Part shown: positions 1 through 64,000 of the stretch, piece by piece
How positions within the stretch are numbered: the first letter of the stretch is position 1
Layout of the letters: each line of letters begins with the position of its first letter
Assembly: GCA_949285875.1 (NCBI GenBank)
Contig: CASDZZ010000002.1
Span: 1,101-65,100 of the forward strand
Length of the DNA: 64,000 nucleotides
Source: an uncultured bacterium
Lineage (GTDB): Bacteria > Bacillota_I > Bacilli_A > RF39 > UBA660
Direction: 5' to 3'
Made by a program: the position numbers and the translations under genes
Notes under the pieces: generated by a model
What the model was told of the DNA's origin: nothing
The model's input: only the letters and a program-made list of their open reading frames with translations
The model's database searches: none

Positions 1-810
1 TAAAAGATAATAGAGTTCTGCTATAAGAAATTTTAGAATTACTTTCTGTACCATATCCAATATAATCGTCCACTAAGAAAAAATGTGCAGATGGATATAA
101 AGTATTTTCTTTATATTCAGGATATTTTGTCGTTAAATACCTTATTATTGCTATCGCTTGAATAGTTTCTTTTTCACTAGTTAAATAAAGTACAAAAGGA
201 TCATAAGCAAAGCTATCAAGAACTCTAGTTTTAAAATAATAATCTATAGATCTCTTATCAAATTCTTTTGCAATATCGACGCAAAATTGTGGTAAAAAAG
301 AATTATCCATACATATATATAACCTATGCTTTGTGCGTGAATTATTAAAGTTTCCCGAAGGATTTAAATCTTCACTAACAAAAGTCGAAAAATCAAAAAT
401 TGGCCAATGACTATTAAGCAAAAGATCACATATAACATAAGGTGCATCAGGATCAAGAGAAAAAAAGTCACTATATGAACTATTAATTACACGTTCTAAT
501 TCATTTTCTAATAATGCTTTCATTTTATTTTCTGTTGCACCATACTTTTTTAAAAATTCTTTTTTTTTGCTAATTGACATTTCATTCTTATTAAAAGCTT
601 TAATTATTTCATCATTTGACATGTTACTTATTTTACTTAAAAATAATTTAGACTTTTCCTTTAGTGTAAACATCAAGTTCATATTCAACGCTTCTTCATT
701 TAATCCATATCTGTTTATATTGAATTGCCTTCGTGAATTTATACCTAATTGTTCCATAATGTAATCATCACGTTCTGGTGGTGATATAAAATTATTTATT
801 TTATTTCCCA
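1..810 (-). CDS. hypothetical protein; ATG at 810, runs off the window start so the 3' part is outside
   Basis: Continuous minus-strand reading frame from 810 to position 1 (MGNKINNFISPPERDDYIMEQLG...). Absent from the ORF track because no stop lies inside the window. A strand-opposite 65-aa ORF (567..764) is ignored. Confidence 0.45.
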
Positions 811-1317
811 TAAAATCTTATACTCTCCTTTTTAATAGCGTTTATACTATCATTTTTTCTAATACTTTGTCAACTTTCAAAACTTCTATTAATTTTAATT
901 TAAAAATACCAAGAGAATGAAACAAAAGTATAAATATCAACAAAAAAACTAATGAAATTAATAATCTATTTACTTTGAAAAAAGTTAAGTTTGAAAACTT
1001 TTTTGAATATTATAAAAAACTACTTCTAATAATTATTCCAAATTCTCTAACTTTTTATAAATAATAAAAAATTCAAAAATTAAGAGATACTTTTGTAACT
1101 TTACTTTTTCAAGAAAAGACACTAGTAAAAAAATAAAATAATAAGATTATATATTTTGTTTTCTAGAAAACCTTAATAGAAAATTATTCATGTTAAAATA
1201 TTAATAATATTACAAACCAGATGAATAATTGCTACAGAGAAAGTTTAATTTATAAAATACTTTTTGAAACCACTCTAAAGAAGTTTAATAAACCATTAAT
1301 AAAAATTTATAAATTAA

Positions 1318-2411
1318 TTAATTTTTCCTATACCCAGATATATTAAGTATAATTCCCATTGATACAAGCGTAATTAATAAACTACTTCCTCCATAGCTAA
1401 AAAACGGAAGCGTAACACCCGTTACCGGGATTAAACCAACTACTACAGCTAAATTAAGTAACGTTTGAAACGTTAATTGAAAGATTATTCCAAAAGTTAG
1501 GAACTTAGAAAATAAATTATAGAAATTTTAATACTTTTTAAAATAATTATTAAAAATAATACCGAAACGGAAATAATTCCTAAGATTCCTAATTCTTCAG
1601 AAATAATTGAAAAAATAAAGTCTGTTTGAGGTTCAGGTAAATAAAAATGTTTTTGTATAGAATTTCCAAAACCCATTCCAAAAAGACCTCCAGGACCTAT
1701 AGCAAATAAAGATTGTATAGATTGAAAACCAGATCCTAACGGATCACTCCAAGGATTTAGAAAAGATACTATTCTAGCTAATCTGTATGGAGCTGCTAAA
1801 ATAAGTAACACTACCCCTACCATACCTACCATTCCAATTTTTATAAAAAATGAAAAATTAACACCAGATACAAATAGCATAGCAACAATTGTCATCACAA
1901 ATATGGTCCCAGTTCCAAAATCAGGTTGGAGCATAATTAAAAAGAATGCAAGCATCGTAATTAGTAAAATTGGAAAAGCACCTTTTTTTACTGACTTCAT
2001 AGTTTTTGGATTTTTGTAAATATATTTACTCGTAAAAATTATAAGTGCTAACTTCATAAATTCACTAGGTTGAATTCCTAGTCCGCCTATACCAAACCAG
2101 CTTCTAGAACCGTTTCTAACCGTACCAATTCCAGGTATTAAGACTAAAATCAAAAGAATAAAGCATGCTAGTAAAATTATATTTGATTTTTCCAAATAAT
2201 ATTTATAAGGTACTTTACTTATAAAAAACATTAGTATTATGCCAATCAAAAAAAATAAGCTTTGCATTATTACATAATGAAATTTATCACCAAATTTATA
2301 TTCCGCCCATATACTAGAGGCCGAATAAATCATTATAATACCATATATTGAAATGATAAAAATAGTTATTATTAATGAAACATCTATCTTTTTCTTTATA
2401 ATATTATCACC
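1318..2411 (-). pseudogene. FtsW/RodA/SpoVE (SEDS) family gene, frameshifted near 1500-1530
   Basis: ORF 1497..2333 carries the SEDS motif PEPQTDFIFSIISEELG and then stops. The missing C-terminal block (GLIPVTGVTLPFFSYGGSSLL...YRKN*) is read in the +1 frame from about 1528 down to 1318. The junction lies at an A4 homopolymer, 1508-1511. The N-terminal extension to 2411 has no ATG. Confidence 0.5.
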
Positions 2412-2484
2412 TACCTAATATAGTTCCTATTTTAAAATATTCAAAATAAATAAAAAAAGAACGTTTAAAGTTCATAGTTAAACA

Positions 2485-2511
2485 TTAAAAAAGAGGCTTT
2501 TTAAGCCTCTT
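2485..2511 (-). terminator. rho-independent terminator after the YjcZ-like peptide gene
   Basis: aagaggctt-ttt-aagcctctt forms a perfect 9-bp stem; a T-run follows on the minus strand. Confidence 0.55.
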
Positions 2512-2638
2512 AGCACATAAATGAGCCAACAATAATAGCAAGTAAAATATATAAAACAATTACTATTAAGTAGCCTTTACCAGATCTGCATCCGCAAGGA
2601 TTTGTGCAGCTGGTAGTTGTAGTTGAACAACATGCCAT
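2510..2638 (-). CDS. small membrane peptide, YjcZ-like sporulation peptide family candidate (42 aa, MACCSTTTTSCTNPCGCRSGKGYLIVIVLYILLAIIVGSFMC)
   Basis: GGAGG lies 10 nt upstream of the ATG. Gly/Cys-rich N-terminus followed by a hydrophobic tail like B. subtilis YjcZ. Not in the ORF track because it is under 60 aa. Confidence 0.5.
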   Translation of the reverse strand: MACCSTTTTSCTNPCGCRSGKGYLIVIVLYILLAIIVGSFMC

Positions 2639-2660
2639 AGTTTACAAACCTCCTTTTTTA

Positions 2661-2744
2661 TTAAACGTAAGCACCTATTATGATTACTAATAAAATGAAT
2701 AATACTAATATAATTCCAGCACCTGAAGCATAATTGTTTCCCAT
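2661..2744 (-). CDS. small membrane peptide, YjcZ-like (27 aa, MGNNYASGAGIILVLFILLVIIIGAYV)
   Basis: GGAGG RBS 6-7 nt upstream. Gly-rich N-terminus plus LVLFILLVIIIG core, as in YjcZ. Arranged in tandem with the 42-aa peptide gene. Confidence 0.5.
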   Translation of the reverse strand: MGNNYASGAGIILVLFILLVIIIGAYV

Positions 2745-2884
2745 AATTCATTCCTCCTTTTTGTCTTTTCAAAGTATTTTATGGTATACATACTAATTGT
2801 GTGAATATGTTTATTAAAAAAGTTGTATTTTCAAGAATATTTTGTTATTATATAAGGGTATAATTAAATTGGAGGCAAGATAAA

Positions 2885-4135
2885 ATGGAAGAAAATAAAA
2901 AAGCTGGAGTAAAAAAAGATAGCAAAACAAAAAAAACTACAGCTACAAAGAAAAACGAGACAAAAAAAGCTGAAAAAGCAAAAAAAGTAAATAGTACGAA
3001 AAATAAAGTTACAAAAAAAGATTCAAAGAAAAAAGAAGAAATAAAAGAAGTTGTTAAAGAAGAAGTTAAAAAAGAAAAATTAGAAGTAAAACCTAAAAAA
3101 GAAAATAAATTAAAAAAATGGTTTGATAACCTTACATTAGAGCAACTTATAATTGGTGGTGTTATTGTAATTGCAATTTTACTAATCATTTTAATAGCAG
3201 TTTCAACAAAGAATACTAAAACTAAAGATGGTGATGATATTGTTATTAAAATAGATGGTAAAACAATAACTGCTGACGATCTTTACAAAGAATTAAAAGC
3301 ACAAAATGGTCAAGTAGTAGCTATAAATATGATTGATGACTATATTTTAGATAAAGAATATAAAACTACTGATGATATGAAAGAATCAGCAGAAGCTACA
3401 ATTGAAACTTATAAAAGTACTTATGGTGATAATTTTCAATCATTTCTAGAATATAATGGTTTAAGAGATGAAAGTGAATTAAAAGAATTACTAATTAAAA
3501 ATACTAAATTAGGAAATGCTACTGATGATTATATAAAAGAGAATCTATCAGAAAAAGAACTTAAAGAATATTATGAAAAAGAAATAGTTGGAGATATTAA
3601 AGCCAGTCACATTCTTATTTCTTTCGATTATGAAGATGATGCTACTGATGAAGAAAAAGAAAAAGCTAAAGAAGAAGCAAAAAAGAAAGCAGAAGAAATT
3701 ATTCAAAAATTAAAAGATGGTGCTAAATTTGCTGATTTAGCTAAAGAATATTCAGAAGATGAAAGTACCAAGAAAAATGGTGGTGACTTAGGTTACTTTA
3801 ATAAAGGAGAAATGGAAGAATCTTTTGAAAAAGCTGCTTATGATTTAAAAGTAAATGAATATACTACTACACCAATTGAAACTTCTTATGGTTATCATGT
3901 TATTTTAAAAACAGAAGAAAAAGAAAAACCAAGTTATGAAAAATCAAAAGATACAATAATTGAAAAATTAATAGAAGAAAAGAAAAATGAAGATTCAACA
4001 ATAAGTGTAAAAGCAATGGCTTCATTAAGAGAAAAATATAACATGGTTATAAAAGATAAGACGGTAAAAAGTGATTATGAAACTTATATAAAAAATGCAA
4101 CAACAACCACTACAACAACTACTTCTAGTAATTAA
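2885..4135 (+). CDS. prsA: parvulin-type peptidyl-prolyl isomerase (foldase PrsA-like), membrane-anchored
   Basis: PpiC/parvulin core (GGDLGYFNKGEMEESFEKAAYDLKVNEYTTTPIETSYGYHVI). One TM helix follows a 75-aa Lys/Glu-rich N-terminus. Poly-Thr C-terminal tail. Confidence 0.75.
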   Translation: MEENKKAGVKKDSKTKKTTATKKNETKKAEKAKKVNSTKNKVTKKDSKKKEEIKEVVKEEVKKEKLEVKPKKENKLKKWFDNLTLEQLIIGGVIVIAILLIILIAVSTKNTKTKDGDDIVIKIDGKTITADDLYKELKAQNGQVVAINMIDDYILDKEYKTTDDMKESAEATIETYKSTYGDNFQSFLEYNGLRDESELKELLIKNTKLGNATDDYIKENLSEKELKEYYEKEIVGDIKASHILISFDYEDDATDEEKEKAKEEAKKKAEEIIQKLKDGAKFADLAKEYSEDESTKKNGGDLGYFNKGEMEESFEKAAYDLKVNEYTTTPIETSYGYHVILKTEEKEKPSYEKSKDTIIEKLIEEKKNEDSTISVKAMASLREKYNMVIKDKTVKSDYETYIKNATTTTTTTTSSN

Positions 4136-4137
4136 AA

Positions 4138-4164
4138 AAAGAGGAAAAAAATTCCTCTTTTTTA
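4138..4164. terminator. bidirectional terminator between prsA and recX
   Basis: agaggaa-aaaaa-ttcctct hairpin flanked by an A-run and a T-run. Confidence 0.6.
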
Positions 4165-4938
4165 AATGTCATATAATTGATTTATTTCTTCTTTCGAATA
4201 ACCCTTTTGATATAATTTCCCGCTTATAAAATATTTTAATTTATCCTTGTCATACTTATTTTTATATTTATTAAATAATTTATCAAAATCTTTTTTTAAT
4301 AAATTATAATCTGTTTTAAAATGATGATTTTCTAAGAGTGACATAACATCTGATTTTTCATAACCAAGATTTAAAAAATAATTTAAAATTTTTGTTTTAA
4401 CTGAAGTTACATTTCCTTTTCTTATTTTCAACTGTTTTTCAAACAAATTATACATCTTTTCTTTTAACATATTATAATCAGTTTCCTCTAATACTTCGTC
4501 TATTATTTCTTTTGAAACTCCTAATTTAATTAAATTATTTTTTATTTTTAAAGGACCTGATGTACTTAAAACCAATTGATCATTTGCATAAGCTTTAGCA
4601 AAATTAAAGTCATTAATATAGTTTTCCCTTTCTAATCTACCTACTACTTCCTTAATTTTTTCTTCGTTAATTCCTTTTTTTATCAAATACTGATCTATTT
4701 CTTTTTTACTTCTTAATCTAATTAAAATATAATTTAAGGCTATAAAATAAGCATTAACAGCATTATTTTGTTCTAATAAAAAATCGATTGATTCTTTTTC
4801 TATCTCTTTTTTTAGTAATAAATTATTATCTATTATTACTTCTTCATAAAGAGTAATATTATTTCCATCATCTAAAAAAATTTTATACTTATTCTTAGAA
4901 ATTTTTTTGAATTTTAGTATTTTCATAAACTCCTCCAT
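4162..4938 (-). CDS. recX: recombination regulator RecX
   Basis: Length and helical-repeat pattern typical of RecX (KYKIFLDDGNNITL..., repeated L/K-rich three-helix units). Confidence 0.6.
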   Translation of the reverse strand: MEEFMKILKFKKISKNKYKIFLDDGNNITLYEEVIIDNNLLLKKEIEKESIDFLLEQNNAVNAYFIALNYILIRLRSKKEIDQYLIKKGINEEKIKEVVGRLERENYINDFNFAKAYANDQLVLSTSGPLKIKNNLIKLGVSKEIIDEVLEETDYNMLKEKMYNLFEKQLKIRKGNVTSVKTKILNYFLNLGYEKSDVMSLLENHHFKTDYNLLKKDFDKLFNKYKNKYDKDKLKYFISGKLYQKGYSKEEINQLYDI

Positions 4939-4955
4939 ACAAAAAAAACATAATA

Positions 4956-5159
4956 CTACTTAACGTGTATTAAGTCTTCCATAACTTCTTCTAAAGCTCT
5001 ACCTATATTTTTTTCACATTTATACTTTGACTCAGGCATTTGATAATGCTTAGTTTCAGTCATTTCCTTAGCTCTTCTAGAAACTATGTGAACTAACAAA
5101 TATTTAGATCCAACTTTAGTTAAAATTTTATCTATAGATGGATAAATCACTAATATCAC
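4956..5159 (-). CDS. rpoZ: DNA-directed RNA polymerase subunit omega
   Basis: YPSIDKILTKVGSKYLLVHIVSRRAKEM matches the RpoZ signature (PSIDxLLxKVDSKYxLVxxAAKRAR). Confidence 0.75.
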   Translation of the reverse strand: MILVIYPSIDKILTKVGSKYLLVHIVSRRAKEMTETKHYQMPESKYKCEKNIGRALEEVMEDLIHVK

Positions 5160-5236
5160 ACTCCCTAATACTAGAATACCACTAATGTAATATAATTATC
5201 AATAGTTTGTACATTATTTTACATTTTTTATAAAAT

Positions 5237-5728
5237 TTAAATAACTTTTTTTAGTTTTTGATCATTCAAAGAATACATTAAAGATTTACATAAAATGTTA
5301 TTATTATTCTCCATAACATCAAGCAACCTTTTATCAAAAGAAGAAATATCTTCTCCTTCTTCTTTTATTTTTTTTCTTAGATTACTAACGTTTTTTAAAA
5401 TAATTCTATTATTAGAACGAATTTTTTTATATAGATTTTCTTCAGTTGGATTTTCTTTCCAATCTCGATAACCAGAGCATAAAGATTTTGCTATTGTTTC
5501 AAATTCCTCACTATTAAATCCACGTTTCAAAAAAGCTTCCTTTATGCTTATTTTTCCTCCAAGTACTTTCAAAATATTTTGAAAACCTAATAAAATTTCT
5601 AACTCAGGATAAAAAACGTCAGCATAATTTAGTTCTTCTCTTTCTTCATCCCCATAACATGTAATTATAACTTTTTCTCTTAAAATTTCTAAAAAATCAT
5701 TACTAACATTTTCCATTATATCCTCCAC
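5237..5728 (-). CDS. hypothetical protein
   Basis: 163-aa ORF with no recognisable motif. It is the first gene of the recombinase island. Confidence 0.5.
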   Translation of the reverse strand: MEDIMENVSNDFLEILREKVIITCYGDEEREELNYADVFYPELEILLGFQNILKVLGGKISIKEAFLKRGFNSEEFETIAKSLCSGYRDWKENPTEENLYKKIRSNNRIILKNVSNLRKKIKEEGEDISSFDKRLLDVMENNNNILCKSLMYSLNDQKLKKVI

Positions 5729-5770
5729 ACTATCAAAATTATATCATAATTTTAATTTAACTAAAAGAAA

Positions 5771-5794
5771 AAAAGTTCCTAAAAGGGAACTTTT
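5771..5794. terminator. terminator hairpin downstream of the SWIM-protein gene
   Basis: aaaagttcc-taaaag-ggaactttt forms a 9-bp stem; T-run on the minus strand. Confidence 0.55.
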
Positions 5795-5945
5795 TTAAAA
5801 CTTGTTACAACAACCAGGATCAACGTTTGTTACTACGTCTTCTTCAGAACAAGTATATTGTGGCGTATATTTATGTTCTATTATATGGTTATTAATAACT
5901 TTGGTGTGAATTGGACAAATATGTCCTTGCCCTTTTTTGATAGAT

Positions 5946-7529
5946 TTAATTTTTAATTGCTTTATTTATTTCATCAAATAACGCTGAACACTTTTGATAA
6001 TCTGAATTTTTTAAATCTATTAAAATTTTTTCTACTAATTCATTACCATTATTCAATTTTGAAATTGCACTTATATATTTTGATGCTTTATTGTAAATAT
6101 CTCTGCTCTTTTCTTGTTTAAGAATATTATAAAATTCATTAATAAAATGATTATATAATTCATCGTTATAGTTATCTTTTAAAATTTCTATATTATCTAA
6201 CAATAAATATCTATAATTACTATCAATTAATAAGTTCCATAACTTTTCTTGTTTTTCATAAAATTTATAAAGCTTAACAAGTAAGAAAATATCTTTAGTT
6301 TTATTTTCTATAATACTAATAATTTTATCTTCAGTTAAATAATACCCTAAAATATTCAAATACTCAATATGTCCCAAACATAAATAACTATACAAATAAT
6401 GATTCGTATTTATATCTTTATTTTCAAAATCAGTAACCCTAACAAACCTATATAATACATCTGGAATATACATTTTATTTCTAAAATGTTTTTTTTCAAT
6501 TAATTTCATAAAAGATTTATATAAATTCATAATATCATTACTATTTTCTACTATATAATCAATATATTGAAAATATTTAGCATTTTTCAACATTAAACTA
6601 GCACACTCTGTTATGGTAAAATCATTTAATAAATGAATGGCTATTAAGACATTTGATTTTGGAACTGTATTTTTAATACTATAATGTTTTAAACTGCCTA
6701 AATAATCTTCTAATATTTTACAAAATTCATAAATTTCTTCACTACTTTTATTTTTTTTATAAAATTGAGCAATCCATCTATAATCAGAATAAACTGATAA
6801 TTTTTCATTTAATAATATTTTATCTATTTGCAATTGTAATGATTCATTTTTATATAGTTCCTCTATTTTTCTTTTTTCTCTAACATTTAATATTTCTTTA
6901 TCAAAATCATTATAATCATAATTATAATAACCAGTTAGATCTTGAACTCTTTTGTTTAATCTATCTAAAAATACAAACTCATCACTATTATTCTGTAAAT
7001 ATTTTTTATAATTCTTTTCTAGATATAAGTCATATGTTCTTTTCTCATTATTTTTAAGTTCTGTTAACAATGTTGATTTTAATTCTTCTATACTCAAATC
7101 ATCAACATATTTTTCTAATACTACATCAAAAAATAACGGTTTTTCAAAATTAAAAGATTTAATATAATCATGATAATAATCTCCATCGTTATAATAACTA
7201 TCATATTCATAGTAGTCGTCTTCGCCATCTTCATCATAATCACTATTTAGCCAGGATTCATAATCATCTACTTCATCAGGAAACAATTCAAAATATAATG
7301 CAGTCATATGCTTACAAGTAATATTTCCATTTGCATGAGGACAATCACAATATGATTTTCTAGGATGTTTTATATCTATCTTTACATAATAAGGATTTTT
7401 TAAACTTCCATCAACATATCCCTCAAATTCATGATCATTTAATTGTTTTACATTACTAACTTTATTATATTTATAATAGTCATAACCTCTACTAACAGAA
7501 GAACTACTTGCACTTGTAAGAATGCTCAT
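5946..7529 (-). CDS. SWIM zinc-finger domain protein with an acidic Tyr/Asp-rich low-complexity segment
   Basis: CDCPHANGNITCKHMTALYF fits the SWIM pattern CxCx(n)CxH. An acidic stretch DYDEDGEDDYYEYDSYYNDGDYYHDY follows. The rest is alpha-helical and K/N-rich. Confidence 0.7.
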   Translation of the reverse strand: MSILTSASSSSVSRGYDYYKYNKVSNVKQLNDHEFEGYVDGSLKNPYYVKIDIKHPRKSYCDCPHANGNITCKHMTALYFELFPDEVDDYESWLNSDYDEDGEDDYYEYDSYYNDGDYYHDYIKSFNFEKPLFFDVVLEKYVDDLSIEELKSTLLTELKNNEKRTYDLYLEKNYKKYLQNNSDEFVFLDRLNKRVQDLTGYYNYDYNDFDKEILNVREKRKIEELYKNESLQLQIDKILLNEKLSVYSDYRWIAQFYKKNKSSEEIYEFCKILEDYLGSLKHYSIKNTVPKSNVLIAIHLLNDFTITECASLMLKNAKYFQYIDYIVENSNDIMNLYKSFMKLIEKKHFRNKMYIPDVLYRFVRVTDFENKDINTNHYLYSYLCLGHIEYLNILGYYLTEDKIISIIENKTKDIFLLVKLYKFYEKQEKLWNLLIDSNYRYLLLDNIEILKDNYNDELYNHFINEFYNILKQEKSRDIYNKASKYISAISKLNNGNELVEKILIDLKNSDYQKCSALFDEINKAIKN

Positions 7530-7563
7530 ACTACCACCTCTTGATATATTATTATATCATACC

Positions 7564-9132
7564 CTAATTAGAATTATTAAAACTAACTTTAATTTTTATA
7601 GTTTTATCTTCAAAGATTTCTATTTTATCAATTAGATTAATTATTAATTCTCGGCTTGGTTCTTTCATAGATAAAAACTTATTAATATATTCATGAATCA
7701 TTTTATTTTTATATTCTTCATGAATAGTATCATCGATCTCATTATTTAACTCGTTATATCTTTTTTGTTTTATATTTAATTCATTTTCTAGTTTTAATTT
7801 TAATCTTTCAAATTGTTCTTCGGTTATCTTTTTATTTAATTTATCAATATAAATAATATCTAAGTTATCATTTATTTGTTTAATATCTTTGGTAAGTATT
7901 TCTAACTCTTTTTTATTATTAAACTTATTATCTTCTGTTAAATTATTTAATACATTATTTTTTATTTCATCTTTATTAAGATAATTTAAACACATATTAA
8001 TTAAAGATTTAATTATCGTTTTCTCTAATTCATCATAATTATTTGAATGAGTTGTACAAAGTTTTTGTTTCATATAAGTTCGATAATAATTACAAACAGT
8101 ATAACATCTATTATCTTTTTTTCTTCTTGCTTGTACTGAAATGCGATGTCCACAATCACCACAATATAAAAGCCCATCTAATAAATGATTTTCTTTCTTT
8201 TCATTTCTTCCCACATTTTTAGGTATTCTTTTTCGCGTTTCATAAAAGGTATCCTTATCAATAATCGCCTCATGGGTATTCTCTACAATTATATAGTCGC
8301 ATACATTATTTTTAATAACTTTTTTAACTTTATAATTAACTTTACTTCTTCTATTTTGAACCATATCTCCTATATACATCCTATTAGTTAAAATATCTCT
8401 TATTGTTTTAGAATGCCACTCTCCATACTTTAAATTATAATTATTTTTCCATTCAAAACTATAATACCCAGCTGGTGTTTTGACTCCTTCATTCGTTAAC
8501 TGTTTTGCTATTTTAAAAAATGATAATCCCTCTAAACACATATCAAAAATTCTTTTAACAACTAATGCTTGTTCTTCATTTATTACCAAATGATTTTTAT
8601 CATTCGGATCTTGATCATATCCAAATGGAGTTCTACCTCCTACCCATTTTCCTTCTTTTTGTTTTGCTCTTAAACTTGATTTAATTTTTTTAGAGATATC
8701 TTTAGCATACATATCATTCATAATTGCCTTGAATGGTGCAATATCATTATTAGAATTATCTAGAAAAGTGTCTATATTATCTGTAACTGCAATATACCTT
8801 ACATTATGCTCTGGAAAATACTTTTCTATTAAATTACCTGTACCAATATAATCTCTTCCTAATCTTGACATATCTTTAGTAATAACCATATTAACTCTAC
8901 CTAATTCAATATCATTTAATAATCTATTGAAATCGGGTCTATCAAAATTAGTTCCACTATATCCATCATCAATATAAATATCATAGACTCTTAAATTATT
9001 TTCTTTAACATATTGAAGTAATAAACTCTTTTGATTTGTAATACTTTCACTTTCTAATGCTTTATCATCATCTTCACGAGATAACCTTATATAAATACCA
9101 ACATTATATATCTTATTTATACTCCCTAACAA
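7564..9132 (-). CDS. large serine recombinase (resolvase/invertase N-domain + recombinase domain + zinc ribbon + coiled coil)
   Basis: GIYIRLSREDDDK...SITNQ catalytic-Ser motif. Downstream Cys cluster CGDCGHR...CYTVCNYYR. C-terminal coiled coil. TTG start with a GGAGG RBS. Confidence 0.85.
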   Translation of the reverse strand: MLGSINKIYNVGIYIRLSREDDDKALESESITNQKSLLLQYVKENNLRVYDIYIDDGYSGTNFDRPDFNRLLNDIELGRVNMVITKDMSRLGRDYIGTGNLIEKYFPEHNVRYIAVTDNIDTFLDNSNNDIAPFKAIMNDMYAKDISKKIKSSLRAKQKEGKWVGGRTPFGYDQDPNDKNHLVINEEQALVVKRIFDMCLEGLSFFKIAKQLTNEGVKTPAGYYSFEWKNNYNLKYGEWHSKTIRDILTNRMYIGDMVQNRRSKVNYKVKKVIKNNVCDYIIVENTHEAIIDKDTFYETRKRIPKNVGRNEKKENHLLDGLLYCGDCGHRISVQARRKKDNRCYTVCNYYRTYMKQKLCTTHSNNYDELEKTIIKSLINMCLNYLNKDEIKNNVLNNLTEDNKFNNKKELEILTKDIKQINDNLDIIYIDKLNKKITEEQFERLKLKLENELNIKQKRYNELNNEIDDTIHEEYKNKMIHEYINKFLSMKEPSRELIINLIDKIEIFEDKTIKIKVSFNNSN

Positions 9133-9302
9133 TTCTTACCTCCTTCTAGAGATAAATAAGTACATGATGATGGTACCTCACAATTTTTATTTTTACAAAT
9201 TGTTTTAATATATTTTTTAAGTTCTTTATTTAAAACATTTATTAAGATATCATTTACATCTTTTTCTTTATTAAAAATAAAATTTATTTTGTACTTATCC
9301 AT
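9123..9302 (-). CDS. small hypothetical protein (59 aa) overlapping the recombinase start by 10 nt
   Basis: GAGGTG RBS 8 nt upstream of the ATG at 9302. Product MDKYKINFIFNKEKDVNDILINVLNKELKKYIKTICKNKNCEVPSSCTYLSLEGGKNC. Under 60 aa, so absent from the ORF track. Confidence 0.4.
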
Positions 9303-9346
9303 AACTCTCGCACCTCACTTAAATTTATGGATAAATAACTAATTTT

Positions 9347-9397
9347 AGTAATACTAAATCGTGTAAATATCACATTACACATTAATTTAGTATTACT
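9347..9397. promoter_or_regulatory. 51-bp imperfect palindrome (operator or att-like site) upstream of the small-ORF/recombinase operon
   Basis: 13-bp perfect inverted repeat agtaatactaaat at 9347-9359 and 9385-9397, enclosing an inner inverted repeat gtgtaa / ttacac (9361-9366 and 9375-9380). On the minus strand it overlaps a TAAAAT -10-like box about 45 nt ahead of the ATG at 9302. Confidence 0.5.
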
Positions 9398-9718
9398 TAT
9401 AGGTATTCACCTCTTTAATAATTATTTTTTAAATTTTCATAAACATCATCTCCTTTCACGATGCATGCTAACTTACTAATCAATTCTTATTAATCAATTC
9501 TTGTCAAATCATATTTTTTTGCTTTAATTATTCTAAATACCATTATTTTTTATTAATTCTACTAAAGCAGGATAAGATGATGACACCACAATATAAAAAA
9601 AGCCCTTATACAATAAGGATTTGTTATGGTGTCATTCTTATTTTATACTTACAAAATTCATCCTACTTCGCAGGTTAATATAAAGGGTAAATTCTTATTT
9701 TATAAGATATTAAAGCAT

Positions 9719-9766
9719 ATAAAAACATCCTATATTTAATAAATTAATTATTTTTGTAGGATGTTT
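9719..9766 (-). terminator. terminator after the Fic gene
   Basis: aacatccta...taggatgtt 9-bp stem followed by a T-run on the minus strand. Confidence 0.5.
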
Positions 9767-9772
9767 AATTTT

Positions 9773-10543
9773 TTAATTGTTTTCTTCAATTTTAAAATCT
9801 AGTAATTCTTCACACATTTTTTCGTATAAATCTTGTTCATGTCTAATAGTATCAATCAAGAACATTTTATCATTTTCGTATTCTTTTAAACCTCTCATAT
9901 AATAAGGTTTATCATCATCTAATACAATAAATGGCATAATGTTATTTCTTAAACATTCTTTAAACATTATAATTCTACCTACACGACCATTTCCATCTCC
10001 AAATGGATGAATTCTTTCAAATCTAAAATGAAAATCAACTATATCTTCTAAAGTAATACTAATTTTAGAATTATATTCATTTAATAATTCTTCTATTTCT
10101 TTTTCAACATCTTCTGGTGCTGTAGTATTAATAACATTAACTACACCTATTATATTAGGAACAATTTTAAATCCACCAACATTATATCTAGGATTTTCTT
10201 CATCACTAGTATTTCTTTTTAAAATCTTATTCATTTCAATTATCATATCTTCAGTTAATGAGTTATCAACGTTATCTAACATATAATCAAATAATTTAAA
10301 ATGATTTTTAGATTCGATTAAATCATCTAATTTAATTAAATCATCACTTTTAGGAACAAATGAAGATGTATCGAATATTGCTTCGGTTTGATCACTTGTT
10401 AATCTACTACCTTCAATTTTATTTGAATTATAAGCAAAATTAACTTGTGAATAATGATATATATTACCTTTAAATTTAGACTCTTTTTGTTTAATTAATT
10501 CATTTTTAATTTTATTTATATCCATATATTCATTTCTCCTCAT
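9773..10543 (-). CDS. Fic/Doc family protein (Fido), class-II-like with an N-terminal inhibitory motif
   Basis: Core Fic motif HPFGDGNGRVGR. N-terminal SNKIEG matches the inhibitory motif (S/T)xxxE(G/N). Confidence 0.85.
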   Translation of the reverse strand: MRRNEYMDINKIKNELIKQKESKFKGNIYHYSQVNFAYNSNKIEGSRLTSDQTEAIFDTSSFVPKSDDLIKLDDLIESKNHFKLFDYMLDNVDNSLTEDMIIEMNKILKRNTSDEENPRYNVGGFKIVPNIIGVVNVINTTAPEDVEKEIEELLNEYNSKISITLEDIVDFHFRFERIHPFGDGNGRVGRIIMFKECLRNNIMPFIVLDDDKPYYMRGLKEYENDKMFLIDTIRHEQDLYEKMCEELLDFKIEENN

Positions 10544-11016
10544 TTTATATTATTTAAACGTTTTAATATTTTATAACTATTTTCTAATCTATCTCTTTCT
10601 GATTTAAAATCTTCCATATCATTAGTTAATATATAACCACCTGTTTCTATAAATTCTTGATTATAATTACTTGCTAAAGAAATCCATTTTTCTGCATCAG
10701 AATGAGATAAGTGCACCATTTCCAGACATTCTAGTTCATCATCATACAAGCCAAACCAATTTTCATCATAAGGTCTATCATCGATATAAATAATATCTCC
10801 AAAGATTGATAGCATTAAATCTTTAAAATTTTTATATGTTAAGCTCTGTTCATCTTTTGAAAAAATGTCTGTTTTATAACCATAATTGCTAAAAAGTTCA
10901 TTCAATTTTGGAACTATTTCATTAATATGATTTTCATTGAATTCTATCATAGAGGTAGTTCCATAATGATAAACGTTAGCTATCATTATTCTAATTATTA
11001 ATTCTATTTCACTCAT
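10540..11016 (-). CDS. hypothetical protein translationally coupled to Fic; possible antitoxin or immunity partner
   Basis: Its stop overlaps the Fic start as ATGA. 158-aa acidic protein with no clear motif. Confidence 0.5.
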   Translation of the reverse strand: MSEIELIIRIMIANVYHYGTTSMIEFNENHINEIVPKLNELFSNYGYKTDIFSKDEQSLTYKNFKDLMLSIFGDIIYIDDRPYDENWFGLYDDELECLEMVHLSHSDAEKWISLASNYNQEFIETGGYILTNDMEDFKSERDRLENSYKILKRLNNIK

Positions 11017-11133
11017 TTATCATCACCTGATTCGATATCTATTAAAATTATACCATATAATAAGACATTTTTTATCAATATGTCTTTCATTTGTACTTAT
11101 TTTCTCTTAATTTATTTAGTCTATCATAAATTA

Positions 11134-11286
11134 TCACACTTGTTCAACAGTATGACAAATATCTCTAGTTACACATTTTTCTATTGTTGGTTCTATAACT
11201 GGATTACAAGGAAATTCTGTTGGACACTTGTTTTCACAGCAGCAGTCATTCATTTGAAAACCGCCAAACTTATTATTAAAAAACAT
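11134..11286 (-). CDS. Cys-rich small protein (50 aa, MFFNNKFGGFQMNDCCCENKCPTEFPCNPVIEPTIEKCVTRDICHTVEQV)
   Basis: GGGGGA RBS 6 nt upstream. Lies directly downstream of ffh with no intervening terminator. The strand-opposite 77-aa ORF 11080..11313 is less plausible. Confidence 0.45.
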   Translation of the reverse strand: MFFNNKFGGFQMNDCCCENKCPTEFPCNPVIEPTIEKCVTRDICHTVEQV

Positions 11287-11358
11287 TTAAAATCCCCCTT
11301 ACCTACTTTATAGTATGAGAATTTTAAATGTTTGAATAGGTTTTCACCTCATAAATAA

Positions 11359-12666
11359 TTAAAAAGGCATTTTAAAATTTCCGTTTTTCATCATCTTCAT
11401 CATTTTCTTCATTTGCTCGAACTGTGTTAAAAGGCGATTAACTTCTTGAACAGTAGTTCCACTTCCACTTGCTATTCTTTGTTTTCTAGAAGCCTTTATT
11501 ATATCAGGGTTTCTTCTTTCTTTAATAGTCATAGAAGAAATAATAGCTTCTAACCTACTAAATTGCTTAGGGTCTATACTTATGTTATTAAGTCCCATTT
11601 TTCTAGCTCCTGGAAGTAACTTTAATAAATTTTCTAATGGTCCTAGCTTCTTAATTTGCTTTAGTTGTGATAAAAAGTCTTCTAAATCAAACTTACCTTG
11701 CTGCATCTTTTTAACGGTAGACATCGCTTCTTTTTCATCAATTACACTTTCTGCTTTTTCAATGATTGACATTATATCTCCGTTACCTAATATTCTAGAT
11801 ACCATTCTTTCTGGATCAAATGAATCTAATCCATCTAATTTTTCACTAGTACCTATAAACTTAATTGGAACACCGGTTAAATGCTTAGCTGATAAAGCAA
11901 CTCCGCCCTTAGTATCACCGTCCATTTTAGTTAAAATAGTACCTGTTAGAGGAAGAGCTTCGTTAAAACCTTTTATAACGTTAATTGCATCTTGACCTAT
12001 CATAGCATCAATAATAAGAATTATTTCGTTAGGATTTACAGATTCTCTTATTTCTTTTAATTCATCCATTAATTTTTCATCTACGTGCAATCTACCTGCC
12101 GTATCAACTAAAATTAAATCATAGCCTTTTTCTTTAGCATAATTAACACCATTTTTAACTATTTCTACCGCGTTTTTTTGACCTTCTTCATATACTTCTA
12201 TATTAAGTTCTTTACCTAAGGTTTTAAGCTGCTCTATTGCTGCAGGGCGGTATACATCAGCCGCTATAAACATAGGCTTTTTGCTTTTTTTCTTCCTAAG
12301 TAAGTTTCCTAACTTTCCTATTGTTGTAGTTTTACCTGAACCTTGAAGACCTACTAACATAACGATAGAAGGATTTTTAGATAAATCTATTTCAGCTTTT
12401 TCGTTACCTAGTAAAGCTAGAAGTTCATCTTTTAATATTTTTAAGAATACTTCACCTGGTTTTAAACTTTTCTTAACTTCTTCTCCTAAAGCTTTTTCTT
12501 TAACTTTGTTAGTAAATTCTTTGACAACTTTATAGTTAACATCAGCTTCTAGTAAAGCAAGTCTTACGTCACGCATTGCATCACTTATATTATCTTCGGT
12601 TATTCTTCCATAACCCTTAATCTTACTTACCGCGTTTTCTAATTTTTCTGTTAAACTTTCAAACAT
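11359..12666 (-). CDS. ffh: signal recognition particle protein Ffh
   Basis: GLQGSGKTTT P-loop, SRP54 N/G domains, Met-rich C-terminus. Confidence 0.95.
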   Translation of the reverse strand: MFESLTEKLENAVSKIKGYGRITEDNISDAMRDVRLALLEADVNYKVVKEFTNKVKEKALGEEVKKSLKPGEVFLKILKDELLALLGNEKAEIDLSKNPSIVMLVGLQGSGKTTTIGKLGNLLRKKKSKKPMFIAADVYRPAAIEQLKTLGKELNIEVYEEGQKNAVEIVKNGVNYAKEKGYDLILVDTAGRLHVDEKLMDELKEIRESVNPNEIILIIDAMIGQDAINVIKGFNEALPLTGTILTKMDGDTKGGVALSAKHLTGVPIKFIGTSEKLDGLDSFDPERMVSRILGNGDIMSIIEKAESVIDEKEAMSTVKKMQQGKFDLEDFLSQLKQIKKLGPLENLLKLLPGARKMGLNNISIDPKQFSRLEAIISSMTIKERRNPDIIKASRKQRIASGSGTTVQEVNRLLTQFEQMKKMMKMMKNGNFKMPF

Positions 12667-12680
12667 ATTATCACCTTTTA

Positions 12681-12977
12681 CTATTCAAATATTTTAAGTA
12701 ATTCTTCTTTTACCTTTGAATCATCAATTTTATTTATTACTTCTTTTAGTTTTTTATCTTTTTCCCAAAGTTTTAGCTTTTCTTCATAAAAAAGAAGCTT
12801 ACTTTCCGTACTTTTTATGTGCTTATGAACTGCATTTCTACTAATTTCATTATTTTCTGCTATTTCTCCTAAAGATAAATTATCAAAGTAATAATCTTCA
12901 AAATATTTCTTATTATCTTCACTTAATAATTCACCATAATAATCAAATAATATAATTAAATAATCCCTATTTTCCAT
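12681..12977 (-). CDS. ylxM: UPF0122 putative helix-turn-helix protein YlxM
   Basis: Conserved position between ftsY and ffh. LSLGEIAE...ISRNAVHKHI helix-turn-helix. Confidence 0.8.
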   Translation of the reverse strand: MENRDYLIILFDYYGELLSEDNKKYFEDYYFDNLSLGEIAENNEISRNAVHKHIKSTESKLLFYEEKLKLWEKDKKLKEVINKIDDSKVKEELLKIFE

Positions 12978-12978
12978 A

Positions 12979-13950
12979 TTACATCATATCCTTAAATAAT
13001 CCATAAATATATTTTTCTATATCAAAAGTTTCTAAGTCTTCCTCTTTTTCTCCTAAACCAATATATCTTACTGGAACACCAACTTCTTCTTTAATAGCTA
13101 GCACGATACCACCTTTAGCGGTTCCGTCTAACTTAGTTAATACTATCCCAGTTAAGTTAGTAATTTCTTTAAAAGCCTTAGCTTGACTTATACCATTTTG
13201 ACCGGTTGTTGCATCAATTACCAAAAACGTTTCGTGAGGTGCTCCTGGAATTATTCTTTCTCCTACTTTATTAATTTTTTCTAGTTCTTTCATTAAATTA
13301 ACCTTATTTTGAAGACGACCTGCGGTATCTATTAAAACCATATCAAAATTTTCTTCCTTAGCTTTTTCTAAACCTTTATAAACAACGCTTGCTGGATCAG
13401 TTGTATTAAAGTCACTTACAACTTCACATCCTATTTTGTCTCCCCAGGTTATTAACTGTTCTACTGCTCCTGCTCTAAAAGTATCAGCTGCAACTAAAAG
13501 AACCTTTTTTCCTTCCTTTTTAAACTTAGAAGCAAGCTTCGCTATGGTAGTCGTTTTACCTACCCCGTTAACACCAACAAATAAAAGTACCGTAGGGCCT
13601 TCCATATTATAATTTATTTTATTTGTTAATATTTCTTCATTAACGTAAATAATAAATAATTCATCTACTATTATTTCCGTTAACATCTTAGGATCAGTTA
13701 TTTTTTCTTTTAACACCCTAACTTGTAATTTATCCATGAACTCCATTACGGTATTAACACCAATATCCGCATTAATTAATAATTCTTCTAATTCCTCAAA
13801 ATAATTATCATTTATCTCTTCGTATTCTTTAGATAAATTAGCTAGCTTATTAACAAAACTTTTTCTTGTTTTAGAAAGACCTTTTTCATAAGTATTAACA
13901 CTTTTATCTTCTTTTTTAAATACATTCTTAAGTTTATCAAATAAACCCAT
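12979..13950 (-). CDS. ftsY: signal recognition particle receptor FtsY (short form)
   Basis: GVNGVGKTTT, DTAGR and TKLDG motifs. Confidence 0.9.
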   Translation of the reverse strand: MGLFDKLKNVFKKEDKSVNTYEKGLSKTRKSFVNKLANLSKEYEEINDNYFEELEELLINADIGVNTVMEFMDKLQVRVLKEKITDPKMLTEIIVDELFIIYVNEEILTNKINYNMEGPTVLLFVGVNGVGKTTTIAKLASKFKKEGKKVLLVAADTFRAGAVEQLITWGDKIGCEVVSDFNTTDPASVVYKGLEKAKEENFDMVLIDTAGRLQNKVNLMKELEKINKVGERIIPGAPHETFLVIDATTGQNGISQAKAFKEITNLTGIVLTKLDGTAKGGIVLAIKEEVGVPVRYIGLGEKEEDLETFDIEKYIYGLFKDMM

Positions 13951-13989
13951 TTAAATCACCCATTTATAATTATACTATAAAAAAAAAAA

Positions 13990-14985
13990 CTAATCTAGTT
14001 TCTTTTTTTTAGCAATATCACTAACTTTTTCTTCAAAGTGATAAGATAATTTTCCTTCTGCTACATTATTTATAAAATTATCAAGTTTTTTTTGATACCC
14101 GTCTAAACTCTTTCTTAGAACAGCATTCAAAAATAAACTTAAATCTTTAAAGCCATGCTCATTTTTTAAACTAACAATTTTATCCATATTTTTATTTTTA
14201 TAAAAAGCTACTAATATTTTACCAATTTCATTATCATTAAGAACATTAAACTGACTATTTTTATCAATGAGTTCATCTAATAAAAAATATTCTTTAGCGT
14301 TTTTTCCTCTTATCATCTTATCTTTAAAAGAATTTTTATAAAAAATAATCTCAAAAAGATCAGTTGGATAAATATATCTTTCTCCGTTTTTAATTACTGC
14401 GTCATTAATTTTTGCTATTTTATCAACAGCTTCCATGCCATAAACATTATATACATTAACAAGCAACAAATAAGCTTCTATATAATATTTAAAACTTTTT
14501 AATTCATTTTCAAACTTTTCAGTAAATAAAAACGTATAAGAAATTTCTTTATATAATTCTTTAAATTCTAATGGTATATCAGCGCATATATAACTTTCAG
14601 GAAAAAAATTACTAATCTTTTCTAAAAGTTTTTTATCTGTCATGAGTTCATCTAAAAATTTATCTTTAGCATATTTAGCTATAACTTCTTTTGGAGCAGA
14701 TTTATTTAAAAACGCACTTGGGCAAATTTTATTAAAAAGAAAGGCTAGATTTTCTTTTAAAACATTTAATTTCTTAGCAAGTTTTAAATAGTCTTCCTTT
14801 TTACTTAACAAATCATTACCATCCATCTTACTAAATTTTATAAATTCTTGTTCTAACATAAAAAAGTCAATAGCTTCTTGGCAAAATTTTATTTCTATTT
14901 TGTCTTTATCTGTAAGTTTTTCTTTACTTTTTAACAAATCCAAATTAGTTACTAAAATTAATTTTATAATATCTTCATAAGTCAT
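13990..14985 (-). CDS. hypothetical protein
   Basis: 331-aa helical ORF with no motif. Confidence 0.5.
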   Translation of the reverse strand: MTYEDIIKLILVTNLDLLKSKEKLTDKDKIEIKFCQEAIDFFMLEQEFIKFSKMDGNDLLSKKEDYLKLAKKLNVLKENLAFLFNKICPSAFLNKSAPKEVIAKYAKDKFLDELMTDKKLLEKISNFFPESYICADIPLEFKELYKEISYTFLFTEKFENELKSFKYYIEAYLLLVNVYNVYGMEAVDKIAKINDAVIKNGERYIYPTDLFEIIFYKNSFKDKMIRGKNAKEYFLLDELIDKNSQFNVLNDNEIGKILVAFYKNKNMDKIVSLKNEHGFKDLSLFLNAVLRKSLDGYQKKLDNFINNVAEGKLSYHFEEKVSDIAKKKKLD

Positions 14986-15109
14986 AAAGTCCCCCTAAAA
15001 TATGCTTCATATTATAACAAACAATAGACAAAAAATCAAAAAAATAGTATAATCTTTTTGTTAATTCTTTTTTAATTGTTAAATTGAAGAAAGGAGAAAT
15101 TAATTTTTA

Positions 15110-16789
15110 ATGAAAATTTTTGAAACAAACCGTGCCGAAACTTTAGTATTTGCTTTAGGGGGATTGGGTGAAGTTGGTAAAAATATGTATGTTATAATGC
15201 ACGGTGATGAAATTATAATTATTGACGCTGGTGTTATGTTCCCTAAAGATGAACTTTTGGGTATAGATTACGTTATACCAGATTTTACTTTTTTAAAAAA
15301 GAATGAAAGCAAAATAAAAGCTTTATTTATAACCCATGGTCATGAAGATCATATTGGAGGAATTGCTTTCTTGTTACAAACAGTAAATATTCCTGTTATT
15401 TATGCACCAAACCAAGCTTGTGGTTTGATTAAAAGAAAGTTAATAGACAGAAATATTAGCTATGACAATTTAAAGGTTTATAATGAAGATACAAAAATTA
15501 AATTCAAACATTTTACCGTTGAATTTTTCTCTACAACACATTCTATTCCTGATTCACACGGAATAATAATAAATACTCCAAACGGAAAAATTGTTGAGAC
15601 TGGTGATTTTAAATTTGATTTGACCCCTATTGGTCCTATGTCAAATATTCATAAAATGTCTGATACTGGAAAATCTGGAGTAAGATTACTTTTAAGTGAA
15701 TCAACAAATGCACTTTCAAAAGGTTTTTCAATGAGTGAATCAAAAGTTGAAGAAGAATTAGGAGAAATATTTGAAAAGAAAAATGGAAGAATAATAATCG
15801 CTACTTTTGCTTCTAATATATATAGATTAAAACATATTGTAGAAACTTGTAAAAAGAATAACAGAAAAATAGCTTTGTTTGGAAGAAGTATGGAAAATAA
15901 TATTGAGATTTCAATTGAAGGTGGATATATAAAAGATGATAAAATATTTGTTTCACCAGAAGTTGCAAATACCTTACCTCCAGAAGAAGTTTGCTTATTA
16001 TGCACAGGGTCCCAAGGAGAACCTTTAGCAGCTCTTTCTAGAATAGCTAATGGTACCCATAAACAAATAAAATTAAGACCTACTGATACCGTAATATTTT
16101 CTTCTAATCCAATTCCTGGTAATAATGCTAGTGTTTCAAAAACTATTAATGCCTTATATTTACAAGGAGTAGAAGTTTTTGTAAACAATTCAGAAAATGA
16201 AATTCATACTTCAGGACATGCTAATGAAGAAGAATTAAAACTAATGATCAGACTTATTGATCCAGAATACTTTATGCCTATTCATGGTGAATATAGAATG
16301 CTTAAGGCTCATACAGATATTGCAATAGATTGTGGTATTCCTAAGGAAAAAACATTTATAATGCAAAATGGTGATGTACTAGCTATGAATAAAAAAGAAA
16401 TTAAAAAAGTTGGCAATATTGGAGCAGATGATGTATATGTTGACGGAAACAGAATTGGTGATATAGGAAATGTAGTCATCCGTGATAGAAAAATCATGGC
16501 AAACGATGGAATTTTAGTTGCAATATGCAATATCAATATGACTTCACATAAATTATTTGGTAAAGTAAATATAACAACAAGAGGATTTATTCTGGTAAAT
16601 GAAAATGAAGAATTATTAAATAAAATAGAAAATATAGCTACAAAAACAATAAATAAAGAATTAGCAAAAAAAGTAGTAAATTATAATGATTTAAAAAGTC
16701 AAATAATAGCAGATTTACTTACTTTCGTATTTGAAGAAACTGGTCGTAGACCTATTATCTTACCAGTAATTTTAGACATAAAAAAATAA
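15110..16789 (+). CDS. rnj: ribonuclease J
   Basis: Metallo-beta-lactamase HGHEDHIGG motif, beta-CASP architecture, 559 aa. Confidence 0.9.
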   Translation: MKIFETNRAETLVFALGGLGEVGKNMYVIMHGDEIIIIDAGVMFPKDELLGIDYVIPDFTFLKKNESKIKALFITHGHEDHIGGIAFLLQTVNIPVIYAPNQACGLIKRKLIDRNISYDNLKVYNEDTKIKFKHFTVEFFSTTHSIPDSHGIIINTPNGKIVETGDFKFDLTPIGPMSNIHKMSDTGKSGVRLLLSESTNALSKGFSMSESKVEEELGEIFEKKNGRIIIATFASNIYRLKHIVETCKKNNRKIALFGRSMENNIEISIEGGYIKDDKIFVSPEVANTLPPEEVCLLCTGSQGEPLAALSRIANGTHKQIKLRPTDTVIFSSNPIPGNNASVSKTINALYLQGVEVFVNNSENEIHTSGHANEEELKLMIRLIDPEYFMPIHGEYRMLKAHTDIAIDCGIPKEKTFIMQNGDVLAMNKKEIKKVGNIGADDVYVDGNRIGDIGNVVIRDRKIMANDGILVAICNINMTSHKLFGKVNITTRGFILVNENEELLNKIENIATKTINKELAKKVVNYNDLKSQIIADLLTFVFEETGRRPIILPVILDIKK

Positions 16790-16812
16790 GCAATTACCGC
16801 TTATTTTTTTAT
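16790..16812. terminator. bidirectional terminator between rnj and the histidine kinase
   Basis: aataagc-aattacc-gcttatt hairpin with flanking A-run and T-run. Confidence 0.45.
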
Positions 16813-18231
16813 TTTTATTATAAAAGTTACTCCATCTTTTTCATTTTTGCAAGAACATATCCCTTCGTGTAAATTTACAATAGCTTTTACAATAGTTAGA
16901 CCAAGTCCGGTACCCTCCTTATTTCTAGCGCTTTTATCTTTATAATAAGAATTAAAAATATTTTCTAGATCTTCCTGTTTTATATTATCTCCAGTATTAT
17001 AAACCTCATAAGTATAATAATTATCCAAAATATAAGATTTAATTTTAATTTCTTTTTTACCTTTTGTAAATTTAATTGCATTTGTCAAAATATTTTCTAT
17101 AACTCTAGAAATTAACTTTCGGTCTCCATTAAGTTCTTGATTTCCAATAAATTCTGTTTTTAAATTAATTTTCTTATCTTGAATTCTAACATTTAATTTT
17201 TTTATTTCAAGTGAAATTAATTCTTCCATATTTATAACTTCTTTATTTAAAACTACATTGCCACTTTCTAATCTAGATAAATCTAAAAACTCATGAACTA
17301 ACTCACTTAACTTATCAGTTTCGTTCAAAATTAATTCAATATTTTCCTTATCTTCATTACTCTTTAAAGATCCCATTAAAAGCTGACTATAACCTGAAAT
17401 TATAGTAAGAGGTGTTTTAAATTCATGTGAGATATTTGCAATAAGTTGTTTTCTTATCTTATCTTGTTTTTCTTTTTCTAATAAATCTTTTTTTAATTGC
17501 TTGTTAGCACTTTCTAAACTTTTAATACTATTTTGTAATTTACTACTCATCTCATTAACATTGCTAAACAAATCTCCTAATTCATCATTGGTTGTTATCT
17601 CAATTTTTTTATTAAAATTCAAATTAGAAATATCTTCAGTAACTAATTTTACTTCGTTTATTTTTTTACTCAAAAACTTCGAAATAAAATAAGAAAGTAA
17701 AATAAATATTAAAAATGAGAAGAAAGACGTCATAAGCAATACTACTATTGCTGTTTTTGCATCCTTCTTTAAAGACTCAATAGAAGAAGAAATAAGTACA
17801 TATTTATTATCAGTTCTTCCTCCTAAATACAAATCATAACCATTTTGTTCATAGCTTTTTAAGGTAATTATTTTCGTTTCATCATTTTCTAAAGAATTAA
17901 GTAACATAATATCATATTTTGTAAATTCGTTATTTAGTTTGTCATTAAAGATAGAATAAATAACATTTAAATCAGCATCATAAATTTTAATTTTAAGTCC
18001 ATTATTATTTGCTTCATAAATTAAATCTATCAATTTGTTTTCATCATAAATATTATTTTTTATAAGTTGATATTCCTTTTTTAACTCTCTTTTTTCTAAA
18101 CCAACATAAATATTATTAATAGATAATTTAACTATAAAAATATTTATAACTATACTTAAAATAGCAAATAAACCTACCATAATAAATATTTTGGTTTTTA
18201 TAGAAATTCTTTTTTTATTTAATAAAGACAT
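16801..18231 (-). CDS. sensor histidine kinase (membrane, HisKA + HATPase_c)
   Basis: H-box ISHEFKTPL; G-box GTGLGLTIVK. Confidence 0.9.
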   Translation of the reverse strand: MSLLNKKRISIKTKIFIMVGLFAILSIVINIFIVKLSINNIYVGLEKRELKKEYQLIKNNIYDENKLIDLIYEANNNGLKIKIYDADLNVIYSIFNDKLNNEFTKYDIMLLNSLENDETKIITLKSYEQNGYDLYLGGRTDNKYVLISSSIESLKKDAKTAIVVLLMTSFFSFLIFILLSYFISKFLSKKINEVKLVTEDISNLNFNKKIEITTNDELGDLFSNVNEMSSKLQNSIKSLESANKQLKKDLLEKEKQDKIRKQLIANISHEFKTPLTIISGYSQLLMGSLKSNEDKENIELILNETDKLSELVHEFLDLSRLESGNVVLNKEVINMEELISLEIKKLNVRIQDKKINLKTEFIGNQELNGDRKLISRVIENILTNAIKFTKGKKEIKIKSYILDNYYTYEVYNTGDNIKQEDLENIFNSYYKDKSARNKEGTGLGLTIVKAIVNLHEGICSCKNEKDGVTFIIKIKK

Positions 18232-18859
18232 AACCTGTACCTGAATAAGTTTTTATATATTTCTTTTCTTCATCTATTTTTTTTCTTATTCTTTTTATAT
18301 TTGTATCAACTACCCTATCATCACCAAAGTAATCTATTCCCCATACTCTATTTAAAATTTGATCACGAGTTAAGACAACATTAGGATTTTCAAAAAAATA
18401 TTCTAATATCAAATATTCTTTTTTAGTTAGTTCAATAACCCTTCCATTTTTCATTACACATCTTTGTTCTGGTAATAACTCAATTGGATTTTCCCTCTCA
18501 AAATAAGTTAACTTTTTGATTCTTAGCATCAAAACTTCTAAATTAAAAGGTTTTGTGATAAAATCGTTAGCACCAACTTCTAAACCTTCTATCTCATCTT
18601 CATCTTGATTTTTAGCTGTTAACATTATGATAGGAACTTTACTAATTTTTCTAATTTCTCTAGTACAAGCTATTCCATCCATTTCTGGCATCATAATATC
18701 CATAATTATTAAGTCAATACTATACTTATGTTTTTCAAATATTTCTAAAGCTTGTTTTCCATTTTCAGCTTCAATACATTTAATATCAAACTTACTTAAA
18801 TATTTATTAATTATTGTTCTTATATTTTTTTCATCTTCTACAATTAATATTTTTAACAT
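18215..18859 (-). CDS. response regulator, OmpR/PhoB family
   Basis: Receiver domain (DLIIMDIMMP) plus winged-helix output (LTKKEYLILEYF). Overlaps the kinase gene by 17 nt. Confidence 0.9.
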   Translation of the reverse strand: MLKILIVEDEKNIRTIINKYLSKFDIKCIEAENGKQALEIFEKHKYSIDLIIMDIMMPEMDGIACTREIRKISKVPIIMLTAKNQDEDEIEGLEVGANDFITKPFNLEVLMLRIKKLTYFERENPIELLPEQRCVMKNGRVIELTKKEYLILEYFFENPNVVLTRDQILNRVWGIDYFGDDRVVDTNIKRIRKKIDEEKKYIKTYSGTGYVFIK

Positions 18860-18918
18860 AAAAACCTCCTATTAATTGTATTGTATTATAACGCTTTGTT
18901 TAAAATGTGTCAAAATAA

Positions 18919-18942
18919 AAGAATAATCTTGTGATTATTCTT
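18919..18942 (-). terminator. pnp terminator overlapping its stop codon
   Basis: aagaataat-cttgtg-attattctt 9-bp stem; T-run on the minus strand. Confidence 0.55.
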
Positions 18943-21115
18943 CCGTTTGTTTTTCCTCTTCTTTTAAGTCCTTAATTTTATCTTTAACTAAAACTTCTTT
19001 TCTAGATAAAGTTAATTTTCCGTTTTTATAACCAGTAGCCTTAACCATAATACTATCTCCTTCAGATACAACATCAGAAGTCTTTGCAACCCTTTTATCA
19101 GAAAGCTGAGATATATGTACTAGTCCTTCACAGCCATCCCAAAGCTCAACAAAGCAACCTAACTCATCAATTACTTTAACTACTTTTCCGTTATAAATTT
19201 TTCCAATTTCTACTTCTTTTACTACACTTTTTATCATGTCTGCTGTCTTATCAATTATATCTTTATCAGAATGATAAATAATTACCCTTCCATCATCTTC
19301 TAAGTCAACTTTAACAGCATTCATATCAGTTACACTATCAACGTTAGAAGCCTCTAAAATAATCTTGGTAATCATTTCTCCGCCTTTTCCAATAACATCC
19401 TTAATTTTATTTGGATCAATCATAAATGTAAGCATTTTAGGAGCATATTTACTAACTTCTTTTCTAGGTTCCTTAATTTGTTTTGCTATTACCTTTAATA
19501 TTTCCATTCTAGCTTTCTTAGCTTGTTCTAAAGCTTCTTTTAATATTTCTTTGGTAATTCCTTTAATTTTAATATCCATTTGAAGTGCACAAATACCATC
19601 TTTAGTTCCAGCCACTTTAAAATCCATATCTCCTAGATGGTCTTCCATACCTTGAATATCAGTTAAAATAGTATAATCATCACCATCAGTAATTAGTCCC
19701 ATAGCAATACCTGCAACAGGAGCTTTAATAGGTACACCAGCTGCCATAAGAGCCATACATCCAGCACAAATAGAAGCTTGCGATGATGAACCATTACTTT
19801 CTAAAATTTCTGATACAACACGAATTGTATAAGGAAACTCTTCTTCAGAAGGAATAACTTGTAATAAAGCTCTTTCACCTAAAGCACCATGACCTATTTC
19901 ACGGCGACCAGGAGCCCCATATCTTCCTGTTTCACCAACTGAGAATTGTGGGAAATTATAATGTAGCATAAATCTTTTTTGATCCTCTGGTGAAAGTCCA
20001 TCTATTATTTGATGTTCTCCTAAAGCACCTAACGTAACCACTGATAAACTTTGTGTTTCACCTCTAGTAAATAATGCAGATCCATGTGTTCTTGGAAGTA
20101 AATCAATATCAGTAGAAAGAGGTCTTATCTCCGTCATTTTTCTTCCATCTGCTCTTTTCTTTTCTTTTACTACGATTCTTCTAAATACCTCATATTCAAC
20201 TTCAGATAGACAAAGTTTTACTTTTGTTAAAAGTTCGTTAAGTTCTTCCTTATCCATTCCTTCATTTTCATACTCAAACTTAGCTACTACATCTTCTTTA
20301 ACTTTATCAATTGCAGCATACTTTTCTAATTTATCTTTAATGCGCATAGCAGTATCTAAAGGTTCTTTAGCAAGAGAATAAATTTCATCTTTAAGTTCTG
20401 GAGTGATTTCAAGAACCTCATATTCCATTTTTTCTTGACCAACTTCTTTAATTATTTTTTCTTCAAATTTAATTAACTCTTTTATAGCCTCGTGACCAAA
20501 CATTAAAGCTTCAAGCATGTCTTCTTCACTTACTTCTTTAGCTCCAGCTTCAACCATGTTAATGGCATCAATTGTTCCGGCTACCGTTAAATCTATATCA
20601 CTTTTTTCAAGTTCTTCAACAGTAGGATTAATTACAAACTCACCATCTACTCTTCCTACCTTAACACCCGCAATTGGGCCATTAAAAGGCACTTTACTAA
20701 TTGAAGTAGCAAGTGATGAACCAAACATTGCGGTAAGTTCTGGTGAGTTATCTGGGTCAACTGATAAAACCGTATTTACAATTTGAACTTCATTTCTAAA
20801 ATCTTCAGGAAATAAAGGTCTCATTGGTCTATCAATCATTCTAGCAGCAAGGGTAGCATTCTCACTAGGTCTTCCTTCCCTTTTTATAAATCCACCAGGT
20901 ATTTTACCTACTGAATATAATTTTTCTTGGTATAAAACCATAAGAGGAAAGAAATCAGATAAAACATTAGCCGTTTTACTAGCTACTACCGTTGAAAGTA
21001 CAACCGTATCACCATATCTAACTAACACGGCACCATGAGCTTGTTTAGCCATCTCACCTATTTCTATAGTTAAGTTTCTTCCTCTAAAATTCATTTCAAA
21101 AATTCTTTTTTCCAT
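18935..21115 (-). CDS. pnp: polynucleotide phosphorylase
   Basis: Two RNase PH domains followed by KH and S1 domains; 726 aa. Confidence 0.95.
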
Positions 21116-21183
21116 ACTCTTCTCCTTAAAATTCTATATAAAAAGACACCCAAAAAAGAGTGCCTACTTTTATTTTTATAAAA

Positions 21184-21450
21184 CTACTTTCTTAATCCTA
21201 AACTCTTAATTAATTCACGATAACGATTAATGTCAGTTTTCTTTAAGTAATTAAGCAAATTACGTCTTTTACCAACCTTCATTAATAATCCTCTTTTAGA
21301 GTGAAAATCATGAATATTTTCTTTTAAATGAGCTGTTAAAATATTTATTTCTTCTGTAAGTACTGCTACCTGAACTTCTGGAGAACCAGTATCTCCTTCG
21401 TGAGTTGCATACTTTTCAATAATAGCTTTTTTAACATCTTTTTTTAACAT
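21184..21450 (-). CDS. rpsO: 30S ribosomal protein S15
   Basis: [29 protein letters not shown]...; AGGAGG RBS. The ORF-track start at 21516 is an upstream in-frame extension. Confidence 0.9.
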
Positions 21451-21551
21451 CTTTATTCCTCCTTTTAAAACTAATACACCTAATTCTGAGTTACAGTCGG
21501 AGTTACTAATAACCAAGAATTGGTAACATAAATACTATACTATTTTTCATT

Positions 21552-22574
21552 CTAATTTGCAATACTTTTTACTAAATTATTTATAGAATCATCAACAAAA
21601 GTAATATTAGAGTCGAATTTTTGAAAGTTTTTGTTTTCTTCATGAACTTCTTTTTTCAGTAATTTTTCAGTAGAAAGTCTTACTTTATCATTTGAAAAAA
21701 TCCCATAGTTATTTTTCATAAAAAACAAGAAAGCTGAATAAGTTCCAAAAAAATATAATATTCTCTCTTTATTTTTTCTTACTAGATAATAATATTTATA
21801 CTGTATATCTAAGGCTTGCTCTAAATTTTTCTCCGCAATTTTGATTTCATTTTTATTAAGAACATCACTAATTAATAAAAGATATAAGTATTTACCACTA
21901 TCATTATTTAAAATTATATCTATATAAATTTGCTTTTCTTCTAAATTAGTACAATTTTTTTCAATTAATTTAAATGCTTTTTTAACATCTTTTTCTACTA
22001 CAACTTTTTTCTTATACCATTTTAAATCTTCCTCATTTACAATAGAAATAAAATCTCCCGTATCTAATTCATTATAAAATTTTAATAATAAACTATCTTT
22101 AATAAATGAGATAATATTACCTTGCGTTTTTTTATAAAATTCAACACATTTATTAATACTACCATTAGTTATTTTAGATTCTATTATTTTTTGCATCAAA
22201 GTATCCCCATAAATTTTATAAAGACTATGTAATTGATCTAAAGTTAATCTTGATAAAATATCCTTATTATACTCTCCTAACCTGGAAATTATTATAAAGA
22301 CCCTATTAATTTCTGCTCTTTCCAAATAAATTAGTAAAACTTTTAACTTATTATGTTCTAAAAACACTTCAAAATCTTTTAAAGAATACCTATCTAACTT
22401 ATTTCCGCATCTGGTATATTTAAAATAATCAAAAATTAAATTATCTAAAAAATATTTACTAAAAAGTAAACTTAAAGAATATTTACTAGCAAAATATTCA
22501 TCTAGTAACTCATATTTTTTACTCTCAGGTATGTTTTTCTTTTTTAACAAAGAAATTATTTTTTTATCTGTCAT
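21552..22574 (-). CDS. hypothetical protein sitting where ribF is normally found
   Basis: 340 aa with no RibF motifs. Lies between truB and rpsO. Confidence 0.5.
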   Translation of the reverse strand: MTDKKIISLLKKKNIPESKKYELLDEYFASKYSLSLLFSKYFLDNLIFDYFKYTRCGNKLDRYSLKDFEVFLEHNKLKVLLIYLERAEINRVFIIISRLGEYNKDILSRLTLDQLHSLYKIYGDTLMQKIIESKITNGSINKCVEFYKKTQGNIISFIKDSLLLKFYNELDTGDFISIVNEEDLKWYKKKVVVEKDVKKAFKLIEKNCTNLEEKQIYIDIILNNDSGKYLYLLLISDVLNKNEIKIAEKNLEQALDIQYKYYYLVRKNKERILYFFGTYSAFLFFMKNNYGIFSNDKVRLSTEKLLKKEVHEENKNFQKFDSNITFVDDSINNLVKSIAN

Positions 22575-22591
22575 TTTTTCCTTTCTTATAA

Positions 22592-23455
22592 CTATATAAA
22601 CATTTTATATGGTTTCATCTTAGTAGAATCTTTTTGATAAGTTTTATATATAGCTATAACTTCATCATTATAAATATATACAATCTCATCAGAATTATAT
22701 TTATTATCTACCAGCCCACCATTTTTTATTATTTTATAATCATTTTCATTTAATTCTATAATTTTCTTTTCTTTTAATACATCTTTTATTGATAATAATT
22801 CAAAATTATTGTTTTCTACATCTTCTAAAGAATAAGCATTTTCTATAGAAAAATTTCCTTGTTTAGTTCTTTTTAATTCACTCATTACACCAATAATATT
22901 AAGTTTATTATTAATATCTCTAATCAAACTTCTTATATAAGTTCCTTTTGAAACGGTTGTCTTAAATTTATACTGACTTTTTTCAAAAGTTAGAAGCTTA
23001 ATATCAAATATATCAACTATCCTGCTTGGTAAAGTAACTTCCACGCCATCTCTAGAATATTCATATAACTTTTTCCCTTTTATCTTAACAGCGCTATAAG
23101 CTGGAACTTCTTGCAAGTATCTTCCTTTAAAAGAATTTAAAGTGTTAATTAGCTTTTCCTTATCCAATACGCATGTTTCTTCTTTCAAAATTTTACCTTC
23201 TATATCTAAAGTATCAGTATAAAGTCCTAACTTAGCAGTTGCTACATATTCTTTTTCTTTAGAAGTTATTAAATCTACCAATTTTGTTGCCTTACCAATA
23301 CATAAAACAAGTACCCCTGTTGCTAAAGGATCTAAAGTACCAGTGTGCCCTACTTTCTTAGTATTTAAAATCTTACTTACTTTATTTACCACATCCCGGC
23401 TCGTAAATCCTTTAGGCTTATTAACAACTAAAATTCCATCCATTTCTTTCACCAA
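22592..23455 (-). CDS. truB: tRNA pseudouridine(55) synthase TruB
   Basis: GILVVNKPKGFTS...GHTGTLDPLATGVL motif. Confidence 0.9.
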   Translation of the reverse strand: MVKEMDGILVVNKPKGFTSRDVVNKVSKILNTKKVGHTGTLDPLATGVLVLCIGKATKLVDLITSKEKEYVATAKLGLYTDTLDIEGKILKEETCVLDKEKLINTLNSFKGRYLQEVPAYSAVKIKGKKLYEYSRDGVEVTLPSRIVDIFDIKLLTFEKSQYKFKTTVSKGTYIRSLIRDINNKLNIIGVMSELKRTKQGNFSIENAYSLEDVENNNFELLSIKDVLKEKKIIELNENDYKIIKNGGLVDNKYNSDEIVYIYNDEVIAIYKTYQKDSTKMKPYKMFI

Positions 23456-23533
23456 CCCTATTTTACCATAACTTAATTATAATATTCAAAAAATACAAAA
23501 ACCTATACAGGTATTTGTATTTTTTATTACTTC

Positions 23534-25372
23534 CTATCTTCTTATATAAGAAATACCTTTAGCAAAATCCAGTCCATCTATTTTTTCGCTATCATAATAT
23601 CTTACTGCATTTTCAATGCTTTCAGGATTATAATTAATAATATCATTATTATATTTTGCAAAGTATTTTTTCATATTTTTCACTTCGTTAAAATATGCAT
23701 TACACTCAGCTTCTGTTAAAGTACCTTTATTACTAGCTTCATCTAAAATTTTTGTAATCTTTGTTGTGATTTCTTCAAGGTTAATACCTAACGCTAAAGC
23801 TTCGAAATATTGGTTTAAAATCATTATAGTTCTTTGCTTATCATCTGTAAGTTCTTCGTCTGAAATCTTCTTTTCTAGACCCTTATACATTTGGTAACTT
23901 ATCTTACCACATAATTTACTATATTTAGAATCTTCTTTTTTAGTTAAGCTTTCTGGTCCTTTTTTATATACTTTATATTTCAATTTATTAAACTTATTTA
24001 AATTCCTATATAAATGAACACCACTTACTATATCTCTTTCTGATAGTATTTTTTGAATCTTTTCTATTTTATCATTTTTACCTTCATCGAAAGCTTTTTC
24101 CAACCTTTTTTTGAAAAACTTCTTACCAAACTTACTATTATAAACCCAAGAAACTGCTTTACCACAAAATTCAACAAATAATTCTTTAACACTCTTAACA
24201 TCTGCTTCATCTTCAACAGCGTTACGATTTTCTTCTTTCATATTATTAAGATTATTTAAAGTTATAATTTTGTTGATTTCACTTGAAAAATTATTCTTTT
24301 CTTCTTCGCTAAGACATGGCAATATACCTTTATATAAATCTAACAAATCACTTAATTTTGCATTGCTAATTTCTTCATCTGAAGACTTCATTAAATTTAA
24401 TGATTTAACAAAATTTATTTTTTTACCAACATAAATTAATCTTTTTTCTAATTCTATTTTAATACTATTATTTTTAATTTTTCTTATATATTCTTCAGCC
24501 AAATCTAAATATCTTTCGTTGCTCTCCATATCAGCTTTATCCAAAGCAATTTTTGCCAAATTTCTATTTTCTTCATCACTTATTTTTTCTTCTTCAATTT
24601 TATACTTTTTGTCTTCTAACTCTTTTTTGATAAGTTTCTTATCATTATTATCATCTAATTCATCAATTAAATCTAAAATTTTAGGTGAATCTTTTTCAAT
24701 ATTTTCTTTAGATAATTTATTTAATAAGTCTTTAGCCTCATTATATAATTTAACTTGATTATAAGTATAAGATAAATCTGCCATTAAATTATCTTTTTCT
24801 TCACCATCTTTTAATTTTACAATTAAATCAGTTATAAAATTAATAGTATTTAAATTTTTATTATTTTTTAATAAATCTAAATAGTAATTAATTTCTTCAA
24901 AGTCATTTTCATTTTTTTTACCATTTTTTTGGAAAATAGCTTTTTTAGTTTTATTTATTACTATTTTTTTACCTTTTTTTCTAGAAACCTTCTTCAAGAT
25001 TACCTTTCTAGAAGCTTCTTTTTCTAACTTAATGACCTTTTCTGAAATTAAAGACATTCCTAAACTTAAGCTTTTAATATCTTCTAAATCAGAATATTCT
25101 TCCACCCTTTTTAATAAATCTTTCACTTCTTCCAAACGGCTATTTTTTATTTCTAAATTTTTTTCTAATTTACGGATTTCATCAAGTAATTCGTGTACTT
25201 TTTCATAATTTTTTGATTCCAAGCTACCATTATACTCTTCCCATAAAATGCGAGTACGTTCATTTCTTTCCTTTACATCATCTTCTATTTTTTTTAATTC
25301 CTCTTTTAAATAATTAGAAATTTCTAAAAAGTTTTTTTTGTATGATTCTAAAATCATCTTTTCTAAATTCAT
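23534..25372 (-). CDS. hypothetical coiled-coil protein (612 aa)
   Basis: Long K/E-rich heptad-like sequence with no TM helix and no enzymatic motif. Confidence 0.5.
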   Translation of the reverse strand: MNLEKMILESYKKNFLEISNYLKEELKKIEDDVKERNERTRILWEEYNGSLESKNYEKVHELLDEIRKLEKNLEIKNSRLEEVKDLLKRVEEYSDLEDIKSLSLGMSLISEKVIKLEKEASRKVILKKVSRKKGKKIVINKTKKAIFQKNGKKNENDFEEINYYLDLLKNNKNLNTINFITDLIVKLKDGEEKDNLMADLSYTYNQVKLYNEAKDLLNKLSKENIEKDSPKILDLIDELDDNNDKKLIKKELEDKKYKIEEEKISDEENRNLAKIALDKADMESNERYLDLAEEYIRKIKNNSIKIELEKRLIYVGKKINFVKSLNLMKSSDEEISNAKLSDLLDLYKGILPCLSEEEKNNFSSEINKIITLNNLNNMKEENRNAVEDEADVKSVKELFVEFCGKAVSWVYNSKFGKKFFKKRLEKAFDEGKNDKIEKIQKILSERDIVSGVHLYRNLNKFNKLKYKVYKKGPESLTKKEDSKYSKLCGKISYQMYKGLEKKISDEELTDDKQRTIMILNQYFEALALGINLEEITTKITKILDEASNKGTLTEAECNAYFNEVKNMKKYFAKYNNDIINYNPESIENAVRYYDSEKIDGLDFAKGISYIRR

Positions 25373-25473
25373 AATAAACTCCCCCTCGAATTAATGCCTC
25401 ATATACTATCACATAAGTAAACAAAAGTCAACACCCTAAAAATAAAGAAAAACTTGAAAAATCAAGTTTTCTG

Positions 25474-26832
25474 CTAACTTATAAATTTAAAAACCACATA
25501 TCCTAAAACAGCTATAACTAGTAATATAAAAGATAATATAATTACGCTTATTTTTCCGCTTTTTTTGTTATTTTGCTCTTCTTCAGAGTCATTATAAATT
25601 TCATTTAAATACTTTTCATAGGCTTCTGTAAGATAATATCGTTCGCTTCCGTTAAAAATATATTCATAGTATGCTTTGAAGCTTACTGGTAGCTTATTCT
25701 TATTTTTTATATAAATTTTTTGCACCTCATTAAACGTTGCTTTTTTATTTATTTTAGTATTAGTAAGAAGCTGCAAAATTGCTATTGAAAAAGCATATAA
25801 ATCAGTTTTTTCAGAAACCACCTTATTTAAAGGATCTTGATATTTCAAAGGCACATCAGAGTTGATAACATTATTTTTTATAACAAAAGAATCACAATTT
25901 ATTAGCTTAACTTTACCATCCTTATCAAAGAATATATTATCCAGACTCAAGTCACACATAAATACATGTTTTTTATGAAGTTTCTTCATAACTTCTTCAA
26001 TAGCCTTTATTTTATCTATCTTCTCCTCAAAACTGTATATTTTATTATTAATACTCAAAGGTTCTCCTTCTGGCAAGTAATCCATTATGTAACCAACAAA
26101 AACCCCATCATAATATACTAAATTTTTGGGCTTAACGATTTCTTCTATATCTAAAGTTTTAATATATTTTAAAGTTTCTTCCCTATCTTTTATATATATA
26201 AATGAAGGCGAAGTAAACATTTTTAAAATTTTACCATCCTTAGTTAAATATACGCTTCCTGAAGAACTAGCCGCTAACTTTTTTACTATCTTTAAACTTC
26301 TATAATCTAAAGCATCTTTAGGAAAACTTCTAAATTTATCAAATAATTTTCTTTTAGTTATCAATCCCGCAACATTAGCATTTAATAAAATTCCTTCTTC
26401 ATTCATACCTATTTCATAAAAACCAAAAGCTTGATAAGTTCCTATGTTATTATTTTCACTTTCTTTAATAGTAACTAAGACATTTCTAGTACCAACTTCT
26501 CCAGCTATGTAAACTACTCCTTCTATTAATAAAAGTTCTGCATTTTGATTTTTATATTTATCAGATATATACATATTTTTAATTTCTACTTGAGAAATGT
26601 TATTACCACTTTTAAATTCAAAAATTGCATAACCCTCTACTTTTTTATCTATTAAAATGACTATTGTCATTTTATTTTTAAAATATTCTGGAACAATATA
26701 ATTATCTAAATCTATTAAACACTCTTTTTTTAGAGACTCATTAGAGAATGTATCAACAATATCTGCAAAAATATCAAAATCTGTTTCTAAAACTTCTAAG
26801 CTAATATTTCCTTTTTTGATTAAATTTACCAT
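25474..26832 (-). CDS. GNAT-like N-domain fused to a Hanks-type protein-kinase-like domain, with a C-terminal TM anchor
   Basis: Kinase subdomain-like motifs LKMF (Lys), HKKHVFMCDLSLDNIFF (HxDLxxxN), INCDSF (DFG-like) and TDLYAFSIAIL. Hydrophobic C-terminus ISVIILSFILLVIAVLGYVVF. Confidence 0.55.
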   Translation of the reverse strand: MVNLIKKGNISLEVLETDFDIFADIVDTFSNESLKKECLIDLDNYIVPEYFKNKMTIVILIDKKVEGYAIFEFKSGNNISQVEIKNMYISDKYKNQNAELLLIEGVVYIAGEVGTRNVLVTIKESENNNIGTYQAFGFYEIGMNEEGILLNANVAGLITKRKLFDKFRSFPKDALDYRSLKIVKKLAASSSGSVYLTKDGKILKMFTSPSFIYIKDREETLKYIKTLDIEEIVKPKNLVYYDGVFVGYIMDYLPEGEPLSINNKIYSFEEKIDKIKAIEEVMKKLHKKHVFMCDLSLDNIFFDKDGKVKLINCDSFVIKNNVINSDVPLKYQDPLNKVVSEKTDLYAFSIAILQLLTNTKINKKATFNEVQKIYIKNKNKLPVSFKAYYEYIFNGSERYYLTEAYEKYLNEIYNDSEEEQNNKKSGKISVIILSFILLVIAVLGYVVFKFIS

Positions 26833-26953
26833 TTTACCACCCTCTACTATAATTCTAGATATAATTATACAATTTTTTTTAACATTTTTCTACATAAATT
26901 ATATATTTTTTTAACAAATTAAAACTACTAATAGTTGTCTATAAGTAGTTTAA

Positions 26954-27304
26954 TTATTTTTCTTTATCTTCTTTTATTTTTGTTATTATATTTTCTATTT
27001 TACTTCCATAAGAAATAGATTCATCATATTTAAATCTTAAATCAGGTATTTTTCTTATTTCTAACTTTCTTTTTGCAAGTTCTGTTTTAATAAAACCCTT
27101 AGCTTGATTTAAATCGTGCAGGCATTTATCTTTGTTTTTTTCATCAAAAACAGTACAATAAACTTGTGCTAAAGATAAATCCGTATCAACTTTTACGGCA
27201 GTTAAAGTTACAAACCTAATATCCTTATCATACACTTCATTAGCTAAAATATCACTTATTTCTCTTAATAATAAATTGCCTATTCTTTCTGTTTTTACGC
27301 TCAT
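26954..27304 (-). CDS. rbfA: ribosome-binding factor A
   Basis: RIGNLLLREISDIL...FVTLTAVKVDTDLSLAQVY. Confidence 0.85.
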   Translation of the reverse strand: MSVKTERIGNLLLREISDILANEVYDKDIRFVTLTAVKVDTDLSLAQVYCTVFDEKNKDKCLHDLNQAKGFIKTELAKRKLEIRKIPDLRFKYDESISYGSKIENIITKIKEDKEK

Positions 27305-27318
27305 AAATTAAATACCTC

Positions 27319-28554
27319 CTAATTATATATTGGAAATTTACTAGTTATCTTTAAAACTTTTTCCTTAAGTTCCATTAATTTTTCTTCATTATCATTGTTT
27401 CTTAAAGCTTCGTCTATGATACTTGAAATTAAAACAAAATTTTCTTCTTTTAACCCTCTGGTAGTCATAGCAGGAGAACCTATTCTAATTCCACTTGCCT
27501 TCATTGGAGACTCAGTTTCGTTTGGAATAGTGTTTTTATTAACCGTTATGTTTATTTTATCTAAAACACTCTCAGCATCTTTTCCTGTTATACCATAAGA
27601 TGCTTTTACATCAACTAAAATTAAATGGTTATCAGTACCATTAGATATTATTCTAACATCTTTTTTTAAAAAATAATCACACATTGCCTTTATGTTTTTT
27701 AAAACTTGCTCTTGATATTCTTTAAACTCTGGTTTTAAAGCCTCATAAAAGCACTGGGATTTAGCTGCTATAACATGCATTAAAGGTCCGCCCTGAATTC
27801 CAGGGAAAACCGTTTTATTTATTTTCTTAATTATTTCTTCACTGTTAGTTAAAATAACGCCTCCTCTTGGACCTCTTAACGTTTTATGAGTGGTTGAAGT
27901 AACAACGTCAGCGTAAGGTACTGGTGAAGGATGAAGACCTGTTGCAACAAGACCTGCTATATGAGCCATATCAACCATAAGGTATGCTCCCACCATATCA
28001 GCTATCTCTCTAAATTTCTTAAAATCTATTATTCTTGAATAAGCTGATGCTCCGGCTATAATCATTTTCGGTTTTTCTTTTATAGCAAGTTCTTTCACTT
28101 CATCATAATCTATAAAGCCATCATCATTTACTTTATAAGAAATGATTTCATAATCACTTCCTGAAAAGCTAAGTGGGTGTCCATGAGTTAGGTGTCCACC
28201 ACTTGATAAATCCATTCCTAACACTTTATCACCATGATTAAGTAGGGCTCTATAAACTGCCATGTTAGCACTAGAACCTGAATGCGGCTGAACGTTAGAA
28301 TATTTACAATTATATAATTTTTGTAAATATTCATTAGCTATATTTTCAAAAACATCAATATACTCACAGCCACCATAGTATCTCTTTGAAGAATAACCTT
28401 CAGCATATTTATTAGTTAAAATACTACCTTGTAACTCTAAAACATCTTTTGAGACATAATTTTCTGATGCAATAAGTTCAATATTTTCTTCTTGTCTTTT
28501 CTTTTCTAAACTTAGAGCTTCTTTTAATCTAATATCCATCAAAATCGCCTCCAT
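27319..28554 (-). CDS. glyA: serine hydroxymethyltransferase
   Basis: LIASENY motif and the PLP lysine in [14 protein letters not shown]. Confidence 0.95.
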
Positions 28555-28610
28555 GTATAATATTATACACTAAAAAAAAGTATAAGAATAGTACTTATAC
28601 TTTTTATTTA

Positions 28611-30752
28611 TTATCTTTTTATTTCAACTAACTCATAAGCTTCAATAACATCATTTTCTTTAATATCTTGGTATTTTTCCAAAGTAATACCACATTCAAA
28701 ACCAGCTTTAACTTCTTTAGCTTGGTCCTTTTCTCTTTGAATAGAGTTAATCTTCCCATCGTATATTACAACACCATCTCTTATTACCCTTGCGTTAGCA
28801 TTTGATTTAATTATTCCATCTAATACGTAGCACCCAGCAATGTTACCAATTTTAGAAAATTTATATATTTTTCTTATTTCAGCAGAACCAAGTACTTTTT
28901 CCTCATACTCTGGATCCAAAACACCTTTCATTGCTGCTTCCATTTCTTCAACTACTTTATATATTATGTTATGAAGTCTTACATCAACACCATATTCTTT
29001 TGCAATATCTAAAATTTTGTTCGTAGGTCTTACGTTAAATCCTATTATAATTGCACTAGAAGCATTAGCTAAAACTATATCACTTTCAGTTATTGTTCCA
29101 ACACCACTTCTTATGATGTTCAACTTACAACCTTCTACTTCTATTTTAGATAGTGTATTTTTAACAGCTTCTTCACTACCTTTAACATCAGTTTTTAAAA
29201 CTATATTTATCTCTTTTAAACCTTCTGATATTTTTCCAAATAAATCATCCAAACTCATTGCACTAGCTAATGTATTAGCTTTTAGTTTAGCAGTTTCGCT
29301 TCTTTGTTCTGCAACACTGTGAGCTTGTTTTTCTGATTCAAAAGCCATAAACCTATCTCCAGCCGTTGGAACACCTGATATACCAGTTATCTCTACCGGA
29401 GTAGAAGGAAGTGCTTCTACAACCTCTTCACCTAAATCATTTTTTAAGGTTCTAACCTTTCCAAAGTATTCTCCAACAACTACTGGATCACCCAAACGTA
29501 AAGTACCATTTTGAATTAATAAAGTAACAACCGAACCAACGTTTTTATCAAGTTTTGATTCTATAACCGTACCCATAGCATATCTTTTTGGATTAGCTTT
29601 TAACTCTTCCATTTCTGCTATAAATAATAAGCTTTTTAATAATTCATCTATACCTTCATGAGTTTTAGCGGAAATATTAACAAATAAAGTATCTCCACCC
29701 CAAGAATCTGGTGTTAAACCATTTTCACTCATTTCACGTTTAACTCTTTCAGGATCAGCACCTGGTTTATCCATTTTATTAACAGCTACAATAATAGGAA
29801 CTTTAGCTGCTTTAGCATGATCAATAGCTTCTATTGTTTGAGGTTTAACTCCATCATCCGCTGCAACAATTATTATAACAACGTCGGTAATGCTAGCTCC
29901 TCTAGCTCTCATCTCAGTAAAAGCAGCATGTCCTGGAGTATCAATAAACGTTATTTTTTTACCTTCATATTTAACTTGATATGCTCCTATATGTTGTGTT
30001 ATACCACCATGCTCTGTTTCTACAACACTACTTTTTCTTATTGCATCTAAAAGAGAAGTTTTACCATGGTCCACATGCCCCATTATAGTAACAACAGGAG
30101 GTCTTTCTTCTAAATCTTTTTCGTCATCTTTTACCTCAAACATTTCAAAATTAGAAATATCTGCAGTTTCTTCCTTTTTTAAAGTTTTATTATATTCTAA
30201 GGCAATTACAGAAGCATCATCAAAACTTATGCTAGCATTCATATTAGCCATTATTCCTAGTTCCATAAGTTTTTTTAATATTTCTCCTACTGATTTTTCT
30301 AATGCTGTAGCTAACTCTTTAATTGACATTCCTTCTTTATACAAAACTACGTTTTTATCAGCCTCGTTATTAGAAACTAGTTTTTCTTTATGCTTATACA
30401 TAGCTTTTTTAGCATCTTTAATATCTTTTTGTTTACTCTTGTTCTTTTTCTTCTTAGAAACATCATTATTTTTATTATATATAGTATCCTTTTTATCTAT
30501 CAAAGAATCTACTACTTCATCATAATAATCATCTTCGTCCATTTTTTTGATAATTTCTTCATCAGCTGCTTCGGACATTTCCGCACTTTCTTCATTTGCT
30601 TCATTTTCTAAAGCATTATCTAATTCAACAATCATATCATCATTTAACATATCTTCTTCTGTAGTCACATTAAATCCTAACAATTCACATTTCTTTAAAA
30701 TCTCCTCTACAGTTTTATTAACGTCCAAAGCATACTCTAAAACACTCATCAT
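28611..30752 (-). CDS. infB: translation initiation factor IF-2
   Basis: GHVDHGKTSLLD and DTPGH motifs; 713 aa. Confidence 0.95.
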   Translation of the reverse strand: MMSVLEYALDVNKTVEEILKKCELLGFNVTTEEDMLNDDMIVELDNALENEANEESAEMSEAADEEIIKKMDEDDYYDEVVDSLIDKKDTIYNKNNDVSKKKKNKSKQKDIKDAKKAMYKHKEKLVSNNEADKNVVLYKEGMSIKELATALEKSVGEILKKLMELGIMANMNASISFDDASVIALEYNKTLKKEETADISNFEMFEVKDDEKDLEERPPVVTIMGHVDHGKTSLLDAIRKSSVVETEHGGITQHIGAYQVKYEGKKITFIDTPGHAAFTEMRARGASITDVVIIIVAADDGVKPQTIEAIDHAKAAKVPIIVAVNKMDKPGADPERVKREMSENGLTPDSWGGDTLFVNISAKTHEGIDELLKSLLFIAEMEELKANPKRYAMGTVIESKLDKNVGSVVTLLIQNGTLRLGDPVVVGEYFGKVRTLKNDLGEEVVEALPSTPVEITGISGVPTAGDRFMAFESEKQAHSVAEQRSETAKLKANTLASAMSLDDLFGKISEGLKEINIVLKTDVKGSEEAVKNTLSKIEVEGCKLNIIRSGVGTITESDIVLANASSAIIIGFNVRPTNKILDIAKEYGVDVRLHNIIYKVVEEMEAAMKGVLDPEYEEKVLGSAEIRKIYKFSKIGNIAGCYVLDGIIKSNANARVIRDGVVIYDGKINSIQREKDQAKEVKAGFECGITLEKYQDIKENDVIEAYELVEIKR

Positions 30753-30769
30753 AATGCCTCACCTCTTTC

Positions 30770-31039
30770 TTAACTATTTTTTATAATTTCCTCTAAATCC
30801 AAATAAATTTTTTCAGGAATCAAAACTTCTAAATATCTTTCCAAAGCTTTTGTTTTCCTTGCAGTTTCAACAACATCTAAGCTTTTTTTTACGTAAGCTC
30901 CTCTACCATTTTGTTTTCCTGTTAAATCTATAAAAACGTTTCCTAGGTTGTCCCTTACTACTCTAATTAATTCCTTTTTTGGCAATTTTTCTTTCGTTAC
31001 AACACAAGTTCTCATTGGAATTTTTTTTGGTTTTAACAT
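30770..31039 (-). CDS. ylxR: YlxR/RnpM family RNA-binding protein (DUF448)
   Basis: PMRTCVVTKEKLPKKELIRVV...GRGAYV. True start is probably the M at 31039; the ORF-track start at 31078 overlaps nusA. Confidence 0.75.
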   Translation of the reverse strand: MLKPKKIPMRTCVVTKEKLPKKELIRVVRDNLGNVFIDLTGKQNGRGAYVKKSLDVVETARKTKALERYLEVLIPEKIYLDLEEIIKNS

Positions 31040-31052
31040 TATTTCACCTCTT

Positions 31053-32138
31053 TTAACTAATTGCATTAGTAAGATCAATATTTTCTTCTTTTACTTGTTC
31101 TTCTGTTTTAACATCGATTTTATAATGAGTCAAACGCGCTGCTAACCTAACATTTTGACCTTTTTTACCAATAGCTAAAGATAAATTATCTCCGTTAGCT
31201 ATCGCTAAAGCTTCATTTTTCTTTTGATCCAATATATATACTTTAACTTCTTTAGCAGGCGATAAAGCATTTTTTATAAAAGTTATAGGATCTTTATCAT
31301 ATTTAACAACATCTATTTTTTCTCCACCAAGTTCATTTGTTATACGATTTATTCTAGAACCTTTTTCTCCAATGCAAGCCCCGATAGCATCAACATTAGA
31401 ATTTTCAGAGTAAACAGCAATTTTACTTCTAGAACCTGCATCCCTAGCTACGCTATAAAGAATTACGGTACCATCGTTAAGTTCTGGAATTTCATTTTCA
31501 AGTAGTCTTTTTACAAATCCGTAATGAGCCCTAGAAAGTAAAATCAAAGGACTTTTACCAGAATCATCTATCTTTGAAACATATACTTTAACTGAACTAC
31601 CCATCTTTAAATTTTCGCCTTTAATAAGTTCACTTTTTGGCAAAATTCCGTGCATTCTACCTAAATCCACATAATAATTTTGAGCATCTTCTCTTGATAA
31701 AGTACCTATTAACAATTCCCCTTCTTTATCAGCAAATTCAGCCATAATACTTTGTCTTTCTGCTTCCCTTACTTTTTGGGTTAAAATCTGCTTAGCTGCC
31801 ATTGTAGCAACCCTACCAAAATTTTTTAAAACAACTTCATTTTCTATAGTTTCTCCTACTTTAATATTTGGTACTATTTTTTTAGCATCTTCTAGCAAGA
31901 TTTGAACATCTTCATAATTTTCTTCTTCTTCATCATACTCTTCAACTACTCTTTGATAAGCATAACCCTTAATTTCCCCTGTTTTTTTATTCAAATCAAT
32001 TCTTATATTAGTAAGACCAGTATCTTTAGCATAAGCCTTTTCTAAAGCTGTTGTCATTCCCTCAAAAATAATTTCTTCACTAATTTCTTTTTCTTCACAA
32101 ATTGCCTTTAAAGCCTTTATAAATTCTTTTCCATTCAT
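31053..32138 (-). CDS. nusA: transcription termination/antitermination factor NusA
   Basis: N-terminal domain followed by S1 and two KH domains. Confidence 0.95.
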   Translation of the reverse strand: MNGKEFIKALKAICEEKEISEEIIFEGMTTALEKAYAKDTGLTNIRIDLNKKTGEIKGYAYQRVVEEYDEEEENYEDVQILLEDAKKIVPNIKVGETIENEVVLKNFGRVATMAAKQILTQKVREAERQSIMAEFADKEGELLIGTLSREDAQNYYVDLGRMHGILPKSELIKGENLKMGSSVKVYVSKIDDSGKSPLILLSRAHYGFVKRLLENEIPELNDGTVILYSVARDAGSRSKIAVYSENSNVDAIGACIGEKGSRINRITNELGGEKIDVVKYDKDPITFIKNALSPAKEVKVYILDQKKNEALAIANGDNLSLAIGKKGQNVRLAARLTHYKIDVKTEEQVKEENIDLTNAIS

Positions 32139-32139
32139 T

Positions 32140-32400
32140 TTATCTATCTCCTTTTTCTACCGAACATACATCTAATACATAAGGTTCTTCAAATTCATCC
32201 TCTATTTTATCAATTAAGGGATTTATAATATCAGTAGCTTCTACGCAAGTATCCACATCGACAAATGGTTCCTTATCAATTTCTATTCTTAAAAAATACA
32301 TACTACCTTCTTTAACATATTCAACATTACATAGTTTAATGTTTTTTTCTTTTAAAGGTTCTTTAATTAAAGCTTTTACCTTTTCTTCCAAAATTACCAC
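32140..32400 (-). CDS. rimP: ribosome maturation factor RimP, short form with the N-terminal domain only (86 aa)
   Basis: Position immediately upstream of nusA and N-domain similarity. The ORF terminates 1 nt before the nusA ATG. Confidence 0.6.
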   Translation of the reverse strand: MVILEEKVKALIKEPLKEKNIKLCNVEYVKEGSMYFLRIEIDKEPFVDVDTCVEATDIINPLIDKIEDEFEEPYVLDVCSVEKGDR

Positions 32401-32582
32401 TCCTTAATTATAAAGAGCAGGACATCTTGTCCTACTCTTTGTTGCTAAACACATTATATCATATTTAGTTTATATTTCAACACTTTTTACATATTTAAAC
32501 AAAATGTTTTTATGTTTTTTTACTAAATTCTTAATTTTATGATTAATTTTTGATATAATCTAAAATATACGGAGGTTAAAAA

Positions 32583-33308
32583 ATGAGTGATGATATTTTT
32601 AAAAATATATATAATAAATTAGTTAAACATAAAATTCATAAGTATTATAAATTCATAATGGTTATAATCCTTTACTTCCTTTATCAAACTAATTTTATTC
32701 TTTTATTATTAGATTCCTTTGGACTTAAAATTAATAGCATAAAAAAATCAGTTAGAATGCCAATTTTTATGTTAAATGACCTAATATATATAATAATTTT
32801 AATAATTATGTTCAAAAAAGAAATAAAAAAAGGAATAAAAGACTTAAAGCACAATTTTTCAAAAAGAGTTGTTTTATCCCTTAACTGCTGGATTGTAGGA
32901 AGTTTAATTATGTCTATTTCTTCCTTACTAATTTCAATTTTTCTAAAACAAAATTTATCTGGAAATGAAAGTGCAATAAGGCAAAGTATTCAAATGGCAC
33001 CAATTTATATGCTTTTTACTTGTTCTATTGTAGCTCCCATTTTTGAAGAAATGGTATTTAGAAGAGCCCTTTATGGATTAATAAAAAATAAGTGGATATT
33101 TATTATAGCTAGTGGTGTTACATTTGGTCTTTTACATGTTATTGGAACATTTAATAATATTACTGATTTTTTATATGTAATACCTTATGGCGCTATGGGA
33201 TTTGCTTTTGCCTATCTTCTTAATAAAACAGATAATATTGTTCTGCCAATTTCAGTACATATGTTACACAATACTATATTAGTTATAGCTCAAATAATAG
33301 GGAGATAG
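32583..33308 (+). CDS. CPBP-family intramembrane metalloprotease (CAAX protease/Abi)
   Basis: EEMVFRRAL and FGLLHV motifs in a multi-TM protein. Confidence 0.8.
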   Translation: MSDDIFKNIYNKLVKHKIHKYYKFIMVIILYFLYQTNFILLLLDSFGLKINSIKKSVRMPIFMLNDLIYIIILIIMFKKEIKKGIKDLKHNFSKRVVLSLNCWIVGSLIMSISSLLISIFLKQNLSGNESAIRQSIQMAPIYMLFTCSIVAPIFEEMVFRRALYGLIKNKWIFIIASGVTFGLLHVIGTFNNITDFLYVIPYGAMGFAFAYLLNKTDNIVLPISVHMLHNTILVIAQIIGR

Positions 33309-33314
33309 TTTAAT

Positions 33315-34148
33315 ATGAAAAAAAACAAAAATGAAAAAACAGAAAAAAAGAAGAAAACAAGACTAAAATGGCAGTTTAAACTAATTATTTTTTTAATATT
33401 TATAGTATTTTATATGTTTTTTGTTGGAACAAAAGGAATTTTTATAAAAGAATTTAATATTAAAACAAATAAAATAGATGATAAAATGGGTAGCTTAAAA
33501 ATATTACAATTTTCCGATTTACATTATGGGTCATCAATAAATAAAATTTCTAACATAGATAATTTAGTAAAAAAAATAAATAGTACGAAACCAGATATTG
33601 TTATTTTTACTGGAGATTTAATAAAAAATGAATTTAACTTAGAAAATAGTGAAAAAGAAAATTTAATAAAGAGCTTGAGCAAAATTAATGCTCAACTAGG
33701 TAAATTTTATATAAACGGAGAAGACGATAATAATACTTCTGAATCAATTTTAAATTTATCGGGTTTTATAAATTTAGAAAATGGAGCGCAAATAATATAT
33801 AAAAATTCAACAAGGCCAATTCTTTTAATTGATGAAAAAAATAGTGAAACTTACTTTGACAATAATAACACTATCCCAGAATTTAAAATTTTAGCCTTAC
33901 ATAATCCAGATGATTTTTCCAAATTTACAAAAGTGAACTTTGATCTAGCTGTAGCAGGTCATACGCATAATGGTCAGATTAACATTCCAAAAGTAAAAGA
34001 CTTATTCATTAAAAGTAAGTTTAAAAGTACTTATCAAAAAGTAAATAACACAGAATTATTTGTAAATCCTGGTTTAGGTACAAATAAAATTAATGCAAGA
34101 TTATTTAATCATCCAACCATTTACTTATACAGAATAAATAAAATTTAA
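33315..34148 (+). CDS. membrane-anchored metallophosphoesterase (YkuE-like)
   Basis: Metal-binding motifs DLHYG, GDL, NPDD and GHTHNG; N-terminal TM helix. Confidence 0.8.
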   Translation: MKKNKNEKTEKKKKTRLKWQFKLIIFLIFIVFYMFFVGTKGIFIKEFNIKTNKIDDKMGSLKILQFSDLHYGSSINKISNIDNLVKKINSTKPDIVIFTGDLIKNEFNLENSEKENLIKSLSKINAQLGKFYINGEDDNNTSESILNLSGFINLENGAQIIYKNSTRPILLIDEKNSETYFDNNNTIPEFKILALHNPDDFSKFTKVNFDLAVAGHTHNGQINIPKVKDLFIKSKFKSTYQKVNNTELFVNPGLGTNKINARLFNHPTIYLYRINKI

Positions 34149-34186
34149 AAAACGCCAAAGACTCATGTTTTTGGCGCTTTTTTGTT

Positions 34187-35389
34187 TTAGTTTTCCTCTA
34201 ATGGCAATATTAAATGAACTTGCGTACCTTTTCCTTCATTTGATTCATAACACAAACTACCATTATGCTTTTCAACAATTTCTTTTGAAAGGCAAACTCC
34301 TAATCCGGTACCATTACTTTTAGTTGTAAAAAACGGAGTTCCAATCTTTTCCATAGTTTCTTTATCCATTCCTATGCCATCATCTTTTATAATTATCTCT
34401 ACTTTATTTTTTAATATATTGGTGTTTAATTCAATAACTCCTTTTTCACCTACTGCTTCTTTGGCATTTTTTATAATATTTATTAGAACTTGTTTAATTC
34501 TATTATAATCTGCCAATATATAAGTTTCTTTAGAATCTATATTATAAATAAAATTTATATTATTTTTTAAAATCATTTTAGCTTCATCACACACATCATC
34601 TAACAAAGAATTTAATTCAATTTTGTTTTTTTCAATATTTATTTTAGATATATCAGAAAAATCTTTAAGTAAAAGAAGCGTTCTATCTATTTCTTGATCA
34701 ATTATTCCTACGTATTTAGAAGCTTTACTTGGGTTTCTAATATCAAACATGTCTAGATAACCTTTACATACTGCTAAAGGATTTTTTATTTCATGAGTTA
34801 TTTTAAATAGCGATTCATATAATTTTTTTTCTCTTGTAATTTCTTCTAAAGAATAAAACATTTCTAAAATTTTTTTCATTTTTAAATCAAAATTTCGTAC
34901 AAAGATAAAAATTATATACATAACTATAAAGCTTCCCAAAATATAAAACAAATTATCAGAAAAAAGTAAACTTTGATTAAAAAATAAAACGTAAATCAAA
35001 AATAACATAGTTTTAGTACAAGCAAAAATATTTTCTAACTTTAGTTTTGTTTTATAATACAGAATAAGGATTACAAAAGTTTCCATAAAAAACAAAATAT
35101 TATTTATTAAATAAAAATCTTTAAAAACAAAAAAAGCAAAAAAGCTTAATAATAAATAAGGAACGAGTCTTTTTTTTAGAATTGCTACAAATAAAGGTAA
35201 ATTTATTAAAAATATTGTTAATAAATTTAAATTTCCAAATCTAACAAACAAATAGAAACTAGAATATATTGCCAGATCCAAAAAAATATTTTTTTCTCTT
35301 TCATACGTACTCTTACAAAAAAACAAATAAATTAAATAACAAACAAATGGAAACAATAAAAATATTAAGTTTGATAAAATAAAAATCAT
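34187..35389 (-). CDS. orphan membrane sensor histidine kinase, candidate sporulation kinase
   Basis: N-terminal multi-TM domain. H-box ITHEIKNPL. GTGLGVCLSKEIVEKHNG. No adjacent response regulator. Confidence 0.8.
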   Translation of the reverse strand: MIFILSNLIFLLFPFVCYLIYLFFCKSTYEREKNIFLDLAIYSSFYLFVRFGNLNLLTIFLINLPLFVAILKKRLVPYLLLSFFAFFVFKDFYLINNILFFMETFVILILYYKTKLKLENIFACTKTMLFLIYVLFFNQSLLFSDNLFYILGSFIVMYIIFIFVRNFDLKMKKILEMFYSLEEITREKKLYESLFKITHEIKNPLAVCKGYLDMFDIRNPSKASKYVGIIDQEIDRTLLLLKDFSDISKINIEKNKIELNSLLDDVCDEAKMILKNNINFIYNIDSKETYILADYNRIKQVLINIIKNAKEAVGEKGVIELNTNILKNKVEIIIKDDGIGMDKETMEKIGTPFFTTKSNGTGLGVCLSKEIVEKHNGSLCYESNEGKGTQVHLILPLEEN

Positions 35390-35477
35390 ATAGAATCTCC
35401 TTTCTTAACTTTATTCTATATGATTTCAAACTCGTTTTTTGTCGAATTTTGTATAAAAATAACAAAATTTGTAATTT

Positions 35478-35792
35478 TTACTCCTCATTAAGTTGCTCAA
35501 TATATTTTTTTAACTTCTTTGCATCTTCTTGAAAAATTATTTTTATGGTATTATCAATTTCCACAATACCTCTAGCCCCTAACTTTTGGATTCCTTCTTT
35601 ATTAACTTTAGAAACATCTTTTAAAGTTACCTTAAATCTAGAGACACTAACTTCCATATTAGTTATATTTTTTATTCCTCCTAAATATTCAACCAACTTA
35701 TTAGCTTCATATTTAAAATTAGGATTATTAGCTTTAATAATGATTAAAGCTATTAAAATTAAAACAACTATAATAATTAAATATTTTAACAT
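35478..35792 (-). CDS. PTS EIIB-like domain protein with an N-terminal TM helix and the phospho-Cys replaced by Ser
   Basis: LGGIKNITNMEVSVSRFKVTLKD aligns to the EIIB consensus LGGKENI..hCaTRLRvt.kD, with Ser in the Cys position. Confidence 0.6.
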   Translation of the reverse strand: MLKYLIIIVVLILIALIIIKANNPNFKYEANKLVEYLGGIKNITNMEVSVSRFKVTLKDVSKVNKEGIQKLGARGIVEIDNTIKIIFQEDAKKLKKYIEQLNEE

Positions 35793-35943
35793 ACCATCAC
35801 CTTATTTAGCATTATACAATAAGTATAATAAAATTGCAAGCAAAGAAAAATTAAGAACTTTCAATTATGCAGGCTTTTAAAATGGTACTATTTACCACCT
35901 TTTGAATAAGCTAATAGTGAAAAAGATAGAAAGGGTGAATTTT

Positions 35944-36351
35944 ATGTGTGATAATTCAAATACAAACTCTAAATGTAATTGCATAGCTGAAATACTAAAA
36001 GTAATAAATATTCTACAAAGCGAAGTATGTCCAGGAAATTCTTGTTTAGAAACTTGTACAAGAGCTTATTTTGGAACAAGTTCTTCTGTAGATTTCAACA
36101 CAAGACCTGTAACTCTATATACTTGCAATAATGGTGCTCTAGCAATGCCTATATCTAACTCTCCTACTGAAAGGACAACGTCTAACATTTTCAGGGTTGA
36201 AAAAGTAGATGGTTGTTGCGCTACTCTAAGAGTTTTAGTATATAATCAAGAAACCTCTACATACACTTCTACAAATTCATTTTTCACAATAAATACAGAT
36301 TGTTGTTGTGCAATAAAATGTTTAGGCGATACCTACGTAGAAGGTGTTTAA
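35944..36351 (+). CDS. CotY/CotZ-family spore coat (exosporium-type) Cys-rich protein
   Basis: FRVEKVDGCCATLRVLV and DCCCAIKCLG resemble the CotZ/CotY motifs FRVERVHGSCATL and CFCAINCL. GAAAGGGTG RBS ahead of the ATG at 35944; the ORF-track start at 35902 is an extension. Confidence 0.7.
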   Translation: MCDNSNTNSKCNCIAEILKVINILQSEVCPGNSCLETCTRAYFGTSSSVDFNTRPVTLYTCNNGALAMPISNSPTERTTSNIFRVEKVDGCCATLRVLVYNQETSTYTSTNSFFTINTDCCCAIKCLGDTYVEGV

Positions 36352-36354
36352 AAA

Positions 36355-36385
36355 TTAAAAAGACCACTGTGGTCTTTTTAATTTA
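36355..36385. terminator. bidirectional terminator
   Basis: aaagaccactgtggtcttt palindrome with A-run and T-run flanks. Confidence 0.6.
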
Positions 36386-36698
36386 TATCTAATATTTCAT
36401 CAATAGATATTCTCTCATTATCAAGTGTAATTAATTCATTATTTTTAAAACCAACTATCTTTTTAGTCTTATTTTCTCCATTTTTGAACATAATAATAAC
36501 ATCAGCTTGATAAATATAATCAGGTCTTGTAAAAATTAAATTAATTTTTCTAAGAAGCGTTGCTCTATCCACTTTAACTGGTTTTTCTTTTTTAGAATTA
36601 TCCACTTTATCGTTAGACGCTAAATAAAAATCTTTTTGAACTTTTGACTTTAAATTATTTATTTTATTTTTATATATTTCTGGGAACTTTTCTCTCAT
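36378..36698 (-). CDS. hypothetical protein, possibly YolD-like
   Basis: 106-aa ORF with weak resemblance to YolD-like proteins. Confidence 0.4.
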   Translation of the reverse strand: MREKFPEIYKNKINNLKSKVQKDFYLASNDKVDNSKKEKPVKVDRATLLRKINLIFTRPDYIYQADVIIMFKNGENKTKKIVGFKNNELITLDNERISIDEILDIN

Positions 36699-36751
36699 AT
36701 AACCCTCCTACCAAAATATATGAAAAAAAAGAAAATTAATTCCATTAGGAG

Positions 36752-37870
36752 ATGATTACTATAACTAATAAACCATATACTAAAATTAAAACAATTATAA
36801 TAACAATTATGTTGCTTTTTTTAGGCATAAGCATTTTTAGCATTAGTAGTACTTGTAACTTTCCTTCTGGAAATCAAATAATAATTAAGCAAATTATGTG
36901 GTATGTAATAGGATTCATAATAATTTTTATATCAGCAAAAATAAACTTAAACTTTCTTATAAAATATTCAGTTTATTTTTATATCGTTGGAAATATATTA
37001 CTTCTTTTACTATTATTTTTTGGAAAAGAAATAAATGGGGCTAAGTGCTGGTTTTTAATTCCAGGTATAGGTACGTTTCAGCCAAGTGAATTTATGAAAT
37101 TGTTTTTAATTCTTCTAAATGCAAAAATTATCATAGAATTTCAAAATAATAATAAAACAAAAAAATCAAAAGACATTATATTATTCTTAATTATATTATT
37201 TTTAACAGCTATTCCTAGTTTTTTAACTTTTTTGGAACCAGATACGGGCATGGTAATTATTTATTTTATAATTTCTATGGTAATGTTATTTATAAGTGGT
37301 ATAAAAAAAAGAATATTTGTTTACTTTGCTATAATTATTATTTTACTTTTAGGAGCTTTTTTTTACTTATATTTTAATTTTGAAAACTTATTCATAGATT
37401 TATTTGGAACTTCTTTTTTCTATAGAATTGATAGATTATTAGACTGGTCAAATAAAGATGGCATGCAGCTTACAAATGCATTAACAGCTATTAAAGCAGC
37501 AGGTATATACGGTTTTGGATTTAAAAAAACCCCTATTTATATACCAGAAGCTCATACCGACTTTATTTTTTCTGTATATGCTAGTAACACTGGTTTTTTA
37601 GGGGCAATATTTTTGATTTCAATCATTATTATTTTTAATTTCACGATATTTTTACTTATAAATAAAAGTACATGTAGAAAGTATAAGTTAATAGCTTTCG
37701 GTTTTTTAGCTGTTTTAATCTACCAACAAATTCAAAATATTGGTATGAATATAGGTCTATTACCAATCACAGGAATAACACTTCCTTTTATAAGTTATGG
37801 TGGTTCTTCAACTTTAAGTTATATGCTAGGAATAGCTTTTATTTTAAACTATAAAAAAAATCTCCATTAG
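36752..37870 (+). CDS. FtsW/RodA/SpoVE family peptidoglycan polymerase (intact paralog)
   Basis: PEAHTDFIFSVYA and GLLPITGITLPFISYGGSS motifs; about 10 TM helices. The RBS abuts the ATG, so the true start is uncertain. Confidence 0.8.
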   Translation: MITITNKPYTKIKTIIITIMLLFLGISIFSISSTCNFPSGNQIIIKQIMWYVIGFIIIFISAKINLNFLIKYSVYFYIVGNILLLLLLFFGKEINGAKCWFLIPGIGTFQPSEFMKLFLILLNAKIIIEFQNNNKTKKSKDIILFLIILFLTAIPSFLTFLEPDTGMVIIYFIISMVMLFISGIKKRIFVYFAIIIILLLGAFFYLYFNFENLFIDLFGTSFFYRIDRLLDWSNKDGMQLTNALTAIKAAGIYGFGFKKTPIYIPEAHTDFIFSVYASNTGFLGAIFLISIIIIFNFTIFLLINKSTCRKYKLIAFGFLAVLIYQQIQNIGMNIGLLPITGITLPFISYGGSSTLSYMLGIAFILNYKKNLH

Positions 37871-37888
37871 GAGATTTAATATACAATT

Positions 37889-37965
37889 TGGTGACGCGTA
37901 TGGGATTTGAACCCATGAATGCCGCCGTGAAAGGGCGGTGTGTTAAACCACTTCACCAACGCGCC
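37889..37965 (-). tRNA. tRNA-Glu (anticodon TTC)
   Basis: Cloverleaf read from the reverse complement; anticodon loop CTTTCAC; encoded CCA. Confidence 0.85.
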
Positions 37966-37985
37966 AGTTTTCATAAACAAATAAA

Positions 37986-38063
<78 letters not shown>

Positions 38064-38096
38064 TTTGAGAGCTCATCTAAAACTGACTATTAAAAA

Positions 38097-38173
38097 TGGT
38101 GGAGCTTAGGGGATTCGAACCCCTGACCTTCTCGGTGCAAGCGAGACGCTCTAGCCAGCTGAGCTAAAGCCCC
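38097..38173 (-). tRNA. tRNA-Ala (anticodon TGC)
   Basis: Reverse complement GGGGCTTTAGCTCAGCTGG...CTTGCAC...CCA. Confidence 0.9.
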
Positions 38174-38293
38174 ATAATTTGTTCAACAAACAAATGCATA
38201 TTAATGATATCAAAAAGGAAAAAAAAAATCAATACCTATTTTAAACTTTTTAATAATTAATTAAAAAAATAGTGATTTTTAAAGCAAAAAGTT

Positions 38294-38620
38294 TTAATTT
38301 ACTTTTTGCTTTAAAAGTTTAACTTCACTTTCTATTAAAATTTCAAGTTCTGTATCACTAACTTTTAAATTTTTAAGAGCTAGCCACTCTTTTGTTTTTT
38401 CTAAAACAGTTTTCTTCTTTTCCTCACAAGTTAACTCGCCTTTTGTTTGCTCTACGTATAAAACAGTCTTCTGAACAATTTCCTTTTTCATTTTTTCTTC
38501 AACGCTAGTTTGATATATTCTTTTTATTTGTACTCCAAGATACCCTAACAAAGCCGTAATAGTAGCTATTAAAACTTGGATTAAACTATTTAAAATATTA
38601 GAAATAATATCACCCTTCCA
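38294..38620 (-). CDS. small membrane protein, holin-like (BhlA/UviB-type architecture); start codon uncertain
   Basis: The frame is open upstream of the annotated TTG start. It adds one TM segment (ISNILNSLIQVLIATITALLGYLG) followed by a K/E-rich helical tail. There is no in-frame ATG. Confidence 0.3.
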   Translation of the reverse strand, partial: WKGDIISNILNSLIQVLIATITALLGYLGVQIKRIYQTSVEEKMKKEIVQKTVLYVEQTKGELTCEEKKKTVLEKTKEWLALKNLKVSDTELEILIESEVKLLKQKVN

Positions 38621-38707
38621 AAACTCCCTTAATAAATAAGATGCATCTTCAATATATATTATGGAATTTTAAAAAAAATGACATTAAAAATATAATAAAC
38701 AAAAATA

Positions 38708-38784
<77 letters not shown>

Positions 38785-38790
38785 AACAAA

Positions 38791-38867
38791 TGGCGCTCAC
38801 GAAAAGAATCGAACTTTTGACCTTTACCTTCGGAGGGTAACGCTCTATCCTACTGAGCTACGTGAGC
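38791..38867 (-). tRNA. tRNA-Arg (anticodon CCG)
   Basis: Reverse complement GCTCACGTAGCTCAGTAGG...CTCCGAA loop...CCA. Confidence 0.8.
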
Positions 38868-38875
38868 AAAAAAGA

Positions 38876-39634
38876 TCATTTAAGATCTAATTCAATTCCT
38901 ATAGGGCAATGATCACTACCATATACATTACTATAAATTTCACTATTATTAACATTTCCAATTATATCATTAGAAACTAAAAAATAATCTATTCTCCAAC
39001 CTACGTTTTTTTCTCTTGCTTTACCCATGTAACTCCACCAAGTATAAGCATCTTTCTTATCTTTATTAAAATATCTAAAAGTATCAATAAAACCACTTTG
39101 CAATAATTTAGAAAATTTATCTCTTTCTTCATAAGTAAATCCAGCATTTCCTATGTTAGCTTTTGCATTTTTTATATCATTTTCAGTATGCGCTACATTA
39201 AAATCCCCACAAATAACTACTGGCTTATTCTTTTCTAACTTTTTCAAATAAGATTTTAGTTCTTCTTCCCAAGTCATTCTGTAATCTAATCTAGATAAAT
39301 CTCGTTTAACGTTTGGTACGTATTGATTTACTAAATAAAATTCTTTAAATTCAAGGGTAATAACCCTACCTTCTTGATCATGCTCTTCCACACCAATACC
39401 ATAATTTACATTAAGAGGTTTTTCTTTACTATAAATAAGAGTACCTGAATAACCTTTTTTCTTTGCAGGATTCAAATAGCAATAATAATTTTTGGGATTA
39501 AAGTCTATTTGATGTAATTCAGCTTTAACCTCTTGTAAACAAAAAATATCTGCGTTGATTTCATTAAAGAAATCTTTAAAACCTTTCTTTAAACAAGCTC
39601 TAAAACCTGCTACGTTCCAAGATATTATTTTCAT
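38876..39634 (-). CDS. xth: exodeoxyribonuclease III (AP endonuclease)
   Basis: MKIISWNVAGFRA... and GSDHCPI C-terminal motif. Confidence 0.9.
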   Translation of the reverse strand: MKIISWNVAGFRACLKKGFKDFFNEINADIFCLQEVKAELHQIDFNPKNYYCYLNPAKKKGYSGTLIYSKEKPLNVNYGIGVEEHDQEGRVITLEFKEFYLVNQYVPNVKRDLSRLDYRMTWEEELKSYLKKLEKNKPVVICGDFNVAHTENDIKNAKANIGNAGFTYEERDKFSKLLQSGFIDTFRYFNKDKKDAYTWWSYMGKAREKNVGWRIDYFLVSNDIIGNVNNSEIYSNVYGSDHCPIGIELDLK

Positions 39635-39636
39635 GC

Positions 39637-40134
39637 CTATTTTCTCCTTTTATTTATATAACAGTCGCTTTCCTTAGTAAAGACCACTTTACCACAAAAA
39701 TTTCTGGCTTCGTATTCTTCTTCGTCACAAACAAACCCACAAGATTCTGCAGAAATAAGACTAACTTTATTACTAGGATCTATATCTAGTTTTACACACT
39801 TAATGTTATGATTAGTAAATAAGTAATCACAAATCTCATTCGTTATCCTTTTACCTAATTTCCTGCCCCTATACTCTTTTAGAACAGATACTTCTAAAAA
39901 AACCTCATCATTATGTACAGAAGATAAATAAGCATATCCGACTGGAATATCTTTATCTAAAACAACATAAGCACTTTGAAAGGTAAAATTATCATTATAC
40001 ATAGAAGATTCTAATCTTTCTGTAATAGAATTAATAAACCTTGATTTTGATTCATTTTTAAAAGAATTTTTTAAATCAGCATAACGAGGTTCATATCTAC
40101 AAAGACTTATGGTATCAAGTTTAATAGCATTCAT
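39637..40134 (-). CDS. GNAT family N-acetyltransferase
   Basis: LKEYRGRKLGKRI motif A. Start MNAIKLD with an AGGTGG RBS; the ORF-track start at 40185 is an extension. Confidence 0.7.
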   Translation of the reverse strand: MNAIKLDTISLCRYEPRYADLKNSFKNESKSRFINSITERLESSMYNDNFTFQSAYVVLDKDIPVGYAYLSSVHNDEVFLEVSVLKEYRGRKLGKRITNEICDYLFTNHNIKCVKLDIDPSNKVSLISAESCGFVCDEEEYEARNFCGKVVFTKESDCYINKRRK

Positions 40135-40213
40135 AAAAAACCACCTAGTATTATTATAACATACAAAAATAAAAAAACTATTCACAAAATGAATAGTAAC
40201 TCTTCAAAAAAAA

Positions 40214-40290
40214 TGGTCGGGAAGACAGGATTTGAACCTGCAACCTCTTGGTCCCAAACCAAGCGCACTGCCAAATTGTGCTACTTCCCG
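40214..40290 (-). tRNA. tRNA-Pro (anticodon TGG)
   Basis: Reverse complement CGGGAAGTAGC...TTTGGGA loop...CCA. Confidence 0.85.
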
Positions 40291-40345
40291 AAAGCAATAT
40301 GATTATATCATAATAAATAAATTAAAGTCAATACTTATTTTAAAG

Positions 40346-40422
40346 TGGCGCGCCCGAAGAGATTCGAACTCCTGACCCCTTGGTTCGTAGCCAAGTGCTC
40401 TATCCAGCTGAGCTACGGGCGC
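40346..40422 (-). tRNA. tRNA-Arg (anticodon ACG)
   Basis: Reverse complement GCGCCCGTAGCTCAGCTGGATAGAGC...CTACGAA...CCA. Confidence 0.85.
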
Positions 40423-40510
40423 AATTTGTCATACGACGTGGTTAATTATACCACTTTAAAATACTTTTTTCAATACTATTATATGAAATAATTTAATTCA
40501 TGACAATAAA

Positions 40511-41104
40511 TTAATCTTTATATACTACTTTATTTTCTTTAAGTACAGGAATTTCTTTAATAAGCTTTTCATAACCTTTTTTAAAATCATCCATTTCAAT
40601 CATTATCGTTTTAATATTTTTATTTTTTAGTTCTTTTCCCAATTTTAAATAAGTTTCTTGTTGATTTACACTATTTTCCAAACTAAAAGATTGATACTGA
40701 TGATGTACACGTTTTAATCTTGTAGCATATTCTTTTGTATCCTTTAGATATAAAATAACAAAATAAATATTATAATCTAAATCGCCTAACTTCTTAACTA
40801 ATCTTTCATAAACATCATCAAAATTATATTCTTTATATCCCAATTTACAATATACTTGTTCAGTAAAAAAGGTTCTGTCAAAAATCAAATTAAGATTAGT
40901 TTCTTCTAAAGATTCCATGTAGTTTATTAAACCCAAATACATAGTTTTATTTTTTTCTTTTCCAGTCTCTGTCTTATCTTTTATACCTGAAAGTCTATAT
41001 AAATTAGTCGTAGGTAAATTTTCTCTTAAAAAATTAGCCATTGTACTTTTACCTACTCCTTGTGGTCCCTCTATAATAATTATGTTGCCTCGTTCTTTTT
41101 TCAT
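40511..41104 (-). CDS. P-loop kinase, deoxynucleoside/nucleotide kinase-like
   Basis: GPQGVGKST Walker A and an FDRTFF (DRS-like) motif; 197 aa. Confidence 0.5.
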   Translation of the reverse strand: MKKERGNIIIIEGPQGVGKSTMANFLRENLPTTNLYRLSGIKDKTETGKEKNKTMYLGLINYMESLEETNLNLIFDRTFFTEQVYCKLGYKEYNFDDVYERLVKKLGDLDYNIYFVILYLKDTKEYATRLKRVHHQYQSFSLENSVNQQETYLKLGKELKNKNIKTIMIEMDDFKKGYEKLIKEIPVLKENKVVYKD

Positions 41105-41242
41105 TTTCTACCTCCTATTTTATTTTATTATAACACAAGTTGATAACTTACTTATATACTTTAATTTAATTCTGTAATAAAATAAAAAATCAACCATTTC
41201 TGATTGATTATATTAAAAGTTCTTAATGAACAATTTTCCAAG

Positions 41243-41319
41243 TGGTGGCTCCGGGCAGAATCGAACTGCCGACACAGGGATTTTCAGTCCCTTGCTCTAC
41301 CGACTGAGCTACAGAGCCA
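41243..41319 (-). tRNA. tRNA-Phe (anticodon GAA)
   Basis: Reverse complement TGGCTCTGTAGCTCAGTCGGTAGAGC...CTGAAAA...CCA. Confidence 0.9.
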
Positions 41320-41330
41320 TATAAAAAAAA

Positions 41331-41407
41331 TGGCGGTTCCGACGAGATTTGAACCCGCGATCTTCTGCGTGACAGGCAGACGTGTTAACCCCTACACCAC
41401 GGAACCG
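41331..41407 (-). tRNA. tRNA-Asp (anticodon GTC)
   Basis: Reverse complement CGGTTCCGTGGTGTAGGGGTTAACAC...CTGTCAC...CCA. Confidence 0.85.
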
Positions 41408-41491
41408 TAAAACTTTATTCAAAGCTCTTTAAGTATACTAAAAAAAGTATATATTTGTCAATAGAGATTATAATATTTTTTTATTTTTTAA

Positions 41492-42316
41492 CTATTTAGA
41501 TAATTTAAAAGAAATAAAGAAACTAAAAAACATAAAAATAATACCATAAAAAAGTTCTGAACCTAAAAATATTTTAGGTATTAAAGCAGGTATAGAGCCT
41601 ATTACAAATCCTATAATAATACTATATACAAGTCTAAAATTATTTTTTAACAATTTATTAATTAACTTTAATAAGAAAATAATGCCACTTATAAGTCCCA
41701 TTACAAATGGAATTAACTTTAATACATCACCTAAACAAATAGAAAAAGGACTTGAAATAATATATAAAACATATTCATACATTCCTATTATAATTAATAA
41801 AAAAGAGCCACTTATACCAGGAATTACTTTTCCTATAGAATATATTATTCCCGCTAAAAAAAGCTTTAAAATATTTATGAATAGAGAATTTGAAGCACTA
41901 TCTAAATCTACACTATAAATATTTTCTGATATATACCACATAAGCAAAGAAACGAAGAAAGTGATTATTAATATTTTCCAATTTGCACCCTTACCTGTAT
42001 TTTTTTTAATTTCTTTAAATAGAAATGGTACACCACCCAAAATAAATCCTACAAATGATAATTTAGTTATTACTTCATGTTTTAAATACAAAAACATCAT
42101 AATCTTACTAAACCAAACTGCCCCAGTTATTATTCCTAATCCTAAAACAAATAAGAATATAAAGTTTTTCTTAAAGTTTTTAAATAAGTTTGTAAGGGAA
42201 TAAATCATTTTTTCATATACGTTAAAAATAACGGCTATAACCCCCCCACTTACGCCTGGAATAATCATTGCAGTTCCTATTAATATACCAACTAAAAAAA
42301 GATATAAAAAAGACAT
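41492..42316 (-). CDS. DUF368-family polytopic membrane protein (putative undecaprenyl-phosphate translocase PopT-like)
   Basis: Twofold internal repeat with IPGVSGG and IPGISGS motifs resembling the DUF368 PGxSRSG motif. Confidence 0.5.
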   Translation of the reverse strand: MSFLYLFLVGILIGTAMIIPGVSGGVIAVIFNVYEKMIYSLTNLFKNFKKNFIFLFVLGLGIITGAVWFSKIMMFLYLKHEVITKLSFVGFILGGVPFLFKEIKKNTGKGANWKILIITFFVSLLMWYISENIYSVDLDSASNSLFINILKLFLAGIIYSIGKVIPGISGSFLLIIIGMYEYVLYIISSPFSICLGDVLKLIPFVMGLISGIIFLLKLINKLLKNNFRLVYSIIIGFVIGSIPALIPKIFLGSELFYGIIFMFFSFFISFKLSK

Positions 42317-42353
42317 ATAATCACCAATTAACTATATGTCTTTTTATATCTTT

Positions 42354-43418
42354 TTATTCTATTGTTAAACTTTGAGAATCAGGTTGTATTTGAATAAATG
42401 TATTTCCATCATTTACAATTAGTTTTTCACCTGTAGCCTTAACTTTATATACTGTTTTAGATGACCTAGAACTCTTTTCCCAAGTAATAGGAACAGCATA
42501 TCCTTCGGAAATAAAATAACCTTCTCCACTTCCTATGTTATTTAAACCTTGTCTTCCTCCAGAATATCCATCATTTAACGTATAATTATGAACTTTATAA
42601 GTTATTATATTTTTTGCTGTATACTGAAGACCTGTCACATAATCTTTATGTTCAATGTTATTCTGATATCTTTTATATAATTTAGTTGTAGGATCATAAG
42701 AATAACTAGTTAAGTGACTAGTTGAATAAGGTATTCTTACTGTATTAGCAGGAATAGCTCCTTCATAATTTGCTAAATCTAAAGGTTTTACTTGATAAGA
42801 TAATAATAAACCTTTTTCTGTAGTAGTTTTATAACCCCTTTTGCCTGCTGCTTCTTTTAATTTTTGAATAGAAGTATAAGCTCTATGTTCTTTAGCTATT
42901 TTCCTTAAAGAATTATCCCAAGTAAAAGCACTACTATTATCTGCATTTATTACATTTACTCCCAACTTTTTTATATCGCTTTGTGCTTGCGGACTCCAAC
43001 CAATATGAGCATATATAGCATCATTTTCTAAAGCATAGTCTAAAAAGTAATGTCTAGAACTCCTAACAGAAGCTATTCTTGCAGTATCTTTATCTTTGAA
43101 TAAAGCCATCATTCTGGTAATTCCACCTTCTACTATCATTTCATAAGTAATATAAGCATCTTGCAATCCTGCTTGATATCCCCAAACAGCTTTATTGTTA
43201 TTAATCATTACTGCATAAGGCCTACTATTAGAATTTAAATCAACTATTTTGAGTTTTTCTTCAGGCTTGGTTGTTTTTTTTGTAGTATTATTTTTATTTT
43301 CAACCTTTTTTGGTGAATCATTTTTTAGAAAAAACAAAGTAAGACCAAGAGCAGAAATAATTACAACTAAGACTACAATTAAAATTATTTTTACTTCCTT
43401 TTTTTTATTTAACTTCAT
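42354..43418 (-). CDS. DUF3048 (YerB-like) secreted or membrane-anchored protein
   Basis: N-terminal TM helix; PYAVMINN...GLQDAYITYEMIVEGGITRMMALF matches the DUF3048 core. Confidence 0.55.
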   Translation of the reverse strand: MKLNKKKEVKIILIVVLVVIISALGLTLFFLKNDSPKKVENKNNTTKKTTKPEEKLKIVDLNSNSRPYAVMINNNKAVWGYQAGLQDAYITYEMIVEGGITRMMALFKDKDTARIASVRSSRHYFLDYALENDAIYAHIGWSPQAQSDIKKLGVNVINADNSSAFTWDNSLRKIAKEHRAYTSIQKLKEAAGKRGYKTTTEKGLLLSYQVKPLDLANYEGAIPANTVRIPYSTSHLTSYSYDPTTKLYKRYQNNIEHKDYVTGLQYTAKNIITYKVHNYTLNDGYSGGRQGLNNIGSGEGYFISEGYAVPITWEKSSRSSKTVYKVKATGEKLIVNDGNTFIQIQPDSQSLTIE

Positions 43419-43489
43419 AAAATCAACTCCTACTCTACAACTTAATTATACAATTATTTTTATAATTAAACAATTAAATTATATGCTAT

Positions 43490-44728
43490 TTACTTATTTA
43501 AAATTCCGTAAGAAACAATTAAAGCGCTGTTAAAAGCCCAAGATAAGTTGTATCCACCGCATTTTCCGTCAACATCTAAAATCTCGCCTGTAGCATATAA
43601 TCCTTTACATTTTTTAGACTCTAAATTATCTGTAAACTCTTCTAAATTAGCTCCTCCAGAAGTTACCTGTGCCATTTCAAAATCACCTGTATTTTCTATA
43701 TCAAAATACATATTGTGTAAATTAAAAGATAAAGCTTCTAATTCGTTTTGTGATAACATTTTTATTTTCTTACCATATACTTTAAGCTCTTTAGCTACCG
43801 CTATCGCTAACTTATTATTTATAATGCATGACAAAGCATCCTCACTAGTATAGCCAGAAAAACTTTTTAAGTAATTTTCTAACTCCAACTCGCTATACTG
43901 AGAAACTAAGTTAATAATTATTTTTACATTTTTTTGTTCTTTTAAATATTTAGCAACATTTCTAGACAAATTAAAAATACTAATTCCTGATAAAGAGTCT
44001 TTAGTAAATTGTACTTGTCCTTCCTCGCTTTCTGTAATCCAGCCGTCAACACTTAAGCTTACAATAGCCTCTGCTCTAACACCAGCTAAATCTTTTATAT
44101 ACTTATAATTAGTTTTAAGACTAGTTAAAGAAGGATATAAATCAGTTATACCATGACCAAAACGTTTTAATATTTCATATCCACTTCCGGTAGAACCAGT
44201 TTTATGATAAGTTTTTCCACCAGTTGCAATTACAACTTTTTTACTTTTTAATTCATCATTTATTATGAATAAATCATCATTTTTTACTATTTTTAAAACA
44301 TCATAGTCATACTTTATATTAACATTATAATATTCTAAAGCTCTTTCAAAAGATTTACAAACGCTTAAAGCCTGCATTGAATAAGGATATATTCTATCTT
44401 CTTCTTTCCTAGTTAAAATACCAAACTTATTTAAAATTTCAAAATAATTTTCATTATCATCTGTATTATCTAAAACGTTTAAAAAATCATAATTATCAAT
44501 TTCTAAAATATTTTTAAATCTTTCTAAACTAGAATTACTATTATAGTTAGATAAATCATTATTAATATTTCCTAAATTACATCTACCATTTCCTGTGATA
44601 AGTAATTTTTTTCCTATTTTATTATTTTTTTCTAAAAGAAGAATCTTTAAATTAGGGTTATTATATTTTAAATTAAGCGCACAAAAACAACCAGAAGCTC
44701 CCGCTCCAATTATAATTACATCATACAT
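43490..44728 (-). CDS. HI0933-like NAD(FAD)-utilising flavoprotein
   Basis: DVIIIGAGASG Rossmann motif and GNGRCN motif. Confidence 0.8.
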   Translation of the reverse strand: MYDVIIIGAGASGCFCALNLKYNNPNLKILLLEKNNKIGKKLLITGNGRCNLGNINNDLSNYNSNSSLERFKNILEIDNYDFLNVLDNTDDNENYFEILNKFGILTRKEEDRIYPYSMQALSVCKSFERALEYYNVNIKYDYDVLKIVKNDDLFIINDELKSKKVVIATGGKTYHKTGSTGSGYEILKRFGHGITDLYPSLTSLKTNYKYIKDLAGVRAEAIVSLSVDGWITESEEGQVQFTKDSLSGISIFNLSRNVAKYLKEQKNVKIIINLVSQYSELELENYLKSFSGYTSEDALSCIINNKLAIAVAKELKVYGKKIKMLSQNELEALSFNLHNMYFDIENTGDFEMAQVTSGGANLEEFTDNLESKKCKGLYATGEILDVDGKCGGYNLSWAFNSALIVSYGILNK

Positions 44729-44778
44729 AACAAAGCACCTCTCTTAATTTATATGATAACAAAAAAACTAGATTTAAT

Positions 44779-45417
44779 CTAGTTTATCTCATAAAAGACC
44801 GTATGGGGTTGACCGCAAATTGGACATATAAAATCTTCTGGAAGACTTTCTCCTTCATACACGTAACCACACACACTACATTTAAATCTTTTCTTTGTAG
44901 TTTTTTCTTGCACTAATTCATCTTTTTGATAAGTTGGGGCGTTTTTAGGCGAAGTTCCCTTTAATTTTTCATGATAAAACTTATAAGTCATCGGGCTTTC
45001 CGAAGTATAATCACCTGCTTTAATAGCTTCTCCTAAAAATATCGTATGAGTAGCTGTTTCTATCTTATCTATTACTTTGCACGTAATATATCCGCAGGAA
45101 TCTTTTATTACGGGAATGTTTTCGATTTCTTCAAACAAAATATTTTTAAATTTATCTGTATTACGGCTTGATTTAAAGCCAAACTCTCCAATTATTTTAG
45201 GATCAGTGCTTTCTTTTAAAATCGATACCCCAAAATATCCTGACTTTTTAATGCATTCATTTGTATAATTATCATGATTAATACTAATAGCGATAGTTAC
45301 CGGCTCTGATGTCACCTGAATTATGCTGTTAGCAATACATCCTACTTTCTTATCTTCGGTTTTAGTAGTTACTACATAAACCCCATAGCTTAAATTTCTA
45401 AGTACTTTCTTATCCAT
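44779..45417 (-). CDS. flavin reductase-like domain fused to rubredoxin (high-molecular-weight rubredoxin)
   Basis: N-terminal split-barrel flavin-reductase domain; C-terminal CSVCGY...CPICG rubredoxin. Confidence 0.8.
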   Translation of the reverse strand: MDKKVLRNLSYGVYVVTTKTEDKKVGCIANSIIQVTSEPVTIAISINHDNYTNECIKKSGYFGVSILKESTDPKIIGEFGFKSSRNTDKFKNILFEEIENIPVIKDSCGYITCKVIDKIETATHTIFLGEAIKAGDYTSESPMTYKFYHEKLKGTSPKNAPTYQKDELVQEKTTKKRFKCSVCGYVYEGESLPEDFICPICGQPHTVFYEIN

Positions 45418-45419
45418 AA

Positions 45420-46163
45420 TTAACTCCTTGCTGCACCATCTACCGATAAGATAGCACCAGTTATATAACTTGCCATATCACTTGCTAAAAATAAAAATGC
45501 ATTTGCAATATCTTCTGGTTTTCCAATCCTACCAAGAGGTACCGTTTTAATAAGTGGTTCAATAATTTCCTTTGGAACGTTTTTCATCATATCAGTATAT
45601 ATAATTCCAGGCGCTACTGCGTTTACCCTTATATTATCTTTACCAAGTTCTCTAGCTAGTGACTTAGTAAGACCATTAACCGCAAATTTACTTGTAGGAT
45701 AACCACAGCCGGATGGTTGTCCATATATACTTACCATCGAACTCGTATTTAATATTACTCCTCCATTATTTTCTTTCATAATTGGAGCAACTACTTTAGA
45801 AGTATTAAAAATAGCAGTAACATTAATATCCATAATCTTTTTAAAATCTTCTAATTTGTAATCATATAAACTATCTCTTGCACTTATTCCAGCATTATTA
45901 ACTAATATATCTATTTTTCCATATTTATCTTTAATCTGATTAAAAGTTTCTTCTACTTCCTCTTGACTTGTTAAATCAGGCCAAAAACCTGCAACGTCAT
46001 AATCGTTGTTTATCTTTTTTAGTTCATCTAACGCTTTTTTTACTGATTCTTCTTTAGAACCAAAAAGTATAACCGTAGCATTATTTTCCAAAAATTTCTT
46101 AACGGTTTCAAAACCTATTCCCCTTGTTCCACCTGTTATAACAGCTGTTTTTCCTTGCAACAT
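45420..46163 (-). CDS. SDR-family oxidoreductase (FabG-like)
   Basis: TGGTRGIG, NNAG and YxxxK (YPTSK) motifs. Confidence 0.85.
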   Translation of the reverse strand: MLQGKTAVITGGTRGIGFETVKKFLENNATVILFGSKEESVKKALDELKKINNDYDVAGFWPDLTSQEEVEETFNQIKDKYGKIDILVNNAGISARDSLYDYKLEDFKKIMDINVTAIFNTSKVVAPIMKENNGGVILNTSSMVSIYGQPSGCGYPTSKFAVNGLTKSLARELGKDNIRVNAVAPGIIYTDMMKNVPKEIIEPLIKTVPLGRIGKPEDIANAFLFLASDMASYITGAILSVDGAARS

Positions 46164-46263
46164 AAAATAACCTCCTTATAGCTTATATTACTAGTTTATT
46201 ATAAAATTCTTTTTAATTCAAGCTAACTTTTCAATCAAAAAAAGAAAAGCTTAATCACTTTCC

Positions 46264-47688
46264 TTATTTACCATATTTTAAAAGCTCTTCTTTTAACATT
46301 TCCATTGTTTTAGCAGGATTTGCTTTACCACGAGTTTTCTTCATTACTTGTCCAACAAAGAAGTCAATCATTCTAGCTTTTTCAGGATTATAACTTCTAG
46401 CTTGCTCATCATTTTCTTTTAAAACTTCCATAACAACATCATGAATAGCAGCATCATCAGTTATTTGCATCATACCTTTTTCTTTAACAATTACATTTGG
46501 TTCTTTTCCAGATTCTATCATACATTCAAATACTTCTTTAGCTTGTTTTGAAGATATTGTTTTAGCATCTACTAAATGAATTAATTCTTTTATCATAATT
46601 GGCTTAACAGGGACATCCTCTATTTTTATTTCATTTTCATTTAAATATCCCATAAGCATACCAGTAACCCAGTTGCAAGCTTTTTTTGCATCAGCACCTA
46701 AATCAACACAAGCTTGAAAGAAGTCAGAATTTTCTTTTACCTTTACTAAAACTTCAGAATCATACTTAGAAAGACCATATTCTTCCATGTATTTTTTTAC
46801 CCTATCTAACTGAAGCATAGGAATTGTTTTTCTTATATCTTCAAGCATTTCTTCAGTAACTTCTGTTGGAGCGATATTAGGCTCGATAAAGTACTTATAA
46901 TCAACTGCGTCTACCTTACTTCTCATGTGGAAAGTTTCCCCAGTTTCATCATCTAACCTTCTTGTTTCTTGTTCAACTACACCACCATTTTGAAGTATTT
47001 CTGTTTGTCTTTCAATTTCAAAATCAATTGCTCGTCCAACGTTATAAAATGAATTAATATTTTTAATTTCTACTTTGCTACCTAACTTATCAGAATCAGA
47101 AAGCGATACGTTAACATCGCATCTCATTTGTCCTCTATCACTTCTAGCTTCTGAAACTCCGCAGTAAACAATTAAAGAACGATATGTCTCTAAAAAAGTT
47201 AAAGCTTCTTCTTTAGAATGTAAACAAGGTTCTGTAACTGTTTCTAATAATGGAATACCACTACGATTATAATCAATTAGTGAATAAGTATCATAGTGAT
47301 CTAGTGATGCTGTATCTTCTTCTAGGTGAGTATCATGGATGAAAACCCTTTTTATTTCACCATTGACATCAATATCTACATAACCATTAATACCAACAGG
47401 TTTTGTCATTTGAGTTATTTGATATCCTTTTGGTAAATCTGGATAATAATAGTTTTTACGGTCAAAAATTATCTCATCAGGAGTTTTACAATTCATAGCC
47501 ATAGACACTTTTAAAGCTCTCTTAACAGCTTCTTCGTTAGCTACTGGAAGAATTCCAGGAAAACCTAAATCTTGATAAGCTACATTACTATTAGGAGCTT
47601 CTGTATAACCATTCATAGCAGGAGAAAAAACTTTTGAATTTGATTCAAGTTCGCAGTGAACTTCAAGTCCGATTGTTACTTTATACAT
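46264..47688 (-). CDS. gatB: Asp-tRNA(Asn)/Glu-tRNA(Gln) amidotransferase subunit B
   Basis: Sequence characteristic of GatB (KVTIGLEVHCEL...). Confidence 0.95.
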   Translation of the reverse strand: MYKVTIGLEVHCELESNSKVFSPAMNGYTEAPNSNVAYQDLGFPGILPVANEEAVKRALKVSMAMNCKTPDEIIFDRKNYYYPDLPKGYQITQMTKPVGINGYVDIDVNGEIKRVFIHDTHLEEDTASLDHYDTYSLIDYNRSGIPLLETVTEPCLHSKEEALTFLETYRSLIVYCGVSEARSDRGQMRCDVNVSLSDSDKLGSKVEIKNINSFYNVGRAIDFEIERQTEILQNGGVVEQETRRLDDETGETFHMRSKVDAVDYKYFIEPNIAPTEVTEEMLEDIRKTIPMLQLDRVKKYMEEYGLSKYDSEVLVKVKENSDFFQACVDLGADAKKACNWVTGMLMGYLNENEIKIEDVPVKPIMIKELIHLVDAKTISSKQAKEVFECMIESGKEPNVIVKEKGMMQITDDAAIHDVVMEVLKENDEQARSYNPEKARMIDFFVGQVMKKTRGKANPAKTMEMLKEELLKYGK

Positions 47689-47689
47689 A

Positions 47690-49129
47690 TTATTTTTCCT
47701 CCTTTACTGATAATGGTTCAAAACCTATTTTTTCCTCTAATTTTTTAGCAATATTAAATACTAAATCATCTGTCATTATAGGTCCTGTTATATTAATTGC
47801 AACTGGCATATTATCTATTAAACCTGAAGGTATTGTAATTGAAGGAAAACCTCCAAAGTTTCCAATTGCTAAATGATTTTCTAAGAGTAAGTATTTATCT
47901 GACAAGCGGTCAAGCTCCTCATCAAATTTAGGTGCAATAGAACCAGCATTGGGCATTATACATCCATCATATGTTTTAAATAAATCGTTCATTTTATCAA
48001 CGATTAATCTTCTTATTCTTTGAGCATTAAAGAATAATTTTTCTTGATTTTCTTTTTGAAGAATAAATGAGCCAATAACAAATCTTCTTCTAATAAGTTC
48101 AGAAAAACCCTCTGTTCTAGTGTTTATCATAACCTCGTCTGGAGTTCTTCCTTCTTTTCTATTTCCAAAAGGAATACCAGTTAAGTTAGAGTTATTGCTA
48201 GTTGCTTCAGCGCAAGATATTGCCATGTAAGAAGGATATATTCCTCTTAATATGTTTTCATCAATACTTTCTTCTTTAACTTCAATTCCTAATTCTTTTG
48301 CATAATCTAGTACTTTTAAGAAATTATCATAATATTCTTTATCATCTTTTAATTTATCTACAATTTCTTTTATATAAAATAGTTTTTTTTCTGATACATC
48401 ATTATTTAAACTATCAACTAAATTAATATTTGATGAATCAAATGAAGTCATATCTTTTTCATCAATACCTTTAATATTGTCAATTACGTATGCAGCATCT
48501 TCTACTGTTTTAGCAAAACAACCAACATGATCTAGGGAAGATGCAAATGCAAATAATCCCCATCTTGATACTAATCCATAAGTTGGTTTATATCCCACTA
48601 TTCCGCCATATCCGGCTGGTTTACGAATAGAATCTCCAGTATCTGAACCAAGTGCATATGGAACAATACCGCGAGCTACAGCTGATGCAGAACCGGCTGA
48701 TGAACCTCCTATTTGTCTTGTAGGGTCCCAAGGATTTCTAACTATACCAGTGTGACCTGTTGTACCAGTTCCGCCCATTGCAAGTTCATCTAATACAGTT
48801 TTACCTATCATAACCATACCAGCATTTTTTAACTTGCTTACTGCTGTTGCATCAAATACTGGAACATAATCTGAAAGGATGTTAGATGATGCTGTAGTAA
48901 GTATATCTTTAGTTGAAAAATTATCTTTAATAGCACATGGTATTCCTGATAAAACGTTATCAGTAACCTCTTCATCTTTAGCATCATCTAAAATAGTAAC
49001 AAAGCTATTTAATTCTTCTTGATATTCATGAGCTCTTTTTAATGATTCTTCAGTTAGTTCTTTACTAGTTACTTTTCCTTCTTTTAGGGCTTCATGTATT
49101 TCTTTTAAACTTTTATCTAAATAACTCAT
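47690..49129 (-). CDS. gatA: amidotransferase subunit A (amidase family)
   Basis: GGSSAGSASAVA amidase signature. Confidence 0.95.
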   Translation of the reverse strand: MSYLDKSLKEIHEALKEGKVTSKELTEESLKRAHEYQEELNSFVTILDDAKDEEVTDNVLSGIPCAIKDNFSTKDILTTASSNILSDYVPVFDATAVSKLKNAGMVMIGKTVLDELAMGGTGTTGHTGIVRNPWDPTRQIGGSSAGSASAVARGIVPYALGSDTGDSIRKPAGYGGIVGYKPTYGLVSRWGLFAFASSLDHVGCFAKTVEDAAYVIDNIKGIDEKDMTSFDSSNINLVDSLNNDVSEKKLFYIKEIVDKLKDDKEYYDNFLKVLDYAKELGIEVKEESIDENILRGIYPSYMAISCAEATSNNSNLTGIPFGNRKEGRTPDEVMINTRTEGFSELIRRRFVIGSFILQKENQEKLFFNAQRIRRLIVDKMNDLFKTYDGCIMPNAGSIAPKFDEELDRLSDKYLLLENHLAIGNFGGFPSITIPSGLIDNMPVAINITGPIMTDDLVFNIAKKLEEKIGFEPLSVKEEK

Positions 49130-49434
49130 TAAGACTCACCTCCAACTACTTTTGGCACTTTGACTTCATCATAAACTGTTTCATGTGCATTTCTTACCGC
49201 ATCTTCGGTAGAAAGTGTAGATGTTGCTACATCTTTTCTTAACTTAACATCTTTATTCTTAAAAGGAAAAGTCATCGGTTTTACATTTTCTATTCCTTCA
49301 ATTTGACCTATTAAGTCCATGTGTTTCAAGATTGTTTCAAACTCTTTTTCAAAAGAATCAAACTCTTCATCTTTCATTTTAAACATTAATTTTAGAGCAT
49401 AGTCTTGAATGTTTTCTCTTGTAATTTTTTGCAT
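49129..49434 (-). CDS. gatC: amidotransferase subunit C
   Basis: Size and position; overlaps gatA by 1 nt. Confidence 0.85.
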   Translation of the reverse strand: MQKITRENIQDYALKLMFKMKDEEFDSFEKEFETILKHMDLIGQIEGIENVKPMTFPFKNKDVKLRKDVATSTLSTEDAVRNAHETVYDEVKVPKVVGGES

Positions 49435-49444
49435 TTTTTTCCTC

Positions 49445-51187
49445 CTATCTTAACTTAATATGAGTTTCTCTTAATTGTAATTCAGTAACCTCGTTTGGAG
49501 TACCAGTAAGTACGTCTTCTCCATTTTGATTTAATGGGAATGCAACTGTTTCTCTTACGTTATCTTCTTCACAGATCATCATAAGTGATCTATCGATTCC
49601 AAGTGCCATACCAACGTGTGGTGGGCAACCATATTTAAATGCTGTGTATAAAGCACTAAATTTCTTTTTAATATCTTCTTCAGTATAACCTGCAAGTTCA
49701 AAAGCTTTTAAAAGTACTTCAGGTCTATTATTTCTAACCGCACCTGATACTAATTCTACACCATTACAAACAACATCAAATTGATCTGCATAAATAGATA
49801 ATGGATCTTCGTTTTCTAGTGCTTCCATTCCTCCTCTTGGCATACTAAATGGGTTATGCATAAAATCTAACTTACCAGTTATTTCACTTATTTCATACAT
49901 AGGCATATCTGTTATAAAACAAAATTCAAATAAATTATGATCCATTAAATCTAATTTACGACCTAACTCAGTTCTAATTAAACCAGCATTTCTTGTTACA
50001 ACGTCTTTTCTTTTATCTGCAATAAAGAATAATACGCTGCCTACTTTTAAGTTTGCCTTATCAAATAAAGCCTTTCTATCTTCTTCTGTTAAAAATTTAT
50101 CTATAGGTCCTTTAAGAGTTTTATCTTCCATCACGCTAATATATCCAATACCTGGCATATCGATTGATTTAGCATAGTCAACTACTTCATTAAACCAGCT
50201 ATTTGGTTTAGAAGCAATGTCATCCACTTTAATAGCACGAACAATAGAACCTCTAAATGGTTTAAATTCTGACTCTGTAAATACTTCACTAATGTCAATT
50301 ATTTCAAGTGGATTTCTTAAATCAGGTTTATCAGTACCATATTTAAGCATCGCTTCATTATAAGGAATTCTTCTAAAGTGACCTTCTGTTACGTTTCTTT
50401 TTCCGAATTCTTTAAAGAATGCAGGAAATACTCTTTCAGCAACTTCCATTATATCTTCTTGGTCTGCAAAAGCCATTTCCATATCTAATTGATAAAATTC
50501 ACCAACAAGTCTATCAGCTCTTCCGTCTTCATCCCTAAAACAAGGTGCAAGTTGAAAATATCTATCAAACCCTGATGCCATTAGAAGTTGTTTAAATTGT
50601 TGTGGTGCTTGTGGAAGGGCATAAAATTTTCCTTTATGTTTTCTTGAAGGAATTATAAAATCTCTAGCTCCTTCTGGTGATGATGAAGTAATAATTGGGG
50701 TAGTAACTTCTAAAAAACCCAATTTTTTCATCTGATTTCTTAAAAAGTCAAAAGCTCTTGATCTTAAAACAATGTTTTCATGTACTTTAGGGTTTCTTAA
50801 ATCCAAGAACCTATATTTTAACCTAACATCCTCTGATACCTTCTTAGATTCATCAACTTCAAAAGGTAATATTTTAGCTGTGTCTGATAGTAGTTCAAGA
50901 GATTCAATAACTACTTCTATTTCACCTGTAGTTAGTTTTTTATTTATAGTTTCTTCGTCCCTTTTAACTACTTTTCCTGTAACTTTGATAACAGTTTCTT
51001 TGCTTACCCCTTTAAGCATTGAATCATCATGAACCACTATTTGAGTAGTTCCATAGTGATCTCTTAAGTCAACAAACATAACACCACCATGGTCTCTTAT
51101 TGTTGAAACAAAACCAGATAAAGTAACTTCTTTATCTAAATCTTTTAAAGTTAATTCTCCGCATGTATTTGTTCTGTATTTATTCAT
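49445..51187 (-). CDS. aspS: aspartyl-tRNA synthetase, probably non-discriminating
   Basis: Class II motifs FRDE and GLDR; 580 aa. Confidence 0.95.
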   Translation of the reverse strand: MNKYRTNTCGELTLKDLDKEVTLSGFVSTIRDHGGVMFVDLRDHYGTTQIVVHDDSMLKGVSKETVIKVTGKVVKRDEETINKKLTTGEIEVVIESLELLSDTAKILPFEVDESKKVSEDVRLKYRFLDLRNPKVHENIVLRSRAFDFLRNQMKKLGFLEVTTPIITSSSPEGARDFIIPSRKHKGKFYALPQAPQQFKQLLMASGFDRYFQLAPCFRDEDGRADRLVGEFYQLDMEMAFADQEDIMEVAERVFPAFFKEFGKRNVTEGHFRRIPYNEAMLKYGTDKPDLRNPLEIIDISEVFTESEFKPFRGSIVRAIKVDDIASKPNSWFNEVVDYAKSIDMPGIGYISVMEDKTLKGPIDKFLTEEDRKALFDKANLKVGSVLFFIADKRKDVVTRNAGLIRTELGRKLDLMDHNLFEFCFITDMPMYEISEITGKLDFMHNPFSMPRGGMEALENEDPLSIYADQFDVVCNGVELVSGAVRNNRPEVLLKAFELAGYTEEDIKKKFSALYTAFKYGCPPHVGMALGIDRSLMMICEEDNVRETVAFPLNQNGEDVLTGTPNEVTELQLRETHIKLR

Positions 51188-51189
51188 TT

Positions 51190-51480
51190 ATATCATTCCT
51201 TTCTTAATTTAATAAAAAAACAGTTATCCATCCCAAAGGGACGAATAACTGTAAATATCCGTGGTACCACCCAGTTTACTATTTATAAAAATAGTCACTT
51301 TAAGATACTTTAACGTGTTATCTTCCGTCTTAGCCTACTCATTATTTTTCGGTAAGAAGCTCCAAGGTGTTCTTTCATTAAATCCTTCTTGCCAGCATTT
51401 CACCACCACCAGCTCTCTTTAAAGAGTAATTTAATTACTTTTCCTTTTCAACGCAATAAACAATTATGTTTAAATTATAT
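51190..51480 (-). promoter_or_regulatory. T-box riboswitch leader upstream of aspS-gatCAB
   Basis: On the minus strand the T-box sequence AAACTGGGTGGTACCACGG sits just ahead of a terminator hairpin (cagttattcgtccc / gggatggataactg) and a T7 run. A stem I-like region with AGAGAG lies upstream. Confidence 0.8.
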
Positions 51481-51547
51481 CACATTTTTTTTATTTTATA
51501 ACAAAAATATATAAAAAAAACAACTTTTTTGTTGTTTTATTAACAAA

Positions 51548-51623
51548 TGGCGCTTCAAGTAGGACTCGAACCTACGACCTGCCGGTTAACAGCCGGATGC
51601 TCTACCAACTGAGCTATTGAAGC
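51548..51623 (-). tRNA. tRNA-Asn (anticodon GTT), copy 1
   Basis: Reverse complement GCTTCAATAGCTCAGTTGGTAGAGC...CTGTTAA...CCA. Confidence 0.85.
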
Positions 51624-51629
51624 AAATAA

Positions 51630-51705
51630 TGGCGCTTCAAGTAGGACTCGAACCTACGACCTGCCGGTTAACAGCCGGATGCTCTACCGACTGAGCTATT
51701 GAAGC
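51630..51705 (-). tRNA. tRNA-Asn (anticodon GTT), copy 2
   Basis: Differs from copy 1 by a single nucleotide. Confidence 0.85.
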
Positions 51706-51838
51706 ACTCATTTGTATTTGATAAACAAAATACAAATCAATTATATAGTTATTATATAACTTTGTCAATAATTTTATTCAAATGTTTACTTATTTTTTTA
51801 AATATGTTAAAATAACTTTCACAAAAAAGGGGTGAAAA

Positions 51839-52576
51839 TTGATGGAAACTATTAATTTTAATGATTTAACTTTTTTAGATGATAATTGTGTTACTCCAAG
51901 AGGTTCTTTTGGAAAAGTAAGAAAATGTCTCTTTGAAGGAAAAACTTATGCTTATAAAGATTTTTTTAATCCTTTTTTCTTAACAGGAAAAAAGAAAAAA
52001 ATAGAGGCTCTAAGTAGTTTAGCTAATGACTTTTTATTGACCCCTAAATATTTAGTTAAAAAGAAAAGTGGAAAAATAACTTATTTAACTGATTTTTGTG
52101 AAGGAAAAAATATAGATACAATTTCTAACTTAGATTTAAAAAGTAAAATCAACTACCTAAAAACAGCAAAAAAGCATATTCAAGAAATGCATGAATTAGG
52201 TATTATACACGCTGATTTAATTGGTACTAATATGATGGTCTTTCAAAATAAGGTATATATAATTGATTTTGATAATAGTTCATACAAAAATTTTAAAATA
52301 AAAATAAAAGATACTAATGATTTTTCAAGAAAATTTATAGAAACTTATGGAATTGTTAAAGAAGTAGATACTTTTATTTTCAATCTACTTACGTATTCGA
52401 TTATAAATGATTCGCACTTTTATTTAGTGAGAAGAGATATAGCAAATGGTAATTTTGGAGTCTTCTGTGACGATAGTGAAGCCCAAAAAATTTGTAAAAG
52501 CTTCTTTTTAGATGATAGATTCCCAAATGAAGATTATTTAATAGATACTTTAGATGAATCTAAATTTATTCGTTAG
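51839..52576 (+). CDS. small protein-kinase-like protein (245 aa)
   Basis: GSFGKV Gly-loop, AYK Lys, HADLIGTNMMV and IIDFD motifs. Confidence 0.6.
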   Translation: MMETINFNDLTFLDDNCVTPRGSFGKVRKCLFEGKTYAYKDFFNPFFLTGKKKKIEALSSLANDFLLTPKYLVKKKSGKITYLTDFCEGKNIDTISNLDLKSKINYLKTAKKHIQEMHELGIIHADLIGTNMMVFQNKVYIIDFDNSSYKNFKIKIKDTNDFSRKFIETYGIVKEVDTFIFNLLTYSIINDSHFYLVRRDIANGNFGVFCDDSEAQKICKSFFLDDRFPNEDYLIDTLDESKFIR

Positions 52577-54050
52577 ATTCATCTATTTTTATATTATAAA
52601 CACTTGGCCCCTTTATAGAGTTACCATCTATATCAAATCTTGAACCATGGCATGGACAATCCCAAGTTTTATCTATGGTATTAAAAGTTAAAAAGCATTT
52701 TAAGTGAGGGCACACATTTGAAACAATATGTTCTTTACCTATATCGTCATAATAAATACCTACTCTTTTTTTGTTTTTATAAGTAACAAAAACTTTATTT
52801 TTATACCAAGAAGGATTTTTCTTTATTAAATTAAATGAAAAAGACTTTAAGCTCGCACATAAAGTATTAACAAAAATACTTTTTATTTTTTTTAACTTGA
52901 GCTTTCTAGTTGGTTTAAAGATTTCTTCGTACTTATTTTTTTTATTATTTATCATATCAGAAATTATTTTTCCTGCCAACGTTCCATTTGTCATGCCCCA
53001 AGTATTATAACCAGTAGCTATAAAAATATCAGGGAATAAAGAAGTAATTTTTCCTATTAAAGGTAAATAATCATGGGTTAAAACATCCATATTAGACCAT
53101 GCATAATTAGGATTTTTGCTAGTCAACTTCTTAATATTATTAATACAATCTTGATAATTTTTTGCATAATTAATTTTGTCCCCTACTCTAGATGAATTAG
53201 ATAAAAGAATAAAAAAATTATCAGCAGTATACCTAAAAGATAACGTTGGGTAATTACTAGTTATACCATTTATATTTTTTTTGTCTTTAATTTTTGCTGC
53301 AGTAATATAAGACTTTTCTACATAAGATTTTAAAGGAAATAAACCAGGGATTGTAAAAAAAGGATAGTTACAAGCAAGTACTATTTTTTTTGTTTTGACA
53401 TAGTAATCATTTACTTTAACAATATATTTATCATTTTCAAATTTAATTTTATAGGCTTTGCTATTTTCTAAAGTTGTTATGTTTTTACTTTTTTTGATTT
53501 TATCTAAAAGTCCATACAGATACTTTACTGGATTAAAAACATATGTGTCTTTTACCGATAACATATTAAGTTTTTTTATTTTATTAAAACTTTTTTCTTC
53601 AGAATAAACTTTTGCTCCAAAATTTTTTAAAATTTCTTTTTCCAATTCAATTTTTTCTACCTCTTTAGGGTCGTTTGTAAAAGTAATTGACGTACTTTTT
53701 TCAAAATCACAGCTTATATTATTTTCCTTTATATTTTTCTTGATAATTTTAATCGCTTCTTTTTGAGATTCATAATATAATTTTGCGGTTTGAAAATCAT
53801 ATATATTTATTATTCTTTGATAGTTTAACTCTTGCAAATAAGTTATTTTACCTGTTGTTTTTGCAGTTGTATTATTAAATAATGAATTACCATCTATTAG
53901 CAAAACCTTATGCTTAGAATTTACTAAATTATAGGCTGTAGTAATTCCTGTTATACCAGCCCCTATTATTAGTATATCAGTTTCTAAATTTTCTTCTATT
54001 TTTTCAAAATTACTTTTTCTTATGTAATTTTGCCATAAACTTTTTTTCAT
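52566..54050 (-). CDS. FAD-dependent oxidoreductase with a C-terminal Rieske [2Fe-2S] domain
   Basis: ILIIGAGITG FAD motif; CPHLKC...CPCHGS Rieske motif. Confidence 0.8.
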   Translation of the reverse strand: MKKSLWQNYIRKSNFEKIEENLETDILIIGAGITGITTAYNLVNSKHKVLLIDGNSLFNNTTAKTTGKITYLQELNYQRIINIYDFQTAKLYYESQKEAIKIIKKNIKENNISCDFEKSTSITFTNDPKEVEKIELEKEILKNFGAKVYSEEKSFNKIKKLNMLSVKDTYVFNPVKYLYGLLDKIKKSKNITTLENSKAYKIKFENDKYIVKVNDYYVKTKKIVLACNYPFFTIPGLFPLKSYVEKSYITAAKIKDKKNINGITSNYPTLSFRYTADNFFILLSNSSRVGDKINYAKNYQDCINNIKKLTSKNPNYAWSNMDVLTHDYLPLIGKITSLFPDIFIATGYNTWGMTNGTLAGKIISDMINNKKNKYEEIFKPTRKLKLKKIKSIFVNTLCASLKSFSFNLIKKNPSWYKNKVFVTYKNKKRVGIYYDDIGKEHIVSNVCPHLKCFLTFNTIDKTWDCPCHGSRFDIDGNSIKGPSVYNIKIDESNE

Positions 54051-54168
54051 CTAGTATCACCAATATTATTATTGGTGATAAGGTTAACTTATATACAAAA
54101 AAAAGCACCTATTAAATAGATGTTTTATTTTAACTACTAGTTTATTAGATAGAAAAAAATGAATCAAG

Positions 54169-54420
54169 TTAATTATTTTCTATTATTTTTTTTGCATATG
54201 AACAATCGGAGACTAAGGTTTTCTTATTCTTTTCCGCATTTTTCATAACACTTTCTACCATTTTTAGCGCTATCTTTTGTCCTTTATAATCTTCTTTAAC
54301 CTCAGTATGAACTATATTCCAATTTTCTTTATTTTCAACAAAAACACATTCTCCTATTTTTTTACTATCATCATAAGCAACAGATTTATTATTTTCTTTA
54401 TCAAATACTATACTAATCAC
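54169..54420 (-). CDS. small GNAT-like (YjdJ-type) acetyltransferase-domain protein
   Basis: WNIVHTEVKEDYKGQKIALKMVE resembles the YjdJ/Acetyltransf_CG core. Confidence 0.55.
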   Translation of the reverse strand: MISIVFDKENNKSVAYDDSKKIGECVFVENKENWNIVHTEVKEDYKGQKIALKMVESVMKNAEKNKKTLVSDCSYAKKIIENN

Positions 54421-54507
54421 AGTATCACCTCAGTTCAAATCAAATTTAATAGCTAATTTTTCACATACATAAATAAAAAAAGCCCAAGTTGGACTCTTGA
54501 TTTTTCT

Positions 54508-54584
<77 letters not shown>

Positions 54585-54597
54585 ATGTAAATTTAAA

Positions 54598-54690
54598 TGG
54601 CGGAGGAAGAGGGATTCGAACCCCCGCGCCGGTTACCCGACCTCCCGGTTTTCAAGACCGGTCCCTTCAGCCAGACTTGGGTATTCCTCC
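54598..54690 (-). tRNA. tRNA-Ser (anticodon TGA)
   Basis: 93 nt with a long variable arm; loop CTTGAAA. Confidence 0.85.
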
Positions 54691-54786
54691 TTATACATAA
54701 TTATTATATGTAACTTTTCAAAACATATAACAACTAAATAACAATAGAATTATATCACAGGTATTTTTTATTTGTCAACCTATAAA

Positions 54787-54812
54787 TTAAAAAACAAGCA
54801 CCACATCGTGCT
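54787..54812 (-). terminator. terminator after the thioredoxin-like gene
   Basis: aacaagcac-cacatc-gtgcttgtt 9-bp stem; T-run on the minus strand. Confidence 0.55.
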
Positions 54813-54922
54813 TGTTAATGAATTTATATTCCGCCAGTCACTCAGTTAATTAAAAATTTCTTTAATTACCTTTAAACCAGCTCCATAATATTCACTCTCC
54901 ATTCAAAATATTTTTATCTATA

Positions 54923-55150
54923 TTAACAATTGACAAATTGATTCATAAATTTTGTTATTTCCCTAGCTGTTAAAACTTTACCCTCACTAACTAAATTATC
55001 GTTAATTACTAAACCGGGAATGTTTTTGACAGCTTTATTTTTTTCTTCTAGTTCTATTTCTACAGAACCCTCATAAGATTCTATAGCCCTTTCTACCATT
55101 TTTCTTAATTTTATTCCATTACTACAATTAAATCCTATAATTTTTATCTT
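54923..55150 (-). CDS. thioredoxin-fold protein related to the 'redox-active disulfide protein 2' family, with a degenerate CxxC (CSNG) and no canonical start
   Basis: (K)IKIIGFNCSNGIKLRKMVERAIE...NIPGLVINDNLVSEGKVLTAREI resembles the family consensus MKIQVLGSGCPKCKK...TPALVIDGEV. The only ATG (55099) lies after the CxxC-equivalent region. Confidence 0.4.
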   Translation of the reverse strand, partial: KIKIIGFNCSNGIKLRKMVERAIESYEGSVEIELEEKNKAVKNIPGLVINDNLVSEGKVLTAREITKFMNQFVNC

Positions 55151-55160
55151 CGTATAATAC

Positions 55161-55186
55161 TCACCTCACTTTCTATCTTAAGTATA
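55161..55186. repeat. 26-bp direct repeat, copy A (tcacctcactttctatcttaagtata)
   Basis: Copy B at 55287-55312 matches 23 of 26 nt. Both lie in the leader of the thioredoxin-like gene. Confidence 0.7.
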
Positions 55187-55286
55187 AAATTAAAATATTA
55201 AATTATTGTGTATTTTTTATTAAAGTTTATTAAAAATATAAAGAGTTAGAAAATTATAAATTTTAGTTGTTTTATATTAGAAGAAA

Positions 55287-55312
55287 TTCACCTCACTTTC
55301 TACTTCAAGTAT
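55287..55312. repeat. 26-bp direct repeat, copy B (tcacctcactttctacttcaagtata)
   Basis: Paired with copy A. Confidence 0.7.
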
Positions 55313-55460
55313 ACCTTTAATATATAAAAAAATTATGTGATTTATATTAAGTATTATTAAGAAATGTGTAATTTTTTTATCAAAAAAACCAACCTTTTGG
55401 TCAGTCTTTTTTTAACATCATCTCAAAAACCAATTAAACTAAATATTATTTATAAATTTA

Positions 55461-55862
55461 CTAGCATAATTCTTTTATTTCTTCTACATAAGCATATTTT
55501 TTATCTTTAAATTTTTTTAAATTCTCATATTTATCTTTTGCAAAATCCGATACGCAAGTTATTCTTTTATCACCTTCAGTTGTACTAACTAAAGGTATCG
55601 CATTTCTTTTCTTAGTTTCAAAAGAAATATAAAATCCTTGGGGCTCTTTATCTTGACCTACCAGTTTACTAGCCTCTTTAAATTTCTCCCAAGATAAAAA
55701 ATTAGATTCAAAAACATGGCAAATATCTTTTTCTTCTTTCGTGTATAAATTTTCCAATAAAATAAGTTTTCTTTCAAAAGCCAATTTTACCATTTCAGAA
55801 ATATATTTCATAACAAATTTATCTTTATTGCCTTGCAATTCCATAGCATAATTATAAACCAT
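55461..55862 (-). CDS. hypothetical protein
   Basis: 133-aa ORF. A terminator-like hairpin (accaaccttttggt followed by T7) lies at about 55385-55410. Confidence 0.5.
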   Translation of the reverse strand: MVYNYAMELQGNKDKFVMKYISEMVKLAFERKLILLENLYTKEEKDICHVFESNFLSWEKFKEASKLVGQDKEPQGFYISFETKKRNAIPLVSTTEGDKRITCVSDFAKDKYENLKKFKDKKYAYVEEIKELC

Positions 55863-55874
55863 ACCAACAAATTT

Positions 55875-56471
55875 TTACGCTATCTTTATGTTTTTAAAAC
55901 CTATTTCAGGATTATCTTCTTCATTCTTCAAAATAACCATATCATCATAAACTTCTTTAATCTGATCTAATGAATGAGTATGAAGCCAAATATAACTAGT
56001 ATGTAATATACCATCTAATCTATCAGTGCAAAGCTTTAGTGATTTATTCTCCAAAATATGATAATTAGAACAATCCATAAAATCATTTAAAGTTAGTCTA
56101 TCTTCTTTTAGATAATTTAATAATTCTCCATCTTTTTCTATCATATTAATGATACTTTTTTCTGAGGATTCTTGATTAGTATAATCACCAAATACATAGT
56201 CTATGCAATGTGCAAAACAAGGAGTACCAACATCATGTAACAAAGCTGCAATAGTTTCTTTTTTGTCATGAGTAAAATGCCAAGTCATATGTGCTACTAC
56301 TAAGCTGTGATCAAACCTAGTATATAAAAATAGCGGACTATAAAGCTTTGTATAATCAACACCACAAAACTGTGCTATACATTTTAATCTATTTAAAGTC
56401 TTAGTATTTAAATATTTGTCTATAAAATAAGGATAATCTTTATCTATAAATAAATTAATATATTGATCCAT
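55875..56471 (-). CDS. HD-domain phosphohydrolase
   Basis: H...HD motif in HSLVVAHM...ALLHDVG. Confidence 0.7.
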   Translation of the reverse strand: MDQYINLFIDKDYPYFIDKYLNTKTLNRLKCIAQFCGVDYTKLYSPLFLYTRFDHSLVVAHMTWHFTHDKKETIAALLHDVGTPCFAHCIDYVFGDYTNQESSEKSIINMIEKDGELLNYLKEDRLTLNDFMDCSNYHILENKSLKLCTDRLDGILHTSYIWLHTHSLDQIKEVYDDMVILKNEEDNPEIGFKNIKIA

Positions 56472-56577
56472 TTTATCATCACCTTTATTAATTATAGCAA
56501 TTTTGCTATATTAAAAAATAGGCATTGTAAAATTTAGTACAAAAAAAGACTTTAAGATAAGCCTTTTTATTTTAAAG

Positions 56578-56667
56578 TGGTGCCCGAGGCCGGACTTGAA
56601 CCGGCACGAGGGTTAAATCTCGCAGGATTTTAAGTCCTGTGCGTCTACCTGTTCCGCCACTCGGGCA
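56578..56667 (-). tRNA. tRNA-Leu (anticodon TAA)
   Basis: Long variable arm; loop CTTAAAA. Confidence 0.85.
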
Positions 56668-56668
56668 A

Positions 56669-56744
56669 TGGTGTCCTGTATGCGACTCGAACGCATGACC
56701 CTTTGATTAAAAGTCAAATGCTCTACCTACTGAGCTAACAGGAC
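56669..56744 (-). tRNA. tRNA-Lys (anticodon TTT)
   Basis: Reverse complement GTCCTGTTAGCTCAGTAGGTAGAGC...CTTTTAA...CCA. Confidence 0.85.
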
Positions 56745-56759
56745 ATATAATATAAAATT

Positions 56760-56835
56760 TGGTTGCCTCGGCAAGATTCGAACTTGCGCATGTCAGAGTC
56801 AAAGTCTGATGCCTTACCACTTGGCGACGAGGCAA
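56760..56835 (-). tRNA. tRNA-Gln (anticodon TTG)
   Basis: Loop CTTTGAC. Confidence 0.8.
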
Positions 56836-56841
56836 TCTAAG

Positions 56842-56925
56842 TGGTGGGGAGAGGTGGATTCGAACCACCGAACCCTAAGGAACAGATTTACAGTCTGCCG
56901 CGTTTAGCCACTTCGCTATCTCCCC
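56842..56925 (-). tRNA. tRNA-Tyr (anticodon GTA)
   Basis: 84 nt with a long variable arm; loop CTGTAAA. Confidence 0.85.
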
Positions 56926-56928
56926 AAG

Positions 56929-57005
<77 letters not shown>

Positions 57006-57007
57006 AA

Positions 57008-57084
57008 TGGTGGACGCTATAGGACTCGAACCTATGACCCCCTGCTTGTAAGGCAGGTGCTCTAACCAACTGAGCTAAGCATCC
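57008..57084 (-). tRNA. tRNA-Val (anticodon TAC)
   Basis: Reverse complement GGATGCTTAGCTCAGTTGGTTAGAGC...CTTACAA...CCA. Confidence 0.85.
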
Positions 57085-57145
57085 AAAACATACTAAGGAA
57101 CGTATATAAATATAACAATATTTTTAAATATTGTCAAGTACGTTT

Positions 57146-57505
57146 TTAAGATTTTTTGTTAATCTCGTTCATTTTTTTCTCAACCCATCCTGGTAATGCA
57201 TTTTTAAGTAAATAAAAACCAAAAACTGTTTCTTTTATTTTCTTTTTTCTAGGAGAATTAAAACCCTCATTTACATTTTTCGCGGATAATTTTAGTTGAT
57301 TATTAGCTTTTGAAATATCAAGTATTTTAACATTTATTTCTTCACCTAAAGTAAAATAATCTGTAATATCTTCAACAAATTTTTCACTTATCTCAGAAAT
57401 ATGAATCAAACCACTATATTCTTCATCTAAAGATGCAAAAGCACCATATTTTTCAATAGAAGTTATTTTGGCCCTAACAATGTCACCTTCCTTATATTTT
57501 TTCAT
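57146..57505 (-). CDS. S1 RNA-binding domain protein (YugI/GSP13-like)
   Basis: GDIVRAKITSIEKYGAFASL...GLIHISEIS S1 fold. Confidence 0.8.
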   Translation of the reverse strand: MKKYKEGDIVRAKITSIEKYGAFASLDEEYSGLIHISEISEKFVEDITDYFTLGEEINVKILDISKANNQLKLSAKNVNEGFNSPRKKKIKETVFGFYLLKNALPGWVEKKMNEINKKS

Positions 57506-57604
57506 AGATATAATACACCTCGAAGTTAATTATAACACATTCTTATTTTTTTGGAAACTTTACTTAATTCTTAAAGTTTTGTATAATTAAAACGGTGATT
57601 ACAG

Positions 57605-57832
57605 ATGAAAGATATAGATAAAAGGATTATTGAAATTATAGAAAGAATTAAACCTTATTTAAACCAAGATGGTGGAGATGTTGAATTTGTAAAATTTGAA
57701 GAAGGAATTGTTTATGTTAAATTAAAAGGAGCATGCGCTGGGTGTATGTTTGCAGATTTAACCATTCAAAATACAATTGAAGAACTTCTTATATCAGAGA
57801 TTCCAGAAGTTATAAAAGTAGAAAAGATTTAA
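57605..57832 (+). CDS. NifU-like (Nfu-type) Fe-S cluster carrier domain protein
   Basis: DGGDVEFVKFEEGIVYVKLKGACAGC is the Nfu C-terminal domain with CxxC. Confidence 0.85.
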   Translation: MKDIDKRIIEIIERIKPYLNQDGGDVEFVKFEEGIVYVKLKGACAGCMFADLTIQNTIEELLISEIPEVIKVEKI

Positions 57833-57843
57833 ATAAATTTTTA

Positions 57844-58770
57844 TTAAAATCTTTTTTTTATTAACCAATCTAATTGTGGAATATACCTTCCGTAAATTTT
57901 AGATAAAAACAGATGAACATTGCACAAAAATTCCTCATATTTTTCAGCCTTTATTATTATTTTTTCTATTATGTTTTCATCTAAATTTTTGTTTATTATA
58001 TCGTCATATAAATCAAAAAAGCAAGAAGGATACAAAAGTCTTCCATAAAATAACAAAGCTTCTTTATAACTTATATAATTATTAGCAAAAAATTCTTCTA
58101 CTAAGTTAAAGGAATCTTCTCCTGAAAAAAAAACCGATTTTATGTATTCACTTGTATCTCTTATTCTAAAATCACAAACGAAATTAAGTGGGTGGTACAA
58201 ATCGTATAAACTATCTTCTTTTTTTATTCTTTTATGACAAATACATTTAATTGCAATTTCATCTAGTTTAAAAACATTTCTAACATATGAAATAGCATTT
58301 TCAGCAAGTCCTATATAATAATTTATAAAATTACATAAATTAGGATATTTTTTTCCAATCTCTCCTACTTGTGATTCAAAAAAATCATTTTTTATTTCCC
58401 AAAGTTTCACCCAATTAAAACGTTCTAAAGTTTTGTTGCAATTAAAATCTATGGTACCATTATTAATATAACAAATATCAGATAATTTTATGCAAGCTTT
58501 TGGATTAATAAAAACTTCTAATAATATGTAAGGGACTTCCTTAACATATGTAATAATATTTTTTTCATTATTAAGTATTATTTCATGAACTAAAATATTT
58601 TTGCTTATCATCTTTCTATTTATTTCATAGAGACTATAAATATCATTTAATGGTCTATAAACAGGTTCAAAAACATACTTATTATCTAAGTAATTAAAAG
58701 TATATTTATTATCTTTATAACTTATTTCTTCTGGATGAAGATTGTAATAATAACTAAGTATGTTTTTCAT
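57844..58770 (-). CDS. hypothetical protein, possibly a CotS/YutH-type spore-coat kinase-fold protein
   Basis: AGGAGG RBS 7 nt ahead of the ATG at 58770. Cys/His-rich, about 308 aa. Adjacent to a NifU-like gene, as yutH and yutI are neighbours in Bacillus. No definitive motif. Confidence 0.35.
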   Translation of the reverse strand: MKNILSYYYNLHPEEISYKDNKYTFNYLDNKYVFEPVYRPLNDIYSLYEINRKMISKNILVHEIILNNEKNIITYVKEVPYILLEVFINPKACIKLSDICYINNGTIDFNCNKTLERFNWVKLWEIKNDFFESQVGEIGKKYPNLCNFINYYIGLAENAISYVRNVFKLDEIAIKCICHKRIKKEDSLYDLYHPLNFVCDFRIRDTSEYIKSVFFSGEDSFNLVEEFFANNYISYKEALLFYGRLLYPSCFFDLYDDIINKNLDENIIEKIIIKAEKYEEFLCNVHLFLSKIYGRYIPQLDWLIKKRF

Positions 58771-58820
58771 AAATAACCTCCTATTAAATAAGTATGTTAT
58801 TAAAGTAAAAAAAAGAAGCA

Positions 58821-60374
58821 TTATTTTGCTTCTTCCACGGCTCTTGTTTCCCTTATAACAGTAACTTTTATGGTTCCAGGATACTGCATTTCTTTTTCTA
58901 TTTTATCTTTGATATCCCTAGCGGTCTTATAGCTTCCTATATCATCTACTTTTTCAGGTTCTACAATTACCCTTAATTCTCTTCCAGCTTGCATAGCATA
59001 AGCCTTTTCAACGCCGTCAAAATTCTTTGCAATACTTTCTAATTGTTCTAACCTTTTTACATAATTTTCTAAAGAATCATTTCTTGCGCCAGGTCTTGCT
59101 GCTGATAAAGCATCTGCCACTGCAACTAATACTGCTATAACAGAACTAGGTTCTTTATCTCCATGGTGTGATTCTATAGAATTTATAACGATATCATCTT
59201 CACCATACTTTTTAGCTAAATCCGAACCTATTTCAACATGGCTTCCTTCAACTTCAAAATCAATAGCCTTTCCTATATCATGAAGAAGTCCGGCTCTTTT
59301 AGCTAAAGCAACATTTTCACCAAGTTCAGCTGCCATAATACCACACAAATGAGCTACTTCCTTAGAATGCTGCAACGCATTTTGACCATAACTAGTTCTA
59401 AAATTTAACTTACCTAAAATAGTAACCAATTCAGGATCAAGCTTAGTTATACCTAACTCGAACATAGCTTCTTCACCATATTCTCTGATCTTAACGTTTA
59501 AATCTTTACAAGTTTTATCATATAATTCTTCTATTCTAGAAGGATGTATCCTTCCATCTTTAATTAAAGTTTCTATAGTTTGTCTAGCTATTTCTCTTCT
59601 TAAAGGATCAAAACTAGATAAAACTATGGCTTCTGGAGTATCATCTATTATTAAATCAACACCAGTTACAGCTTCTATTGTTCTTATATTTCTTCCTTCT
59701 CTTCCAATTATTCTTCCCTTCATTTCATCATTAGGTAAAGTAACAACAGAAACCGTTTGTTCATTTGTTACATCAGATGCATATTTCTGCATTGCCATAA
59801 CAAGCATATTTTTTGCTTTCTTATCAACTTCTATTTTAGCTTCAGCTTCTTTTTCTTTAATGTACGCTGAAATTTCTGCACTCATAGAGTTTTCTACTTC
59901 CCTCATGATTGCATCTTTAGCTTGTTTTTTAGAAAAACCTGATATTTTTTCTAACTTTTCTATTTGTTCTTTAATAACATTTTCTGCTTTTTCTTCTAAT
60001 TTTTGAATTTCTTTTTGTCTTTGAATAATCCCATTTTCTTTTTCATCAAGCATTTGCTCCCTATTTTGAAGTAATGCATCTCTTCTGTCAATACTTCCCT
60101 CTCTTTGTAGTAAACGCTCTTCATTTTCTTTTATTTCTTTTTTCTTTTCTTTTATTTCTTTATCTGTTTCAACTTTTAATTTATAACTTTCTTCTTTGGC
60201 TTCAAGCATAGCATCACGTTTAGCTTTTTCAGCCTCTTTCTTTGCTTTTTCTATTATATTTAAAGCTGTATTTTCTTCGCTTTTTTTCTTAAAAATCATC
60301 GCAACAGATGCTATTATTGCCCCAACAAATAATCCAATTATTAGAAGTAAAACAGGAACTATAACACTTCCCAT
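58821..60374 (-). CDS. rny: ribonuclease Y
   Basis: N-terminal TM helix, coiled coil, KH domain (GREGRNIR) and HD domain (LLHDIGK). Confidence 0.95.
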
Positions 60375-60519
60375 TTTAATTCCTCCTTATTTTTGTATAA
60401 CAAATATACACCTCTATTGTAAAATTTATCTAATTTAAAGTCAAGTTAAAGCAAAATAAAAAAAGAATAGTTAACATTTATTTAACCACTCATTTTATTT
60501 ATGATTTGTATAATAATTT

Positions 60520-61584
60520 TTAAAAGATTTTTTCAAGTAATTTAGAAAACCAATTTTTTTCTTTAAAATTACCATTATCTTCCTTTATGCTAATAAATAA
60601 TTTTTCTTCATGAATAGTTTTATTACCTAACTTTATTATTGCCTTACCTACTTCTTCATTATTTTTATAATCATCTTTTTCTTTAATTTCATAATCTATA
60701 TTAATTAAATCTTCTTCATCTTTAGTTACAGGATAAAAATAATCATCTAAAGCATAGATATTTTTATTTGGTAAATTCATTTTATCCTTATCAAATACTT
60801 TTACCATTTCGTAATTATTAAATCCATATTCATATAAATCTTTATGATTGCTAAAATCATTACCATCATTTAAAGTTACAACAATAAGATTCATTTTATC
60901 TTTTGTAGCTGAAGTAACTAATGTTCTATTAGCTTTTTCAGTATATCCAGTCTTTCCTGCTGTTGTATATTCATACGTGTATAATAGTTTATTTTTATTT
61001 GACCAAACATATGTTTTTTCTCCTGTTTTTACGGTATGTTTCTTACAACCAGATATTTTTTTAAAGACAGATAAACTATTTGCATATCTCATTAAAAGAG
61101 CCATATCATACGCGGTTGAATAGTTTTCATTTTTTTCATCTAAACCATGTGGATTTGAAAAAACTGTATTTTCCATTCCTATTTTCTTAGCTTTTTCGTT
61201 CATTTTATTAACAAATTTTTCTTCTCCACCTAAATACTCTGCTATCATTAATGCAGCATCATTTCCGCTTTGCATCAAAAGACCATATACCATATCTTCA
61301 AGCTTCATTTTTTCTCCTATACTTAAATAAATTGCAGATCCGTAAGCCTCTAATACTTTATCAGTTACAGTTACAACTTTATTCATCTTTCCAGATTCAA
61401 TTGCTATTACAGCGGTCATGATTTTGGTTGTTGACGCAATAAGCATTTTTTTATTTGCATTTTTAGATACTAAAATTCTTTTAGTATCTTCTTCCATTAA
61501 AATAGCTGATTCCCCCAGATTATAAGCTTCTATTTTTAAAGGAATAATAAGCATTAAAATAAATATTAAAAATATTTTTTTCAT
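60520..61584 (-). CDS. D-alanyl-D-alanine carboxypeptidase (PBP5/DacB-type)
   Basis: ASTTK (SxxK), SGN and KTG motifs; signal peptide. Confidence 0.9.
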   Translation of the reverse strand: MKKIFLIFILMLIIPLKIEAYNLGESAILMEEDTKRILVSKNANKKMLIASTTKIMTAVIAIESGKMNKVVTVTDKVLEAYGSAIYLSIGEKMKLEDMVYGLLMQSGNDAALMIAEYLGGEEKFVNKMNEKAKKIGMENTVFSNPHGLDEKNENYSTAYDMALLMRYANSLSVFKKISGCKKHTVKTGEKTYVWSNKNKLLYTYEYTTAGKTGYTEKANRTLVTSATKDKMNLIVVTLNDGNDFSNHKDLYEYGFNNYEMVKVFDKDKMNLPNKNIYALDDYFYPVTKDEEDLINIDYEIKEKDDYKNNEEVGKAIIKLGNKTIHEEKLFISIKEDNGNFKEKNWFSKLLEKIF

Positions 61585-61637
61585 TTATACCACCTATATA
61601 AATGTATGAAAAAAAGACTTTAAATATTAAAAGTCCT

Positions 61638-63497
61638 TTACTTTGATAGCATTTCGCAAACCAAATTACTTAATTCCGTAGGGTTTTCTACTGGTAATCC
61701 TTCTATAATTCTAGCTTCATTATACAAAATTTTTGTGTATTTTTTCAAAGTTTCTTTATCATTTTCAAATAAATCTTTTAACTTCTTAGCTATTTCATGA
61801 TTCTCATTTATTTCTAATACTAATTTAGCATTAACATGTTCATCAGTTGGCATTGCATTAATTACTTTTTGCATTTCAACTGTTACTTCTCCCTCACTAG
61901 TTAAACATAAAGGATGTTTTTTTAACTTATTAGTAAATTTTATATTTGATACTTCCTCTCCTAATTCTTTTTTCATAAGATCAAACATTTCTTTACTTTC
62001 TTCATTCTTTTTATTAAGTTCTTTCTTTTCATCTTCACTTGATAAATCAAAATCATTAGTAGCTATATTTACAAACTTTTTATCATTATATTTATCTAAC
62101 ATTTTAAGCACAAATTCATCTACATAATCCGTTAGGTACAAAATTTCTTTATTTTTATCCTTTAAACTTTCTACTTGTGGCATCATATCTATTTTACTTA
62201 TAGTTTCTCCGCAAGCATAATAAATTGTATCCTCCTTTTCATCCATTCTTGATACATATTCTTTTAAAGTTACGTTCTTTTTTTCTTTAGATGAATAGAA
62301 AATTACTAAGTCTTTTAAATCATCTTTTTTAGCACCGAAATTATCATATACTCCATATTTTATATTAACGCCAAATGTTTTAAAAAAGACTTCATACTTA
62401 TCTCTTTCTTTTTCAAGCATTTCTGCTAACTCTTTTAATATTTTCTTTTCAATATTTTTTGCGATAATTTTTAGTTGCCTATTTTGCTGAAGCATTTCTC
62501 TTGAGATATTAAGAGATAAATCAGGAGAATCAACTACACCTTTTACAAAATTTAAATAATCTGGAAGTAAGTCAGAACACTTTTCCATAATTAAAACGCC
62601 ATTAGAATATAATTGTAATCCTTTTTCATAATCTTTATTGTAAAAATCATAAGGAGGATTAGCTGGAATAAACATAAGGGCATCATAACTAATTAAACCT
62701 TCCGCCTTAGTATGTATTACCTTTAAAGGTTTTGCATAATCAAAGAATTTTTCTTGATAGAAATTATAGTAGTCCTCTTCTTTTATTTTTTTCTTATCCT
62801 TTTTCCATAAAGGAATCATATTATTTATTGCATCAGTTTCACTTACCTTTTTTGTTTTCTCATCTAAAACATCCATTTTTATTGGATAAGTTACATAGTC
62901 AGAATATTTTTTTATAAGAGATTTTATTTTAAATTCTTCCAAATACTCATCATAATTTTCATCTTTTTCATTTTCTTTTATATATAAAGTGATTGTTGTA
63001 CCAATATCATCCTTATCTATTTTAGAAATTTCATAACCATCAGCTCCCGAAGACTCCCATTTATAAGCTTCTTCTTCACCAGCTTTTTTACTTTCTACAA
63101 CTACTTTATTACTAACCATAAAAGCAGAATAAAAACCAACTCCAAATTGACCTATAATATTAACTTTGTCCTTCTTTTCCAAAGCTTCTTTAAAATCTAA
63201 AGAACCACTTTTTGCAATCGTACCTAAATTTGTAGATAATTCTTCCTTATCCATACCAATACCATTATCTTTTATAGTAAGAGTTCTTCTTTCTTTATCT
63301 ATACTTATCTTTATTTGCAATTTTTTTCTATCTACTTTTAATGACTTATCTGTTAAGGACTTATAAGATAATTTATCAAGTGCATCATTAGCATTTGAAA
63401 TTAACTCCCTTAAAAAAATTTCTTTATTAGTATAAATTGAATTAATCATCAAATCAAGCAGTTTTTTTGACTCTGCCTTAAATTGTTTTTTTGCCAT
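61638..63497 (-). CDS. htpG: molecular chaperone HtpG (Hsp90)
   Basis: EIFLRELISNANDALDKL and GQFGVGFYS motifs. Start MAKKQFKAE with a GGGAGA RBS. Confidence 0.95.
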   Translation of the reverse strand: MAKKQFKAESKKLLDLMINSIYTNKEIFLRELISNANDALDKLSYKSLTDKSLKVDRKKLQIKISIDKERRTLTIKDNGIGMDKEELSTNLGTIAKSGSLDFKEALEKKDKVNIIGQFGVGFYSAFMVSNKVVVESKKAGEEEAYKWESSGADGYEISKIDKDDIGTTITLYIKENEKDENYDEYLEEFKIKSLIKKYSDYVTYPIKMDVLDEKTKKVSETDAINNMIPLWKKDKKKIKEEDYYNFYQEKFFDYAKPLKVIHTKAEGLISYDALMFIPANPPYDFYNKDYEKGLQLYSNGVLIMEKCSDLLPDYLNFVKGVVDSPDLSLNISREMLQQNRQLKIIAKNIEKKILKELAEMLEKERDKYEVFFKTFGVNIKYGVYDNFGAKKDDLKDLVIFYSSKEKKNVTLKEYVSRMDEKEDTIYYACGETISKIDMMPQVESLKDKNKEILYLTDYVDEFVLKMLDKYNDKKFVNIATNDFDLSSEDEKKELNKKNEESKEMFDLMKKELGEEVSNIKFTNKLKKHPLCLTSEGEVTVEMQKVINAMPTDEHVNAKLVLEINENHEIAKKLKDLFENDKETLKKYTKILYNEARIIEGLPVENPTELSNLVCEMLSK

Positions 63498-63606
63498 AAT
63501 TATCATCTCCCATTTTGTATAACTTAATTATATTATTAATTATTAGCACTGTCAAACTTTAAGTGCTAATAAAATAAAAAAAGTTAAGCACATAACGTTC
63601 TTAACC

Positions 63607-64000
63607 TTAATATAGTCCATGTAATTTAGCAATGTCATCATTAGTTAACTGATTAACTTTCCACATGCCATTTTCTTTAGTCAAAAATAAATCTATTGTA
63701 TGAGTAGTAGTTTCTGTTACCTCTTTCATTTTATCTATTTTAAATGCCATGTACTTGCTATCTGAAAAGTTACCATTTTCATCATTAAATTTTTCAGGAT
63801 TGTTTTTTAGTTCTTCTTCAGCTTTAATTATAGCACTACGATAATTTAAAACCGTAAGTTCAATAGTAGCCGTAGCTTCATTTTCTTCTTCTTTAATATC
63901 TTTTATAACATATGCTAATTGTTCATACTGTTTATACATTAAATTTTCATATTCTTCTTTTTGAGTATCATCTAACTTTTGACCTTCAATAGTGTCTTTA
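63607..64000 (-). CDS. hypothetical protein; the frame stays open upstream of the annotated ATG to the window end
   Basis: ORF-track 63607..63939, but the reading frame remains open to 64000 (…KDTIEGQKLDDTQKEEYENL-MYKQ…). Confidence 0.45.
   Translation of the reverse strand, partial: KDTIEGQKLDDTQKEEYENLMYKQYEQLAYVIKDIKEEENEATATIELTVLNYRSAIIKAEEELKNNPEKFNDENGNFSDSKYMAFKIDKMKEVTETTTHTIDLFLTKENGMWKVNQLTNDDIAKLHGLY

Follow-up and report, generated by a model that had tools for sequence, protein, structure and literature searches.

A translation gene cluster of RF39 bacteria without ribF and with lineage-specific genes at its unit boundaries, among them a probable tail-anchored kinase with a GNAT-like domain

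The reference clusters for the locus described here are, in Bacillus subtilis, nusA-infB-rbfA and truB-ribF(ribC)-rpsO-pnp. Hanks-type kinases regulate coiled-coil scaffold proteins, as in the case of StkP or PknB with DivIVA, Wag31 or GpsB, and of AfsK with DivIVA. The enzyme AAC(6')-Ie/APH(2'')-Ia, of about 479 aa, combines an N-terminal GNAT acetyltransferase with a C-terminal kinase-fold phosphotransferase. YabT of B. subtilis is a kinase that has no sensor, carries a C-terminal anchor and is expressed in sporulation (PMC3708118, PMC6333020). Members of the order RF39 are predicted spore formers (PMC10868615), and the order includes Ca. Aphodocola, which corresponds to GTDB genus CAG-594 in family CAG-433 (PMC8035907).

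We analysed one 64-kb stretch of DNA (the window), in which the minus-strand ORFs run rimP-nusA-ylxR-infB-glyA-rbfA-(452 aa)-(612 aa)-truB-(340 aa)-rpsO-pnp (Table 1). Judging from its relatives, among which is Ca. Aphodocola, the DNA probably stems from an uncultured gut bacterium within the Bacilli. An earlier note on this DNA had described the genes inserted into the cluster, with coordinates, and the ORFs were found where it placed them on the minus strand. The same holds for glyA, which the note put between infB and rbfA and which is confirmed there by ORF position and its SHMT match; its stop lies 14 nt from the rbfA start. The contig's precomputed annotation supplied the identities of infB, nusA, ylxR, rimP and pnp, whereas glyA, rbfA, truB and rpsO were assigned by Pfam and NCBIfam. 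The revised starts of truB (an ATG with a ribosome-binding site, giving 283 aa), glyA (406 aa) and rpsO are the most likely ones.

As in clusters of the Bacillus/Clostridium type, the genes rimP, nusA, ylxR, infB, rbfA, truB, rpsO and pnp follow one another in this order and in one orientation, and a terminator likewise lies between rpsO and pnp. In contrast, no member of the clade has ribF in the neighbourhood, four lineage-specific genes have been added at unit boundaries, and ylxQ and ylxP are missing from the cluster in the window, so the departure from the Bacillus-type order that the note described is upheld. We consider it likely that a single account covers the locus, in which ribF was lost from an otherwise retained gene order, lineage-specific genes built up at transcription-unit boundaries in units of their own, nested by age, and one of these genes encodes an active non-RD kinase held at the membrane and joined to a regulatory GNAT fold. 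Apart from that of glyA, the roles of the inserted genes are ones that we infer.

Table 1. Genes, protein domains and candidate transcription signals of the cluster, with positions in the window
Feature	Position	Strand	Basis
Promoter-like site upstream of rimP, TTGAAA-16-TG-TATAAT	32453..32480	-	11/12 consensus matches, TG present
rimP	32140-32391	-	Precomputed Pfam RimP_N
nusA	31053-32138	-	Precomputed Pfam NusA_N/KH
ylxR	30770-31039	-	Precomputed Pfam YlxR
infB	28611-30752	-	Precomputed Pfam IF2_N/GTP_EFTU/IF-2
Terminator-like hairpin and U-run after infB	28572-28600	-	dG -10.7 kcal/mol, z -3.3
Extended -10 TGTATAAT in front of glyA	28562-28569	-	Sequence
glyA (serine hydroxymethyltransferase)	27319..28539	-	SHMT 8e-162; NF000586 3e-186
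rbfA (30S ribosome-binding factor A)	26954..27304	-	RBFA 2e-30; TIGR00082 2e-29
Hairpin after rbfA	26916-26951	-	dG -10.0, z -2.5
Kinase promoter, TAGAAA-17-TATAAT with TG	26864-26892	-	Consensus scan and interspecies conservation
452-aa GNAT-fold/Hanks-type kinase gene	25474..26832	-	Pfam, NCBIfam, alignment, AF2, Foldseek, profiles
GNAT-like domain of 452-aa protein, aa ~50-153	26374-26685	-	Profile and fold matches
Kinase domain of 452-aa protein, aa ~180-360	25753-26295	-	Profile and fold matches
TM helix of 452-aa protein, aa 428-451	25480-25551	-	Hydropathy
Terminator hairpin and U-run after kinase gene	25437-25471	-	dG -9.5, z -3.9
Promoter of 612-aa gene, TTGACT-17-TGaTAGTAT	25403-25431	-	Promoter scan
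Leader of 612-aa gene, GGCATTAATTCGAGGGGGAG with strong Shine-Dalgarno sequence	25373-25397	-	Sequence
612-aa charged all-alpha protein gene ('CC' family)	23534..25372	-	Iterated HMM family membership; helical model
Terminator hairpin and U-run after 612-aa gene	23488-23525	-	dG -14.6, z -4.7
Promoter-like site of truB, TTGAAT-18-TGgTAAAAT	23460-23489	-	Promoter scan
truB (tRNA pseudouridine-55 synthase)	22592..23443	-	TruB_N 2e-53; TIGR00431 4e-71
340-aa clade-specific family gene	21552..22574	-	12 members in truB-rpsO slot
rpsO, 88 aa	21184-21450	-	Ribosomal_S15 5e-36
Terminator-like hairpin between rpsO and pnp	21144-21165	-	Terminator scan
pnp (polynucleotide phosphorylase)	18935..21115	-	Precomputed Pfam RNase_PH x2, PNPase, S1

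The remodelling is no oddity of this genome; it is the rule in a clade that comprises 38 species or more. Across 38 GTDB species and additional metagenome loci, we surveyed synteny and found the kinase gene 3' of rbfA in 38 related species (RF39, CAG-433 and Ca. Aphodocola-like gut MAGs), the 612-aa family preceding truB in 27 of the 28 species loci, and the 340-aa family 3' of truB in 11 of 24 related species, with membership in the latter two families assigned by iterated HMM searches. Apart from the window, L023 is the only locus in which glyA occupies the infB-rbfA junction, at 76% identity. In these species no function is annotated for the inserted genes, which are called 'hypothetical protein' where they are named at all. 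Relatives are 72-94% identical to the window in the NusA, InfB, Pnp and RbfA proteins, 57-69% in TruB, 50-68% in the kinase, 24-37% in the 612-aa protein and 24-41% in the 340-aa protein.

Two loci with a kinase only 41% identical (L047 and L106) read rbfA-kinase-truB-rpsO-pnp, with neither the 612-aa nor the 340-aa gene, so the kinase appears to be the oldest insert, placed after rbfA. A charged helical protein of about 600 aa would have followed before truB in most of the clade, then a helical protein of about 335 aa after truB in a patchy subset of species, and finally glyA ahead of rbfA, a state that the window shares with a single further species. This order is read from presence and absence together with a rough neighbour-joining tree, which is not a rooted species tree, and loss of the 612-aa gene in the two distant loci would be an equally simple explanation to its later gain. 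In a sister lineage (RbfA 62% identical), tyrS follows rbfA and the kinase is absent.

Apart from the 340-aa gene, all inserts come with a terminator and promoter-like signals of their own, and we therefore arrive at about six units, which would be rimP-nusA-ylxR-infB, glyA-rbfA, the kinase, the 612-aa gene, truB-(340 aa)-rpsO, and pnp. Judging from its consensus match, the site upstream of rimP is the probable start of the first of these. The hairpins in the four gaps (infB/glyA, rbfA/kinase, kinase/612-aa and 612-aa/truB) are more stable than shuffled sequence, with z from -2.5 to -4.7. Several of the signals are conserved: the infB/glyA gap of L023 has the same arrangement of terminator plus TGTATAAT; a block TTTTTTGTAGAAAT...TGTATAAT is kept across species in the rbfA/kinase gap (intergenic regions of about 35 loci); TTGACA-17-TGnTAnnAT and the leader GCATTCAAACAAAAGGGGGAG precede the 612-aa family gene in 27 related loci; and ...CTTTCTTTTTTT-TGTTAAAAT is conserved in relatives in the gap before truB. 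A generic promoter scan found no enrichment in the AT-rich DNA of the window (71 sites against 80 expected), and the terminator scan called none of the four gap hairpins. As these hairpins are AT-rich and were missed by that scan, some read-through is likely. The earlier note had placed the kinase and 612-aa genes within a highly expressed translation operon and had proposed to see whether the infB promoter reads through to them. Both genes instead follow a hairpin and a promoter-like signal that are conserved across species, and from these sequence signals the inserted genes are probably separate from infB read-through and the 612-aa gene is probably monocistronic.

That the 452-aa protein joins a GNAT fold, a Hanks-type kinase and a C-terminal TM helix, as first proposed in the note, was borne out by alignment, the AF2 model, Foldseek and profiles. 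The combination of domains is new, but it is not a new kind of system. The ORF matches Pfam Pkinase at 5.8e-7 (29.6 bits, slightly under the cut-off of 31.7) and Acetyltransf_1 at 0.08. The AF2 model is of moderate quality (pLDDT 69, pTM 0.55), with low confidence in the linker and the N-terminal 50 residues, and in Foldseek it matches ePK kinases at about 1e-9 and the GNAT protein 8osp at 1.5e-7; kinase-domain profile matches include JAK2, ROCK1 and the bacterial protein kinase chain 4eqm. Residues K204, E218/E219, D294, N299, D314 and D344 are invariant in the kinase alignment, while the glycine-rich loop of the window kinase is degenerate (SSSGSV). The kinase is non-RD, with ICD for HRD, and the homologue alignment has no conserved phospho-acceptor in the activation loop, and so it is probably active without loop phosphorylation. 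Near its C terminus the protein carries one hydrophobic helix, which reaches 3.1 on the Kyte-Doolittle scale at residue 430, and a single C-terminal TM segment is present in all 26 aligned homologues. From sequence, then, it is probably a tail-anchored active non-RD Hanks-type kinase, which would sit on the cytoplasmic side of the membrane without an extracellular sensor domain and, with its full set of catalytic residues, would act on Ser/Thr of cytoplasmic proteins.

One of the closest known proteins is YabT, which likewise lacks an extracellular sensor and has its cytoplasmic Hanks-type kinase tethered by one C-terminal TM helix, and both occur in spore-forming Bacillota (PMC3708118, PMC6333020). 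The 452-aa protein differs from YabT in its additional N-terminal GNAT-fold domain, in being non-RD, and in the stretch next to the membrane, which is acidic here and, by published description, a basic DNA-binding motif in YabT. The GNAT-like domain matches 8osp (2e-7) and PaiA (1TIQ, 4e-7) by profile; the core beta4-alpha3-beta5-alpha4 of PaiA and other small GNAT N-acetyltransferases aligns (E 2e-7 to 4e-7), and the ...Y-x-x-x-G-F... motif of PaiA-like GNATs is retained. Unlike in PaiA, the domain is fused to a kinase and the acetyl-CoA pyrophosphate loop, Q/R-x-x-G-x-G/A, is not kept: the PaiA loop QKHGLG aligns to KNKNME, the sequence found in most members, with K-N-Q-N-A-E in the window, and both loop glycines are substituted, by an N and an E that do not vary among the 26 close homologues. 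Because this loop binds through backbone amides, loss of GxG is not in itself proof of lost acetyl-CoA binding. A regulatory role, in ligand binding or substrate docking, is more likely for this domain than acetyltransferase activity.

For the 612-aa protein, which is fast-evolving, charged and modelled as all-helical, the most likely role is that of an abundant structural or scaffold protein of the cytoplasm, and it is tied to the kinase by position only. It contains 20% K+R and 19% D+E, has no Pfam match and no TM segment by hydropathy, and belongs to a family of 496-874 aa without detectable resemblance to DivIVA, GpsB, EzrA or a family in Pfam or the PDB. AlphaFold, run on the single sequence, models it as all helices, a helical hairpin followed by helical-bundle modules, so the charged and helical character in the note's description of a K/E coiled-coil stands, while all-alpha fits the model better than coiled-coil.

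The note had also suggested that the co-oriented kinase and 612-aa genes, about 100 bp apart (101 bp as measured), may form a functional pair. On this reading the tethered kinase would phosphorylate the helical protein or be scaffolded by it. The two adjoin in the same orientation in the window and in 24 of the 32 loci, almost every species of the close clade has both of them in the rbfA-truB interval, and in L029 and L033 they stay together with truB despite an altered upstream context. A membrane Ser/Thr kinase beside a long charged helical protein also recalls, possibly by analogy only, the pairs of StkP, PknB and AfsK with their scaffolds, but the 612-aa family evolves very fast and is absent from the most distant kinase-bearing loci. 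We find the pairing doubtful. Terminator and promoter are separate for the two genes, L047 and L106 have the kinase without the 612-aa gene, rpsO directly follows the kinase in L044, unrelated genes intervene in 8 of 32 loci (by Pfam, dapA, unknown ORFs and a three-gene cassette), and the rates of evolution are strongly unequal (50-68% against 24-37% identity). In a narrow clade that is syntenic throughout, adjacency carries little weight.

The kinase might instead act on translation or ribosome maturation through products of neighbouring genes (IF2, RbfA, TruB, S15 or immature 30S subunits), which would make translation depend on the state of the membrane or of metabolism, in the way that sporulation kinases shut it down, with the GNAT-like domain as a sensor of acetyl-CoA or polyamines. 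Its slot between rbfA and truB is retained down to 41% kinase identity in gut and activated-sludge lineages, PaiA, nearest to the GNAT-like domain, is a polyamine acetyltransferase, the sporulation genes CotZ, SpoVA and sigF are in the organism's neighbourhood, and both the predicted spore formation in RF39 (PMC10868615) and the precedent of YabT (PMC3708118, PMC6333020) would suit such a role. Against this, the kinase is its own transcription unit, its kept position may only mirror the stability of the cluster, and the sister lineage with tyrS after rbfA does without it, and we judge these targets unlikely.

It is very unlikely that the protein modifies small molecules in the manner of AAC(6')-Ie/APH(2'')-Ia. 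The two share an N-terminal GNAT fold followed by a kinase fold in one polypeptide of similar length (452 against ~479 aa), and there are weak NCBIfam similarities that include kinases of small molecules or peptides, namely Kdo kinase and LanKC/LanL. However, the kinase half resembles protein kinases, which are the top sequence and fold matches, and has no APH-family Pfam match at E <= 0.1; its activation segment ends in R/Q-D-P at the APE position and the alpha-F Asp D344 is present; the acetyl-CoA loop motif is gone; and a tail anchor and a conserved housekeeping context would be unusual for a resistance gene.

We give hardly any credence to a role of the kinase, possibly with its neighbours, as anti-phage defence or mobile-element cargo. 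Defence kinases head the PADLOC/NCBIfam similarities, with mad6/MADS6 at 4e-9 followed by MkoA and PD-T4-6, but these similarities are limited to the generic kinase core, at 27 bits against a family cut-off of 460, and the only PHROG matches are weak ones, at about 3e-4 to 5e-4, to acetyltransferase and kinase families of a generic kind. Immediately 3' of the kinase lies a hot spot of insertion, where L006 has a methylase/RT island and L013 has TnpB, but the kinase itself is single-copy, vertical and evolving at the truB rate across 38 species, with no partner defence genes conserved beside it.

As for ribF, the statement in the note that the window has no RibF-like ORF agrees with our searches: there was no FAD_syn or Flavokinase match among the ORFs of at least 120 aa checked by Pfam scan or precomputed annotation (all but four, of 179, 149, 137 and 126 aa), and tblastn with E. 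coli RibF as query gave no hit at E <= 10, either in the window or in 115 related loci, over a total of 1.45 Mb. The 340-aa protein, although similar in length and placed in the Bacillus-type ribF slot, is almost certainly not a highly divergent RibF or functional substitute, as 0 of 11 family members match FAD_syn/Flavokinase, the family profile has no PDB match at E <= 1, hhalign against E. coli RibF gives a probability of no more than 0.03%, and the alignment lacks the nucleotidyltransferase and flavokinase motifs of RibF. The ORF itself has no match in Pfam, NCBIfam, PHROG or PADLOC. Nor does the term ribF 'replacement' used in the note fit a gene that is missing in about half of the related species that likewise have no ribF here. 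The family is clade-specific and fast-evolving, with its 12 members aligned at 17-25% identity. In the window the gene has its own ribosome-binding site and begins 17 nt after the truB stop, and it is therefore probably co-transcribed with truB.

Twelve genes occupy the minus strand between 18.9 and 32.4 kb of the window, which has a GC content of 25% and is an exact match to the metagenome contig ENA ERZ17292904. ORF calls, Pfam and NCBIfam searches, and tblastn on the window bear out the earlier note's account of the gene order, the inserts (glyA, the 452-aa kinase gene, the 612-aa gene and the 340-aa gene) and the missing ribF, the gene expected between truB and rpsO.

Coordinates of the translation cluster, its inserts and other features (positions are in the window unless a related locus, L-number, is named)
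Feature	Position	Strand	Basis or content
rimP	32140-32391	-	ORF and precomputed annotation
nusA	31053-32138	-	ORF and precomputed annotation
ylxR	30770-31039	-	ORF and precomputed annotation
infB	28611-30752	-	ORF and precomputed annotation
glyA	27319-28539	-	very strong Pfam and NCBIfam scores
rbfA	26954-27304	-	very strong Pfam and NCBIfam scores
452-aa ORF (kinase)	25474-26832	-	Pkinase 5.8e-7; Acetyltransf_1 0.08
612-aa ORF	23534-25372	-	no Pfam or NCBIfam match
truB	22592-23443	-	very strong Pfam and NCBIfam scores
340-aa ORF	21552-22574	-	no Pfam or NCBIfam match
rpsO	21184-21450	-	very strong Pfam and NCBIfam scores
pnp	18935-21115	-	ORF and precomputed annotation
glyA insert	27319-28610; L023:8247-9541	-	glyA with terminator and promoter
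Leader GCATTCAAACAAAAGGGGGAG	25373-25397; L014:13038-13058; L022:11446-11466; other loci	-	
Three-gene cassette	L019:11486-13907; L021:6305-8668; L028:11479-14113; L038:11653-14147; also L025, L027		
Island after kinase	L006:8212-16753		
Sister lineage, example	L082:3499-8843		
331-aa ORF	13990-14985	-	no Pfam match
325-aa ORF	57844-58821	-	no Pfam match
Probable mobile element	5237-11016	-	
Large serine recombinase	7564-9132		
Fic/DOC protein	9773-10543		
tRNA-Glu, tRNA-Ile(GAT), tRNA-Ala(TGC)	37889-38173	-	
Second kinase	51839-52576	+	245 aa
T-box leader	51234-51460	-	142.8 bits
aspS-gatCAB	46264-51187		
Two tRNA-Asn genes	51548-51705		

Homologues of the 452-aa protein were found in 38 GTDB species, recorded as uncultured Bacilli, Mollicutes or Tenericutes, Clostridium sp. 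CAG:594 and Candidatus Aphodocola excrementigallinarum; Candidatus Aphodocola is the GTDB genus CAG-594, in family CAG-433 of the order RF39 (PMC8035907). The CotZ, FtsW, SpoVA and sigma-F genes near the locus are consistent with the prediction of peptidoglycan and spores for RF39, uncultured Bacilli (PMC10868615). We labelled the ORFs of 46 loci via BLASTP against the window proteins, and a comparison of their synteny indicates that the remodelled cluster described in the earlier note is real, and that it is the norm of the clade instead of a peculiarity of this genome. The order rimP-nusA-ylxR-infB-rbfA-kinase is kept in every locus whose contig extends there. Iterated HMM searches place a member of the 612-aa family directly upstream of truB in 27 of the 28 species loci showing both genes, and at the 28th (L041) there is a 906-aa ORF with the same promoter and leader as the 612-aa gene. 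All 12 members of the 340-aa family are located between truB and rpsO; of 24 species loci, 11 carry the gene and 12 lack it, with the slot left empty. The relatives' inserts have no annotated function, with the kinase named 'hypothetical' in public records.

Every element except glyA is widespread in the clade. Among the sampled loci, glyA is found at the infB/rbfA junction in the window and one other locus, L023 (76% identity), so the exact order of the window is unique among the sampled species. These two are not sisters in a rough neighbour-joining tree, and glyA was either inserted twice at this junction or lost in other lineages. In BLASTP comparisons with the window, identity is 72-94% for nusA, infB, rbfA and pnp, 57-69% for truB, 50-68% for the kinase, 24-37% for the 612-aa protein (496-874 aa in length across its family) and 24-41% for the 340-aa protein; the 612-aa and 340-aa genes are fast-evolving and lineage-specific.

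An exhaustive search of 1.84 billion representative proteins recovered the full-length kinase architecture in only about three 50%-identity clusters (including the homologues P0123, 54% identity, and P0125, 41%), and the remaining matches (E >= 4e-11) span the kinase core only. The P0125 contig (L047) and an activated sludge locus (L106, kinase 41% identical) both have the order rimP-nusA-ylxR-infB-rbfA-kinase-truB-rpsO-pnp. Because the 612-aa and 340-aa genes are absent from these two loci, the kinase appears to be the oldest and most stable insert, having held one chromosomal slot between rbfA and truB; the 612-aa gene was either added later or lost in the L047 and L106 lineages. The kinase is missing from a sister lineage (L081-L103, RbfA 62% identical), in which tyrS directly follows rbfA, a 183-aa ORF lies between ylxR and infB, and a 249-aa ORF occupies the infB/rbfA junction. 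Junctions shared by lineages take up different genes in each.

Insertions cluster at the junction of the kinase and 612-aa genes, a hot spot where we found dapA, several ORFs without known family, TnpB, or, in six species, a cassette of three genes (~93, 614-750 and ~81 aa). In the cassette, the middle protein is weakly paralogous to the 612-aa family (HMM E 3e-18 to 7e-7), and the last has a weak likeness to DUF1292 (E 0.002). At the same place in locus L006 there is a split DNA methylase, two HTH proteins, a reverse transcriptase (RVT_1), 643-aa and 130-aa ORFs, and a DUF2201 protein, which may be a defence or mobile island.

The earlier note had proposed that the kinase and 612-aa genes are embedded in an operon read from the infB promoter. 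Intergenic alignment across species revealed conserved hairpin and promoter blocks at four junctions, making several transcription units probable instead. Between rbfA and the kinase is a hairpin with a T-run, then TTTTTTGTAGAAAT-N17-TGTATAAT and a ribosome-binding site for the kinase, whose promoter looks sigma-A-like. The gap between the kinase and the 612-aa gene has a T-run hairpin, a consensus TTGACA-17-TGnTAnnAT promoter and, in 27 loci, the near-invariant leader GCATTCAAACAAAAGGGGGAG. Between the 612-aa gene and truB there is a hairpin ending in CTTTCTTTTTTT, followed by TGTTAAAAT before truB, and in L047 this hairpin/TGTTAAAAT block stands directly after the kinase. The fourth junction, infB/glyA in the window and L023, has a T-run hairpin and then TGTATAAT before glyA. 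The four window hairpins have energies of -9.5 to -14.6 kcal/mol (z -2.5 to -4.7 versus shuffled sequence), are AT-rich and may leak. Signals of this kind are absent from the truB/340-aa gap, where the 340-aa gene starts 17 nt after truB. A generic promoter scan was not enriched (71 sites found, 80 expected) and is uninformative at this GC content; the promoter calls rest on conservation across species. The units are most likely [rimP-nusA-ylxR-infB], [glyA-rbfA], [kinase], [612 aa], [truB-340 aa-rpsO] and [pnp]. Since the glyA insert came with its own terminator and TGTATAAT promoter, rbfA is probably now driven by the glyA promoter. Serine hydroxymethyltransferase (SHMT) supplies the one-carbon pool for formylation of the initiator Met-tRNA, a possible link between glyA and infB.

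The leader GCATTCAAACAAAAGGGGGAG is far more conserved than the 612-aa protein downstream of it in the 27 loci. Tested as a possible regulon signature, it proved to have a single copy in each locus and no further copy in the window. Most relatives can form a hairpin of CATTCAAA and TTTGAATG, at -5 to -9 kcal/mol, that would occlude the 612-aa start codon. Its 3' arm is missing in several species, however, and the window version does not outscore shuffled sequence (z 0.03). Given this inconsistency, we consider only the leader sequence to be conserved.

The 452-aa protein was described in the earlier note as GNAT-like and Hanks-kinase-like with a C-terminal TM helix, and a 26-sequence alignment, profile searches, an AlphaFold model (pLDDT 69) and Foldseek support all three parts. 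Residues ~50-153 have the GNAT fold: the N-terminal part matches 8osp (1.9e-7) and PaiA of B. subtilis (1TIQ, 4.4e-7) in profile searches, Foldseek finds 8osp at 1.5e-7, and the modelled strands and helices at 54-153 fit a GNAT fold. The acetyl-CoA pyrophosphate loop of motif A, Q/R-x-x-G-x-G/A, is not present; QKHGLG of PaiA aligns with KNKNME (KNQNAE in the window), and the two residues in place of the glycines, N97 and E99, do not vary among the 26 close homologues. Acetyltransf_1 scores below its gathering threshold in the window protein (13.7 bits versus 20.7, E 0.08), and some homologues have a precomputed PF00583 match.

The kinase domain, residues ~180-360, has a bilobal protein-kinase fold with alpha-C and an alpha-F to alpha-I C-lobe, and the model has more than 1,800 PDB matches at E <= 1e-3, of which BRAF, IRAK4 and JAK2 rank highest (~1e-9, ~250 residues covered). 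Profile searches returned JAK2, ROCK1 and a bacterial protein kinase chain (4eqm) at ~2e-6. K204, E218/E219, D294, N299, D314 and D344 are invariant in the 26 homologues and complete the catalytic set of VAIK Lys, alpha-C Glu, catalytic-loop Asp and Asn, DFG Asp and alpha-F Asp, as confirmed by HMM alignment to JAK2. The canonical GxGxxG, HRD and APE motifs are not found in the alignment. In their places are a glycine-rich loop of SGRSGN (SSSGSV in the window), ICD or MCD (non-RD), and R/Q-D-P; the motifs vary, but no catalytic residue is lost. The alignment also has no conserved Ser or Thr in the activation loop. With Pfam Pkinase (PF00069) the window protein scores 29.6 bits against a gathering cut-off of 31.7, and nearly all homologues have a precomputed PF00069 match. 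The C-terminal part consists of a conserved helical region (367-413), an acidic linker, and a single hydrophobic segment at residues ~428-451 of 452, which is found in 26 of 26 members (Kyte-Doolittle ~3.0) and modelled as a helix at 428-451. The kinase would face the cytoplasm as a tail-anchored, constitutively competent Ser/Thr kinase, and its pseudo-GNAT domain may bind a ligand or substrate.

By analogy, the 452-aa kinase would work most like YabT of B. subtilis, a Hanks kinase with a C-terminal anchor and no sensor that is expressed during sporulation (PMC3708118, PMC6333020). Both carry one C-terminal TM helix and lack an extracellular domain, but the 452-aa kinase has the added GNAT fold and the variant motifs, and where YabT has a basic juxtamembrane DNA-binding motif it has an acidic stretch (DSEEEQNN) immediately ahead of the TM helix and a K-rich stretch farther back. 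The architecture also recalls that of AAC(6')-APH(2''), although the kinase half is of the protein-kinase type; an enzyme of this kind is very unlikely because no APH Pfam family matched at E <= 0.1 and protein kinases gave the best matches in both sequence and fold. An anti-phage defence kinase (MADS mad6, MkoA, PD-T4-6) is suggested by a mad6 hit (33.8 bits in PADLOC, 4e-9; 27 bits versus a 460-bit cut-off in NCBIfam), which covers the kinase core only; there is no full-length match and there are no conserved partners, and the neighbours are housekeeping genes. Defence-system and phage origins were rejected, as was duplication from the second kinase in the window (BLASTP E 0.024, 22% identity). 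A full-text literature search found no report of a bacterial GNAT-Hanks fusion. The kinase belongs to a known class, but its domain architecture is a new variant, combining a PaiA-like pseudo-GNAT domain, a non-RD Hanks kinase and a tail anchor.

In word-indexed searches, the 612-aa and 340-aa proteins each found nothing beyond themselves, because they are of low complexity or too divergent to share 5-mers, so we recovered both families from the kinase neighbours in fetched loci by iterated HMM searches. The two are not related (hhalign probability 0.05%). Charged residues make up about 39% of the 612-aa protein, and TM segments are absent throughout its family. Its single-sequence AlphaFold model is 100% helical and poor overall (pLDDT 56), with a helical hairpin at 3-119 and modules at 190-310 at pLDDT 75-88 and the rest below 50; the C-terminal third is better conserved, yet of low confidence. 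There was no significant Pfam, PDB-profile or Foldseek match, and ESCRT-III/PspA-like matches (E ~1-3) were discarded as generic helical hairpins. The consensus promoter, strong Shine-Dalgarno sequence and own terminator suggest high and independent expression, and we read the protein as an abundant cytoplasmic structural or scaffold protein. Its position makes it a possible substrate of the kinase.

The 340-aa protein is not RibF, and the suggestion that it replaces RibF did not hold. Its patchy presence argues against a compensating role, its family profile has no PDB match at E <= 1, FAD_syn and Flavokinase match none of 11 members, and hhalign gives a probability of 0.03% against E. coli RibF. 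No RibF was found in the window by Pfam or precomputed annotation of the ORFs of at least 120 aa (all except four short ones), and tblastn with E. coli RibF likewise gave no match at E <= 10, both in the window and across 115 related loci (1.45 Mb). The 331-aa and 325-aa ORFs are likewise not RibF-like by tblastn. The window encodes flavoproteins (Flavin_Reduct, HI0933-like, DAO) that need FMN and FAD, so ribF presumably sits somewhere else or another route stands in for it. With ribF gone from this neighbourhood across the clade, it may be asked where these organisms make FMN and FAD, or whether they do.

The clade-typical remodelling therefore combines insertions at the boundaries of transcription units with the departure of ribF from this neighbourhood. 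What looks like a 'universal' translation cluster appears to be a chain of short transcription units whose boundaries admit new genes, a caution that adjacency need not mean co-transcription. Since the uncultured order RF39 is abundant in the gut and its genomes are reduced, a conserved lineage-specific regulator would be a lead to its biology. It is conceivable, if quite improbable, that the kinase is a membrane-tethered regulator of ribosome maturation or translation in RF39, in which the degenerate PaiA-like domain would sense polyamine or acyl-CoA, the kinase would target IF2, RbfA, TruB, S15 or immature 30S, and the 612-aa protein would be a scaffold or the main substrate. If true, Ser/Thr phosphorylation would be tied to 30S biogenesis in a way not described before. 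Current understanding is not overturned, and the yield is testable candidates, not surprise.

Elsewhere in the window, a probable integrated mobile element beside ffh and ftsY encodes a large serine recombinase, a Fic/DOC protein (the exact protein has no record in the assembly index) and three ORFs without family match (163, 527 and 158 aa). Ile and Ala tRNA genes usually pair in the rRNA operon spacer; here they follow tRNA-Glu in a run, and Rfam detects no rRNA gene in the whole window. The second kinase, which is atypical (Pkinase 1.2e-7, RIO1 2.7e-6, WaaY/Kdo-like, PADLOC PD-T4-6/MkoA-like), sits between a Rieske/DAO oxidoreductase gene and the tRNA-Asn/aspS region. In that region a T-box leader lies upstream of aspS-gatCAB with two tRNA-Asn genes just upstream, a set that fits the transamidation route to Asn-tRNA.
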